Shown: positions 1 through 53,806 of the stretch, in pieces
How positions within the stretch are numbered: position 1 is the first letter of the stretch
Layout of the letters: every line of letters begins with the position of its first letter
Source of the DNA: Nemertoderma westbladi
Lineage: Eukaryota; Animalia; Xenacoelomorpha
Reading direction: 5' to 3'
DNA length: 53,806 bases
NCBI GenBank assembly: GCA_032718475.1
Contig: JAUCBJ010008970.1
Location: 1 to 53,806 of the forward strand
Made by a program: the position numbers and the translations under genes
The notes under the pieces: generated by a model
The model's input: the letters and a program-made list of their open reading frames with translations, nothing else
Databases searched by the model: none
Told to the model about the DNA's origin: nothing

Positions 1-329
1 CTGTATGTAGCTTTGACATATTATCGGAGGATAAATCAGCGAACGAGAACTTTTCAGCCATCATACGTTTCTTGGACCATGTTGTGTCCGGACCTTCGAC
101 AGGTCTGATGAGGTGATTTGCCGATATCTTGATAATGAAAACTTGAAAGACTCACTTAATTCTATCTACTGTATGTAACCTTATTAAAGCGTTCATGAAA
201 AAGTTTTTCAAAATGAATGAGTTATACAGTAGTATTAAATCAGAAGTAATAAATCTGTGACATCACAGTGTAAATTACAGTATATCCATTCCCCTTTGCA
301 CACACCTTTATTATTACTAAAAAACACTC

Positions 330-1055
330 GATTCCAGTAAATTGGAATCGGAATTTATTTAATATACTCCAGTTACCATGGTAACTAGATGTATTTCTTG
401 ATAGTTTTGAGTTTTACGCAAATGTTTTCCAGCTTGTTGTCCATATAAAACAAACTAAAGTTTCAGAACATTTTATTGTATAGCTTATGCCCAAATGAAT
501 GACTTTTATATCAAAACTTCTGTTTGCAGCTATTGTCATGAAAACAGAAAAATAGAACAATGTAATTAGGTTGCAGAAGCAGAATAAGTCATAAGTGTGG
601 GTGGGGGTTGGTCCTAAGTTATAACACCTTAACCTGTTACTTCAAATTATATTTTTAAAAATTTGAACATCTGTTGTCATGGTAACTGGATTTTCTAATT
701 AACCTCAATCTGCTCGGCTGTGGCCCTTATAGTCGAGATGAGAAACCCCAAGTTTATATCTTTTCGGTTTTGCTACAAATATAATTATAAAAAAAACTTG
801 AAATATGTACATAGACTTTTTTCTACTGCAAGTCCATATGTCCATAGCCATATTTTTCCACAATGCGCCTTGGTGAGTAGTACAGTATATACATGCAAAA
901 TTTCAGGGCACTTTTAAAGGCTAGTTTTGGCTGCAACCAAAAAATACCAAATCTGCCTCACACAAGTAAAAGGCCCCATTATAAATACACCCTTTCATTT
1001 CAGCTAAGAAAAATCTTTCTTTGCGAAAGTTGTCGATTTTCCTTAGCTTCGTGGA
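330..1055 (-). mobile_element. Partial, diverged copy of the non-autonomous Helitron family also found at 44320-49738
   Basis: Same internal blocks (CCAGTTACCATGGTAACTAG, AGAAACCCCAAGTTTATATC, ATACATGCAAAATTTCAGGG) and same terminus GATTTTCCTTAGCTTCGTGGA ending at 1055. Left boundary is approximate. Confidence 0.8.
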
Positions 1056-1081
1056 CTTCCAGTACTTCAGTAAAAAACTTC

Positions 1082-3590
1082 ATATATATATATATATATA
1101 TGTTTATTGACTCTAAGTTTCATTAAATGGCACAGATAATTAAGTTTGTAAAATACACAACTATACCTTTGTATACACTTAGCGTCCAAAATAAATCAAT
1201 GATTATTAGATCTTATAAATACAATTCAAGCACCTTTTCACAGTACTACTTACTACTTACACACATTACTACACACAGTACTACTTACACACATTACTAC
1301 ACACAGTACTACTTACACAACACATAATAATCGTCTCGAGAGCATAAACTGTTTAGCGAGCAGAAATTTAATTTACTTTTAAAAATTGACTCTCCCGTAA
1401 CTCAAATGAGATCGGACATTCTAGCAACACATGTACTTCTGTTTGTATCGATTTATTGTCGCAACCACAGACTCTTCGATCATTAGGGGTCCTTGACCAC
1501 CTGCCCGTCTCTATTCTTAGGTTATGGGAGATGACCCTAATTCTCGTAAACCATACACGTATGTAATCTGGTACAAATGGCCTCAAATTACGGTATACAG
1601 GGTGAGGTAGTAAGTATTTATTCATCTCAGTTCGATAAGTAACAAACTTGGTTGCAGAGCCAGGCTTGCTATTTATCCTATTACGTATCTCAACAAGTTT
1701 GTCTACATTGTGTTGCCAACTTTGCTTCCATTAGTAACCGGTATCCGGGTGTGTTTGCTTGCCTATATAACTCAAAAACCTGTGTAAATGGGAGTTCACT
1801 ATCCTGACTTTTCAACATTTTAAATATAAATCTTTTCATAGCGCGTGAAATTAAGTACTTGAGGGGTGGTGCTCCTACTTCTACCAAACAAATATCCGTG
1901 GGGGTTTAAGCCCTAACACCAAGAATACCTTTCACCATCCTGGTATAATATTTTTCAATTAGACTGGTGTCACTCGTTAACCATGCTTGTGATCCATATA
2001 CTAGGCCAGATAATACTGCAGCATCAAATACGCGTATTGAAAAAGGTATAACTATAATTAATTGCAAGAGGTAGACTTGTGTTCGTGCTCGTAAAAATGT
2101 TAAATTTATTGACAGTTTATTCGCACTTAAGCCGGTGGTGCGTAAGTGTACTCTGGACCTTCCCATCTGCACAAAATGGTACTCCCAAATATACATACAC
2201 CGCGCAATAATTTACAACCAAATTATTAATACTCAGCGGCACCTCATCACCTAGACTAGGGTTAATGACAAAAAAATTTCGTTTTTTTTTCGTTAATTTC
2301 GATTCCAGATGTATCACAAAATGTAACCAGAGTTTTTAGTTTCAGCAGTGCATTAGTGCGGGAAGCGGAAAAAATCACAGTATCGTCCATCAAAAGTAAT
2401 AAATGGATTGCCCCCAAGAAACCGTCATCCACAACTGTACTTCGGACCATCTTAGCTAATCTATTAATGTAAATGCAAAAGAGAACCACGCTAGATGGGG
2501 CACCTTGCCGGACACCAATAACAGACAAAAACATAGCAGTTTTAAGAATGTGCTTCGTACATTTATAAAGAGCTTGCACCGCTAATAACATTGTTTTTCC
2601 ACCAACCAAGTTTTTGTAGAGTTAACAACAACTGATCTCTTGGTACACGGTCATATGCCTTTTTGAAGTCAACAAAAATTATAAATAATTTTTGGTTCGT
2701 AAATACAGCATAATCAATAAGTAAACGAAGGGACACGATATGTTCTAAACAACCTCTTTTTGGCTGACCGCCCGCTTGGCACTTATCAATATTACACCAT
2801 GATAACAATCTGCGGGTCAATAATAAATCATAAACTTTGGCCAATGTGGACATTATCGAGATACCCCGATAGTTTCCACAGAGGCCGCGGTTGCCAGATG
2901 TAAACAATACGATCAACCTACTAACACCCCACCGTAAAGGATAGCATGTCTGATGAAACACAATATTAAAAATAGATAGGAAAAATAAAAGCCACGCTGC
3001 AGGCAATGCAATGAAAAATACCAAGGCTTATACCTATGTAACTCTTGCCAGGTTTAATATCCGCCATCGCTTCAGCCATATCTCACCGCTCAGTAAATTT
3101 GTCATCCAGAGCGGGTATGTAAGGCGACGAACTGAAGTCAGATAAGTTCAGATCCATCTGCTCCCCCGACTCCCGAGTCCCCAATAGATTGGTGAAATGG
3201 CTGGCCAACTCGTCATCCGATGGCATACTAGCGTACGACGGTGTACCGAATCCACCTTTCCAATTTACTGCATTCCAGATTGTTTGAGAATCATTTTCAG
3301 CCGTTAATCTCTCCCATCGATACGAGTTACTTGTCGATGACACCTTATTCTCCTTCTTCTGGGGATGTCGTTTGGCACAATTATTTATCCACCGACTCAC
3401 AATCTTTTATACACCTCTCTAGACCGGCCTCTGACAGATCCGCGGTAGACGGGGGGTGGGGTAGCTGTCCCATCGACTCCGTAAATGCGCGACAGTCTGT
3501 AACTTTGTGTGACTCACCTTTAATTGCCTCACCCGACGAAATAGGCCACTTCATACAAAGACATTTCTCTCGAATCTCCTGAACCAATCA
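1082..3590 (-). mobile_element. Decayed non-LTR retrotransposon (RTEX/Proto2-like ORF2, frameshifted)
   Basis: Successive - strand ORF pieces carry RT motifs (NYRGISIMS, FVDFKKAYD, GVRQGAPSS, LLMDDTV, YLG) and a C-terminal HNLRIETGRW...C.C...EVHVLLEC motif. The 3' end is AATAAA followed by (TA)n near 1082-1110. Clade assignment is tentative. Confidence 0.8.
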
Positions 3591-3699
3591 GGAAACAGTA
3601 TTCGACTACGCGTATGCATTCGCGTATGTGAAATCGCTCAATGTAATGTATAGATACGTGGATACGTACGGCATACGTATGAGCCTGGCATGAGCCTCG

Positions 3700-6350
3700 A
3701 CATCCACAAGAGTAGTGGGCCTGATTCTATTAGTCCAAGAATTATAAAGGATGGATGCCCAATTATTTAAAACTACTTAACCCATATTGTGAACTCATCA
3801 ATAAAATCAGCCGTGTTCCCTGACCCATACAAGGTTGCCAAAGTTGCACCAGCATTTAAGAAAGGAATACTAACCCATGACACAAACTTCCGCCCCATAT
3901 CATTATTAGTTTTAGAAGTTTTATAAGTTTTAGAAAAAACTGTGTTCGATCAACTTATGCCCTATTTAATATCTAACAACATACTACTGTAGATTTACTA
4001 CAATCCGGCTTTCGACCTGGTCACTCGGTGCAAACCTGCTTAATGTATCTGGACAATATCATCCGCGATGCTATGGATTCTGGGGAAATAGTCGGGATGG
4101 TTGCCATTGACCTCCAAAAAGCGTTCGACATGGTCGACTACAACATTCTGCTCCATAAGTTGAGGTGCATTGGCCTGGATGAACATAGCGTTAACTGGTT
4201 CCGATCATACCTATCTGGCAGATCCCAGCTTGTCCAGGTAGGAAACTCTCGTTTTAGAACTCTTGGAATTGACTGCGGTACTCCTCAAGGAGCCCTACTC
4301 GCTGTCCTCTTATTCCTGATCCTGATCTATATGAACGATTTAGACCTTGCCTTGCCTCCTGTCAAATCCTTGTCGAAAACAGCATCCCAGACTAACGACG
4401 TTAATAATGCCAGCCCAGCCAAAACTGCCTGCCACGAATCCGCCACTGCACTGAAGTATGCTGACGATACCAACCTCATCAAAGCCGGTGACAACTGCGA
4501 AGAAATTTTTGCATGCCTTACTGAAACTCTGTCGCGCGTAGCTGATTGGGCAGTTGATAATCGCCTCAGTATACACCCTGGGAAATTCGAGGTCTTCCTT
4601 TTTGGAACGTACCAATGCATTGCATCAGCCGGAAGCCTTGAAGTCTACTACAAAAACAAACTACTCGAACCAACAGATACCATAAAGTACTTGGGATACA
4701 TGATGGATCCAACCTTATCCGGATCGGAGTCCGCACATAAAATTATACGCAGGGGAAACGCATGTCTCAACTTCCTTTATCGGAATTCGCAAGTCCTTGA
4801 CAAACCCCTGCGTCGGTTGCTTTGCAACTCACTGATACATACAGCCGCTTATAGACTTTTCAGCCCCTTGCAGGTATCCGAGTACTGCGAGTCGTCTACG
4901 TAATCAAGTCGTTGCATCCAACGCAAGTGCATCAGGTTCTGCCTGGGACTTGACTCTCGAGCGCATATTGGTGCTGCCCATTTTGTAGATATAAACTGGC
5001 TTCCCATTACCGAACGTACCCACCAGATAATATTAACCCACATGTTTAATATCCACCCAAAGACAGCCCCGGCTTATATGCGCGACATGGTTATTTTTAC
5101 TGAACCTTCTCACCTCCTACGTAACGGAGCCGCACACGCTTTACTACCCCAGGTAGCCACCACGGTAGCAGCCACACAGTCGTTCTCCTACATTGGCCCA
5201 TATCTGTGGAATAAACTCCCCAATGCGATCAAAGAAATTAGGAGTGTGGAAAGTTTTAAGCATAAGTTAAAGGATCACTTTTTAGAACTTTTATCCACCA
5301 ATGAATTGTCGTCATATAAGTAACTTATAATTTTTACCATCTATATTTTATATTTTATATCATTTGACCTTCCTTCCACATTAACTCAAACAAAAGATTG
5401 AAGATCCATTTTTATAATTTTTATTTAATAGTGAATGTTTTATATTTTTGATTTATACATTATTTTAGAGTTTTTATCCTGCACGAGAGCACGACCTTAT
5501 ACCTTTTATTCTAAACCCCAATCTAAAGGACCCCTGTGGAAATGAGACTATGTCTACTACTAGGATCGGCATGCTGCATTGCAGCTGCATTTTTAAGAAT
5601 GCTGTGCCGGCTTGTCAACAAAATTGCCCCGCCACAACTCCCTATCACCCATGACATTTGCTAGATCATCCGCATCTTCAAGGCCAGTGTCGTTTAAGGT
5701 GCGTCTCAAGAAAGTCATAGGCTGTCCACCATGCTTATTCACTCCATGAGGCTGCCAAAGTACAAGATTATGCACTGGCTCGTCCTCACAGCGAAAGCAA
5801 TGTCCTGCAAAGCGGAGGCGAAGCACGGGAGCACGACCTTATACCTTTTATTCTAAACCCCAATCTACAGGACCCCTGTGGAAATGAGACTAAGTCTCTC
5901 AGGGTAATCCTGGACAAACAAAGCTTACACTATGACGATTCAGAACTATTTACTCTACTCTGCCGTGCAATTACTGCTCTATACTGTATAAAATATATTA
6001 TAATTTTTAATTATTTTTACATTCTCAAATATGGTACTTCACCTTAACCTTCTTAATTTTTCGATATATTTCTGAATTTATCACCTCTTTTTTTTAACTT
6101 TTATACACTTGCCTAACCGAAACACGTTTTTAGCCTGACAGAATTATATAATTGTTTAATTTGAACTACAAACCGAAAGAAAATAATTGTATCTAATTTA
6201 ATTTATGTACGTAATTTGCACTTTGCCTTACCATACTGCCTTACCATACAGTATATCATTTTCTTAATCGTTGTGTTTATATCTACTTATATGTCGGTAT
6301 GTTTATACTTTACTTCGTTTGTCAAATAAATAATTCCAATTCCAATTCCA
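3700..6350 (+). mobile_element. Decayed CR1/L2-group LINE, interrupted by an RTE fragment
   Basis: ORF 4028-4903 has IDLQKAFDMVD, GTPQG, KYADDT, KYLG; ORF 5042-5323 has the typical SFSYIGPYLWNKLP C-terminus. The 3' end is AATAAA plus (ATTCCA)n at about 6325-6350. Confidence 0.8.
5556..5822 (-). mobile_element. 5'-truncated RTE-clade LINE fragment flanked by a 75-bp direct repeat
   Basis: RLRFAGHCFR...LVLWQP...DRELW RTE C-terminus, (TAG)n tail at about 5554-5563, flanking repeats at 5481-5555 and 5823-5897 (3 mismatches). Confidence 0.8.
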
Positions 6351-6420
6351 TACGTTGAAAAGTAAAACCCGACAAAGACGGCCTTATTCTTCGTACATCG
6401 TACGCACATGATGGAGTAAT

Positions 6421-7172
6421 GATGACATCGCCCTGCTCTCTAATACCCTAGTAGATGCACAGCTTCTACTAAATAAAGTGGAGAGGGCTGCTAAGGAGGT
6501 TGGATTGCATATAAATGCTACCAAGACCGAATTCATGACCTTTAATGTTGATGGAAACTTGACAACCATTGATAATAATCAACTAAGGAAGGTCGATGAC
6601 TTCCAGTACCTTGGATCATGGATAGAGAGTAGCAAAAAGGACATAGAAGTTAGGAAAGCAAAGGCTTTGGTAGCTCTATCAAAAATGGATACCATCCAAT
6701 GGAAGGAAATCAGATCTCTCCAGGCACCTGAAGACTAAGTTCTTTCGAGCCACAGTGGAAAGTGTATTTTTATACGGGGGTGAGACCTGGACACTGACTA
6801 AATCACTTGAACAACGAATTGATGGTTGCTACACAAGACTACTAAGGGCAGCCCCAAACATCAGCTGGAGACAACACATGACAAATGCCGAGCGTTATGG
6901 TACAATACCACCTGTATCAACCACCCTCCGTGAACGCAGATTAAGATTCAGTGGGCACTGCTGGCGAAGTAAAGACGAGGTCATACCAGATCTACTTCTC
7001 TGGCAACCAACTCATGGAAAGCGTAGTCGTGGACGACCTGCCATAACATATATAGATCAACTAGAAAGGGATACTGAACTTGGGAGAAACGAAATTGCGA
7101 CAACTATGGAGAATCGGGAAGCCTGGAAGGATCTCATTTCCACTGTCCGAGTTCGCTCGACCTAGTAGTAGT
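6421..7172 (+). mobile_element. 5'-truncated RTE-clade LINE
   Basis: Begins at the DDIALL RT motif; GLHINATKTE, FQYLGS, LYGGETWTL, RRLRFSGHCWR, RGRP, NREAW; one frameshift; TAGTAGTAG tail. Confidence 0.85.
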
Positions 7173-7616
7173 CCCTAAAAGGTGCCACCCTGCTCCACAG
7201 CGCGGGAAATTCAAATCATTAAAAGACATATAATTTGTACTGGAGAGGGTGGCAGATCAGATCTGCTACTGCTACCTATATTTTGGCGGTAAATTCAAAT
7301 CTGTTTTAACATTGAATACATGAATAGAGTACAACTAATGTAATTCATTGAATCATAATAAATTATTTCTTATCGGTTTAATTCACCCATCCGTTATTGT
7401 TGTTGTTTTATCTATTCTGGGACTTCGAGCAGCACGTGAACAACTAAACTGGCTGGTTACCTAGTCTGAGACTTCGAGCAAAATTGCAAATCGAGGAGGG
7501 GTGGGGGTTTTGGCTTAACTTCTAGCAGTAAAATGTAAAGAACATTTATTATTTGCTTGTATCAGTTATAATTACATCAGAACATTATAATTATAACAAT
7601 ATAGCTTGGAACTGAT

Positions 7617-8741
7617 TGTAAAAGCTTTTGCGGACATAACAAGTCATTTTTCCGCAATGCGCAGAATACTCTAAAATAGCCCTAAAATTATTCAACTACG
7701 CGACGGGAAGGAATTAGAGCCGGGATGACGAAATCTATCAGCTGATTCTTTGTGGACGTGGAGGTTTCTTTGTTCTGTCTTATTCAGCCAATCGGAGCGA
7801 TTTTCACTTTACAGCTAACAGAGACCTACCTGAGAAACTCGCGCAATGCATGATGGTTATTATTTTTCTGAGAATTAGATTCAGCTCAGAATTCTGTGCT
7901 TCTGTACGGAAGTTTCAGACTTTGGCCCGGGAACATCTGATGGCCTTGGTTATAGGAACGTAAATCTATTAACCTGGAAACACCTCATTTCGAACATTAC
8001 GAACATTTCATTCATTCATTTCATTCTCATTTCACCGCACTATTTTACTTCTGTTTTATATAGTATTAATTGTTGTTATATTAATGGATGTTGATGTTAT
8101 ATTTGGAGAATACCGATAAATAATCATAAACCCCTCAATCTTATTGATTACTGAGGTAAGAGGAAAAGAGTCTACCGGTAGCAACTGCGACTTAAATTTT
8201 AGTGGTTTTGTGTGAATTAAATGCTATTTCATAATCCCTACGTGTGTCAGTTGCAATCCTCCTTATATATGATCAAATTCAGTGACGGTCGGCAAATTAG
8301 TGTGAAGTAGTGTAAAGTAGTGTGAAGTCGTGTGAAGTAGTGTGAAGGTTAATAAAGCATCTCCTAAAGAATGCGCTATTTACGAAACTCTGTGGCATCT
8401 AGTTGTGATTAGTATAAGTCATAACTCTGTTTTTATACTTAAAGCGCCACGTCCTAAAGGAACTGTTAATATTTCCCTGAAAGTAAATATAGTTGTCAGA
8501 AATTATATAGTAGTGATCAATCGAATAATACAGAGTAGTTCTACACTGCAATACTTCCCAAGGAACCCGAATCCAGTCTCCCACACAGTTTTTTTTTCGC
8601 GTTTTTTTTTCGCGCACGGACTGGCTTCGGCGGATGTAACTTCAGTACACCAGGTAATTGGTAAGGGCTAAAGTCGATTTATAAACAAGAGGACAATTAA
8701 AATTGGCAGGTTAAACTGCTAAAGGTCTGAAAGCGCGAACA
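7617..8741 (+). mobile_element. Solo LTR of a BEL/Pao family related to the full-length element at 25623-44319
   Basis: TG...CA ends (TGTAAAAGCTTTTG ... GGCAGGTTAAACTGCTAAAGGTCTGAAAGCGCGAACA) closely match the reverse complement of the full element's LTR termini; internal blocks are shared (CCACGTCCTAAAGGAACTGTTAATATTTCC); perfect 5-bp TSD CTGAT at 7612-7616 and 8742-8746. Confidence 0.92.
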
Positions 8742-8948
8742 CTGATAGTAGGCCTAAAATATATCGCACGTAGGCCTACTGTAAAAACAACAGGTGACCG
8801 ATACCTGGATACTGAATTACAGATTTAGGCCTACCCCATACTGCCATACTAGCTACCCCAACACCTGTACACAGAAGTACTGAAGTACAGCTGTACAGAG
8901 ATCTGGAAATACTTGTTCACTTCTCATAAAATATTTGTACCGGTAAGT

Positions 8949-10058
8949 ATGACTTCGCTTTGGGGACCTCAACGAACTAATGGTGGATCGTCCGCCTCCA
9001 AAAACCTGGTGGAATTCCGGGCCGGCAAACTGAATCTGCGCGGCTCGATGGTGCACCCGGACAAGCGGAAGGGCCAGGTCTACCTGCACCAAAGCGACGA
9101 CTCCCTGATGCACTTCTGCTGGAAGGACCGAACGTCCGGAGCCATCGAGGACGACCTAATCATCTTTCCGGACGACTGCGAATGTAAACGCGTTACCGAA
9201 TGCACCACAGGAAGAGTTTACCTCCTCAAGTTTAAATCCTCCAACAACAAGTTCTTCTTCTGGATGCAGGAGCCCAAGGAAGACAAAGATGTGGATTTCT
9301 GCACGAAAATAAACGAGTATTTGAACCACCCTCCTGTCCCCTCGGCGACGGGGCGCTCCTCGGACAGCGCTCGCGGTACCGGACACCCTCACGACTTCCG
9401 GCAGATTCTCGACTCTATACCGCAGGACCAGTTGATGTCGCTACTGAGCGGGGGTGGGGGCGGGATGACCGAAGGTGGGATCAACGCTCTCAACCAGCTG
9501 CTCGCTGGCGGTGCCCTCGACTCTCCGTCCGCCAGCTCGTTGGACACGGCGACCAGCGAGAGTCGCCCCACCAGTCAGCAGACCACGCCGTCCGCCCGCG
9601 TGCTGCCCCCCGCTGCGGATCCCCCCACTGCGCCCTCTTCTAACGCCCCCGCCGCCTCCATACAGCTGAGCGACCTTCAATCCATCCTATCGGGGATGCC
9701 GAAACCCGCCCAGCAGGTTGACCTGTCCGGGGAACTCACCCTCAATCTCCTCGCGCCAATCATAGCTAAACCTGAAGTGCAGACCCTGCTGCGTCCCCTT
9801 CTCCCCGACGGCGGCGAGTCGGACCGCGACGAACTACCTGCTACGCTATCTTCCCCCCAGTTCCAGCAGTCCCTGCGTCTCTTCCAATTGGCCCTCCACT
9901 CGGGTCAACTCGGTCCGGTTCTCCGACAGTTGAACATCTGCGAGGCGGCGTGTCTGGCAGCAGATAACGGAGATATGGAGGGGTTCGTTAAGGCCTTGGA
10001 GAAGGATCAGAAGGGAGAAGATGGGAAGGATAATATGGACACTGAGGGAGGGGTTTAG
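8949..10058 (+). CDS. ADRM1: Proteasomal ubiquitin receptor ADRM1/Rpn13, uninterrupted coding sequence
   Basis: Pru domain (LVEFRAGKL...PDKRKGQVY...MHFCWKDR...EDDLIIFPDD...TTGRVYLLKF...FFWMQEP) and C-terminal UCH37-binding domain (LSSPQFQQSL...ALHSGQLGPVL). First ATG is at 8949; the ORF-track start at 8913 is a TTG. Confidence 0.95.
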   Translation: MTSLWGPQRTNGGSSASKNLVEFRAGKLNLRGSMVHPDKRKGQVYLHQSDDSLMHFCWKDRTSGAIEDDLIIFPDDCECKRVTECTTGRVYLLKFKSSNNKFFFWMQEPKEDKDVDFCTKINEYLNHPPVPSATGRSSDSARGTGHPHDFRQILDSIPQDQLMSLLSGGGGGMTEGGINALNQLLAGGALDSPSASSLDTATSESRPTSQQTTPSARVLPPAADPPTAPSSNAPAASIQLSDLQSILSGMPKPAQQVDLSGELTLNLLAPIIAKPEVQTLLRPLLPDGGESDRDELPATLSSPQFQQSLRLFQLALHSGQLGPVLRQLNICEAACLAADNGDMEGFVKALEKDQKGEDGKDNMDTEGGV

Positions 10059-10378
10059 GGGTAGGGAAAGATAATATGGACACTTAGGGAGGGGTTTAGG
10101 GGTAGGGAAAGATAATATGGACACTGAGGGTAGGGTTTACGGGTAGGGAAAGGTAATATGGACACTGGGTGGGGGGTGGGGGAAGGAAAGATATTATGGA
10201 CACTTAGGGAAGAGTTTAAGGGAAGGGAAAGATAATATGGACACTGAGGGAAGAGTTTAAGGGAAGGGAAAGATAATATGGACACTGAGGGAAGGGTTTA
10301 GGGGTAGGGAAAGATAATATGGACACTGGGTGGTGGGTGGGGGAAGGAAAGATAATATGGACACTGAGAGAAGGGTTT
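10022..10378 (+). repeat. G-rich minisatellite, 38-41 bp unit, about 9 copies, starting inside the ADRM1 C-terminus
   Basis: Unit resembles GGGAAAGATAATATGGACACTGAGGGAGGGGTTTAGGGGTA; GGACACT recurs at about 10038, 10078, 10119, 10160, 10198, 10239, 10280, 10321 and 10359. Confidence 0.95.
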
Positions 10379-11732
10379 ATAATCTGTTCCATTTTCGTGG
10401 AGGACTAATAATTCATTATTTAATCTCAATGGTTCTGCTTGACTTCAACTTAAACTATTATTGTAAACAATATTACTAAGGCTAACTGGCTATGTGTATA
10501 ATTTTATCCAACTAGGGATACAAGTCATTAACAAATGACCAAAAGGGACCGATTTAGACAAGCAACATGTAATATCTACTTTTAGTCAAAGTCAAAATAG
10601 GCCTGTCATTTCCAGAATAATCATTTCCACTGTTTCAAGCTTGCGCGACGTAGTAGAAGTGTTGACCCCTAAAAAAGCTAAAACTCGTGATAAACCCTAT
10701 AACAATAAAATTTGCACATAAATGTAGATTTCTATTTTGAGTGTAGGCCTAGGGGATGTGCTCCTATGTAGACTCAAAGTGTAGACAACGAACTAACGAT
10801 TTTCATAACCCATTTTTCAACCAGATATAATTTTCCATAGAAGCAAGTTTGTGTGGTAAGCTACCCCTCATTTAAAAGAGCTGACTACTGTTTTCCATGT
10901 TGTATACAAAGAGATGTTGACCTTTAATCTATCTATCTATACTGACAAAACCAAAACACATCTTCCCAAAAATACGTTTTTCTATGATGTCATTCGTCCA
11001 CTTTCGCCCATTACACTTACTACATCATTAAAATGTTAAAATATCTAAGCATTTCAAAACAAGAGTTTTATTATTAATTGTTATTTTTTCGTTCGAATTA
11101 CCCCATAATTGGGAGAAAAAGTACTATTTTTACCTAGGAAAAAAGTATCCCATGCTATTTTACTTTTTTCCCGGCGAAAAAATACTAAAATAAAATCCTT
11201 TAGGTGGAAATTATTGTTTCAAGAGCATCGAAGTAGAAAAGGTTTGCAAATGACTTGAGCAAAATTCATTCAAACACTCGAAAGTTATTGCAACTTTAGT
11301 GTCTGCAACGCGAAACTCCAAAACGGAACTCAATATCAAATTTATGTAGGCCCAACATGAATAATAGTTATAATCAATTACCGGAATGTTCTGTGACAGT
11401 TACTGCTGTTGCCTTGAATAATACCTGTACCTCTGCCTCCATGGAACCGCTCTGGAAGTCGCCAGATTTTGTGCGTAATCCCTGGCATACCGCAGTCGAA
11501 GAAAAAGGTTCTTTGACTTCAAGTTAGTGAATTTATTCAATTTAATCATCAGTACCATCGATAAAGTCTGTGATATGTTATTATTGGTGTTTTGGGTGAA
11601 TGAGTGGTTTCATATTATTATAACTTTCGTTGGGCACAGCACAAGACGGACAAGTAAAAAAGGAGAGGCCATGAGGACGTAAATTGCAAACGCAAAAAGT
11701 ATCAGGTAGTATTTCTAGGTCTACCTTTCACC

Positions 11733-11810
11733 TGAGCCGCTAGCGGAATGGTTAGAGCGTAGTGTCAGACTTCCAACCTGGAGGTCACCAGTTCGATCCC
11801 ACCTGGACGT
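11733..11810 (+). pseudogene. Degenerate tRNA-like sequence or tRNA-derived SINE head
   Basis: A-box TAGCGGAATGG (11741-11751), anticodon-like loop CT-TCC-AA and B-box-like GTTCGATCC (about 11791-11799). Acceptor stem is poor and there are extra bases, so it is unlikely to be a functional tRNA. Confidence 0.5.
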
Positions 11811-12878
11811 CACTGCCGACTTTGCAAAGCAACGTGAGTTATATCTCTGATAGTAGCTTTCTATATAATGTCTCTATGCAGATCTGCTTTACTTCAACTT
11901 TTCTTGCTGAGATTTTTCATGCTGGGCCGCCTGACATGGTCAACAAACCCAGCCACAACACTATAGGCTTTCCATCCTGAACTTGTCAGAAATTGATACT
12001 GGTTGACATACCTTACTTCTTTGAAATTATAAATATTTCTGCTGATGGAAATGTGTTAATATATTTATGCAAAATCACCGGTGAATTTGACGCATGGGTT
12101 GGAATTTGGTCATTTTTTCTGATTTTCAGACATCATCTCTCAGATTTTATAAATATTCCCTTACTATCCCAGGCAGTTTATGATGTCACAACCTCCAAAT
12201 TTGTGGGTTAATACATTTCTGCTAAACACCTACGTCCCCTTTATCTCTATTATTACCGACCAAGAATAGTTTTGACTGCACTACGTCATTATTATTAAAG
12301 ATGCTCATAAATACTGTACAATTTTGAATTGATTTCGTAAAAAAACGTAAATTTATTGTTACCTATTACTGTACATCGCAAATGGACCTGCAATATTTAA
12401 ATTTTAAGCTATTAAGTTATATAAATTAATAACTAAGAAGGTCATGATGATCTGCCGGTTTGTTTAATGTTTAATGTTTAATGTTTAATAGTTTAGGGTA
12501 AGAGGAAGATAAACTTATAGATACCCATCACCGACATAATTTAAGGCAATCTTTATATGGAACCAGAACTGAAAGTAAATTAATATGTTGTATGTAATAC
12601 CGGTAATAGGATAGGCCTAATAAAATATAGTAAGAAGTTGAAGAAGAGTATAAAAAAAAACCTGATACGACACCAACGAAATACATGTACTCAATCCAGC
12701 GTAGGACTGTTAAAAACCGGCGATGCACAAACAACGAACTAATATAGGTTAAAACAAAGTAGTGTAGAATCGGTAGAACTATTGAAATTTGAATAAGATA
12801 TGTATGGATATTAAAAACCGACTGAATTAAAATTTAAATAAAATATGTATGAATGATGTTTGAATCATGTTATTCAAT

Positions 12879-14360
12879 TCATGTTATGAATGTTTTATAA
12901 TGATAACCGATAACAATTTCGCTGGTTGCATCATCATGTCCAATAGTAGAATCCTCATATAATTTCAGCGCCAATGTCCCATTAAAATAACGTCGTTCAA
13001 TCTCTGCCAAAGATTTACCTTTGGTTTCTGGAATGAAAAATATAACAAAAAGTACGCCTAAAAAAACAACTCCACCAAATATCCAAAAGGTGACATCTTC
13101 ACCAAATGTTTGGTTCATGTTGTCAAACTGCAAAGTGACAATAAAGGCACCTGTCCAATTAGTAGTTGTGGCTAGTGAACTCCCAAATCTTTTAATTTTT
13201 AGAGGAAGAATTTCGGAAACTACTATCAATAAAATGGGTCCCCAACCGAAGCTATAAGATGCAATACAGATAAGCAGAGATGTCATCGCGAGCCAATGGT
13301 ATGAAGACGCGTCTGATACCATGACCATGTCAGATTCGTTGGCCCCCCAGGTCGTCTGATTATAACCAAAACCATTGTTTCTGATCGTGAAATATCCACC
13401 GAAAGTAACACTGCCTAAGGCCAATCCGGCACCAGAGATAACCAAAATCACTTTCCTACCTACCCTATCTGTAAAGAATCCCGAAACTGACAAAACGACG
13501 AATTGCATAATACCGAAGTAAACACTAGCTAAAGAAGGGTCCTCTACACCAGCATTTTTAAATATATCACCCGAATAACATGTTATAGCAGCTATACCAC
13601 TAAATTGTTGGAATAGCATCATAATTCCACTAAGAACTAGCGGTTTGTAAAGAGATGGAGTATTTAAATCGGAGATTCCTATTCCATCTTCGTTTCCTAG
13701 AGTTTGTTCAATTTCTCGAATTTCCTCACAAACAACGTTTTCATCAACCTGACGGAACCACATCAAAGATGCCACCGCTTCACTGCGTCTATTGTGTATT
13801 AGATACCACTGGGGTGTTTCCGCCATAGAGAACATGAGCAAGGTCGGCACAGAAAGTCCCATACCAATGGCGGCCAATATTCTCCAATTCGCTACGAAAT
13901 ACCCTGAACAGTAAACCAAAATGACTCCAAAACTATAATTTTGCCAATATAATGTGGCCAGAACGCCCCTAAACTTTGGTTCAGCGACCTCTGCGCTGTA
14001 AATGTTAATGACCACAGACGCTATTCCGGCCCCCACGCCGGTAAAGAAACGACCGACTACGACAAGATTGGGTATTATATTAGAACCAATAAGAATCATT
14101 ACCCAGCCCGCTGCTGTAGGTACTGTTGACCCGATTATGGCTGACTTTCTCCCGCATCGTACCGCCAGCTCTCCTGCCATCAATGATCCAACAATACCCC
14201 CGACGTTTGCGACACTTCCAACTAAATATTCTTGCTCTTTCTCTATCGTACCATCCGTTACCATTAGAGATAGAGCAGCAGAGGGGAAAGCTAAAATGTA
14301 TCCCAGACTAAGGGAAGCCAATGATGCAACAAATACTGCGCCAAACATATTACGGTTCAT
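12879..14360 (-). CDS. MFS sugar porter (GLUT8/SLC2A8 or Tret1-like), uninterrupted coding sequence
   Basis: 493 aa with about 12 hydrophobic segments and sugar-porter motifs GRK, GRFFTGVG, YSAEVA...RG, ETP.W, QQFSG, DRVGRK, GWGPI, SEILP, PETKGKSL.EI. Confidence 0.93.
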   Translation of the reverse strand: MNRNMFGAVFVASLASLSLGYILAFPSAALSLMVTDGTIEKEQEYLVGSVANVGGIVGSLMAGELAVRCGRKSAIIGSTVPTAAGWVMILIGSNIIPNLVVVGRFFTGVGAGIASVVINIYSAEVAEPKFRGVLATLYWQNYSFGVILVYCSGYFVANWRILAAIGMGLSVPTLLMFSMAETPQWYLIHNRRSEAVASLMWFRQVDENVVCEEIREIEQTLGNEDGIGISDLNTPSLYKPLVLSGIMMLFQQFSGIAAITCYSGDIFKNAGVEDPSLASVYFGIMQFVVLSVSGFFTDRVGRKVILVISGAGLALGSVTFGGYFTIRNNGFGYNQTTWGANESDMVMVSDASSYHWLAMTSLLICIASYSFGWGPILLIVVSEILPLKIKRFGSSLATTTNWTGAFIVTLQFDNMNQTFGEDVTFWIFGGVVFLGVLFVIFFIPETKGKSLAEIERRYFNGTLALKLYEDSTIGHDDATSEIVIGYHYKTFIT

Positions 14361-14495
14361 GGCTGTGTACCGTGTACTACTTATAATATATTAGCCCCTC
14401 TCCAAAATTATTAAACTAAATAATTTATTTATTTATTTTTGATAATGTTCTAGAGCATGTTAGCTATTTAAATACAAAACAATAAGGTGCTAGAA

Positions 14496-14548
14496 CCAAG
14501 GCGATCTAGAAATACAGAAGTCTATTGTGTAGTTCTAGGTCGCCTTGG
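14496..14548. repeat. Short imperfect palindrome (foldback), about 135 bp upstream of the sugar transporter start codon
   Basis: CCAAGGCGATCTAGAA ... TTCTAGGTCGCCTTGG inverted repeat. Confidence 0.7.
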
Positions 14549-15248
14549 CTACAACGAATATTATTAGATTGCGTTTACATTTCTATTAAAATTGAAATAT
14601 TTGTCGGGGTATTATTTTTTACTTGAATTTGCGTCCAAAACCATTTAATTATTAAAAAGTACAAAAAATCACTTTTCTTCGGGAGTTAGGCCAGGTATTA
14701 CGCAAAGTATGACAACTTATTTCCATTTCGGACCCCCAACGATTATATTCCCCAGGGGAAACTGGTACACATTTAGCTCCTATGTAAGGATGCAAGGCAG
14801 AGTTTATACAAATATGATATTTTGTAGCCTAAATCTAAGCATCTTGAACGAGGGAAGTGGTGTTCCATCAATAAACTAAATTCAGTTAATGTTACTGCAC
14901 GCCGTAAATTAACAAGCCGACCATTCTGTATCCCTCAAGAAAAAGCAGAATAAGATTCTGAGATTTGGTAAACTATTTTTTATTTTCTGACCATAAAAAA
15001 ACCTTTACCTATAATATATAGAGGGTGAAGTTCAACCTATAGTAGATATATATCCACAAAATTGAAAATAACATTTCAACATAGCCATTATCAATGTTTT
15101 CAGTAGGGTGTGGTATGGCTCAGCTTGTTACATGCCACGTCGGAATTTTCGCGAAGTTTCTTTTAAAGGTAACACATTGAGAACTAACTGACGTGATATG
15201 AAAACATCCTGTGTGCCTACACCCCCCCCCCCCCCCCATAATATGAAC

Positions 15249-16304
15249 TAGTGTTAAAACGGGATGCCGATCCCGAAAAACCGGGATTCCGGCGAAAAAT
15301 GCAATGATATAATATAATGGTTTTGTTCAGAAATTGAAAAAATGAGAAAGCGCGTCACCGGAGGTTGAACCAGCTCTATACGTACGTTTCAGCCTATCAG
15401 GTCAGGTCAGGTATTCTAGGTCATTGATCAAGAAAACTTGCCACCTCCATGCAGCATAAAGGAGGTGCCACCTGTGGCTGCATAGACCCTCTTATTAGGG
15501 CAAATCTGGTCCTGTAACTAGGACCCCCTTCGTTCTGGGATAAGGACGCCGTTGGTCCTGGATTAAGGACCCATATACTTGGCTGCAGGAGTATATGGCC
15601 TGGCCAGGCAGATGGTGATCTACCAATGGCTGGTCAGGAGTAGAGTGTTCTCATGTCCACTCTGAGAGCACTTCACTGCGACCCGCACCTGGCAGCAGGG
15701 GTACAGGGCATGACCCAGCAGATGAGCTGCACAGCCAATGGTGGGTCATGTGCGCCAGTGTAGATATGGGTGATGGGCCTCATATCTGACTCCACTGCGA
15801 CACCCACCCTGTGGAACGGCAAACCAGGGTGTGGTATTTGCCCCGAGAGCTGAGCAGACTATCAGGCCTCACCAGTAGCGCTAACCAGTTCATCCCTCCC
15901 ACCTAATCCTCTTCCATTGAACAGGCAGTCTTAAGTTGCTTATAATGCAATACCGGTCCCGACTTTTTTGGAACGGGATTCCGAAGTACAAATAATCAAG
16001 TAAATTTGTTGAATATCTGATAAATAGTTCCACCAGAACTGAAATGTTTTGATTATATCGAATTTTTATGTCAGTAAACCATCCAGTAATCAATTGCAAA
16101 ATAATTTTAATATAACTTTATCTTACTAATATTTCAGAAGTGTAAGATAAAGTGAGAGTTACCCAAAACCCGCCGCATATACTAATAACTTTAAGGAATT
16201 TAATCCAAAATTGCAATCCCGATCCCGAAAAACGGGATCCCGAGAGTGATAACCACGATCCCAATCCCGGAAATCCCGATAAGACTAATCCCGTTTAAAC
16301 ACTA
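15249..16304. mobile_element. Non-autonomous TIR DNA transposon (hAT-like MITE) containing a nested insertion
   Basis: TIRs TAGTGTTAAAACGGGAT / ATCCCGTTTAAACACTA, subterminal ATCCCG repeats, flanking duplication TAATATGAA on both sides. Confidence 0.75.
15402..15854 (-). mobile_element. Retroposed fragment (SINE or LINE 3' end) with (CCTGA)n tail
   Basis: GC-rich insert in AT-rich context; tail reads TCAGG repeats on the + strand; 12-bp TSD CAGCCTATCAGG (15390-15401) / CAGACTATCAGG (15855-15866). Confidence 0.6.
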
Positions 16305-16661
16305 TAATATGAAGATGAACCAATATTACATTCCCTCAATTGTATCAAATATCAAGAAGTAACCTTAAGTTTTTTTTTATTAAAAATCAATTTCATCAAT
16401 TAAATTTTAAACAACTTGACAGGAAGATCCGAATACAATCACCACCAATATTATTACATAATAATCTCGCTACACTACTATAGTAATAGTAACAAAGAAC
16501 ACAAAATTGCCAAGATCTATCGTAATACTTGTAAACCTGTAAGCTGTAGTTCCGTAACTATTTATTCGATATCGTGATATGATATACTATTACGGCAACA
16601 AACATGTTAAAAAAACAAACCGCCTGTGTAGAGAGGGTGTGTGATAGAATCAAACTATATT

Positions 16662-17165
16662 TTTTGTCTGGTGCGCTTGGAAATTTGTCTGGTGCTCTGG
16701 GGATTTTGTCTGGTGCGCTTGGGATTTTGTCTGGTGCTCTTGGGATTTTGTCTGGTGTTCTTGGGATTTTGTCTGGTGCTCTTGGGAATTTGTCTGGTGC
16801 TCTTGGGATTTTATCTGGTGCTCTTGGGATTTTGTCTGGTGCTCTTGGGATTTATCTGGTGCTCTTGGGATTTTGTCTGGTGCTCTTGGAAATTTGTCTG
16901 GCGCTCTTGGGATTTTGGCTGGTGCTCTTGGGATTTTGTCTGGTGCTCTTGGGATTTTGTCTGGTGCTCTTGGGATTTTGTCTGGTGCTCTTGGAAATTT
17001 GTCTGGCGCTCTTGGGATTTTGGCTGGTGCTCTTGGGATTTTGTCTGGTGCTCTTGGAATTTTGTCTGGCGCTCTTGGGATTTTGGCTGGTGGTCTTGGG
17101 ATTTTGTCTGGTGCTCTTGGGATTTTGTCAGGTGTTCTTGGAAATTTGTCTGGTGCTCTTGGGAT
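16662..17165. repeat. 21-bp minisatellite, about 24 copies
   Basis: Unit TTGTCTGGTGCTCTTGGGATT; it produces the low-complexity ORFs seen in all three + frames. Confidence 0.97.
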
Positions 17166-18071
17166 ATTCGTATTATTATAACATTCTATTACAGATCATA
17201 TTACTACCGGTAGTATAAACTATTATATATTAATAGATTTTTTTAATTTATTATATTTAATTATTTATTAACTTTTTACATGTGTTAGGAACAATAATAA
17301 TAATGATGCGTCATAAATGTGGCGGTTTCTTCTCAATATCAACAAAATATTTATGAAAATCTAAATTTTTTAGAAACGTCAACGTTTACTGGGTTTTGTT
17401 TTCTTGTGAAACAACAAATTCATCTGTACCATTACTATATAATGTATATATAGACAGCACCATATATGTGTATGCGGTATAACACTTAGTTTTAAATTTG
17501 ATGAAGATATTAAACGGACATCACAGCGACAGAAGTTATCGATATACCTGTATATGTCCGACCGGTATATATAAATAGTAAGCAATATAATTGGAGGGTC
17601 ACAGTGAATGTCACATTATTCGCATTTTTTAATTTATATTGTATGAAACCGCAAAGGAAAACAAATACTTTTTTAAGTTATTTATCATTATTATCTGTTA
17701 TTAAATTACAATTAGTTGCAATTTCACAACTAATTGAGATATTGAGCAACAAACCAGAGGCGCAAACGATATAATAGTTATACCAAATCCAGGAATATAT
17801 TAATTATTCCTGTTGTAGAAATTAAGGAATATTTTGTGTAACGCAAATGAATATCCCAGAATAAAGTCCAAATGTTTCGTCTAAATCAATCACTGGTGAT
17901 GAAGTCATAACAATATAAGTTCAAAATGTCGTATTAGGCCTAAATGATCATTTAATTATCTCTCATTTGTTCGACAAAAAGATTGTCTAGTTGATGACGC
18001 CATCGTGTTGCCAATACATAGTATATGGAACAGAACTATCAGCTTAAACATCGTATACAGGTACAACTCGC

Positions 18072-18533
18072 TTACTTCTCGGAAACTTCCTCGAAGTTTG
18101 TGTCGACTAACTCGGGGATATCATCGTCGTCGTCGTTCCCCATATCCGCATCCCCCGTCGGTTTATTCCATTGCATACTCTCGGCCAACTTCTTTAACGA
18201 CGATATTGAATCGCCTCCCAATTGGTTGAGTATCCCGGGCAACAACTCGGTTAGTTGTTTAGTCTCGGAGTGACCGGTTATAGCGAATGTGTTCGCCGTG
18301 AGACTCGCCTGCGCCTTGGGGTTGTTAAAGTGGATCACGCTGCCGTCGCTTTTGATCATGTTAACCTCCTCAATGCCCGCGATGCTGTTCACCCCCATAC
18401 GTTTCAGTGTGCTCTGCAACTTTTTGTCGTCGGTTGTCGCGGTTCGATGGACTATCTTTTTCTTTCGTCTCTGGGTCCCTTTACCCCCGATTCGTACCCC
18501 CTCCGTCATCTTCTGAAGTTTTTCTGGGTTCAT
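18072..18533 (-). CDS. BTF3: BTF3 / nascent polypeptide-associated complex beta subunit, uninterrupted coding sequence
   Basis: MNPEKL...[14 protein letters not shown]...[49 protein letters not shown]...LPGILNQLG...DDDIPELV..F. Confidence 0.96.
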
Positions 18534-18879
18534 TTTTTTAGGCCAAATAAGTTAATAGTAGCAGATAATCGATAACTAAGTAAACGGTCAATGGCAGATT
18601 GAAATGAATGTCATTGGTAGAGCTACCGTACAGCCGTATGCACAGATCAGCAGATGAATGTAGACTAGACAGCTAGGTTAGCTACAGTTTGAACGTTCAT
18701 TGCATACTTTTAGTCTTTTAATTCAATAATATTTGTTTTTTGAAAAAGTATGTTACCCTTAGGGTCTAGGTAATATTATCGTAAAAATTTTTTTTAACGC
18801 AATAGGCTGAAATTAATTTTATTGAAATAATCAGCCCCAATTCGCCCCTTTTCGCCCCAAGTCGATAGTGTTATCCAAA

Positions 18880-19975
18880 GCAAACTATAGCGCAATGGCG
18901 ACCTATATCAAGTCTTTCAACTGGATAGAAATTATATCTCCAATGGATACTACAGCTGTACAGAGGCATGTGCAGATGTGCGTTTTTATATGAAACTCTT
19001 GACTATTGTATTTATAACTACGTACCCGTTAAAAAATATCGATCACACAACTACCCAAAATGGATGACTAAGGATGTCCGCAAGGTGATTGCACTGAAAA
19101 AATCTGCATGGCGAAACTTCCGCAGAGCAGATTCAACTTCTGCCTACAAGTACAAACAAACACGCAATATTTACAATGCTATTGTAATAAAATCCAAACA
19201 AGATTACGTGCGCTCAGTGGCATTGGCAGCCAGCAAAGACCCTAAACAGTTATGGGAATTTGTACGGTCTAAAACGAAGTCTCGCCGTACAATAGCTTCA
19301 CTGAAAGACAAACGAGGTAATATTGCAACATCTAAAGTCGATTAAGCAGAAGCTTTGAATCAGCAATATTTTTCTACATTTACTACCGAGGACACACATA
19401 CTGTTCCTGATATATCGAACTCCGTGCCAGAAGCAAAAATTTGCTCAGTAGAATTCACACCAAATGTAGTTGAAGACGCTGCATCACAAATAAATGCATC
19501 GGGGGCTCCTGGTCCTGATGGAATCTTCCCTATACTGATAGTGACACTCTGTGATTTCTGTGTTGGCTCTACCCCTCTCCATTATTTTTCAGAAGTCATT
19601 AAATAGGCCTAGTGGTGTTGTCCCACAACCTTGGAAGGAAGCAAACATTACCCCCATATTCAAGCGCGGAGTACGCTACCTCCCTACTGCCCTATCAACT
19701 ATCGGCCAGTTTGCTTGACCTCAATCCTCTTCAAACTGATGGAAAGAATAATAGCCAATAACTTATACTCTTTCTGGAAAGAATTCTCACTGCTGGCCAT
19801 GGCGCAGTACGGATTTCAAAAAGGAAAGTCGTGCATCCTATTCGCAGACAATACGAAGAACAGTGCCATTTTCACTCCGTCGCCATATCTAACTTGTGGG
19901 CCTCTACAAAACGACCTCGACAATCTTTACCGATGGACTGTAATGTGGCAGCAGCTTTTTAATTTAGATTTTATT
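18880..19975 (+). mobile_element. Decayed CR1-like LINE fragment with an internal RT deletion
   Basis: PKWMT, DPKQLWEFV, APGPDGI, NYRPVCLTSI, then QYGFQKGKSC joined directly to LFADNTK and LQNDLDNLYRW; contains stops and frameshifts. Confidence 0.8.
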
Positions 19976-20156
19976 GTATCTGCAATATAAAATTTAGTTG
20001 GACAATAATCACATTTTATGACCAAATCATCAGTACTTTTGCAGTCATGGTGTATATTTCATATTACAATTCAAGATCTTGTGCTACTTTCCGACTTTAA
20101 GGTGATATATATATGTATATCACCTTGTTCTGTTGTTGACTTTTAGTGGTGGTATT

Positions 20157-20659
20157 CCAGTCTGCAAACCACCACTGAACCGCGCACAACGCCTGCGCAC
20201 AATTTTTCACCCGCGCAATATTGGACAATATACCGCGCATGCACCGAAAAAAACGCGCACACCTCATTTTAACAAAAAAAAAACATACGCGAGTGAAGCA
20301 AACAAAATTGTTTCATTAACAATGCAAAATGAAAAAGATACGCGAGCAAAACTGACAGTGAGCGAAATTTAGACATTTGAGCAATCTGACAATGCAAAGA
20401 AACGCGAGTGAAGCGAGCGAAATTTTTTGTGGCAATTTTTTTTTCTCACTTTGCATTGCATGCATGAAAAACCTTCTTACACCTCATCCGCCTGTCCGCG
20501 CACTTATGACTTTTGATATTTTGCACAGATTACTGCGCACTTTTGTTGTCTTTCACATAATTTCGCGCACTTTTATTTCAATTCCGCACGCTTTTACCGC
20601 GCACTATTTCAAATATGCGCACAATGCGTTGCGATTTTTGCACTTCATTTGCAACCTGG
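20157..20659. mobile_element. hAT-type MITE
   Basis: TIRs CCAGTCTGCAAA / TTTGCAACCTGG; perfect 8-bp TSD GTGGTATT at 20149-20156 and 20660-20667; subterminal GCGCA motifs. Confidence 0.85.
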
Positions 20660-21049
20660 GTGGTATTTGACTCATTTTATGCTTATTGGAACACCTCTAA
20701 AAAAGAAACACTCTCACAGAATGCTTCGCTATGATAAGTATCTTATTGCAAAACGCCCCATCGCGACGTTAACGATGATCGCGATTGTGGTGGCATAACT
20801 TTGATGGCATTAAGCGCTGGGAAGACAGGTAGACTTCAACCAAATTGAAAAAAAAGGTTCACAACTTATTTTTTCACCATTTGGCAAATTCTGGGAGGGG
20901 GGTTGCAAGTGTTTTTCTATTTAATGTTACCGGTACTAAAAATGTCTTTATCAATTTGGGGTATAAAAATACCTGACTGCCTGATGTTACCGGTAAGGGA
21001 AATTTTTTTACCATACTGCCATCCTGGCCATACCGGAGGATGGAGGAGG

Positions 21050-21810
21050 GTTAATAACGACGGTCGATCTGGTTCCATTATTTAGGCCTAATTACGACGG
21101 TCGATAATGCAGTAATGTCAACATTAATAACGACGGTCGATCCGGTTCCAGTATTTAATTACGATGCACAGATGCACGATAATTATCAGCATTTAATTAC
21201 GACGGTCGACAGGTCGATAGGTAGGTAATTTACAGTAGGCCCCTATTTAATTAGTGACGGTCGAAGTTGGTAGCTTTATCGGCTGTCATAAAATTATATC
21301 GAATTAAAATACCAAAAGTATGCCATATTAACAGATTAAACTAGCTCAGTACTAGCTACGGTACCTACTACTGTACTACCGGTACTGTACTGACATACAC
21401 CTACCGCTCTACCAGTGACCAGCCTACTTCAGTACCGGTACTTGTACTTCAATCAGTCAGTCAGTACCAGTAGGTACATCTGATCTATTCCTGTATTATT
21501 AAATACGCATGCTTCTACAGTCAACAGTCTGACAGTAGGCCTACTACAGTACTAAAATGTAAAACTAACAGTACATACCATAGAGTCATGCCATAGAACT
21601 GTAGGCCTAGAGCCTGAGAGCTGTAGAGTAGAAGTTTCTGCACCGCTGTCTACCGGTAGGGTAGCTGTACGCTGTACATACCTAGGCTCCGGCTAATCGG
21701 TGGGCCTACCTCTGTACCTATATATCAGTAGGCCTATATAGCAACCTGCACGCCCTGCAGCCCTGTCTGCCTGTCAGCCTGTAATAACCCTGTAAACTGT
21801 AGTTACCGGT
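21050..21810. promoter_or_regulatory. Motif-dense island (GACGGTCGA x5, several TAGGCCTA and TACCGGTA); possible promoter or first-intron region
   Basis: The motif clustering is seen directly and resembles the region just 5' of ADRM1 (8749-8945). Function is inferred only. Confidence 0.3.
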
Positions 21811-22726
21811 AGGGTGGAAACTTGAATTTTAGAATTTCAAAATTGTAACAATTTTTTTCAATGCACGGTCCTATTTTAAGATGTTTGACACCATTTGTAC
21901 CTTCCCAAATGAATTTTCCATCAATTGCCCCAGGGGTTTTCGAAATGACCCATATCGCGCAGTTATACTGTTATACTATCTTACTACAGTCTACAGTACT
22001 ATCAATTGCACGTAAATGGCAATTTTGTCAGTTAGGACACTTCCAGTCATCGTATGACATCAATTTTTAGTCTCATTGGAACCGCCATGGTCGATTTAGT
22101 GGGGGTAGATGAGATCCTTGAAGCCCTCAAACCAATATTTTGGAAGCTGGAATCAAATTTATTTCAAAATTTCCAAAAATATTATGGGAAAATTCAATGA
22201 AAAAGGCCAAAATGTCAGTTTTGAGACTTCCAGTCATCGTATGACATTAATTTTAGTCTCATTTGAACTACAATCATAGTTGGGATTTAGTTGGGGTAGA
22301 AGTTGATAAAAATAAATTTTTCAAAATGTTTTTGCCATTTTTCACTAATTTTATCTTAAAAGTGTTGTTCATAACTATAAGCCCATATTCGCTTGATCTG
22401 TGTTGTATCTAATATTAATTATGTTGGCAGGTTGGTCGCAAAGAGCTCATGTGTGGCTCATTCGAACCGCAATCATTGGTCGTACAGAGCTAAAAAACTC
22501 CTACGAAGCTGAATACTCATTTTCCTTTACATGGTGTATATAGTTACGGCGTATAGTTCGTATGGCCACGAACTAAAAATGGAATTCAACACTAATGCAT
22601 TAATACAGTATTGTATGTAATATTCTCATCCGCATTAAACTGAAACTGTATAGGACAGGTTAAATGTGACAATAATTGATGTCAATTTTGGGTTGCGTCC
22701 TGTGACGGGGGGTGGGGGATTGGGAG

Positions 22727-22887
22727 CTATTCATCGGATTTCCTTGTTTCTCTTCCATCGGTTAATATATGCCTTGCTTTTCTTCTTTCCCGTTCATGGA
22801 TTCTCCGGAGAGGTAAAGAAACCATCCCCGATAAAGTTATACTTGTTCCCGAACAGTAGAACATATGGTCGATGTTACCCACTCTTT
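22727..22887 (-). CDS. Terminal coding exon of an SLC16 monocarboxylate transporter
   Basis: Acceptor TTTTCAG| at 22888; phase-1 frame reads (E)RVGNIDHMFYCSGTSITLSGMVSLPLRRIHERE...SDE*, matching the last TM helix and tail of invertebrate MCTs; phase is compatible with exon 24349-24598. Confidence 0.75.
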
Positions 22888-23240
22888 CTGAAAACACATT
22901 GAAATATAAATTTTAAACCAGTTTAATTTTATTTAATGCTGTGTATGTAGGCCTATTGTACTGAAATATTTTATTTGCTTAGTAGTGTGTTTAAGATAAC
23001 GCTTTTCAAGATGAATTTGTGAGAAGTTTTAAAAATGAAAGAACTCACGTATAATAAATGTTATTTGGTCTCAAAATGTCTGAGGGCCTAGCCTGGCATG
23101 TCTTCTGTCAGATCAGGTAGTTTAAAAGGCTAAAGGACATACTGGATAATGAATTTGGTCCAAAATGCTCCAATAACTTGCTAAATAACTTTTTCTTGTG
23201 CCACTTTTACCAAAGTTTCAGCTTATTTAAGAAATGGACA

Positions 23241-23975
23241 CTACTAATAATACTACTAGTAAAATAGCGCAGCCACAACTCCCTATCACCCATGACTTTC
23301 GCGAGATAATCCGCATCTTCGAGTCCAGTGTCCTTTAAGAGGCGTCTCAAGAAAGTCATGGGCTGTTCACCTTGCTTATTCACTCCATGAGGCCAAAGCA
23401 CAAGATTGTGCACTGCTTGGTCCTCAATGCGAGAGCAATGTCCTGCAAAGCGGAGGCGGCTCCGTCCAAGTGTAAAGCTAGGAACGGAGAACATAATCAA
23501 CCACAATTACGAATAAGAATGGTGCAAGTGTGTCACCCTGAAGGACTCACCATAAGGATTCGAATGGATCTGTGTCACTATCATCCGTAGACACAAATAT
23601 GGAGGAACCATCGTACAGTGTTCTGATAGCTGCAATAATTTCCTCAGGAATCCCATATGCTGCCAGTAAGCCGAACATACGTGGTCGGGTCGGGAGGAGA
23701 CTGAGTCGAAGGCTTTAAAGGAGTCAACAACGGTAACAGCCAGATGCCTGTCTTTCTTTTTTGGTAACTCTTCGATTATCCTTCTAAGTGCCAAAATGGG
23801 CTCCATGGCCCCACGACCTTTACGGAACCCATTCTGATTTCTACGGAGCAGTCTCGCAATGGGATCCCTGATGCGATTTAATAGAATTCTATTGTATAGC
23901 TTTGCAGCAATCGAGATTAATGAGATTTCACGAAAAGATTCATAGGTTGTTAGGTTGCGCTTCTTTGGGAATGGG
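23241..23975 (-). mobile_element. Decayed RTE-clade LINE (same family as 5556-5822) in an MCT intron
   Basis: ISLISIAAKLYNRILLNRI, QNGFRKGR, KAFDSV, RLRFAGHC, DRELW; TAG/TAT tail at 23241-23259; internal deletion. Confidence 0.85.
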
Positions 23976-24348
23976 TCCAACTTATTTGTATTCATTTTTT
24001 GAGGGACTCTCTTTTGTCCTATACATGTCCAGAATAATAATGGGGCAAGAAATGGATAGACGGAAGTGCCGAAAGCACAGTACCTCAGAAAGGCGCAGAA
24101 TGATTACCGGCTCAAACAATGTCCTTAACATTGTTAAGGACATTTGCGGCACAGGATCCAGTGAAGGCTGTATCTAGGTCCCTAAACCTGAACAGGGAGG
24201 TTTGAACAGGAGGTTTGTGAATACAGTATCTTACTATGTAGGTGACCAATAATGTTCGTTTCAATTATAGACATGCCAACGTTAAAACCAGCTGAGTAAT
24301 GCGTAACATTTCAAGTATTATCGACTTAATCAAATTAAATAATATTAC

Positions 24349-24598
24349 CTGCTATTGGAGATCCCGCCATTAGAGCCACTCCGGAGAATAAAAGTGCCAA
24401 CCCATATGCGTTCGTGAGCCTTTCCAGACCAACAAATTCGACAATAATTATTGACTGCAGAGAGACTAGGCAAGCAAAACAGACTCCAAAAACTATTGAG
24501 TAAACCATGAGTTGCTCGTAAGATCTTGCGAAAGGCACTAATATTGTAGAAATCCCACCTATTATTTTTGCACCATTGCTTATCATTAACGAATCAAT
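24349..24598 (-). CDS. Internal coding exon of an SLC16 monocarboxylate transporter
   Basis: Acceptor TTTACATTTTAG| and donor G|GTAATA; reads IDSLMISNGA...YSIVFG...SLQSIIIVEFVGLERLTNAYGLALLFSGVALMAGSPIA, a typical MCT TM9-11 segment. Confidence 0.88.
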
Positions 24599-25279
24599 CT
24601 AAAATGTAAAGATAAACAGTTAAATAAAATCAATACTAGGGAGTACAATAAAAATCAATACTGCAATCCCAATATTATTACGAGAAAAGTATGCACTAAC
24701 ACGACAATTTTGAGGTTTCCTTTCAGCGGAATTCTATAATTTCATATAATTATAATATAATCTAATTAATTATTAATAATCTAATTAATTATATTATAAT
24801 TATAATTTCTATAATTATATCAGTTACCTTGATAATATATCAGGTAATTTTTATAAAATATTTAAGAATTGTCTGCTACTTTACCGAGATAAACTGTATC
24901 AATTAATGTGCGACTGGTCCAAGTAAATTTTATTTCGTTCCGATTGAATCACAGAACATTGCAAAATTGATTAAATTATTCTGGAACGCCAGTATTTCCA
25001 TCCTTAATCTCCCCTTTTGTTTGTCGCATTCTCACAATTTCAGTAGATCCGTAATGAACACGACCAATCTCCGCGTTTATAAAGATAGATAGGGACATTC
25101 GACGCAATCAAAATTCATCCACAGAATTTAAGATTTTGCATTTAAAGTTTTTGTTTTTACTATATTTTTATTTATTTATTTTTATTCATATTATTATTTA
25201 TAATTTTCTTGAATAGAATCTTCATGAAATTTAACCATTCGTATCAAAGTTTGTATTTTCTTCATCTCAGCTAATAGCT

Positions 25280-25545
25280 AACCTATTAGGATTTCGAACT
25301 CAATGAAACGAGACATCTCAGCTAAGTTGTATAAGGAATCGTTTCAGCATAAAGTTTCTAATGACATCAACAAAGTCGTGATGAATATGAAGAACCAATG
25401 ATACAAAGGGCACAATTTAAAAACACTAATAAAAAAATATAAAGGCAAAATCTCAAATTCGGTCAGGGCAGTCACATTTGTGTTTCAAATTTCAAGCTGA
25501 ATAACGATTTTGAGAAAAATATGGAGAAAGTAAGGGGAGACTTTC
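25280..25545. repeat. Dispersed repeat, probable MITE remnant; related copies near 45135-45390 and, inverted, near 51335-51520
   Basis: Shared blocks AAAGGCAAAATCT.AAATT and TGTGTTTCAAATTTCAAGC...GATTT..AGAAAA. Confidence 0.55.
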
Positions 25546-25622
25546 GTCAATGTTCTCAATTATATTTTTTATTCGGTTATATGTAGGCCTGTCATATGGA
25601 ACTCATGGTTATTAATACCCTG

Positions 25623-26812
25623 TGTTCGCGCTTTTGAAGACCTTTAGCAGTTTAACCTGCCAAAATTTATATGTCTTTTAGTTAATTAAAACACCTTTAG
25701 CATACGACAATATTTAATGCTAATACGCAAAACATTAGCCGAAGTCAGCCCATGCGCGATCATTCACCCGATGGATCTACACCCGGGAGGCTGAATTCGG
25801 ATGCTTAAATTTTATTATTGCAGTGTAAGGTTGCAGCGTAAACTTACTGTATTATTCGATAGATCGTTAATAATTAATTCCTGACAGATATTATTGGCTT
25901 TCGGGAAATATTAACAGTTCCTTTAGGACGTGGCGCTCTATCTATTTAAACAGAACTAGGACTTATACTAAACGCAACGATACTGCTTATGATTAAAGTA
26001 TAAAGCGTATTCTTTAGGAAATACTTTGTTACCAATCACAATCATGCACACTATTCTGCCGACCGTCAGTATATTTGATCACACATAAAGAGAGCAGTAA
26101 TTGACTCATGTAGGGTCTGCTAAATAACATTAGATTCAATACACACCACATTAATATAAATCGCAATTGTTATGTATAGCCGGTCTCTCTAACCTGTAGT
26201 GTATCAAGAAAATTGGGAATTTTGGGTGATTTATCCGTATTCTCCAAAGAGCAATATTTCCATCAACAAATAGGTACAATTAATAACTGACGGTAAATAA
26301 CAGTACAAACAATATGATTAATGCAGTTAAATTAAGTGAGTTAGTGAGTTCGTTCGGTAACAGTTTATACTTTCGATAATTTAAGCAGTTTACTAGAGTT
26401 CTTCCCAAAAAGCCGGTGTTATGGCGAAAAATGGGAACATAACAACAGAATCATATAAAATCATATGACTACTACTACTATACGAGTATACCAAAAACTC
26501 TTATTCCACGAAGCCCCGTTCAACACAGAGGATGAGCATAGAGATAGGAAATTCAGTTCAGTAGCGCTGGGATAGGTCGAAATCAACGCCTACGCAAATT
26601 CTATTGGCCGACACGAACAGCAAGGCTAAGGCAACCTCTCTAAGCTAGTTGGCCGATTAAACTGAGCCCAGATATCTCCGTACAGCACATCAGCCAATAA
26701 GCTGGTAGCTTGCACTATTTTAGTTATAAATCCCTTTGAGAGTATTCTAGCGACTGGGGGGGAACTGGCCAACAAAGGCAAACGTATCAGTTATCCCACA
26801 AAAGCTTTTACA
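25623..26812 (-). repeat. 3' LTR (1190 bp)
   Basis: TGTTCGCG...GCTTTTACA on the + strand; near-identical to 43110-44319. Confidence 0.97.
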
Positions 26813-26822
26813 CCGCTCCCAG
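26813..26822 (-). other. Polypurine tract
   Basis: Sense sequence CTGGGAGCGG directly precedes the TGTA start of the 3' LTR, as expected for a short BEL-type PPT. Confidence 0.75.
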
Positions 26823-26890
26823 AAAATGGGATTTAAGTCTATAAAATATACAAAATCACAGTTTCTAAAATATAAAAATACTCTAAACAG

Positions 26891-29800
26891 TTAGTCTTTC
26901 TTGCGCGGACGGCGTTTACGCAGTTTTTTAAAGCTAGCAAGAGTCCTTTTCTCTTTGGGGCGAGCCACTTTACGAGGAGGGCTATAACTCCTGGGTGAAG
27001 GGTGCAATATGATTGCATCAGAAGGGATGGGATTGTGATCGGTATATCCGCCGGTCGAAGTACCGGGTTGATTGACATCAACGTCCGGGGAGAGGGGTCT
27101 AACGGCTTTGAGAGCTCGTTTCAAGACAGCCGCTCTTACGGGTCCTTTACGAGTGGTCTGAACGAGGGCCGTGGGTGGACCATAGGCAGTTAGAAACTTC
27201 CTTGGTTTAATGGTTCTTTCCAACTCGCGTTCGCGGGCTCTGTACTCGTAAGGCCGTCGATATACTTCTTGTAACTCGGGGTGTGAGTTGACAAATAAGT
27301 CTCCATAGGCCGGATCTTGACGGATAAAGTTTATTAAGTTATACGAATTGATGTCACTCGGATTAATGCTCCTGAGGAATTTGCGTACATATTTGGTTGA
27401 AATACATTCTCCAACGCGCTTCAATAGTTCATAACTTGATAGGCGCGATTTCTGCTCGACGGAGGCAAACAAATAAGGATGGAACGCATAAACTCCTTCG
27501 TAAGCGCGTCCAGGATAATAGCGATGGCGTGAATCACAATGTAAATCAGCGTTCGCTTCCCAAGCTCTGATATAACGTAGTACAATCATTTCATCTACGC
27601 TCTCTAAATCATGGTTAAAGGGACAATCAAAGCTGGCGTGTCCTTTTAGTTGACAATGATGGCATTGAGTCATAAATTGGGGGCAGACAGCAAAAATGTG
27701 CAAATTATTAAGCCGACAATATGCACAATAGATTTCCATCGACGGTTGCTCGTGGAAATAGGAACAGAGATCGTTGGTATCCATAGACGTAATATGGTCT
27801 CTCGATGCACACAGCCGACAACGTTGTCGTGAAACATAATTGGCATGGCGATAATCATACGCAGTAAGACACTGGGGACCTTGATACCATTCCAATATGT
27901 AGTCGCTATCGCTACTCCGAGACGTGGGGGGCTGAATCTCTTCAGATTCTAAACATATGGGTTCGTCTTCCCCTTGTATAGTTGAGGTAGGCGTGGCTGT
28001 CTCCTCAAGTGGACCTACCGTCTGAATTTCCACGACAGAATAACCGGTGGGGATCCGAGGTCTTTGGATAACCGAGGAGTGCAGGTTTATTACACAAATG
28101 TCTCTGAAAATAGCGAATCCAGCGCTATCTAACTTCTCCGCAGCCGAGTCTCTTAAGCTGAGCTTGGTCAAAGCGCGGTCTTTGAATTGGCTATCCACGT
28201 TGCGAAACGGGGTTAAAAACCGTCGGAAACATTCAAAGCGGATGAATTTATTATGTTCATCTAGCTTAGCGAGTTTGGTCCCAAGGATTAATGGATGGGC
28301 GCGTATAGTGCGACTGCACACATCGGCTAGCCAACCGGAAAGTGCGGTGTTTTCGAAGATCGTGTAGATAGCTAAGGAGGGACGGAGTGGAACACTCATG
28401 AAGCTATACACGGCGCCAGGTGCGGTCAACGGTCCGTCAAAGTATAATCGAGAATAATGGTCTCCGTATACTTGTTGATAGTTGATGGGATTTCCGACCT
28501 TGAAATTCCACCCGTATTCCTGAAAGGCAAGATGTCCGATGGAAGTTCGTTGCACCTTTGTAATGTTGCTAGACACATTAGCATACATGGTGCGAAAGAA
28601 ACCTCGGCCTTCGGCCCAAGGAGCTATCAGCTGAGTATCCACGAAAGGATAGGGGATATTCTCCATATTCCGAAAGTCGTTTTGGAGATCTCCGTAAACA
28701 GCTGAGCCGATTTTAATGATTCTTTCGTTGAATAACATCTCGAGAACGGGCTGGGGTAACATCGATCCATCGATACCCATGGCCGGCTTGCGTTCGGTGT
28801 CAATGACGTAACGCTGCGCGAGTTCGAATTGTCCATGTCGGAGATTCTTTTGCGTTTCGGTGAGAGTTTCGAAGGAATAATCGATCACGTCGGAACACGC
28901 TCGCGTAAACACGTGAGTGGAGCCAGCTAATCCGCGTATGTGTATCATGCGCGTAGTTCCTAATTCTCCGATTGGAACGCTACCTTCGTTATCGTAAGTA
29001 ACAACGCCATACATCTCAATGATATTAAGAGTTTCATTCCACTCTTTGGTGGCGTTCTCGAGGGTCATCCCTACCGGATGCCACAAGGTGGCGCATTGAT
29101 TAGCGTCAGGGAGATCACTATACTTCATATATCGAGTGGTATACGTCTCCACATTTCCATATCTTTGGATTTTCTCCTCCTCGAATAATACGTCTAGATT
29201 CCAATGGACTAATCGAGTTTTAATAAATCCATCGAGATTATAAGGAGGTTCTGTATCCTTCTCTATTCGAGAAACGTTATATGGTTTTCGAAATGAGTTT
29301 ACCTTTACTAATTGATCCAGATGTTTTTGCAATTGTTCGAGTTCGACAATGTCCAGAGGATTTATTAGTGGTAGAAACTTTAAATCATGCGTCGGATCTT
29401 CTGGTTTTACCATATAATATTGAGTCAGATTAACGTAATAAGGGTGATCTTTAATTCCATAAAAAGAGTTCTGTAAAGGTCTAGCGCGTATGTTGACATC
29501 GTGTACCATACGACGGACAAGATCCGCTCGATTGTCCGGAGGTTCAACGAGTATACCGTCAACTCGAGCGGCCTCGATTGGCGGACGCTGTAACATAGGA
29601 GCGTCAGCGATAAGATTTTGCGATCTGATGCTGATATCAACCGGTTGGGGTTGTATCTTTGCGAAAAGTTTGTCTCCGAAATGCGGAACCATCGAGGGAT
29701 GACGGACGGTTTTAGAGTAGAGATCGGTTATGAGTATCTGAGTTTCGGGTTGGGCTAAAGCGGCTTCTTCTCTCTCATCCATTTCCGTATGCCTCTCCTC

Positions 29801-31144
29801 CAGTTGATTCTCCTCCGCCTGTTTCTGCAAGCGTTCTTCCAGAAACTCCTGTAGAGAATACGTACGTCCAAGCTCGATGTCCTCTTCGAGGTTTTGGATT
29901 TCTCTATCAAACTGCGGCAAGGCTAGCTCTTTCACCGATTGGACCTGCTGCTGTAATTTACGTTTCTCTAGAAAATCCTGGGTTCCCTTTCCGATTTTCT
30001 GTCGGATGGCGTCTAGAGCGTTTCTGATGACACTCTCCTCGACTTCCGTGGCAGGTTGTATCGGAGTTAATCCTGGCCGGTTGTAAGGATTAAATGGCGA
30101 TGTTAGATGTCCGCGTCCCAATCCGGTTAAATAGGATGGTCGAATATCCAACGAACCTACCGCCGGAACACCACCGATTAACTGCTCGGGTAACACCAAA
30201 TCCTTGAACAGTGAGTATAATTCGGGAGGATCAGTGATACTGTTAGGATCAAGAGTTTGAGGTCTCACGGGGAAATGGGGAGGTCTGACCGAGTATTCCG
30301 GAACTCTGATCATGGGTTTATTTAGCGATCGTTTTAGACGGGCGATCGTAGGTGATACGTCGAACAGGTTTCGCTCGAAACTCCCGTAAGTATAACGCGT
30401 AAAACTGTGTTTAGCACAACGTCTCCGCGGATGTTTATGTCTTTCCGTTTGCTGGTTAGGTCTAGGACATGAGTCACAATAATACCAAAGACGTACGTCC
30501 TGCAGAGGAAACGCGGGTGATCGTTCTCCAGTTTTGCAATACTCTTCCATTTGTTCAAAGCTGTCCGGGACAACAGGCAGTGGACGATCTGCGGTAAGAT
30601 ACATCATGGTGAAATAGAGTCGTTTGAGTTCTACCATGGGATCGTGATGTATACCTTGAGGATATCGAGTCTCTAGGTTCTGTTGACTGGCAATATTGAG
30701 ATAGGTTTCCCGCAAAAATTCCAAGTAGTCGTTGAAGTTGATGCGCTTATCGGGTTCTTCAACGTTTTCTCTGTCGAGTAGGTTGCGAATAGAGTTCTCG
30801 TGTTCTATTCTCGGTTTATCGTTACGATTCCGCTGGGCATGATATTTAAATAAAACCATTTCCCTTTCGGTGTCTACATCATCAGTATCATGTAAATCGG
30901 TAGGATGGCCGGTAGTTAAGAAGTCCATATACGTACCATTACGATTCGTATAGCGAGTGGTGAATTTTCTATAGTCCGCTTCACGCGTAAGTTGTTCCTG
31001 GGACATCGGCGGTTCGATATAACGACCATCGTCCTCCGTAATAGTCGGATCGGCTTCACCGCGTATCAAGCTATCCACAAACGCTTGTAAAGGTAGAGTA
31101 TATCGCTCTCTAATACCAAGGTCATCTTCTATCAATTCCGTCAT
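26891..31144 (-). CDS. Retrotransposon accessory ORF2 (1417 aa): putative DEDDy 3'-5' exonuclease plus CCHC zinc knuckles
   Basis: Exo I-like VTYD718NE720G; Exo II-like LPQPVLEMLFNERIIKIGSAVYGD819L followed by FVDTQ and SIGHLA; Exo III-like PLRPSLAIY927TIFE931. Knuckles CAYC-x5-H-x4-C (from aa 1140) and CHHC-x4-H-x4-C (from aa 1161); basic NLS-like C-terminus; no obvious signal peptide or TM anchor. The ORF itself is certain; the exonuclease call is by eye. Confidence 0.75.
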   Translation of the reverse strand: MTELIEDDLGIRERYTLPLQAFVDSLIRGEADPTITEDDGRYIEPPMSQEQLTREADYRKFTTRYTNRNGTYMDFLTTGHPTDLHDTDDVDTEREMVLFKYHAQRNRNDKPRIEHENSIRNLLDRENVEEPDKRINFNDYLEFLRETYLNIASQQNLETRYPQGIHHDPMVELKRLYFTMMYLTADRPLPVVPDSFEQMEEYCKTGERSPAFPLQDVRLWYYCDSCPRPNQQTERHKHPRRRCAKHSFTRYTYGSFERNLFDVSPTIARLKRSLNKPMIRVPEYSVRPPHFPVRPQTLDPNSITDPPELYSLFKDLVLPEQLIGGVPAVGSLDIRPSYLTGLGRGHLTSPFNPYNRPGLTPIQPATEVEESVIRNALDAIRQKIGKGTQDFLEKRKLQQQVQSVKELALPQFDREIQNLEEDIELGRTYSLQEFLEERLQKQAEENQLEERHTEMDEREEAALAQPETQILITDLYSKTVRHPSMVPHFGDKLFAKIQPQPVDISIRSQNLIADAPMLQRPPIEAARVDGILVEPPDNRADLVRRMVHDVNIRARPLQNSFYGIKDHPYYVNLTQYYMVKPEDPTHDLKFLPLINPLDIVELEQLQKHLDQLVKVNSFRKPYNVSRIEKDTEPPYNLDGFIKTRLVHWNLDVLFEEEKIQRYGNVETYTTRYMKYSDLPDANQCATLWHPVGMTLENATKEWNETLNIIEMYGVVTYDNEGSVPIGELGTTRMIHIRGLAGSTHVFTRACSDVIDYSFETLTETQKNLRHGQFELAQRYVIDTERKPAMGIDGSMLPQPVLEMLFNERIIKIGSAVYGDLQNDFRNMENIPYPFVDTQLIAPWAEGRGFFRTMYANVSSNITKVQRTSIGHLAFQEYGWNFKVGNPINYQQVYGDHYSRLYFDGPLTAPGAVYSFMSVPLRPSLAIYTIFENTALSGWLADVCSRTIRAHPLILGTKLAKLDEHNKFIRFECFRRFLTPFRNVDSQFKDRALTKLSLRDSAAEKLDSAGFAIFRDICVINLHSSVIQRPRIPTGYSVVEIQTVGPLEETATPTSTIQGEDEPICLESEEIQPPTSRSSDSDYILEWYQGPQCLTAYDYRHANYVSRQRCRLCASRDHITSMDTNDLCSYFHEQPSMEIYCAYCRLNNLHIFAVCPQFMTQCHHCQLKGHASFDCPFNHDLESVDEMIVLRYIRAWEANADLHCDSRHRYYPGRAYEGVYAFHPYLFASVEQKSRLSSYELLKRVGECISTKYVRKFLRSINPSDINSYNLINFIRQDPAYGDLFVNSHPELQEVYRRPYEYRARERELERTIKPRKFLTAYGPPTALVQTTRKGPVRAAVLKRALKAVRPLSPDVDVNQPGTSTGGYTDHNPIPSDAIILHPSPRSYSPPRKVARPKEKRTLASFKKLRKRRPRKKD

Positions 31145-31187
31145 ATCTGCTATCTGAGTTTATTAATATCAATATGAGTTAATATTT

Positions 31188-31331
31188 TAGGCAAGCGGGC
31201 GTCGCTGCCTACTAGGCTTTTGCCCCCGGACAGTGGGTTTCTCAGCGCCGATGTACCGCTGTCGCAGTGTTTACGCCAACATGTAGCAACAGCACGACAA
31301 CGATAACCGGCACAAGTCCCACCACTGTCCG
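31188..31331 (-). other. Predicted structured RNA element immediately upstream of ORF2
   Basis: 105-nt irregular hairpin (31227-31331) with stems completed by G-U pairs on the sense strand, followed by hairpin TAGGCAGCG...CGCTTGCCTA (31188-31211). Confidence 0.65.
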
Positions 31332-31959
31332 TCCCAAAGGCTTGAATCCACTTGAGGTTATCTCGGTAGAGTTAGGGCTACTTTACAATTGCGATTAGCT
31401 ACTGTAAACACACTTTAGTAGTAACATTCACCTACAAACGCACAAATTCCATACAATCATTAATTACTGCACACATGCATGCCATTTGTCCGTTAGTCAG
31501 TGTCTTCCAGAATGTCACGTTCTTACTATGTATCCTTGGATACTAATAGTGCGCTATGTACTCTTATGCTACGCAATGGGGCAAGCTTTTTATTGTTCCT
31601 TTAACTTGCTTCTAATTCTAGCGTGGGTGTTGCCATGGTGACATTATGGAAAACTAGCGGTAGAATTAGGGCAATTCTCATGTATACAGATCTGGGATGT
31701 TATTTAATAGTAATTCTTTAATTGTCAATATTCTCTTTATGCCTGATTTTATAAATTTTATCGGCTATTGACTATATATTGGAGATTCTCGCACTCTAAT
31801 ACACTCAATATGAATCTCCGCTCCCATGATCTATTAATTACTGGAATTTTGGGAATGTTATAAATTGCACAAAATGACAATTTATGAAATTCATTCGAAT
31901 ATGAATTTAAATTTATTCCCGTGAATTTTATTATTTGATGTTAAAATTGACACAATTTG

Positions 31960-32245
31960 ATTCCAGAGCAGGTCTGGGGACATAGGATCCTTAATTCTAT
32001 GAAATTTGTCTTTTAAGAGTATCGGTAAGTGCTACGATATCTTAATCGACTAGAATTGTTAACGGATCTGAATTTTACAGATTTTAATAAATATTAAATT
32101 AATATTTAGGATGGGCACCGATTTATTCCAGAACTTGTCTGGGGACGTTAACCACTGATTCTAGAATTTGTCTTTCAAGTATATCGGTGGGTGCCACGAT
32201 ATCTTAATCGACTAGAATTACAGATGGTCAAAAGTTTAACAGATT
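31960..32245 (-). repeat. Direct repeat (about 166-bp period) of a hairpin module in the pol-ORF2 spacer
   Basis: Both copies share TTCCAGA...GTCTGGGGAC...AATTTGTCTTT...TATCGGT..GTGC.ACGATATCTTAATCGACTAGAATT. Confidence 0.85.
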
Positions 32246-32764
32246 TATTTGCGATTTACGCTACTGTTAGAGGGACATCACGCTACTATATGTGTTATTT
32301 GTTATAAGGTAGAAGAGCAATATCGAACGAAGCAATGTCAGTGTGAAGAGGCAAGTCGTTTCCAAGGTCTACCCAGAGCTTGGTTTAGCCGAGACACGAG
32401 GATCTGAACTTTGCATTCCTAATACTCTGCCTACCAATAATACTTAAATATAGTAGTGGCTTTATTGTACTTTTAAGAAGTACTGACATGTCATCTTACT
32501 GTAGTCTCGCATTTATAATATAATACGGACAGTAAGGAAAGAGAAAAATAATTATTTCTTGCCGTCGCACTAAATATATTATAAGTAATTAAATACGTAA
32601 TAAACACTAATATATTACACTAATTTACTAAATATTCTAAAAATAACCTTTTACTAAATAAAATTAAATAAAAACGATTATAATAACGTACATAATAACA
32701 TTTGCATATAAAAATGTAATAAAAACAGATAAAATAACATAGACATACACCCACTCCAGACGTA

Positions 32765-35700
32765 CTACGTTGAAGAGCCCCTAGATGTTTGAGGTATTAG
32801 GGAGGTGGTCGTGGGAAGAGTGTCTTGTCTTCCATAGTTTCCGGAGAGTTCCCTGTCTCTTTCCAGCAAACATAAACGACCAACTGGGCGATTGAGTTGT
32901 TGCGTCTCAAAGATTATCCCGGGTTTCTTGAAGTTACGCCGCATTACGACGAGTTCTACTGAGCGCACTAGACCATCCTCCGAGATGTGCGTCTCGATGA
33001 TACGACCGATCTGCCACCGTCTACGTGGGAGGTCCGGATCTACAATAAGGACCATGTCTCCGGCGCTGACATTTTCCTGCTGCGCAAACCACTTAGTTCG
33101 AAGTTGTAGCGTGGGCAGATAATGTTTCTCAAAATGGTCAGCGAAACGACGGGATAGCAACTGCATAAGCTGCCAAGTTCGACGACAGTATTCATCTCCA
33201 TCGGCAATCTCGGATTGTGGGAGCATGGCTACAGGTTTCTTAAGTAGGAAGTGCGCGGGTGTTAGCGCTTCCAGGGAGTCGATACTCGATGAGACTGGCA
33301 TAAGCGGTCTCTCGTTAAGATAGGCAGCGATTTCTTCCATTAACGTCCGTAGAAGTTCGTCGGTGAGATATGCGCGGCACGGCACTATAAAGTGAAATGC
33401 GGTCTTGACACTTCGAATTAATCTCTCCCAACTTCCTCCCCACCAAGGGGCGTCGGCGGCGTTAAAGGTCCAGCTAGACGCCGTTATCCGTAGCTGGTCA
33501 TCCACCTGTCTTTGATTCCAGTCCTTTACGTAAGCCTGAATTTCGTTGTTGGCACCAATGAAGTTCGTTCCCTTATCGGATCTCATCGTATTGCTAGTGC
33601 CGAAACGAGCGATCTGTCGTCGTAGACATAAGACGAAGCTGTTAGTAGATAGATCGTTCACCATATCGAGATGGATAGCTCTACAAGTCATGCAGACAAA
33701 GATTACGCACCATCTCTTGATTATAGTTCTAGCACGATATACTTCAATAGGGCCAAATAAATCCACACCAGTATTAGTAAAGGGTGGTTCATAAAAGCTT
33801 ACTCGTTCCCTAGGTAATTCTGCCTCTCGCTGTGTTAAAGGCCTACTGAATACTTTCCTACAAGGTATGCAGTTCCTAAGAACTTGATTCAGAGCTCTAC
33901 GTGGTTTATGAAAATAATAGCGGGTTCGAATCTCGCTAAGAACTCGTTCTCTACCAGCATGATACAATTTACTGTGAACGTCTACAATCATCTTGATTTG
34001 TACTTCAAGATTACTAATGAGTATAGGGAATTTAGTATCAAAGGACAATGGGGCGTTCGTAAGCCTTCCTCCAACACGTATTAACCCATCTATCATTGTG
34101 CTAGAGAAGCGATCCCTTAAGCGCATCTGCGGATTTCTTAATAGCAGAAAATACCTATCGGAATCCTCATAGCATTGCAATAGTCTCAGTAGCTGCTTAT
34201 TAGTTTCTTCATGCTCCTGGTAGCTGATCTTCTCCTTTAGAAACCGGTCTGATATCTTGTACTTAGGTAGATCTTTAATAACATGAACTTGCGCAGATGT
34301 TACCGGAGCAGGATCACTAGTGGTCTTCTTCCTGGAGTAATGATGGTGAAAACATCTCTTTAAGTATGTGATAGCTTTACAGAGACGATTCCAGGAACTG
34401 TAATGATGCAGTGCTCTCTGCAGCAGGGGTGAGATTCCTTGCGAGACGTCTGGTATCTCAGATTTCCAATCTCTATCTCTAATTTCCACAACAGATTTGT
34501 TTGTGGCGAGGGATTGTGGATCCGAAGTATCGTTCTCGGCAGTATGTAATACAGATAGGTCGATTGTCGGTTTAAATAACTTCGATTTACTTGTCCGAAT
34601 TTTGGGTTTGACTTTCTCCGCTCCCTTGGCTTGTCTAATCTCAGCCGTAGTAAGGTGAGGAGGCCATTCATCCTCTTCCTTGCTCAAGAAGTCGGGTCCA
34701 CCCAACCAATCAGGGGTATCTATCAGTTCCTGTGGAGTTGCTCCTCTGGAGGCGATGTCAGCTGGGTTAATCGTACCAGGGCAATGTCTCCATTGATCTA
34801 TCGTTGTGCGACTAAGAATAATGGCCACTCTGTTAGTAACAAAGATGCTGAACTGACAGACTTCATTCGTTATATATTCCAATACAAGTAAAGCGTCGGT
34901 CCAATAAACAATTTTCTCCAGTGGATAATCGATCTGTTCTGTTACATTCCGGCCGATAGCTGTAGCATATAATGCTGCTTTTAACTCCGCCCGAGGAACC
35001 TTAAGCTTGTTGTTAATCAATGCCTTAGAGGTAACCAAGGCAACTTTGATTCCATCCGGAGTTTCGACTCGCAGATATGCTACTATACCGATCCCCATAT
35101 CGCTGGCATCTCCAAATACATGGAGTTGATAGGAATACGTAGGGAGAACATGACCAAAATATGAACGGGAAATTATAAAGTTCTCGATGGCAGGTAGCGA
35201 ATCCTCCCATTTCATCCATTTCTTTAATAGTTCTCCCTTGAGTGGATCGTCCCACGAGTGGTTTTCCAGCCACATTTGTTGTACTAAACTCCGAGCAATC
35301 AATATAACTGGGCTAATAAATCCCAAGGGATCGAAATAAGTGCTCAGAATACTTAAACAAATCCGTTTGGTCCGAACTGGATTATCTCGCTGTTTTAACT
35401 GAAAAAACAGGATATCTCTTTCTGTGTCCCACTTCAAGCCAAGCGTCTTGGTTTCCGGAAGATCATCATGTATTAAGTCGAGATCTTTTGACCCCCGGTC
35501 TTCTACAGATATTGCTTCCAGAAACTCACGGCAGTTGCTGGTGAACTTCGTCAATCGAAATCCACCTCTTTTCAAACACTCAACCGTTCCTTTCGCGACA
35601 TCAATGGCTTCCTTTACTGATGGAAGGGACTTTAAGTTGTCGTCCATGTATATGTCTCGTTTGATGTTATCTATCACCTCTTTGGAGAAGGCATCCCGGT

Positions 35701-38700
35701 TGTCATCCGCAGTGGTACGGACCACTGAGCAGGCGTTTGAAGGGCTTGATATAATCCCAAAAGCCTGGATGGTCATCCAGTACTCTACCGGTTTCTGGTT
35801 GAGATCTCCTTCAGGCCACCACAGGAATCTTAGGCTGTCTCTATCACGATCCAACGCCTTGACTTGTAGGAACATTCCTTCTATATCGGAGGCGAACGCG
35901 ATGGAATATTGTCTTAATCTCAACAGTATCCCCAACAAAGATTGGAGCAAGTTGGGTCCTGGTAACAACTCGGAATTAAGGGATTGGCCCATATATAGGG
36001 CGGAGCCATCAAATACAACCCGTACTTCATGGGGTTTACCGGGTTTGGGAACATAATGATGTGTTAGATAATAAGTCCTTTCAGTTATTGGAGTTCCTTC
36101 CGGTACTCGCTCCGCATATCCCTTTGTGATAAATTTCTTCAACTGAGTTTGGTACATTTCCTTAGCTGAAGCGTTTGCCGTAAGACGTCGATGTAATTGA
36201 TTGATTCTTTTCTCAGCCAAGGGTCTGTTATTTATAAATCTGGGTTCACGTTTTCGGAAGGGTAGTCCGATTTCATATCTACCTTGATCTTTTAAAAAAC
36301 GTGTGGTTGTTTCCTGGATTTGCTTGGCTCTTTCTTCTTCTATTGACAGGGCTTTGTCGTATGAATTGGGTTCTACCAATTCTTGGGTAAAGAATCGTAT
36401 GGCGAGTTCGTCCCGAGTTCTAGCGTTGTAGCGCTCTACCTCGTCATTAAGTTCGTCATTATAAATAATGGATTCCGTTGGGCAAATCAGTTGACATAGG
36501 TTCGTTTGGTTTTTCCAAGTTTGGTTTTCGGTAAGTAGGTCAAATGTGTTCTCTTCTTCGAAGAGTTGGTAGATGTCGTCATTATCCGAGGAGTATGGTG
36601 TTCCCTCAGTTAGTTCGTCCACCTCGCTGCTTTCCTCTTCCCAATCGCTTACCTGATATATTTGTTCGTGGGGCATTCTCTCTTCTAGAGTTCTACGGGA
36701 AGGGCCAGTAAAGTACCAACCTACTCTAGTTCTTACCGCATAAGTTTGCAGTGGCTGTGGTTGAGCAGGCCGTTTCTCTAATGTTTCGAGCGCCTCATGC
36801 GCGTTTTGGCCGATAAGTATTTGCACTCCAGGATAGTCTGTCTGGAATCGAGGTATCTTAAGATGTTGGACGCTCTCATCCTCGTCCCAATTGTAAAGGT
36901 CTGCTTGGGTAGTAGCGAAGTTCCTTATAGCCACCATTTTTACTGACCTTACACCTTGTGTTCCTAACTTATCCTGGGGGGTGGACAACACACCTACATA
37001 GTAATCTGCCGTCAGGGTAGATTTCCAAACCTGCATAATTCCTGACATGTTCAATTTAGTCCAGAACTTGGGTTGTCCAGCAAAGATATCTTCGGCTAGT
37101 TCTTGATCGATGAAGGTTCCTGTGCTGCCTGAGTCAAGTAGGGCGTTCACTATGTAGCTTTTGTTAATACCGTGAACTCTTACCTGAACTACAGGAAATT
37201 CTCTGATTCCTACGTTGGAAGTTGGAGCTTTCCAAGATGATTGTTTGGTAAAAATAGTAGGGGGAAACTCCTCGTTGATGTCCTTTTCGTAAGTAAGTGC
37301 TCGATACACCGTGGTGTTTATTAGATAACAGGATTCATTGGCGTCGGAGAATTCGTCAGTATAGAATCCTTCCATCTCAGACTCCTGATCAGTGTCGTTT
37401 ACATCACTGAATTGGACATGTAGTTCGGACTCACTTACCTGACTCGGCTTGTCCCGTTCGAACTCACTATGTAACAAGATGTGATGTTTCGCACCACACT
37501 TTTCACACTTTATGTCGGAGTAACAGGTTCGCCGTTGGTGTCCTGGTCTGAGGCAATTATAGCATAACCGCTTGTCCCACACAACTGTACGTCTGTCTAC
37601 AAGGGATTTCTTTAGAAATTCCGCACACGCACTCAAACGGTGAGTCCCGTCGCACAGCGCACAGTTAGGTTTTATGTTACTTACTTTCACTTGGGTAGTC
37701 TGATGCACTCTCGTTCTTTCTTCGGGCTTTCTTCCGCGCATTCTGCTAGGAGACTGAGGAGGGGTCTTAGTAACTTGTTCTCTCCTATTATTGGTTTGAG
37801 CTTTGTATTTACTTACGTCCTTGGAGGTTTTGTCAACATAATACGATCGATCTGTATCTTTCCCGCTGTCCTCTTCTTGGGAAGCTTGGCTTTCGCCGTC
37901 GTCAGTGTAACACACCGGTGTTACTCTTCTCCTAGAAGTGGGTTTCTCACTTACCTTATTTTCCGATGTTTTCTCTCTGGACTGCTTGATAAGTTGTAGT
38001 TTGACTTCACCATCTAAGAAAGACATGAGATCAGCCATAGTAGGACTTCGTCGTTGTTGTTCATTCATGTACAACACTTTCTTGTCCCAGCGTGTACATA
38101 CTCCACCCTTTGGTAAAGTAGAGACTACGGCTCCAATAACCATGGAACTCTGGTATTCGTGCGACTTACCTAACCAGTCCAGTTGTCTACAGATCTCTTG
38201 AATTTCATCGGAAAACTCTATAATCCCACTACTAAGGAAGTGTCGGGGGGCTACTAATTTTGCATACAAATACTTAGCTATGTTATCCTTATTACCATAC
38301 CTGATGTTTAATGTATCCCAAACTTGTCTTAATCCTTCTGGATGTCCAATAAACTTTAACGCCATTAACTTGGGAGGTCCTTCCAAACACTTGATGAGGA
38401 ATCTAAGTTTCTCTCCGTTAGATAGTACAGAGTTCTGTATGCTATCTTTGTAATATTCGTTGAAAGGTAACCATTTCATTTCGTCTCCATTGAATTTGAC
38501 GATCTCTCCCACTTTGACCGCTTGGCGGGCTTCTGTTCTAGCCATCTGACGCGTAAAGCTTTCTTGGGCCATCGTGTTATTTAATATCGAATTATCGGTA
38601 TATAAATTTCTCGGATCATTATCAGGTCTATAGGGAATATCATTAATAACAGGTCTATAATCACCCTTAATAGGGTTTGTTATAGGAGTTTCAACTTCAC

Positions 38701-40927
38701 TAGCAGTATAGATGCGTGTAGGCTCCACACCTTGCGCATGTAGTACTTCAGACCTAACAGGTTGACACAATGTTACAGGGGGTATTGGTATGCCTTTTTG
38801 TATATTGACTAATTTGTCGCGTTCTAGCGCGATACTTTGCTGCACTTCTTGCAACTCTGCTCTACCTTCCCTCACTGTTCCCTTAAGTTGGTGGACAGTC
38901 TCCTGCATCTGTCCCAGCAGGAGATTCATCCCCCGCCGTCCCTCTTCCACCCACTCAACCGCCGAAGCGGGAGTCGCCAACATAGTAGCGGGCTGACGCG
39001 GGACGACGGGAGACAAATTATTGATTTCTCTCTCTGCTATCTGGACAGGGGTATTTGCTTGGACTGTTCCACCGGGTACAGGCAGTGTAGTACTATGTAA
39101 AGGGAATTTAGAGTTAAGCTCTGGAAGTGTAGGGGTCTCTAGCACAGAAGTGACTTTGGGAACAACAGGCCTAATTATTTCAGGTTCATCGACTATAGTA
39201 GGGAGTCTTTTGACCTGGATAAATTGTTCTATGGGTTCTGCACTACCTAAGTCTGTGCTAGTTAGCTGTCTTTTAACAGCTGGGGGCAAATCAGGCAATT
39301 TGCGACGGTAATATGTTTTTCTACGCCTACTTAGATGAGATCTATTTCCTCCGCCTTCAGGATCGGTAGTATCGCCTTCCTCCGAGGATGTGTATCCCTG
39401 GCGCTTGGGAGTAGATTTTCTCATCATCTGCATTTGATTAGCAGTAAACTGTTTATTTATACTGTCTTGTGTCTCTTGCAGATTTTCCAACTCCAGTTGG
39501 GTAGTCTGCTCAGATGCTCTCCTTTCTGCTTCTGCCACTGCCTTTGCTGCTTTTCTTTCTGCTTCTGCATCTGCTGCCGCTGCCTTTCTTTCTGCTTCTG
39601 CTTCTGCCGCAGCCACCGCCTTTGCTGCTTTTCTTTCTGCTTCTGCATCTGCCATAGCCGCCGCCTTTGCTGCTTTTCTTTCTGCTTCTGCATCTGCCAT
39701 AGCCGCCGCCTTTGCTGCTTTTCTTTCTGCTTCTGCATCTGCCATAGCCGCCGCCTTTTGTTCCTCTATCCTTCTTTTCTTTATTTGTTCTTCTCGGACT
39801 CTAGTGAGACGGAGTTTTTCATCACATTCAGCTTGGTTTGCAGCTAGCATTTCGGCATCGATTGAGTCCAATACAAGCTTGGTTCCTTCACTATTAGGGG
39901 AAAGTCCAGACAGCCGTCTCCTCAACTCTTCGTCTCCTAGGAATCGCTGATAGTCGGACAAATAAATGTCGATAGCGTCTCTAGTTCGCGGTTTCTCGGC
40001 GGCCTCTTCGCTTTCCGCTTGAGGAAGGGTAACATCAGTTGGTTCTTCATAAGTTGATCTCTCAGCCAGCTGGGATTTCCACTGGGCCGTTTCCTGTACT
40101 TTGAGATCTACCCGATGTAGCCAAGTTTTTACAGCAACCTGCAGCGACGTGTCCTGTCTTCTTTTGGAAGTTTCCTCAAAGGCTGAGAGGATTAGTCGTA
40201 TGCGTAGGGTTCTTTCCCGTATTTGATATAGCAACTCTTCCTGCTCTTGAGGTCCGTGAGGTTGTCGAAACAGTTGTTCTTCCAATCGATCCAAAGATCC
40301 GAAGAATCCCTGCACATATCCTGCTGCCGACCTCTTCCAAACAGCTGGATCCATTGTATCTTTAGCCACTCCCATCCTGTGTATATCTTCCCAAGTAGCC
40401 TCGGACAGATCCAACGGAAGTCCGAGTCCGGGAAAGTTCCATTGTGATTCAACAATAGATATCAATTCTTCCCTGGCGTATCCCGCGTAATTATCTTGGG
40501 TCGCTCGCTTATTCTTCGCCCAGTCGGCTTGATGTTCCTCCACCGCAATGAATATAGTAGTTAGCACTGCAGCAGGAAGAGTAAGAAGGGGGTCCGAGTA
40601 GACTGTATCAGCCATCTGCACTCCATGTTCGGGAGTCAACTCTACAGTATCCGAACTGCTGGAGCTATCGGGTCGCTGGGAAGTAGGTTCTTGACCAAGA
40701 TGTTGCTGCGATAGGACAACTGCCTCTTGGTCCCGTTTTACCTGTGCCCGAGTGCCTATGATGGACCTATGGTGGACTAGCCTAGGGTCTGATACTACTG
40801 GAGGGATGACCTTTTTTACAGTAGGAGGTGAGCCGAACTCCTTTCTTATTCGCTCCACACTCCTATCTGAATCACAGATAGTTGTATCGATCAGACTGTC
40901 TGACAGGTTTTGCTGAGTGTCAGACAT
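32765..40927 (-). CDS. BEL/Pao gag-pol polyprotein (2720 aa, intact)
   Basis: Gag core (KFNGDEMKWLPF...EKLRFLIKCLEG); three knuckles (CALCDGTH...C, CYNCLRPGH...C, CEKCGAKHHILLH); protease ALLDSGS; RT (RVVFDGS, DIEGMFLQV, YMDD); RNase H (FGDAS, PRAEL, WTDA, NPADIASRG); integrase (HHCC, GVDLFGP, SDKGTNF, GGSWERL); BEL-type C-terminus (YLPTLQLRTKW...DGLVRSV...RPVGRLCLL). Confidence 0.98.
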   Translation of the reverse strand: MSDTQQNLSDSLIDTTICDSDRSVERIRKEFGSPPTVKKVIPPVVSDPRLVHHRSIIGTRAQVKRDQEAVVLSQQHLGQEPTSQRPDSSSSSDTVELTPEHGVQMADTVYSDPLLTLPAAVLTTIFIAVEEHQADWAKNKRATQDNYAGYAREELISIVESQWNFPGLGLPLDLSEATWEDIHRMGVAKDTMDPAVWKRSAAGYVQGFFGSLDRLEEQLFRQPHGPQEQEELLYQIRERTLRIRLILSAFEETSKRRQDTSLQVAVKTWLHRVDLKVQETAQWKSQLAERSTYEEPTDVTLPQAESEEAAEKPRTRDAIDIYLSDYQRFLGDEELRRRLSGLSPNSEGTKLVLDSIDAEMLAANQAECDEKLRLTRVREEQIKKRRIEEQKAAAMADAEAERKAAKAAAMADAEAERKAAKAAAMADAEAERKAAKAVAAAEAEAERKAAAADAEAERKAAKAVAEAERRASEQTTQLELENLQETQDSINKQFTANQMQMMRKSTPKRQGYTSSEEGDTTDPEGGGNRSHLSRRRKTYYRRKLPDLPPAVKRQLTSTDLGSAEPIEQFIQVKRLPTIVDEPEIIRPVVPKVTSVLETPTLPELNSKFPLHSTTLPVPGGTVQANTPVQIAEREINNLSPVVPRQPATMLATPASAVEWVEEGRRGMNLLLGQMQETVHQLKGTVREGRAELQEVQQSIALERDKLVNIQKGIPIPPVTLCQPVRSEVLHAQGVEPTRIYTASEVETPITNPIKGDYRPVINDIPYRPDNDPRNLYTDNSILNNTMAQESFTRQMARTEARQAVKVGEIVKFNGDEMKWLPFNEYYKDSIQNSVLSNGEKLRFLIKCLEGPPKLMALKFIGHPEGLRQVWDTLNIRYGNKDNIAKYLYAKLVAPRHFLSSGIIEFSDEIQEICRQLDWLGKSHEYQSSMVIGAVVSTLPKGGVCTRWDKKVLYMNEQQRRSPTMADLMSFLDGEVKLQLIKQSREKTSENKVSEKPTSRRRVTPVCYTDDGESQASQEEDSGKDTDRSYYVDKTSKDVSKYKAQTNNRREQVTKTPPQSPSRMRGRKPEERTRVHQTTQVKVSNIKPNCALCDGTHRLSACAEFLKKSLVDRRTVVWDKRLCYNCLRPGHQRRTCYSDIKCEKCGAKHHILLHSEFERDKPSQVSESELHVQFSDVNDTDQESEMEGFYTDEFSDANESCYLINTTVYRALTYEKDINEEFPPTIFTKQSSWKAPTSNVGIREFPVVQVRVHGINKSYIVNALLDSGSTGTFIDQELAEDIFAGQPKFWTKLNMSGIMQVWKSTLTADYYVGVLSTPQDKLGTQGVRSVKMVAIRNFATTQADLYNWDEDESVQHLKIPRFQTDYPGVQILIGQNAHEALETLEKRPAQPQPLQTYAVRTRVGWYFTGPSRRTLEERMPHEQIYQVSDWEEESSEVDELTEGTPYSSDNDDIYQLFEEENTFDLLTENQTWKNQTNLCQLICPTESIIYNDELNDEVERYNARTRDELAIRFFTQELVEPNSYDKALSIEEERAKQIQETTTRFLKDQGRYEIGLPFRKREPRFINNRPLAEKRINQLHRRLTANASAKEMYQTQLKKFITKGYAERVPEGTPITERTYYLTHHYVPKPGKPHEVRVVFDGSALYMGQSLNSELLPGPNLLQSLLGILLRLRQYSIAFASDIEGMFLQVKALDRDRDSLRFLWWPEGDLNQKPVEYWMTIQAFGIISSPSNACSVVRTTADDNRDAFSKEVIDNIKRDIYMDDNLKSLPSVKEAIDVAKGTVECLKRGGFRLTKFTSNCREFLEAISVEDRGSKDLDLIHDDLPETKTLGLKWDTERDILFFQLKQRDNPVRTKRICLSILSTYFDPLGFISPVILIARSLVQQMWLENHSWDDPLKGELLKKWMKWEDSLPAIENFIISRSYFGHVLPTYSYQLHVFGDASDMGIGIVAYLRVETPDGIKVALVTSKALINNKLKVPRAELKAALYATAIGRNVTEQIDYPLEKIVYWTDALLVLEYITNEVCQFSIFVTNRVAIILSRTTIDQWRHCPGTINPADIASRGATPQELIDTPDWLGGPDFLSKEEDEWPPHLTTAEIRQAKGAEKVKPKIRTSKSKLFKPTIDLSVLHTAENDTSDPQSLATNKSVVEIRDRDWKSEIPDVSQGISPLLQRALHHYSSWNRLCKAITYLKRCFHHHYSRKKTTSDPAPVTSAQVHVIKDLPKYKISDRFLKEKISYQEHEETNKQLLRLLQCYEDSDRYFLLLRNPQMRLRDRFSSTMIDGLIRVGGRLTNAPLSFDTKFPILISNLEVQIKMIVDVHSKLYHAGRERVLSEIRTRYYFHKPRRALNQVLRNCIPCRKVFSRPLTQREAELPRERVSFYEPPFTNTGVDLFGPIEVYRARTIIKRWCVIFVCMTCRAIHLDMVNDLSTNSFVLCLRRQIARFGTSNTMRSDKGTNFIGANNEIQAYVKDWNQRQVDDQLRITASSWTFNAADAPWWGGSWERLIRSVKTAFHFIVPCRAYLTDELLRTLMEEIAAYLNERPLMPVSSSIDSLEALTPAHFLLKKPVAMLPQSEIADGDEYCRRTWQLMQLLSRRFADHFEKHYLPTLQLRTKWFAQQENVSAGDMVLIVDPDLPRRRWQIGRIIETHISEDGLVRSVELVVMRRNFKKPGIIFETQQLNRPVGRLCLLERDRELSGNYGRQDTLPTTTSLIPQTSRGSST
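39520..39760 (-). repeat. In-frame 45-bp coding tandem repeat (AAAMADAEAERKAAK) in the Gag N-terminal extension
   Basis: Three near-perfect units plus about three degenerate units, all preserving the reading frame. Confidence 0.9.
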
Positions 40928-41054
40928 GTTTAGTTATACAGTTGAATGTCTACTACTATAGTTTCAGTTAAAGCAAGTCTAGTAATTCAGTATGACCGCA
41001 AGCCTAGCGATTTATTACCGGTACCGTTACTCGGTGTAACGTGATATATATACA

Positions 41055-41310
41055 ATATATTAGAATACCGGTATGCTTATAATATATAAGTATTATTACA
41101 GACTAGATTTGTCACAGAGTACCGGTATATAATTTTAGCACAAATATATATATATATATATAGTAGGCCTATAATGAATACCGGTATACAGCTTACACTT
41201 ATAGCATATAAGTATAATTATGAACTAGAATTAATTACAGAGTACCGGTATGATTTCAGCTCAAATTTATAGAAATAAATATAATAAGCCTATAGTAAGT
41301 ACCGGTATGT
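41055..41310. repeat. Degenerate tandem duplication (about 115-125 bp) punctuated by TACCGGTA in the 5' leader
   Basis: TACCGGTA at 41066, 41120, 41179, 41243 and 41300 with repeated flanks (ATATAAGTAT, ACTAGA, ACAGAGTACCGGTAT). Confidence 0.7.
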
Positions 41311-42294
41311 CAATTATTTTTAGAATAATTGAATTTCTGAATATTTTAAGGTTACTTAGTTACTTTAACTTACTTTATTACCGTTGTTTAAGCAGTAGTC
41401 CAACTGGTAGTGAGACCTAGTTGTTGTATGACAGGCCTACTATTTATAAATCGTTTGATTTGATTTATAATATTTATATACCCGTTATATGGGTTTTTGT
41501 CAATATTTGAAATAAATGTTATTATTTCTGGGGGAGTCACTACACAGAAGCTGTGCGCTCTCAGTGAAGTGCTATTTATTTGACACTAAAACTGATAATT
41601 CTAATTTACCTAAGTTACTTAATACTACAAATTACTTACGATACGGGTGAGATTAATTCTCTAATTAAACACAACAAAATATTACGTACGAAATTTTTAG
41701 GGTAATTTTACAGGAAGTCTACAAACCAGTCTAACAAAGGGTTAGATTTCTGGTTATTACAATGGACAGGGTACTACGGTATTTAAATAATAAGTAGTAG
41801 TAAATATACTGTACTGTCCAGATAGGAAAATACCACCACCTGACGACCTATAACCGTATCGCTATAGGTACTACGTTATGTATCACGGATTGTTCCTACC
41901 CAGAAGCTAATAGAGCTAACGAATGTGCCTATCAACCACTTTACAACACAAATATACTGCCTACACTAATTACTTCGGAAAGCACTGTACACTAAACCCC
42001 AAATTAGGTACAAGTACCGGTATAACAAATAATCAGTAGTTAAATATACTTGAACAGTTAAAAGAACCACGGCATCTGCTGGAGTGACCGAAGCACAAAA
42101 TCTCCAGTCTTTACCTACGCCGAGCAGCCCTGATGTAGTACCGGGGTTAGTTTAACTATAACGGTATGTATAACAAGCACAATTACTGTAGGAATAAACT
42201 TGGGGACATGAATGTTGCGAATAATCGCATAAACTCTGAATAATAAATATTACGCTACCCGTACAGAATACTCAAACAAAATACAAACTAAACG

Positions 42295-42757
42295 CTGGCA
42301 GACTACTATCAAGCCTAAACAAACTACAGTATGTGCAGATTCTGAAACTGTTAGTTAGTATGCGTTCTAGCACGGTAGTACGACTTATTCTTTAAGAGGG
42401 GATTGACCTTACCGCATATGGCTGCCCCAACTTACTAACGGCACTTTATCAGACCAACTCTACACACGCAGCAATCCCTTCAGGCCTAAGAATAGCTAGA
42501 CAACAATCTAGCCTACAAAATATTTGAGTAATAACTATTACGGTACCTGAACAGACCACACAAACAAACACAGACTAAAACACTGGCAGACTACGATCAA
42601 GCCTAAATAAACTACAGTATATGCAGACTCTGAAACTGTTAGTTAGTATGCGTTCTAACACGGTAGTACGACTTATTCTTTAAGAGGGGATTGACCTTAC
42701 CGCATATGGCTGCCCCAACTTACTAACGGCACTTTATCAGACAAACTCTACACACGC
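42295..42757. repeat. Direct repeat (175-bp core, 288-bp period) in the 5' leader
   Basis: 42295-42469 and 42583-42757 are near-identical. Confidence 0.95.
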
Positions 42758-43096
42758 CGTAATCTCTCCAAACTCAACAACAGTCAGACAGCAGTTCAGC
42801 CTACAATTATTCGAACAATCTGAGCAGACTTACACGTCTTCAGCTCAATATTAACTTACTAGGAAATAAAACCAACAGAAATAAGTAAGCTCCAAAAGAA
42901 ACAAGGGGTGTACAGTCCCTAATCTCTTAAACAGCCTACCGGTATACAATAATCAAAATCGAATAATACCAAATGTACTTGTACAGCAGTACCGGTACCG
43001 GTGATGACAGTTAGGCCTACTGACCTGCAGAAGTACCGGTTCAGTTTTACCAGTCACTACGGTATCTTGCAACCTTATTGCCTACTGCAATAAGAT

Positions 43097-43109
43097 TATA
43101 AACTGTTAC
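43097..43109 (-). other. Primer-binding-site position: non-tRNA type, complementary to the element's own LTR
   Basis: Sense GTAACAGTTTATA abuts the 5' LTR; there is no TGG. It is the exact complement of sense TATAAACTGTTAC at 43876-43864 (also 26369-26357). Confidence 0.7.
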
Positions 43110-44319
43110 TGTTCGCGCTTTTGAAGACCTTTAGCAGTTTAACCTGCCAAAATTTATATGCCTTTTAGTTAATTAAAACACCTTTAGCATACGACAACAA
43201 TTTATGCTAATACACAAAACATTAGCCGAAGTCAGCCCATGCGCGATCATTCACCCGATGGATCTACACCCGGGAGGCTGAATTCGGATGCTTAAATTTT
43301 ATTATTGCAGTGTAAGGTTGCAGCGTAAACTTACTGTATTATTCGATAGATCGTTGATAATTAATTCCTGACAGATATTATTGGCTTTCGGGAAATATTA
43401 ACAGTTCCTTTAGGACGTGGCGCTCTATCTATTTAAACAGAACTAAGACTTATACTAAAACGCAACGATACCGCTTATGATTAAAGTATAAAGCGTATTC
43501 TTTAGGAAATACTTTGTTACCAATCACAATCATACACACTATTCTGCCGACCGTCAGTATATTTGATCACACATAAAGAGAGCAGCAATTGACTCATGTA
43601 GGGTCTGCTAAATAACATTAGATTCAATACACACCACATTAATATAAATCGCAATTGTTATGTATAGCCGGTCTCTCTAACCTGTAGTGTATCAAGAAAA
43701 TTGGGAAATTTGGGTGATTTATCCGTATTATCCAAAGAACAATATTTCCATCAACAAATAGGTACAATTAATAACTGACGGTAAATAACAGTACAAACAA
43801 TATAATTAATAGTGAATTAAGATTGATTAGTTAAGTAAGTGAGTAGTTAGTTAGTTCGATTCGGTAACAGTTTATACTTTCGATAATTTAAGCAGTTTTA
43901 CTAGAGTTCTTCCCAAAAGCCGGTGTTATGGCGAAAAATGGGAACATAACAACAGAATCATATAAAATCATATGACTACTACCACTATACGAGTATACCA
44001 AAAACTCTTATTCCACGAAGCCCCGTTCAACACAGAGGATGAGCATAGAGATAGGAAATTCAGTTCAGTAACGCTGGGATAGGTCGAAATCAACGCCTAC
44101 GCAAATTCTATTGGCCGACACGAACAGCAAGGCTAAGGCAACCTCTCTAAGCTAGTTGGCCGATTAAACTGAGCCCAGATATCTCCGTACAGCACATCAG
44201 CCAATAAGCTGGTAGCTTGCACTATTTTAGTTATAAATCCCTTTGAGAGTATTCTAGCGACTGGGGGGGAACTGGCCAGCAAAGGCAAATGTATCAGTTA
44301 TCCCACAAAAGCTTTTACA
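43110..44319 (-). repeat. 5' LTR (1210 bp)
   Basis: Direct repeat of 25623-26812 with roughly 20 small differences plus one divergent AT-rich block at about 43800-43862. Confidence 0.97.
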
Positions 44320-45130
44320 AATGGATTGTATATGGACCTTACAGATGAGTTGCAAAACCCCAAATTTATATTTATTACATTATTTTGCTACAAATAGAGT
44401 ATTGAATTTAGACTTGAATGATATAGACTTTAATAAACTCCAGTTACCATGGTAACAAGATATTTCTGGAATGTTTTCAGTTTCACTAAAAGTTCCAATT
44501 AGTGGTCCAGATAACACATTCCCAGTTTCGTAAAATTTTATCGCGAAGACTATGTCCAAATGAGTAATTTTTGTATAAAAACATCTGTTTTCAGCGGTTG
44601 TCATGGTAACTGCAAAATAGAACAATCAAATTCGGACGCAGAATAAGTTATATAGTGGGGGTAGGGGTTGGTCCCAAGTCATAACACCATAACCTTAGGC
44701 TTCAAATTAACATTTTATAAATTTTAACATCTGTTTAGCCCGGTTGCCAAGGTAACTGGATTTTCTATTTAACCTCAATCGGCTCTGCTATGGACCTTAT
44801 AGTTGAGTTGAGAAACCCCAAGTTTATATCTATTATAGTTTTCCTACAAATAGAGTTATAAATATTGACTTGAAATACATAGACTTTTTTCTAAGTCCGT
44901 TGCCATGGAAACCAGATTTTTCCTGGATATGAGACCCAGCCCAAAAGATGCGCCTCGACGAGTAGTATATACATGCAAAATTTCAGGGTACTTTTAAAGG
45001 CTAGTTTTTTCTGGAGTCAAAAAAAAACTAATCTGCTCCATACAAGTAAAAGGGCCCACTATGAATAGACCATCTCAGCTAAGGAAAATCTTTCTTAGCG
45101 AAAGTAGTTGATTTTCCTTAGCTTCGTGGA
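44320..45130 (-). mobile_element. Non-autonomous Helitron copy truncated at the LTR boundary
   Basis: Starts mid-repeat directly at the LTR edge; has an intact A|TC terminus at 45130. Confidence 0.85.
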
Positions 45131-45401
45131 TCTGAATTTCGTTGAGAAACAGCTGAGATATCGGCTTTCAAACATTGCAAGAACGATCGTCGATCGAACG
45201 ATCAGAGACTTCTTTAAAACGCCTGTAAAAAAAATTTAAAGGCAAAATCTAAAATTTTGGCTTCAGGTGGTCAACCACGGTAAGTTGAACTAGTTGTGTT
45301 TCAAATTTCAAGCAATATGATAAAGATTTGTAGAAAATCTGGGGGGGGGGGGGGGGGTCCGTGTCATCAGAAAATGACACTATATTACGGGTCATGGTGT
45401 A

Positions 45402-46654
45402 CTAGAAAGGCATTTCCTAAAGGAAATGCAACCACGAAGCTAAGGAAAATTAAACACTCTTTGACTCATCAGTTCATTGATTTACCGAGTTAAAAGAACT
45501 CCCGGTATTGCCAAGGTAACTGGACTTTTCTGGAAATGCTGAGTTTTACATTACGATCTAGTTTGTGGTTCCAGGTGATACATCGACTTCAAGGAAGCTT
45601 CATTGAGTAGTTTATGTGCAAAATTAATTATTAATTTGTTAAAAAGTCTGTTTGCAGTGGTTGTCAAGGTAACTGGCAAATAGAACAACGTAGATTGGAT
45701 GCAGAATAAGTGATATTATGGTGGTAGGGGTGGGTCCCAAGTCATAATGTCTTTAACTTGTGTTTCTAATTATAATTTTTTAAATTATAACATCTGTTTA
45801 GCCTGGTTACCAAGGTAACTGGATTTTCTAATTAACCACAATTGGCTCCTCTAAGGACCTTCCTTATAGTTGAGTTGGGAGACCCAATATTTATATCTAA
45901 TACAGTTTTCCTACAAACAATTGTTAAAAATATAGACTTGAATGATATTGACTTTAATAAGCTCCAGTTACCATGGTAACTAGATATTTCTGGAATGTTT
46001 TGAGTTTCACTAAAAGTTCCAACTAGTGGTCCAGATAACACATACCCAGTTTTGTAAAATTTTATCGTGAAGTCTATGTCCAAATGAATAATTGTTGTAT
46101 AAAAACATCTGTTTTCAGCGGTTGTCATGGTAACTGCAAAATAGAACAATCAAATTCGGACGCAGAATAAGTTATATAGTGGGGGTAGGGATTGGTCCCA
46201 AGTCATCACACCTTAACCTTAGGCTTCAAATTAACATTTTAAAAATTTTAACATCTGTTTAGCCCGGTTGCCTAGGTAACTGGATTTTCTATTTAACCTC
46301 AATCGGCTCTGCTATGGACCTTATAGTTGTGTTGAGAAACCCCAAGTTTATATGTATTATAGTTTTCCTACAAATAGAGTTACAAATATTGACTTGAAAT
46401 ACATAGACTTTTTTCTAAGTCCGTTGCCATGGAAACCAGATTTTTCCTGGATATGAGACCCATCCCACACGACGCGCCTTGATGAGTTGTATATACATGC
46501 AAAATTTCAGGATACTTTTAAAGGCTAGATTTTTCTGGAGTCAAAAAACACTAAATCTGCCCCATACAAGTAAAACAGCCCACTATGAATAGACCATCTC
46601 AGCTAAGGAAAATCTTTCTTAGCGAAAGTAGTTGATTTTCCTTAGCTTCGTGGA
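45402..46654 (-). mobile_element. Non-autonomous Helitron, complete copy
   Basis: On the - strand: 5' TCCACGAAGC... to hairpin GCATTTCCTTTAGGAAATGC then CTTTCTAG|T 3'; internal subrepeats of about 425 bp. Confidence 0.85.
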
Positions 46655-47194
46655 CAAAGCAAATTTCAATTAGTCATTAGCCACATATATCCAGACTTAA
46701 ACGTCGCTATAATAAATAACTATACACATATATGTTATATAAACATACCTTTACAACGGGTATCTTATATTCATTGTCTTATACCTTATATCCATTGTTG
46801 TCTTATCTTAGGCCGCGTTTGTTAGATTACTTATTTTGCTAAATTTAAGTTCAAAACACCATTTTTATTGATAAAGTTGGTTGCGTCATAATATCGATGT
46901 TTTTTTATCCGGTTTTATGCATTATCAAAGGTTTCATGCATTATCAAAGGTTTGACGCCATCTAGTGCCATTATCTGCATATCCAACTTGTATTATTGCC
47001 TTATTGGCTATGCTCCTTACGGATAAGCTGTATATAAATACAATTAGTTCTGTGGTTTATTCACTCTTTTCTTGTTATTGTTTAACAGAAGAAGTCACAT
47101 TGCCCATGCAGAGGCATTGATCTCCGGTCAGGTTTTAATGACTGGTGATTATTACAGATCTAAAGTCATAGTGTTAATATTTGAATTATAATTA

Positions 47195-48461
47195 CTAGAA
47201 AGGCATTTCCTAAAGGAAATGCAACCACGAAGCTAAGGAAAATTAAACAAAGGGCCACAATTTGGTTTGTTGCTTAGCCTAGTTTAGTAGCATTTGCCAA
47301 TAAATAACTTATATTCCCATGGAAACTAGAATTCTCTGGAACTGTTGGTTTTACCTTTGAAAAAAGATTCAGTCCAGATTGTGGTTCAGATAATACATAT
47401 ACCGAGTTTCAGAAAATATTGTAGTTTATGTCCAAATTACCGATTTTCTATCAAAATGCATCTGTTTGCAGTGGTTTTCATGGAAACTGAAAAATAGAAC
47501 AAAGTAATTCGGATGCAGAATAAGTCATATAGTGGGGGTAGGTGTTGGTCCCAAGTCATAATACTATTAACTTGTGCTTCAAATTATCATTTTATAAATT
47601 TTAACATCTGTTTAGACTTGTTGCTATGGTAACTGTATTTTCTAATTAACCTCAAACGGCTTGGATATGGATCTTATAGATGAGTTGCAAAACCCCAAGT
47701 TTATATATATTACAGTTTTGCTACAAATAGAGTTATCAATATAGATTTGAATGATATAGAGTTTAATAAACTACAGTTACCATGGTAACTAAATTTCTGG
47801 AATAATTTAAGTTTCACTAAAAGTTCCAACTAGTGGTCCAGATAACACATACCCAGTTTTGTAAAATTTTATCGTAAAGTCTATGTCCAAATGAATAAGT
47901 TTTGAATAAAAACATCTGTTTTCAGCGGTTGTCATGGTAACTGAAAAATAGAACAATGTAATTCGGATGCAGAATAAGTTATATAGTGGGGGTAGGGGTT
48001 GGTCCCAAGTCATAACACCTTGCCCTTAGGCCTCAAATTAACATTTTATAAATTTTAACATCTGTTTATCCCGGTTGCCAAGGTAACTGGATTTTCTATT
48101 TAGCCTCAATCGGATCTGCTATGGACCTTATAGTTGTGTTGTGAAACCCCAAGTTTATATCTATTATAGTTTTCCTACAAATAGTGTTATAAATATTGAC
48201 TTGAAATACATAGACTTTTTTTGAAGTCCGTTGCCATGGAAACCAGATTTTTCCTGGATATGAGACCCGGCCCAAAAGATGCGCCTCGTCGAGTACTATA
48301 TACATGCAAAATTTCAGGGTACTTTTAAAGGCTAGTTTTTTCCCCGACCAAAAAAAACCAAATCTGCCTCATACAAGTAAAATAGCCCACTATGAATAGA
48401 CCATCTCAGCTAAGGAAAATCTTTCTTAGCGAAAGTAGTTGATTTTCCTTAGCTTCGTGGA
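47195..48461 (-). mobile_element. Non-autonomous Helitron, complete copy
   Basis: A|TC...hairpin...CTAG|T ends, no TSD. Confidence 0.88.
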
Positions 48462-48473
48462 TTTATCGTTATA

Positions 48474-49738
48474 CTAGAAAGGCATTTCCTAAAGGAAATG
48501 CAACCACGAAGCTAAGGAAAATTAAACAAACGGCCACAATTTGGTTCGTTGCTTAGCCTAGTTTAGTAGCATTTGCCAATAAATAACTTCTATTCCCATG
48601 GAAACTAGAGTTCTCTGGAACTGTTGGTTTTACCTTTGAAAAAAGATTCAGTCCAGATTGTTTTTCAGATAACACATCGAGTTTCAGAAAATATTGTAGT
48701 TTATGTCCAAATTACAGATTTTCTATCAAAATGCATCTGTTTGCAGTGGTTGTCATGGAAACTGAAAAATAGAACAATGTAATTCGGATGCAGAATAAGT
48801 CATATAGTGGGGGTAGGTGTTGGTCCCAAGTCATAATACTATTAAATTGTGCTTCAAATTATCATTTTATTAATTTTAACATCTGTTTACTCTTGTTGCT
48901 ATGGTAAATGGATTTTCTAATTAACTTCGAACGGCTTGTATATGGACCTTATAGATGAGTTGCAAAACCCCAAGTTTATATATATTACAGTTTTTCTCCA
49001 AATAGAGTTATGATTATAGACTTGAATGATATATAACTTTAAAAAAACTACAGTTACCATGGTAACTAGATATTTTTGGAATGTTTTGAGTTTCACTAAA
49101 AGTTCCAACTAGTGGTCCAGATAACACATACCTAGTTTCGTAAAATTTTATCGTGAAGTCTATGTACAAATGAATAATTTTCGTATAAAAACATCTGTTT
49201 TCAGCGGTTGTCAAGGTAACTGCAAAATAGAACAATCAAATTCGGACGCAGAATAAGTTATATAGTGGGGGTAGGGATTGGTCCCAAGTCATCACACCTT
49301 AACCTTAGGCTTCAAATTAACATTTTAAAAATTTTAACATCTGTTTAGCCCGGTTGCCAAGGTAACTGGATTTTCTATTTAACCTCAATCGGCTCTGCTA
49401 TGGACCTTATAGTTGTGTTGAGAAACCCCAAGTTTATATGTATTATAGTTTTCCTACAAATAGAGTTACAAATATTGACTTGAAATACATAGACTTTTCT
49501 AAGTCCGTTGCCATGGAAACCAGATTTTTCCTGGATATGAGACCCGGCCCAAAAGATGCGCCTCGTCGAGTAGTATATACATGCAAAATTTCAGGGTACT
49601 TTTAAAGGCTAGTTTTTTCCGGAATCAAAAAAAAACTAATCTGCCCCATACAAGTAAAATAGCCCACTATGAATAGACCATATCAGCTAAGGAAAATCTT
49701 TCTTAGCGAAAGTAGTTGATTTTCCTTAGCTTCGTGGA
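48474..49738 (-). mobile_element. Non-autonomous Helitron, complete copy, 12 bp from the previous one
   Basis: A|TC...hairpin...CTAG|T ends; spacer TTTATCGTTATA. Confidence 0.88.
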
Positions 49739-50369
49739 TTACGGAATCAAGGAAGTTTTACACGCGCCACAACCAGGTAGGTCGCTATAGCTGACCGTTA
49801 GTGATAATCTGGACAATTGCATCAATTATATGTGTGCCGTCGTACCTCTAACTTAATAAATAAATAATATATGGCGATATTTCAGACCATCATTATAAGC
49901 AAAGCTCTCTTAAATTACATCACGATTGAGAGTTGTCACAAATTGAATACTGTGTAGCGATATCAATATAATTAGACCAGAGACTTGTCACAATACGTTT
50001 CTTCTAAAGGGAAAGACAGTCACCAGACTTGAGTTCTTACATAATTAATTAGTCAGATATTTGCTTATTGTATTGTGTTGCCACACCATCCCGGTACTGT
50101 ATACTAGTGAAATATAATAGATGATCAAATACCGTATTAGACTAAGCGAAATAATAGAGCAAATCAATACATCGAAGGGAAAATGGGGAAATAAACAGAT
50201 ATACTAGAGCGGCGGCCTTCGTTGAAGGTACACTAGCGCCACTCCCGCTCAGTATATCAGACCGGACATTTTGCTTTCAATATTGCATGGTTTATTAAGT
50301 AACAGGAAGAAGTCACAATATATGAAAATTGAGAATGAAAGAACGTCTTTTTTATCAAATGCGCTAACA

Positions 50370-50520
50370 GCGTTCACACTAACGAGTCAAAGTAAAAGTC
50401 AAAAGACAAAATGTAAAACACATGAAATTTATTGTTTTCTAGAATGCCCTTATGTAGGCCTATTATATTAGAGGCATTTTCTTTTGAGTTTGACTTTGAC
50501 TCGGTAGTGTGAACGCGGCC
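50370..50520. mobile_element. Small MITE (PIF/Harbinger-like)
   Basis: Roughly 45-bp imperfect TIRs GCGTTCACACTAACGAGTCAAAGT... / ...ACTTTGACTCGGTAGTGTGAACGC. Confidence 0.7.
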
Positions 50521-51002
50521 TTAAATCCATTGTCTTATTTCTTATATCATCTCCGAAATAGCAATGGAATATACTAATGACAATTTATAGAAGTTTTATG
50601 TTTCTAAGTGAAAATTTCTTTGCAGCACAGCGTTCCACCGCAACGATGCAATGATGTACTTTAAATAATCATTTCTACTTCAAGCTTTTTTAAGTTTAAT
50701 TTCCTAATACAAAAATTGTTCACTTGTATCATGCCTTACAATGTGAAATATTGTTTTAGTAATAAATTAAGCTTTATGTTTGGAAAGATTCTAGAATACA
50801 TATTTTATTTTAATATAACTTTTATGAATTTTTATGTAACATTTAGGAATTTTGAAATAATATTGAAGAGGTTGGATTTAAATTAAATTATGTATATTAT
50901 TTTTTAATATAACTTTTATGAATTTTTATATAACGTTTGAGAATTCTTATATAATTTTAGCTAACGAAAAGTTGTAATCTAAAATTTTTTTCTTGAATTT
51001 AG

Positions 51003-51196
51003 GTAGAAATGCACCTTTGGTGTTTGTCATAAACACAGAATCTTATGAATATGCAGTGGTACCCATCACGGGATTTCATCCGGCATCCGTTTACCTCACT
51101 ATACATGCAGCTGATGCTCTACCAGACTTCAAATCAGCCAAAAGGTTTGAACTATTCGCTGGAACATCTACAGACTTGGGAATATACATGAAACTT
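51003..51196 (+). CDS. Internal exon of a DEG/ENaC/ASIC-family channel (extracellular domain)
   Basis: Acceptor TTTTTTCTTGAATTTAG| and donor |GTGAGT; reads GRNAPLVFVINTESYEY...ASVYLTIHAADALPD...FELFAGTSTDLGI, resembling the family pattern GL.L.LN.EQ.EY...G..V.IH...P...GF.V.PG..T.IG. Confidence 0.65.
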
Positions 51197-52699
51197 GTGA
51201 GTAAATCTTAGGGAGTGTACTCAAAGGAGTAACTTAGCTACTGTTTAGTCATCAGTGGCAATTTAGTGAGCAAGCAATTGTGGCAAGTTATTTAGCATGT
51301 AACTACACCATGTCCTGGAATATAGTGTCGTTATTCAGGTACCCCCCCCCCCCCCCCCAAAAAAAAAAATTGTTTTTCTTCTACAAATCGTAATGAGATT
51401 GCATGAAATTTGAAACAGAGTTAGTTTCACCTCCTGACCACTGACTGGGTGAGCCAGAATTTTTATTTTCGCTTTCATTATATAGCTACAAGCGTTTAAA
51501 AAAGCTGTCTCCGTCAATATTACACCAGTTACACAGCAGTTATTCTCCTACCTTATAGTGATTTGTTGGTACTAGTGGAAAGCTGGCCATGCAAGGATTC
51601 CAAATATATACAAATATTTGAAATTGGTTGGGAAATAGCTAAGTTTTCTATCAGTTTGCATGTTTATTTTTCACTATTCAATATCCACTCTTATATAATT
51701 AATTATGTTATTTTTAAAGCAGTTTAAAATATTTAATCACAATTTCTGTTGTGTTTTTGTTTGTGTGTTTTTACTGCCACTCCATAAGTGCTTTATGCCT
51801 GGTTGGTATCCTTCCTCACTCGTCCTGAGTATATAATATATTCAGTGTAAGTTGTTTATTTTACTTTAGCTGTTAATTTGAGTGTGTTTAATAATAATAC
51901 AGTTATTGGCCTTCGAATGTTGCTTGTATTCTATTTAATAAATACACCATGTTCTAGAACATTTTGTTTATCTCGTTCGTGTGAGTGAATAATACCAAAC
52001 CAATAAAAGAATTGAAGAGTTGAAGTGATAATATTAGTGCGGCCAGATGTTTAGTAGTTATTGGCAATACTTCGGTTTATTTAATGTGACAAAGTTTAGT
52101 GTAGGAGTCATTCTTGAGTGTACTTTTTCTTTAATTAACCCCATTAAACCCACGGGGGGGGGGGGGGGGGGTGGCGGGGGTCAACATCCCCCCCCCCCCG
52201 GTGTTTTTTTTGTTATAACTCTGACACAAAAACTGTTAGGAATGTTATGAATGTTATGTTATGTTAATGTTATGAATTTATGACTTTTCCTAAAACTCTA
52301 TTGTCTTCCTTATAGTAAAAACGGTTTTCAAAAATAATGGGTAGTAGTTATAGCACCATTTTTAACCCTACTGTTGCCACTTTTTTTGTGACGTTTTTTG
52401 AAAATTACATTTCATGAAATATGATTTTTAACATCTCTATTTTCAATCGCTTTTTTTTGGTGTTTGCAATTAGATGGAATTAAAATAATAATTTAGAAAT
52501 TGTAAACTTGCTTTTTTCGACGTGTGAGAAGTTTTGGTGCCAGCACCAAATTTTTAAATGTCGATTTTATAAATTGATTGTTTGAACCTGTTTTTTTTAC
52601 GCAATAGGGTTTTTTTTTGGGTTCTTCTGGTTCCGATGGAATATATACGAGTTGCACCACACTTATCAAACCAACACGAAATTTTGAAAATCCTTACAA

Positions 52700-53340
52700 C
52701 CGAATCTTCTGATTTATGACAGTGCCCTTGGGGTCTACTACATATCCTCGATGGTGCAATCATCTAACAGTAGGTTCCCTGAATTAAACCGGAGGTCTAG
52801 TGTGAAAGGAGGTAGATAATCTCTGTATATTGATTTGGAGACTGACTCCATATCAAAACTTCCCCCCAAGCAGTATTCTGGATATAGAGATATAATTTCG
52901 TCATAGTTATGTCAGCTTGCATAATACATGCGTTGTGTTTGTTTTCGACCATAATGCAATGGCATTATAGGAAACTTTTATATATGCCGTCTTACTATCT
53001 TAATATCTGATGGAGTTGTTTTATTAATTGGTTCATGTTTTCCCCTCATATCTCCACAAGTGACAACACCCTGACCACTTATCTTTTTTTTAACAGTTCT
53101 CAATATTGAATCTTGTGTCTTCTTGAGTCCCAGTGTGGCAAGAAATATTTTTTTACATACAGCGTTATTGTTGTTGTTATCACCATCAGTAACTGTAGTA
53201 TCTCCTATGTTGAGGTAGTATTTGACAGCACCACTTAAGGTAAACTCATCATTATTTTCTAGTTCTTCAGGGTCACTATTCTGGACGAATTGAACAGCTG
53301 CCTTGAGGTTATATTTTTTGTGAGTTCCTTTCTTGGACAT
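52700..53340 (-). pseudogene. Degenerate DNA transposase fragment (Sola1-like)
   Basis: VCKKIFLATLGL...DMRGKHEP.NK...VRRHI, then an in-frame stop, then KFPIMPLHYGRK; resembles the N-terminal half of Sola1-type transposases. No catalytic core is seen. Confidence 0.55.
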
Positions 53341-53806
53341 AATGCGAATAATAGAGTATATAATGGGAGAAGTTATTTACTTGATTGTACTTTTAGACCC
53401 ATATATATATATAATGTTTTATTGACCAATTACGAAGTTTGATAAATTCAATATAGATAATTAACACCAAACGCATTAGTCCAAATTAAACAACTAGTAG
53501 GTAATTAATAGTATCACTTAAATGCAAAAGCTGACTTATTAAATTATAACTTTAGTCTAGTTCACCACTATTTATATGACTGACATAGACACTATCATTA
53601 AGCCACAGAATAATCAATTTCAACAAATATTATTTTAAATTAAGGCTAGCTACATAACATTACACCAAAATATATATTTCAATTAAATCATAAAATTAGT
53701 ACACAGGCGTCTACTATAACCATTATACTAAAAAAGCGAATAATATATAAATTTAAATCAGAGAATTAAAGGCGGGTAGCAGATCTGCGGGTGGTCAAAA
53801 TTGTGT

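Follow-up and report, generated by a model that had tools for sequence, protein, structure and literature searches.

An 18.7-kb BEL/Pao element carrying an accessory ORF

The window, a 53,806-nt stretch of Nemertoderma westbladi DNA, contains a BEL/Pao LTR retrotransposon of 18.7 kb on its minus strand (25623-44319). The element consists of gag-pol and a separate accessory ORF, ORF2, between two LTRs:

43110..44319, minus strand: 5' LTR, 1210 bp, TGT...ACA
40928..43096, minus strand: 5' leader, 2.2 kb, with an internal duplication of 288 bp (42237-42806)
32765..40927, minus strand: gag-pol, 2720 aa in a single frame, with Gag (three Cys/His knuckles), PR, RT (YMDD), RNase H and IN
31145..32764, minus strand: spacer between gag-pol and ORF2, 1620 bp, AT-rich, non-coding
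26891..31144, minus strand: ORF2, 1417-aa accessory protein in the env position
26813..26821, minus strand: short purine-rich tract adjoining the 3' LTR
25623..26812, minus strand: 3' LTR, 1190 bp

The two LTRs differ at 21 of 1187 aligned bases (1.8%), with 7 gaps. LTRs with TG...CA ends flank gag-pol, and the enzyme order PR-RT-RH-IN is that of BEL/Pao (Belpaoviridae). DUF1759, Peptidase_A17, Integrase_H2C2 and DUF5641 were each found in gag-pol above the curated Pfam cut-off; PF05380 is the BEL/Pao RNase H according to the available part of PMC3985635. The ICTV profile of Belpaoviridae gives a length of 4.2-10 kb and an 18-nt tRNA primer-binding site. No such tRNA site was found at the primer-binding position of the present element, which does not start with TGG. 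The BEL/Pao assignment was kept because of the enzyme domains, and the missing tRNA site is a departure from the profile.

In the spacer, two AG dinucleotides lie immediately 5' of the ORF2 ATG and are candidate splice acceptors. The coverage of run X4, which is guessed to be RNA, includes the spacer as well. A diverged LTR beside ADRM1 was considered as a vehicle of retrocopying and rejected; its 5-bp target duplication shows that it is a solo LTR.

ORF2 is not an env gene

ORF2 has the same sense as gag-pol, and its stop codon lies 78 bp before the 3' LTR. No second copy was found in the window. Its parts are as follows:

29075..31144, minus strand: aa 1-690, Pro-rich at 270-370, Glu/Gln-rich at 385-465, with a Cys/His cluster at 223-247
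28310..29056, minus strand: predicted divergent DEDDy 3'-5' exonuclease domain, aa ~697-945, with inserts near aa 745-780 and 850-920
28985-28993, minus strand: ExoI D718/E720, predicted catalytic residues
28688-28690, minus strand: ExoII D819, predicted catalytic residue, in the best-matching segment
28364-28366, minus strand: ExoIII Y927, predicted
28352-28354, minus strand: ExoIII E931, predicted, Glu where Asp is canonical
27623..27820, minus strand: three Cys/His zinc-knuckle-like motifs, aa 1109-1174
26894..26992, minus strand: basic C-terminal tail, possibly NLS-like or RNA-binding

The first-pass annotation had described an uninterrupted sense ORF between pol and the purine-rich tract, without an obvious signal peptide or transmembrane segment, and had taken it for non-env cargo. 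Both coordinates and hydropathy agree with this description. No transmembrane or signal segment is expected, since the Kyte-Doolittle mean over 19 residues nowhere exceeds 1.33 and the N-terminus is acidic, and none of the env traits searched for (signal peptide, membrane anchor, match to a viral fusogen family) was found in ORF2. The N-terminal part of about 700 aa, which had resembled nothing recognised, likewise gave no family or homologue for aa 1-690 in sequence and profile searches. The tail, earlier called NLS-like, is indeed basic, and from its composition it may have such a role.

The three Cys/His clusters were located where they had been reported, beginning at C1109, C1140 and C1161, and the last is a canonical CX2CX4HX4C knuckle. 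The family zf-CCHC_3 matched aa 1091-1200 with E=0.0014, below the curated cut-off. A recent origin of these knuckles by copying from Gag was rejected (best E=0.28).

A divergent DEDDy exonuclease domain is predicted in ORF2

All five residues proposed as the active site (D718, E720, D819, Y927 and E931) were recovered at their places. A number of searches, each weak but agreeing with one another, bore out the assignment of the domain to the DEDDy/DnaQ-like exonucleases. Against ORF2, a profile built from 40 bacterial DEDDy domains scored 4.5 bits, while the best of 2001 shuffled or reversed controls reached 2.3. When ORF2 was compared with this profile by hhalign, the score was 30.4 against 20.1 for the best of 100 shuffles. 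For the domain, NCBIfam returned RNase D models only (E=0.001, far below the cut-off), and the sole match among 72,556 plasmid records was an RNase D (E=4). In the ESM atlas, 25 of 30 matches were PF01612, at 0.92, with a feature overlap of 154-155 of 256, which is under the usual family level. Matches of ORF2 to nine Lak phage records (E about 10), glutamine synthetase and ferritin were treated as noise.

The three motifs are not equally secure. D718, E720 and Y927 are invariant in a 42-row alignment, and the best ExoI-like 19-mer of the whole ORF2 is the D718 segment, which was equalled in 6 of 300 shuffles. Local MAFFT placed ExoI on D718/E720 in 2 of 6 runs, so the placement depends on the aligner. 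Between Y927 and Y913, a bacterial ExoIII profile favours the latter, which lacks an acid at +4. When the WRN-like, the RNase D-like or the PolA rows were used alone as sub-profiles, with 2 of the 40 rows read on the wrong strand, they did not beat shuffles. The ExoIII motif is YxxxE rather than YxxxD, which makes ORF2 a variant, non-canonical DEDDy member; no paper on the effect of this Asp-to-Glu change was found in the literature search.

A single-sequence AF2 model of ORF2 failed (pLDDT 29.7), and a model guided by 40 known DEDDy rows reached 60.7. The guided model matched RNase D (Z 13.8, rmsd 3.4, 172 aligned), Nibbler (Z 13.1), EXD1 (Z 12.2) and Egalitarian (Z 11.3), but these fold matches are circular, not independent, because the model was built on an alignment of known exonucleases.

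One distant homologue shares the domain. Among 1.84 billion representatives, the sole match of ORF2 was P0003 (E=4.5e-6), from a 9449-bp ENA contig. It is 30% identical to ORF2 and shares with it the exonuclease, the three knuckles and the ExoIII Glu. P0003 could be aligned to the 40-sequence DEDDy profile across ExoI-III (86%), although its pairwise match to ORF2 was not significant over ExoI. All four predicted metal-ligand positions are acidic and the Tyr is retained in both proteins. As a lead only, the top ESM atlas match of P0003 was a euglenozoan cluster with PF01612 and zf-CCHC (0.86). Word-indexed searches with ORF2 yielded no homologue among 3449 candidates and none among 442 (lengths of 563-778 aa, <176 aa and >2480 aa lay outside them), the same search with P0003 returned P0003 itself only (1 of 2110), and scans of viral and metagenome contig loci gave no relative of either protein. 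From these results, aa ~697-945 of ORF2 are predicted to fold as a 3'-5' exonuclease of the DEDDy (RNase D/WRN-like) type, though a divergent one, and to carry the catalytic residues named above.

Full-length copies of ORF2 are under purifying selection

The first-pass annotation had supposed that ORF2 is kept under selection, and the sibling copies support this. In three studies, 32 of the 40 listed changes were synonymous, against 22-29% expected, and no indel at a 20% share was found. The pN/pS is about 0.07-0.10, as calculated from the listed changes and not as a true dN/dS of aligned copies. Purifying selection extends over the whole exonuclease domain. Against these 32 of 40, 5 of the 11 listed changes in aa 8-348 were synonymous (Fisher p=0.05), which indicates a more variable N-terminus. 

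The join of ORF2 to pol and the LTR is supported in 4 of 4 runs, each of which covers 30 of 30 bins. Absence or decay of ORF2 in siblings had been named as evidence against a retained function, and decay was partly observed: some copies carry large frameshifting deletions in ORF2, one of which is, in run X5, the contig class of greatest listed depth over ORF2. Because such derivatives exist, ORF2 looks dispensable in cis. The family is abundant, with thousands of contig pieces on the stretch and some depths in the thousands, which is not a copy number.

The primer-binding position pairs with the element's own LTR

Two short segments of the element are complementary:

43097..43109, minus strand: primer-binding position, 13 nt after the 5' LTR, no TGG start, complementary to the own LTR
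43864..43876, minus strand: candidate self-primer, LTR nt 444-456, repeated in the 3' LTR at 26357-26369

LTR nt 444-456 pair without mismatch with the 13 nt that directly follow the 5' LTR. Such a match was reached in 3 of 20000 LTR shuffles, and the 13-nt complement to the LTR is unique among 2150 leader positions. The predicted pair probabilities of the helix vary with the start of the RNA: 0.52-1.0 for a start at nt 444, 0.21-0.81 at nt 420 and 0 at nt 380. The perfect pairing is a candidate self-priming signature, and it therefore offers a candidate job for a 3' trimmer.

The self-primed LTR elements of the Tf1/sushi type also have a primer-binding position complementary to their own LTR. 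In contrast to the present BEL/Pao element with its ORF2, they belong to the gypsy group and are not known to have an exonuclease ORF. The primer cut of Tf1 is made by RNase H, so self-priming does not in general depend on a trimmer.

Possible roles of ORF2

We tentatively favour the view, possible though short of probable, that ORF2 is a DEDDy exoribonuclease with three knuckles which acts on the RNA of the element itself, binding it and trimming its 3' ends. A subgenomic message of its own would encode the protein, which would act in trans, and therefore deleted copies would still be mobile. By analogy with the RNase D of Trypanosoma brucei (TbRND), the knuckles may hold single-stranded RNA for the nuclease. 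The RNA would be cut back to where the self-primer helix begins, leaving a 3'-OH that starts minus-strand DNA; a more general alternative job would be the clean-up of tailed genomic RNA ends. The last Asp is replaced by Glu, a change that could reduce or eliminate catalysis and that speaks against a trimming enzyme. The specific version, a tRNA-independent self-priming BEL/Pao lineage that encodes its own primer-maturation enzyme, with a D-E-D-E(y) exonuclease and knuckles resecting RNA up to the LTR-PBS helix, is decidedly unlikely. If true, it would define, together with P0003, a retroelement nuclease family, and the priming route would differ from both tRNA priming and the RNase H cut of Tf1.

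ORF2 could instead over-trim or destroy host small RNAs or their precursors, as a hijacked Nibbler/MUT-7-like enzyme, and so protect the family in trans, which we consider unlikely. Such a function fits with the near-equal scores of Nibbler and RNase D in the biased model, with the persistence of deleted copies and with the family's abundance in contig pieces, and a host complex might be addressed through the basic tail and the large N-terminus. However, an arms race would not be expected to leave such strong purifying selection on the domain, though the N-terminus is more variable, and in bdelloids the DEDDy ORF showed no clear link to copy number (PMC5408684). A catalytically weak or dead scaffold like EXD1 or Egalitarian, whose exonuclease fold and knuckles would hold genomic RNA during its nuclear export, transport or packaging, is similarly unlikely. 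The ExoIII Glu, the two long inserts and the basic tail would suit it, and both proteins are among the matches of the biased model. EXD1 and Maelstrom are noted as inactive derivatives in the same source, and CERV does such a job for Cer1 (PMC10309623, available part). Against this stand the four acidic positions and the Tyr, kept in ORF2 and P0003 at 30% identity. Dead exonuclease domains usually lose the metal-ligand acids and the Tyr. The bdelloid ORFs with one D-to-E change were judged possibly active (PMC5408684, available part).

It is very unlikely that ORF2 resembles DEDDy enzymes only in part or spuriously, with only the ExoII segment real, or that it is a passenger or a gene serving the host. 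The HMM matches span aa ~798-848 only, Pfam and PDB sequence searches found no exonuclease in ORF2, and deleted copies persist. However, ORF2 is linked through P0003 to full-length DEDDy profiles, selection covers the whole domain, and ORF2 stays joined to pol and the LTR. The preferred reading, an exoribonuclease trimming the element's RNA, pairs ORF2 with a concrete candidate substrate in the self-primer helix.

Comparison with known elements and enzymes

BEL/Pao elements with env (roo, Tas, Cer13, Atlas, mosquito chuvirus-like; PMC8742986, PMC13524379) share with the present element the layout LTR-gag-pol-third ORF-PPT-LTR, the PR-RT-RH-IN order and the diagnostic Pfam domains. In contrast, the third ORF here is not a glycoprotein and the tRNA primer-binding site is missing. 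With 18.7 kb, the element is nearly twice the size stated for the family (4.2-10 kb) and exceeds the upper limit of 15 kb set in the survey by de la Chaux and Wagner (PMC3118150); because they lie above the length filter of this main survey, such elements may have been missed systematically. No report of a BEL/Pao exonuclease ORF was found in a literature search that excluded Repbase, subscription journals and the Terminon paper, and the available parts of PMC6431247, PMC6338049, PMC12440569 and PMC12451622 mention no such case.

TbRND also has a DEDD exonuclease followed by several CCHC knuckles, a combination called very unusual in the available part of PMC7797062, where the knuckles bind substrate. 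It is a cellular mitochondrial enzyme with four adjacent knuckles, whereas the three of ORF2 lie ~165 aa downstream of the domain. The two proteins gave no significant sequence match, and the resemblance is likely an analogy. The Dada DNA transposons of Laccaria and Ectocarpus also bear a DEDDy exonuclease (PMC3706591, available part), but in a DNA transposon, inside the DDE transposase and with all four DEDD residues canonical.

The closest parallel is in bdelloid rotifers, where the precedent of DEDDy cargo named in the first-pass annotation was confirmed. Rodriguez et al. 2017 (PMC5408684), in the part available, describe a DEDDy ORF3 in Juno and Vesta (Ty3/gypsy) and in Athena/Terminon retroelements, and propose 3'-end processing of retroelement RNA as its function. 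As in the present element, the ORF is separate, in sense after pol and in the env position, encodes an RNase D-like DEDDy protein without a transmembrane segment, and has one D-to-E change; function is predicted in both. For the suggestion that ORF2 was captured, no host donor gene was found, and in the view of the same authors retroelements pass such ORFs to one another. The bdelloid ORFs are not among the matches of ORF2 in the 1.84 billion representatives. They have the motif DEED instead of D-E-D-E(y), and ORF2 adds three C-terminal knuckles and a 690-aa N-terminus. Unlike the bdelloid cases, where the neutrality test in the available text concerns env and GDSL ORFs only, the present element comes with clear purifying selection on the nuclease domain, a soluble domain on which the role of retroelement DEDDy ORFs can be tested. 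Since the bdelloid hosts are gypsy and Penelope-like elements and the present one is BEL/Pao, enzymatic non-env cargo is extended to a third retroelement lineage.

ORF2 of a large BEL/Pao element

The gag-pol of the minus-strand BEL/Pao element is a single 2720-aa frame in the order Gag-PR-RT-RH-IN, in which the BEL/Pao domains DUF1759, Peptidase_A17, Integrase_H2C2 and DUF5641 all exceed the cut-off. The N-terminal region of Gag is very long, with about 800 aa ahead of DUF1759. The LTRs (1210 and 1190 bp) start with TGT and end with ACA, and show 21 mismatches in 1187 aligned bases and 7 gaps. The features of the window are as follows.

Features of the element and its neighbourhood
44319 to 25623, minus: LTR retrotransposon, 18,697 bp
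43097-43109 and 43864-43876, minus: PBS position and complementary LTR site, 13-nt perfect complement
39492-39796, minus: Ala/Glu/Lys-rich 33-bp repeats in the Gag N-terminal region
7617-8741, plus: complete solo LTR, related family, same termini, 59% identity over 1085 aligned bases
8949-10386, plus: intronless ADRM1/Rpn13 ORF, 369 aa
12879-14360, minus: intronless MFS sugar transporter ORF
18072-18551, minus: NAC-domain ORF
2563-4903, 23507-24103 and 16578-17251: reverse-transcriptase fragments (RVT_1) and a 21-bp minisatellite

The element exceeds the 4.2-10 kb given for the family in the ICTV profile (PMC8742986), and also the 15 kb above which elements were discarded at one merging step, according to the available text of the main BEL/Pao survey (PMC3118150). 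On its 5' side it borders tandemly repeated units of 1.3-1.8 kb (44320-49740). No target-site duplication was found between 25607-25622 and 44320-44335, whereas the related solo LTR has a 5-bp one; two insertions may therefore have recombined to give this copy, or it may reflect a join made in the assembly. The solo LTR sits 207 bp upstream of the ADRM1/Rpn13 ORF and could serve as a promoter; the final codons of this ORF recur downstream as 41-bp tandem units. The RVT_1 fragments are probably from non-LTR elements.

ORF2 is separated from gag-pol by a 1620-bp spacer. It is intact over 1417 aa and stops 78 bp ahead of the 3' LTR, in agreement with the first-pass annotation, which had described an uninterrupted frame between pol and the polypurine tract without an obvious signal peptide or transmembrane segment. 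Because no hydrophobic segment was found (maximum hydropathy 1.33) and the N-terminus is acidic, ORF2 is, judged by its sequence, not env. The N-terminal part of about 700 aa had resembled nothing recognisable, and family and homologue searches likewise gave no match for the first 690 aa.

Evidence for a DEDDy exonuclease domain

All the residues listed in the first-pass annotation for a DnaQ-like domain were found in place, and the domain itself is supported by five weak lines that concur, although Pfam and PDB-sequence searches returned no exonuclease match and the placement of ExoI varies by aligner. Both of the families matched in NCBIfam are RNase D (E=0.001 for the domain), and tblastn against 72,556 plasmid records gave RNase D as the single match (E=4). 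In the ESM atlas, 25 of 30 matches were PF01612 at 0.92, with feature overlap below usual. A profile built from 40 bacterial PF01612 domains scored 4.5 bits on aa 798-844 (best of 2001 controls, 2.3), and hhalign against the DEDDy profile gave 30.4 versus at best 20.1 in 100 shuffles. The fifth line is P0003 (648 aa, E=4.5e-6), the one homologue among 1.84 billion representatives searched with aa 51-1250, which is 30% identical across aa 775-942, can be aligned with the DEDDy profile from ExoI to ExoIII (149 columns, probability 86%), and resembles ORF2 in its three Cys/His knuckles and beyond them. These lines agree in pointing to a DEDDy domain. P0003 is an unnamed singleton from a 9449-bp ENA contig, with the exonuclease and three knuckles but without the long N-terminus.

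Of 6 local MAFFT runs, 2 placed ExoI at D718/E720 and the other 4 near aa 755-759, a site without the Asp. The ungapped ExoI profile placed D718 top across ORF2, a score matched by 6 of 300 shuffles. The ungapped ExoIII profile ranked Y913 above Y927, and it is P0003 that settles ExoIII as the putative Y927xxxE931; its last DEDDy position is also Glu, as had been noted for ORF2. A 42-row alignment shows no variation at D718, E720 or Y927 and almost none at D819. AlphaFold gave no usable fold from the single sequence (pLDDT 29.7). With the alignment (pLDDT 60.7, pTM 0.64; aa ~737-776 not resolved), the model matched RNase D (Z 13.8, rmsd 3.4, 172 aligned), and also Nibbler, WRN, EXD1 and TbRND; since 40 of the 42 rows are known DEDDy proteins, it indicates compatibility with the fold, nothing more. 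Overall, the predicted DEDDy fold is very likely, and the predicted domain may well be catalytically active.

Conservation and deletion of ORF2 in sibling copies

Contigs of four studies covered 30/30 bins from LTR through ORF2 and spacer to pol. No indel in ORF2 was among the 12 listed (96 others exist), and 11 of 19 listed changes across ORF2 were synonymous. The nuclease domain had no indel at 20% share in three studies, and 32 of 40 listed changes (58 others exist), which are best-supported differences rather than independent events, were synonymous versus 22-29% expected. The pN/pS of about 0.07-0.10 bears out the earlier proposal of selection on ORF2; half of the replacements lie at aa 857-860, an insert.

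ORF2 is nevertheless decayed in some siblings. Among 15 listed joints (30 others exist), 3 drop most of the nuclease or of ORF2.

27972-30782, 27289-29178 and 27049-29403 (within 27049-30782): large internal ORF2 deletions in sibling copies, sequencing runs X1, X3 and X5

The two joints whose junction is known shift the reading frame. One such deletion reached a depth of 2918 in X5, versus 300-780 for listed nuclease-bearing contigs of that run; contig depth is not copy number, but this suggests that ORF2 is dispensable in cis.

Candidate self-priming site

No tRNA primer-binding site was found, as the PBS position lacks a TGG start. Its first 13 nt are instead the exact reverse complement of LTR nt 444-456, which occurred in 3 of 20,000 LTR shuffles and at no other of 2150 leader positions. 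The predicted helix has pair probabilities of 0.52-1.0 if the RNA is assumed to begin at nt 444, and is absent if it begins at nt 380. This pairing is a candidate self-priming signature resembling the self-priming of Tf1. The 3' end of such a primer must be released from downstream RNA, and a 3'-5' exonuclease halting at the duplex could free it.

Proposed role and comparison with known systems

Our preferred but tentative reading is that ORF2 is a predicted accessory exoribonuclease that would work in trans on the ends of the element RNA, possibly on the self-primer. An anti-silencing role is a less probable use of the same predicted nuclease. Equally doubtful is an RNA-binding scaffold with weak or no catalysis, comparable to EXD1 or Egalitarian; EXD1 is among the structural matches, but the four putative metal-binding positions are still acidic in ORF2 and P0003 alike, and both retain the Tyr. 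That the DEDDy resemblance is spurious, or ORF2 a passenger, is improbable: Pfam is silent and some copies carry large deletions in the ORF, while the five lines agree and the domain changes mostly synonymously.

Juno and Vesta, two gypsy elements of bdelloids, carry DEDDy ORF3s, as do Terminons, according to the available texts (PMC5408684; PMC6431247), which confirms the precedent given in the first-pass annotation; a DEDDy insert is described within Dada transposases (available text of PMC3706591). Additional ORFs of BEL/Pao elements are glycoproteins in the literature covered (PMC8742986). As the annotation had supposed, no BEL/Pao exonuclease ORF was found in the open literature searched; the ORF with its predicted DEDDy domain in this BEL/Pao element is real. 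In the preferred exoribonuclease reading, the knuckles of ORF2 would grip RNA as those of TbRND hold it (PMC7797062, available text).

What the first reader, a model, noticed from the sequence alone, without database searches (positions are those of the whole stretch)
43097..43876. tRNA-independent, self-complementary primer-binding site: possible self-priming BEL/Pao element
Seen: the sequence right after the 5' LTR is GTAACAGTTTATA, with no TGG, so it cannot pair with a tRNA CCA end. It is the exact 13-nt complement of TATAAACTGTTAC inside the LTR (43876-43864; 26369-26357 in the 3' LTR). Pairing places the 3' C of the LTR segment on the nucleotide abutting the LTR's terminal CA, which is where minus-strand synthesis must start. 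The site is flanked by a U5 hairpin (TTGGCAG-GTTAAA-CTGCTAA, conserved in the diverged solo LTR) and, with no gap, by a 10-bp hairpin ATCTTATTGC-AGTAG-GCAATAAGGT. Known: this is the geometry of Tf1/sushi self-priming in Ty3/Gypsy elements; BEL/Pao elements are generally described as tRNA-primed. Caveat: TATAAA could be the TATA box, in which case only the 3'-LTR copy would be present in the RNA.
Basis: partly seen in the sequence, partly recalled or inferred. Interest (0 to 1): 0.85.

Follow-up and report, generated by a model that had tools for sequence, protein, structure and literature searches.

The report
BEL/Pao retrotransposon with self-complementary primer site
An animal BEL/Pao jumping gene has no tRNA landing site; the spot where DNA copying must start instead pairs with 13 letters of the element's own terminal repeat, and distant relatives show the same self-pairing with different letters, so this group likely primes its copying with its own RNA.

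Summary
Observation confirmed. The 13 bases abutting the 5' LTR are the exact complement of LTR 43876-43864 (1 of 20,000 shuffles), in an 18.7-kb BEL/Pao element. Public contigs show this non-TGG site is the family norm. Of 18 relatives fetched, 11 could be tested: 9 of 10 non-insect ones pair 11-12 nt with their own LTR (8 across a predicted GT-AG splice junction, 1 contiguous), the tenth has one mismatch, and the insect one has a TGG-type site. L010/L011 co-vary at three bases. Self-priming is therefore likely for the lineage. Open: which LTR segment primes here. The 13-mer starts with a TATA-like hexamer, lies 754 nt from the LTR end (relatives 44-153), is missing from the solo LTR, and is not favoured in whole-leader folding. 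A weaker 8-nt partner sits in a block both LTR families keep. No transcription start or priming was observed. The scan reported BEL/Pao self-priming and splice-junction primers before on other DNA; ten paper searches found no report. The element also carries a likely DEED-type exonuclease ORF.

The parts
43110..44319 (-). 5' LTR, 1210 nt, TG...CA
   Evidence: 1159 of 1189 aligned bases identical to the 3' LTR, 17 of 1142 differ outside one variable patch; no matching TSD
25623..26812 (-). 3' LTR, 1190 nt
43097..43109 (-). non-tRNA primer-binding site abutting the 5' LTR
   Evidence: covered at depth of the same order as the LTR end in public contigs, with no difference listed at bases 2-9
43864..43876 (-). 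site A: exact 13-nt complement of the PBS (LTR position 444), candidate primer end; begins with a TATA-like hexamer
   Evidence: (0 of 2000 shuffles); duplex -13.9 kcal/mol
26357..26369 (-). site A copy in the 3' LTR
43399..43406 (-). site C: 8-nt complement of PBS bases 2-9 (plus one G-U), inside a 35-nt block invariant between the two LTR families (43424-43390); rival primer end
   Evidence: 139 of 20,000 shuffles within invariant runs, a test chosen after seeing it; duplex -7.9 kcal/mol
43449..43454 (-). second TATA-like hexamer, invariant in both LTR families, 30 nt before the invariant block
   Evidence: promoter role inferred only
43837..43842 (-). initiator-like motif 32-36 nt after the start of site A (motif recalled)
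   Evidence: untested
43298..43303 (-). only AATAAA in the LTR, likely poly(A) signal
43336..43347 (-). LTR arm of a predicted 12-bp LTR-leader helix; invariant in the solo LTR
   Evidence: pair probability 0.6-1.0 in most folds, 0.03 when folded from the LTR start; 36 of 2000 shuffles
42958..42969 (-). leader arm of the same helix
43131..43150 (-). U5 hairpin
43072..43096 (-). 10-bp leader hairpin abutting the PBS; the common variant is in the loop, and a related subfamily shows a compensatory stem change
32765..40933 (-). single gag-pol ORF, 2722 aa, BEL/Pao
   Evidence: PF03564, PF05380, PF17921, PF18701; YMDD motif
26891..31159 (-). second ORF, 1422 aa: likely DEED-type 3'-5' exonuclease plus zinc knuckles
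   Evidence: no Pfam hit of its own
26813..26820 (-). polypurine tract before the 3' LTR
7617..8741 (+). solo LTR of a sister family, about 60% identical, TSD CTGAT; has site C (8461-8468), lacks site A

Best explanation
This BEL/Pao element has a primer-binding site that pairs with its own LTR instead of a tRNA, and it likely primes minus-strand DNA with a piece cut from its own RNA, most likely ending at the 13-nt segment 43876-43864. Shown: the complement, its position, its family-wide presence, and the same self-pairing with other letters in relatives. Inferred: transcription starts at or upstream of 43876; the segment pairs with the PBS between the U5 and leader hairpins; the RNase H of reverse transcriptase cuts at its 3' end as in Tf1; DNA synthesis then copies U5 and R. 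The contiguous form seen here and in L009 would arise from the spliced form of relatives by loss of the LTR intron (inferred). The exonuclease ORF could trim primer or cDNA ends (speculative).
For: 13-nt complement at offset 0 in 1 of 20,000 shuffles. PBS depth of the same order as the LTR end in X1 and X3, with no TGG variant among listed differences. 9 of 10 testable non-insect relatives have 11-12-nt own-LTR complements, each reached by at most 8 of 2000 shuffles; the insect relative with a TGG-type site has none. L010/L011 (635 of 769 LTR-plus-leader bases identical) change three exon-end bases and the three facing PBS bases together. L016/L017 keep junction and PBS unchanged at 326 of 589 LTR identity. 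The 11-nt length matches Tf1 (PMC7175516, passages). Site A is the strongest PBS partner in the LTR (-15.5 vs -9.8 kcal/mol for the next).
Against: No transcription start, cleavage or RNA-cDNA joint was observed. Site A begins with a TATA-like hexamer and has an initiator-like motif 32-36 nt on, which could leave it out of the 5' RNA. It lies 754 nt from the LTR end and 560 nt from AATAAA, against 44-153 and 0-33 in relatives. The solo LTR lacks it. Nested folding gives the site A:PBS helix a probability of 0-0.28, and 0 once the leader is included. PBS base 1 is A in 12-20% of depth, which mispairs with site A's last base unless that co-varies (not tested). Co-variation was shown in relatives, not in this family. 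In a quick tree the element is a long branch outside the 24-row clade that holds the tested loci.
Confidence: 0.55

Rival explanations
1. The element self-primes, but from site C. Transcription would start about 30 nt after the conserved TATA-like hexamer at 43454, and a capped fragment of about 27 nt ending at 43399 would pair with PBS bases 2-10. Site A would then be a U3 promoter element or a relic.
For: Site C lies in a 35-nt block invariant across LTR families that are 60% identical, starting 30 nt after an invariant TATA-like motif. This region has the highest summed depth in X1, X3 and X5. Listed PBS variants spare bases 2-9. Its distance to AATAAA (95 nt) and to the LTR end (289 nt) is nearer the relatives' layout. 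139 of 20,000 shuffles.
Against: Only 8 Watson-Crick pairs plus one G-U (-7.9 kcal/mol) against 11-12 pairs in relatives. An 8-nt complement anywhere in the LTR arises in about 13% of shuffles. Folding probability at most 0.04. It leaves the 13-nt match unexplained. No splice junction extends it.
Confidence: 0.15
2. The TATA-like hexamer of site A is the real TATA box, so only the 3'-LTR copy of site A is in the RNA. It would pair with the PBS by circularising the genome and prime after a cut that removes the 3' end of one RNA of the dimer.
For: TATA-like hexamer plus initiator-like motif at the usual spacing; a similar hexamer with initiator-like repeats sits at the matching place of the solo LTR.
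Against: In relatives the partner is mostly made by a predicted splice downstream of TATA-like motifs, so it belongs to the transcribed leader. This route needs a second intact RNA. I know no precedent (recalled).
Confidence: 0.1
3. A host RNA without a CCA end primes, for example a tRNA half cut in the anticodon loop, and the LTR pairing is a structural switch or a relic. PBS bases 2-7 are complementary to a generic Asn anticodon loop (motif recalled).
For: Half-tRNA primers exist in Ty1/copia lineages (PMC6317226, passages). The PBS core is shared by most copies in the host. Host RNAs could not be searched, as no genome is held.
Against: Ten non-insect relatives have nine different PBSs (L016 and L017 share one), each matching its own LTR or splice junction; a host primer would not co-vary with an exon end as in L010/L011. 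A 6-nt match is far weaker than 13.
Confidence: 0.12
4. The match is chance, or this copy is a rearranged one that lost a normal TGG site.
For: The LTR pair has no matching TSD and one variable patch, so this copy may be a recombinant. Divergent PBSs would be clipped as loose ends, of which 20 rows were not shown.
Against: 1 of 20,000 shuffles; the same PBS at high depth in four runs, with contigs crossing the LTR-PBS junction (two listed records have 31 or more bases on both sides); the pattern recurs in relatives.
Confidence: 0.03

Closest known systems
Tf1/Tf2 of Schizosaccharomyces pombe, Tj1 of S. japonicus and the Tf1/sushi group (Ty3/gypsy chromoviruses)
   Same: PBS next to the 5' LTR, complementary to about 11 nt of the element's own LTR RNA, no tRNA site; the primer's 3' end faces the LTR edge (PMC7175516 and PMC4600332, passages). 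A U5 stem-loop is needed in Tf1 (title of a cited paper).
   Different: This is a BEL/Pao element. [quoted passage not shown]
Belpaoviridae / Semotivirus (BEL/Pao LTR retrotransposons)
   Same: Gag-pol with the Pao peptidase, DUF1759, DUF5641 and integrase zinc domains; TG...CA LTRs; polypurine tract.
   Different: The ICTV profile describes an 18-nt PBS for tRNA-Arg or tRNA-Gly and genomes of 4.2-10 kb (PMC8742986, whole text). This element has no tRNA-type PBS, is 18.7 kb long and has a second ORF that does not look like env.
Tcn1 (gypsy) and TAR/Houba/Osr-1 (copia) lineages with predicted self-priming
   Same: Self-priming inferred from PBS-LTR complementarity in a lineage whose neighbours use tRNA (PMC6317226, passages).
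   Different: Other superfamilies; no splice-built primer in the passages read.
DEDDy (DEED) exonuclease ORF3 of bdelloid Juno and Vesta LTR retrotransposons
   Same: Extra ORF after pol with a 3'-5' exonuclease whose last motif has E in place of D (PMC5408684, passages).
   Different: Here it is in a BEL/Pao element, 1422 aa, with zinc knuckles; homology to the rotifer ORFs was not tested.

Membership tests
BEL/Pao (Belpaoviridae) | Gag-pol domain set and order, Pao-type RT/RNase H | tested here: met
BEL/Pao (Belpaoviridae) | LTRs with TG...CA and a polypurine tract | tested here: met
BEL/Pao (Belpaoviridae) | 18-nt PBS complementary to the 3' end of host tRNA-Arg or tRNA-Gly (ICTV description) | tested here: not met
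   no TGG after the LTR; a described trait, while the family rests on RT phylogeny
BEL/Pao (Belpaoviridae) | Assignment to a named superfamily (Suzu, Sinbad, Pao, BEL, Tas, Dan, Flow) | not tested
   no named reference elements in the tree
Tf1/sushi group | Ty3/gypsy chromovirus RT and integrase | tested here: not met
   Pfam domains are BEL/Pao
Tf1-type self-priming (mechanism) | PBS abutting the LTR and complementary to about 11 nt of own LTR | tested here: met
Tf1-type self-priming (mechanism) | Complement is the 5' end of the transcript | not testable with these tools
   only contigs were offered, no raw RNA reads; motif scan ambiguous
Tf1-type self-priming (mechanism) | PBS and partner co-vary | tested here: inconclusive
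   met in relatives L010/L011 and in the cross-matrix; not testable within this family
Tf1-type self-priming (mechanism) | RNase H cuts the RNA duplex to free the primer | not testable with these tools
   needs biochemistry
Splice-junction primer form (seen in relatives) | PBS complement made only across a GT-AG intron in the LTR | tested here: not met
   the window's complement is contiguous; no strict junction of 8 nt or more
DEDDy 3'-5' exonuclease (ORF2) | ExoI-III acidic motifs and fold | tested here: inconclusive
   Atlas 0.92 to PF01612 clusters; one homolog at E 4.8e-7 with a weak PF01612 hit, E 0.2; structure models unusable

The most novel reading that the evidence does not exclude
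A broad aquatic branch of BEL/Pao elements has dropped tRNA priming and builds its primer from its own leader, usually by splicing an LTR intron, so host splicing would gate reverse transcription. This 18.7-kb element is an intron-less offshoot with a very long R/U5, a two-partner RNA switch at the PBS and its own 3'-5' exonuclease that could process the primer.
Probability: 0.4. Interest if true: 0.88.

Novelty: new variant of a known kind. Interest (0 to 1): 0.72.

Why it matters
BEL/Pao elements are described as tRNA-primed, and their replication is assumed by analogy rather than tested. Self-priming in this superfamily would be an independent origin of the Tf1 mechanism. A primer joined by splicing would tie reverse transcription to host RNA processing and raise the question of how the intron survives in the 3' LTR. 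It also explains why tRNA-based PBS finders would miss these elements. Contiguous forms (this element, L009) and spliced forms give natural pairs for testing.

Tried and rejected
No host genome is held, so other copies and host RNAs could not be searched directly. LTR-pattern scans: 0 hits in viral contigs; 8 hits in metagenomes, all unrelated by blastn and GC content; 0 in genome contigs. Protein-based scan of viral contigs: 34 pattern matches, none confirmed. No RNA holder was on record, and contigs cannot show starts; this is no evidence on expression. Rfam: no match at E up to 1 over LTR and leader. ARAGORN: no tRNA gene in the window. A splice-made primer in this element was rejected: the junctions that extend or remake site A need non-consensus donors or an acceptor without a pyrimidine tract. 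The solo family's own PBS was not recovered: one mixed loose end of two X5 contigs, without TGG, could not be resolved. Seven of 18 relatives were dropped before counting: L012 (non-TGG site, LTR middle missing), L018 (LTR end not fixed), L019, L020, L025, L026 (contigs too short) and L022 (no LTR pair found). ORF2: no hit in the word-indexed protein search or PDB sequences; both AlphaFold models had pLDDT about 30, so no fold search was run. The careful tree did not finish; only the quick tree is used.

Full report
The observation. On the minus strand, a 1210-nt LTR (44319-43110) is followed without a gap by GTAACAGTTTATA. Its exact complement lies at LTR position 444 (43876-43864, 'site A') and in the 3' LTR (26369-26357). 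One of 20,000 dinucleotide shuffles of the LTR gives 13 nt at offset 0, and 8 of 20,000 do with offsets 0-3. No other of 16,252 interior positions reaches 13. Both hairpins are present; the U5 one ends 21 nt before the LTR end and is invariant in the solo LTR. The LTRs match at 1159 of 1189 bases but have no shared target-site duplication, while the solo LTR has one, so this copy may be a recombinant.

The element. A single 2722-aa ORF carries DUF1759, Pao peptidase, integrase zinc and DUF5641 domains: BEL/Pao. Named homologs come from corals, echinoderms and fish at about 40% identity. A second ORF of 1422 aa has no Pfam hit. Its middle scores 0.92 to 3'-5' exonuclease clusters in the ESM Atlas and has one homolog with the same exonuclease-plus-zinc-knuckle layout. 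Its third motif reads Y-x3-E, the DEED form reported for bdelloid retroelement ORFs (PMC5408684, passages). I rate it a likely exonuclease; no fold confirmation was obtained.

Is the PBS the family norm? No genome is held. Contigs of four public runs laid on 43015-43140 cover the PBS at summed depths of the same order as the LTR end (X1 about 470,000-510,000 against 750,000; X3 about 200,000-230,000 against 490,000), while unique flank next to the solo LTR has 11 and 24. These sums are not copy numbers, and one run may be the window's own source. Listed differences in the PBS are base 1 G to A (20% of depth in X1, 12% in X3), a one-base loss at base 10 (about 2%) and rarer changes at bases 12-13; none is listed at bases 2-9 and none makes TGG. 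A related subfamily has a compensatory change in the leader hairpin. Limits: very different PBSs would be clipped, and 20 loose-end rows were not shown.

Relatives. Earlier notes of this scan (AI notes on other genomes, used as leads) suggested looking for splice-made primers. A scan of prokaryote genome records returned 18 loci with BEL/Pao relatives, evidently host DNA. Eleven had an LTR end, a leader and enough LTR to test; seven were dropped (see Tried and rejected). Ten have no TGG site. Nine of these ten carry an 11-12-nt complement of their PBS in their own LTR: eight across a GT-AG junction with a pyrimidine-rich acceptor (L010, L011, L014, L015, L016, L017, L021, L024) and one contiguous (L009). 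Each is reached by at most 8 of 2000 shuffles under the same rule. L013 has 8 exact bases, 11 with one mismatch (146 of 2000). The insect element L023 has TGG four bases in and no self-complement. In the cross-matrix, foreign LTRs score 4-10, except L016/L017, which share a PBS. L010 and L011 change the last three exon bases (CAC to TAA) and the facing PBS bases (GTG to TTA) together. L016 and L017 keep junction and PBS although their LTRs match at only 326 of 589 bases. Caveats: I widened the offset to 0-8 and added one donor type after seeing L015, L024 and L021; LTR ends of L014, L015, L016, L021 and L024 were set by eye; three loci come from one record and two from another; splicing is predicted, not observed. 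A quick tree puts the window's RT on a long branch within the non-insect clade (support 100) but outside the 24-row clade holding the tested loci.

Which segment primes here? Site A is contiguous, and no credible junction remakes it, so it resembles L009. It is the strongest partner. Against it: it starts with a TATA-like hexamer followed by an initiator-like motif (motifs recalled); it is 754 nt from the LTR end and 560 nt from the only AATAAA, against 44-153 and 0-33 nt in relatives; the solo LTR lacks it; nested folding gives the helix 0-0.28 and prefers a 12-bp LTR-leader helix that encloses the PBS, though such folding cannot model pseudoknots. A second partner, site C (43406-43399), pairs with PBS bases 2-9 and sits in a 35-nt block invariant between the two LTR families, 30 nt after an invariant TATA-like hexamer (139 of 20,000). 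It is weak (-7.9 kcal/mol) and also not favoured in folding.

Mechanism. By analogy with Tf1, where the first 11 bases pair with the PBS and RNase H cuts after base 11 (PMC7175516, passages), I infer that the leader segment pairs with the PBS, is cut at its 3' end and is extended. In Tf1 about half of the cDNA keeps a DNA copy of the PBS at its 3' end (PMC11042837, passages); copying of the primer would keep PBS and primer matched, which fits the co-variation (inferred). The summed odds for some form of self-priming are about 0.8: site A in the 5' RNA 0.55, site C 0.15, the 3' copy of site A 0.10. A host RNA fragment gets 0.12 and chance 0.03.

What is known. The ICTV profile gives Belpaoviridae an 18-nt tRNA-Arg or tRNA-Gly PBS and calls replication poorly understood (PMC8742986, whole text). 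Self-priming is described or predicted for Tf1/sushi, Tj1, Tcn1 and TAR/Houba (PMC4600332 and PMC6317226, passages). The BEL/Pao survey PMC3118150 and the Sinbad paper PMC554778 have no occurrence of PBS or tRNA in their main text. Passages of PMC13524379, PMC3601003 and PMC6338049 added nothing on BEL priming. Ten searches listed no paper on self-priming or splice-made primers in BEL/Pao. The library lacks most subscription papers and Repbase reports, the 'bel pao' term scored zero, and I read no supplements. I recall, unchecked, a proposal that a C. elegans Cer element encodes its own tRNA-like primer. The scan itself has reported this pattern on other DNA; no look-alike of this LTR was on record.

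Verdict. The feature is real and family-wide, and it most likely marks tRNA-independent self-priming in a BEL/Pao lineage: a new variant of a known mechanism. The exact primer in this element is not settled. Interest 0.72.

Noticed in passing
window 26891-31159 (-): Second ORF of 1422 aa with a likely DEED-type 3'-5' exonuclease (about residues 720-950) and zinc knuckles in place of env; one homolog found among 1.84 billion representatives.
   Followed up: partly
window 43066-43115: Some copies in all four runs carry a tandem repeat of the last six LTR bases, the PBS and the leader hairpin, with a 34-nt spacer.
   Followed up: no
window 43347-43336 and 42969-42958 (-): Predicted 12-bp long-range helix between a conserved LTR block and the leader. 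It encloses the PBS, so primer pairing would be a pseudoknot or an alternative fold.
   Followed up: partly
window 44320-44324 and 25618-25622: The LTR pair has no matching target-site duplication and differs in one patch just after site A, so this copy may be a recombinant or an assembly chimera.
   Followed up: partly
window 40934-43109 and 31160-32764 (-): Unusually long leader (2.2 kb, with a 288-nt duplication) and a 1.6-kb spacer between the ORFs; the element is 18.7 kb.
   Followed up: no
L021:4234-4950 (+): Extra 238-aa ORF between the PBS and gag of a BEL/Pao relative; by eye it resembles an SGNH/GDSL-type hydrolase (family not tested).
   Followed up: partly
L009-L026: Eukaryotic BEL/Pao contigs sit inside 14 prokaryotic genome records, most likely host DNA binned with symbionts; one is in a long Wolbachia record.
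   Followed up: no
window 8853-10058 (+) and 12879-14390 (-): Single-ORF Rpn13/ADRM1 and sugar-transporter genes; a separate RT fragment at 3977-4903.
   Followed up: no
window 44383-49741, 312-1058 and 16578-17251: Tandem array of a roughly 455-nt repeat unit next to the 5' LTR with a related copy at the window start, and a 21-nt minisatellite.
   Followed up: no
window 43775 (-) and solo LTR 8063: A pyrimidine tract plus AG preceded by branch-point-like repeats is kept at the same place in both LTR families, about 90 nt after site A; no matching donor was found.
   Followed up: partly
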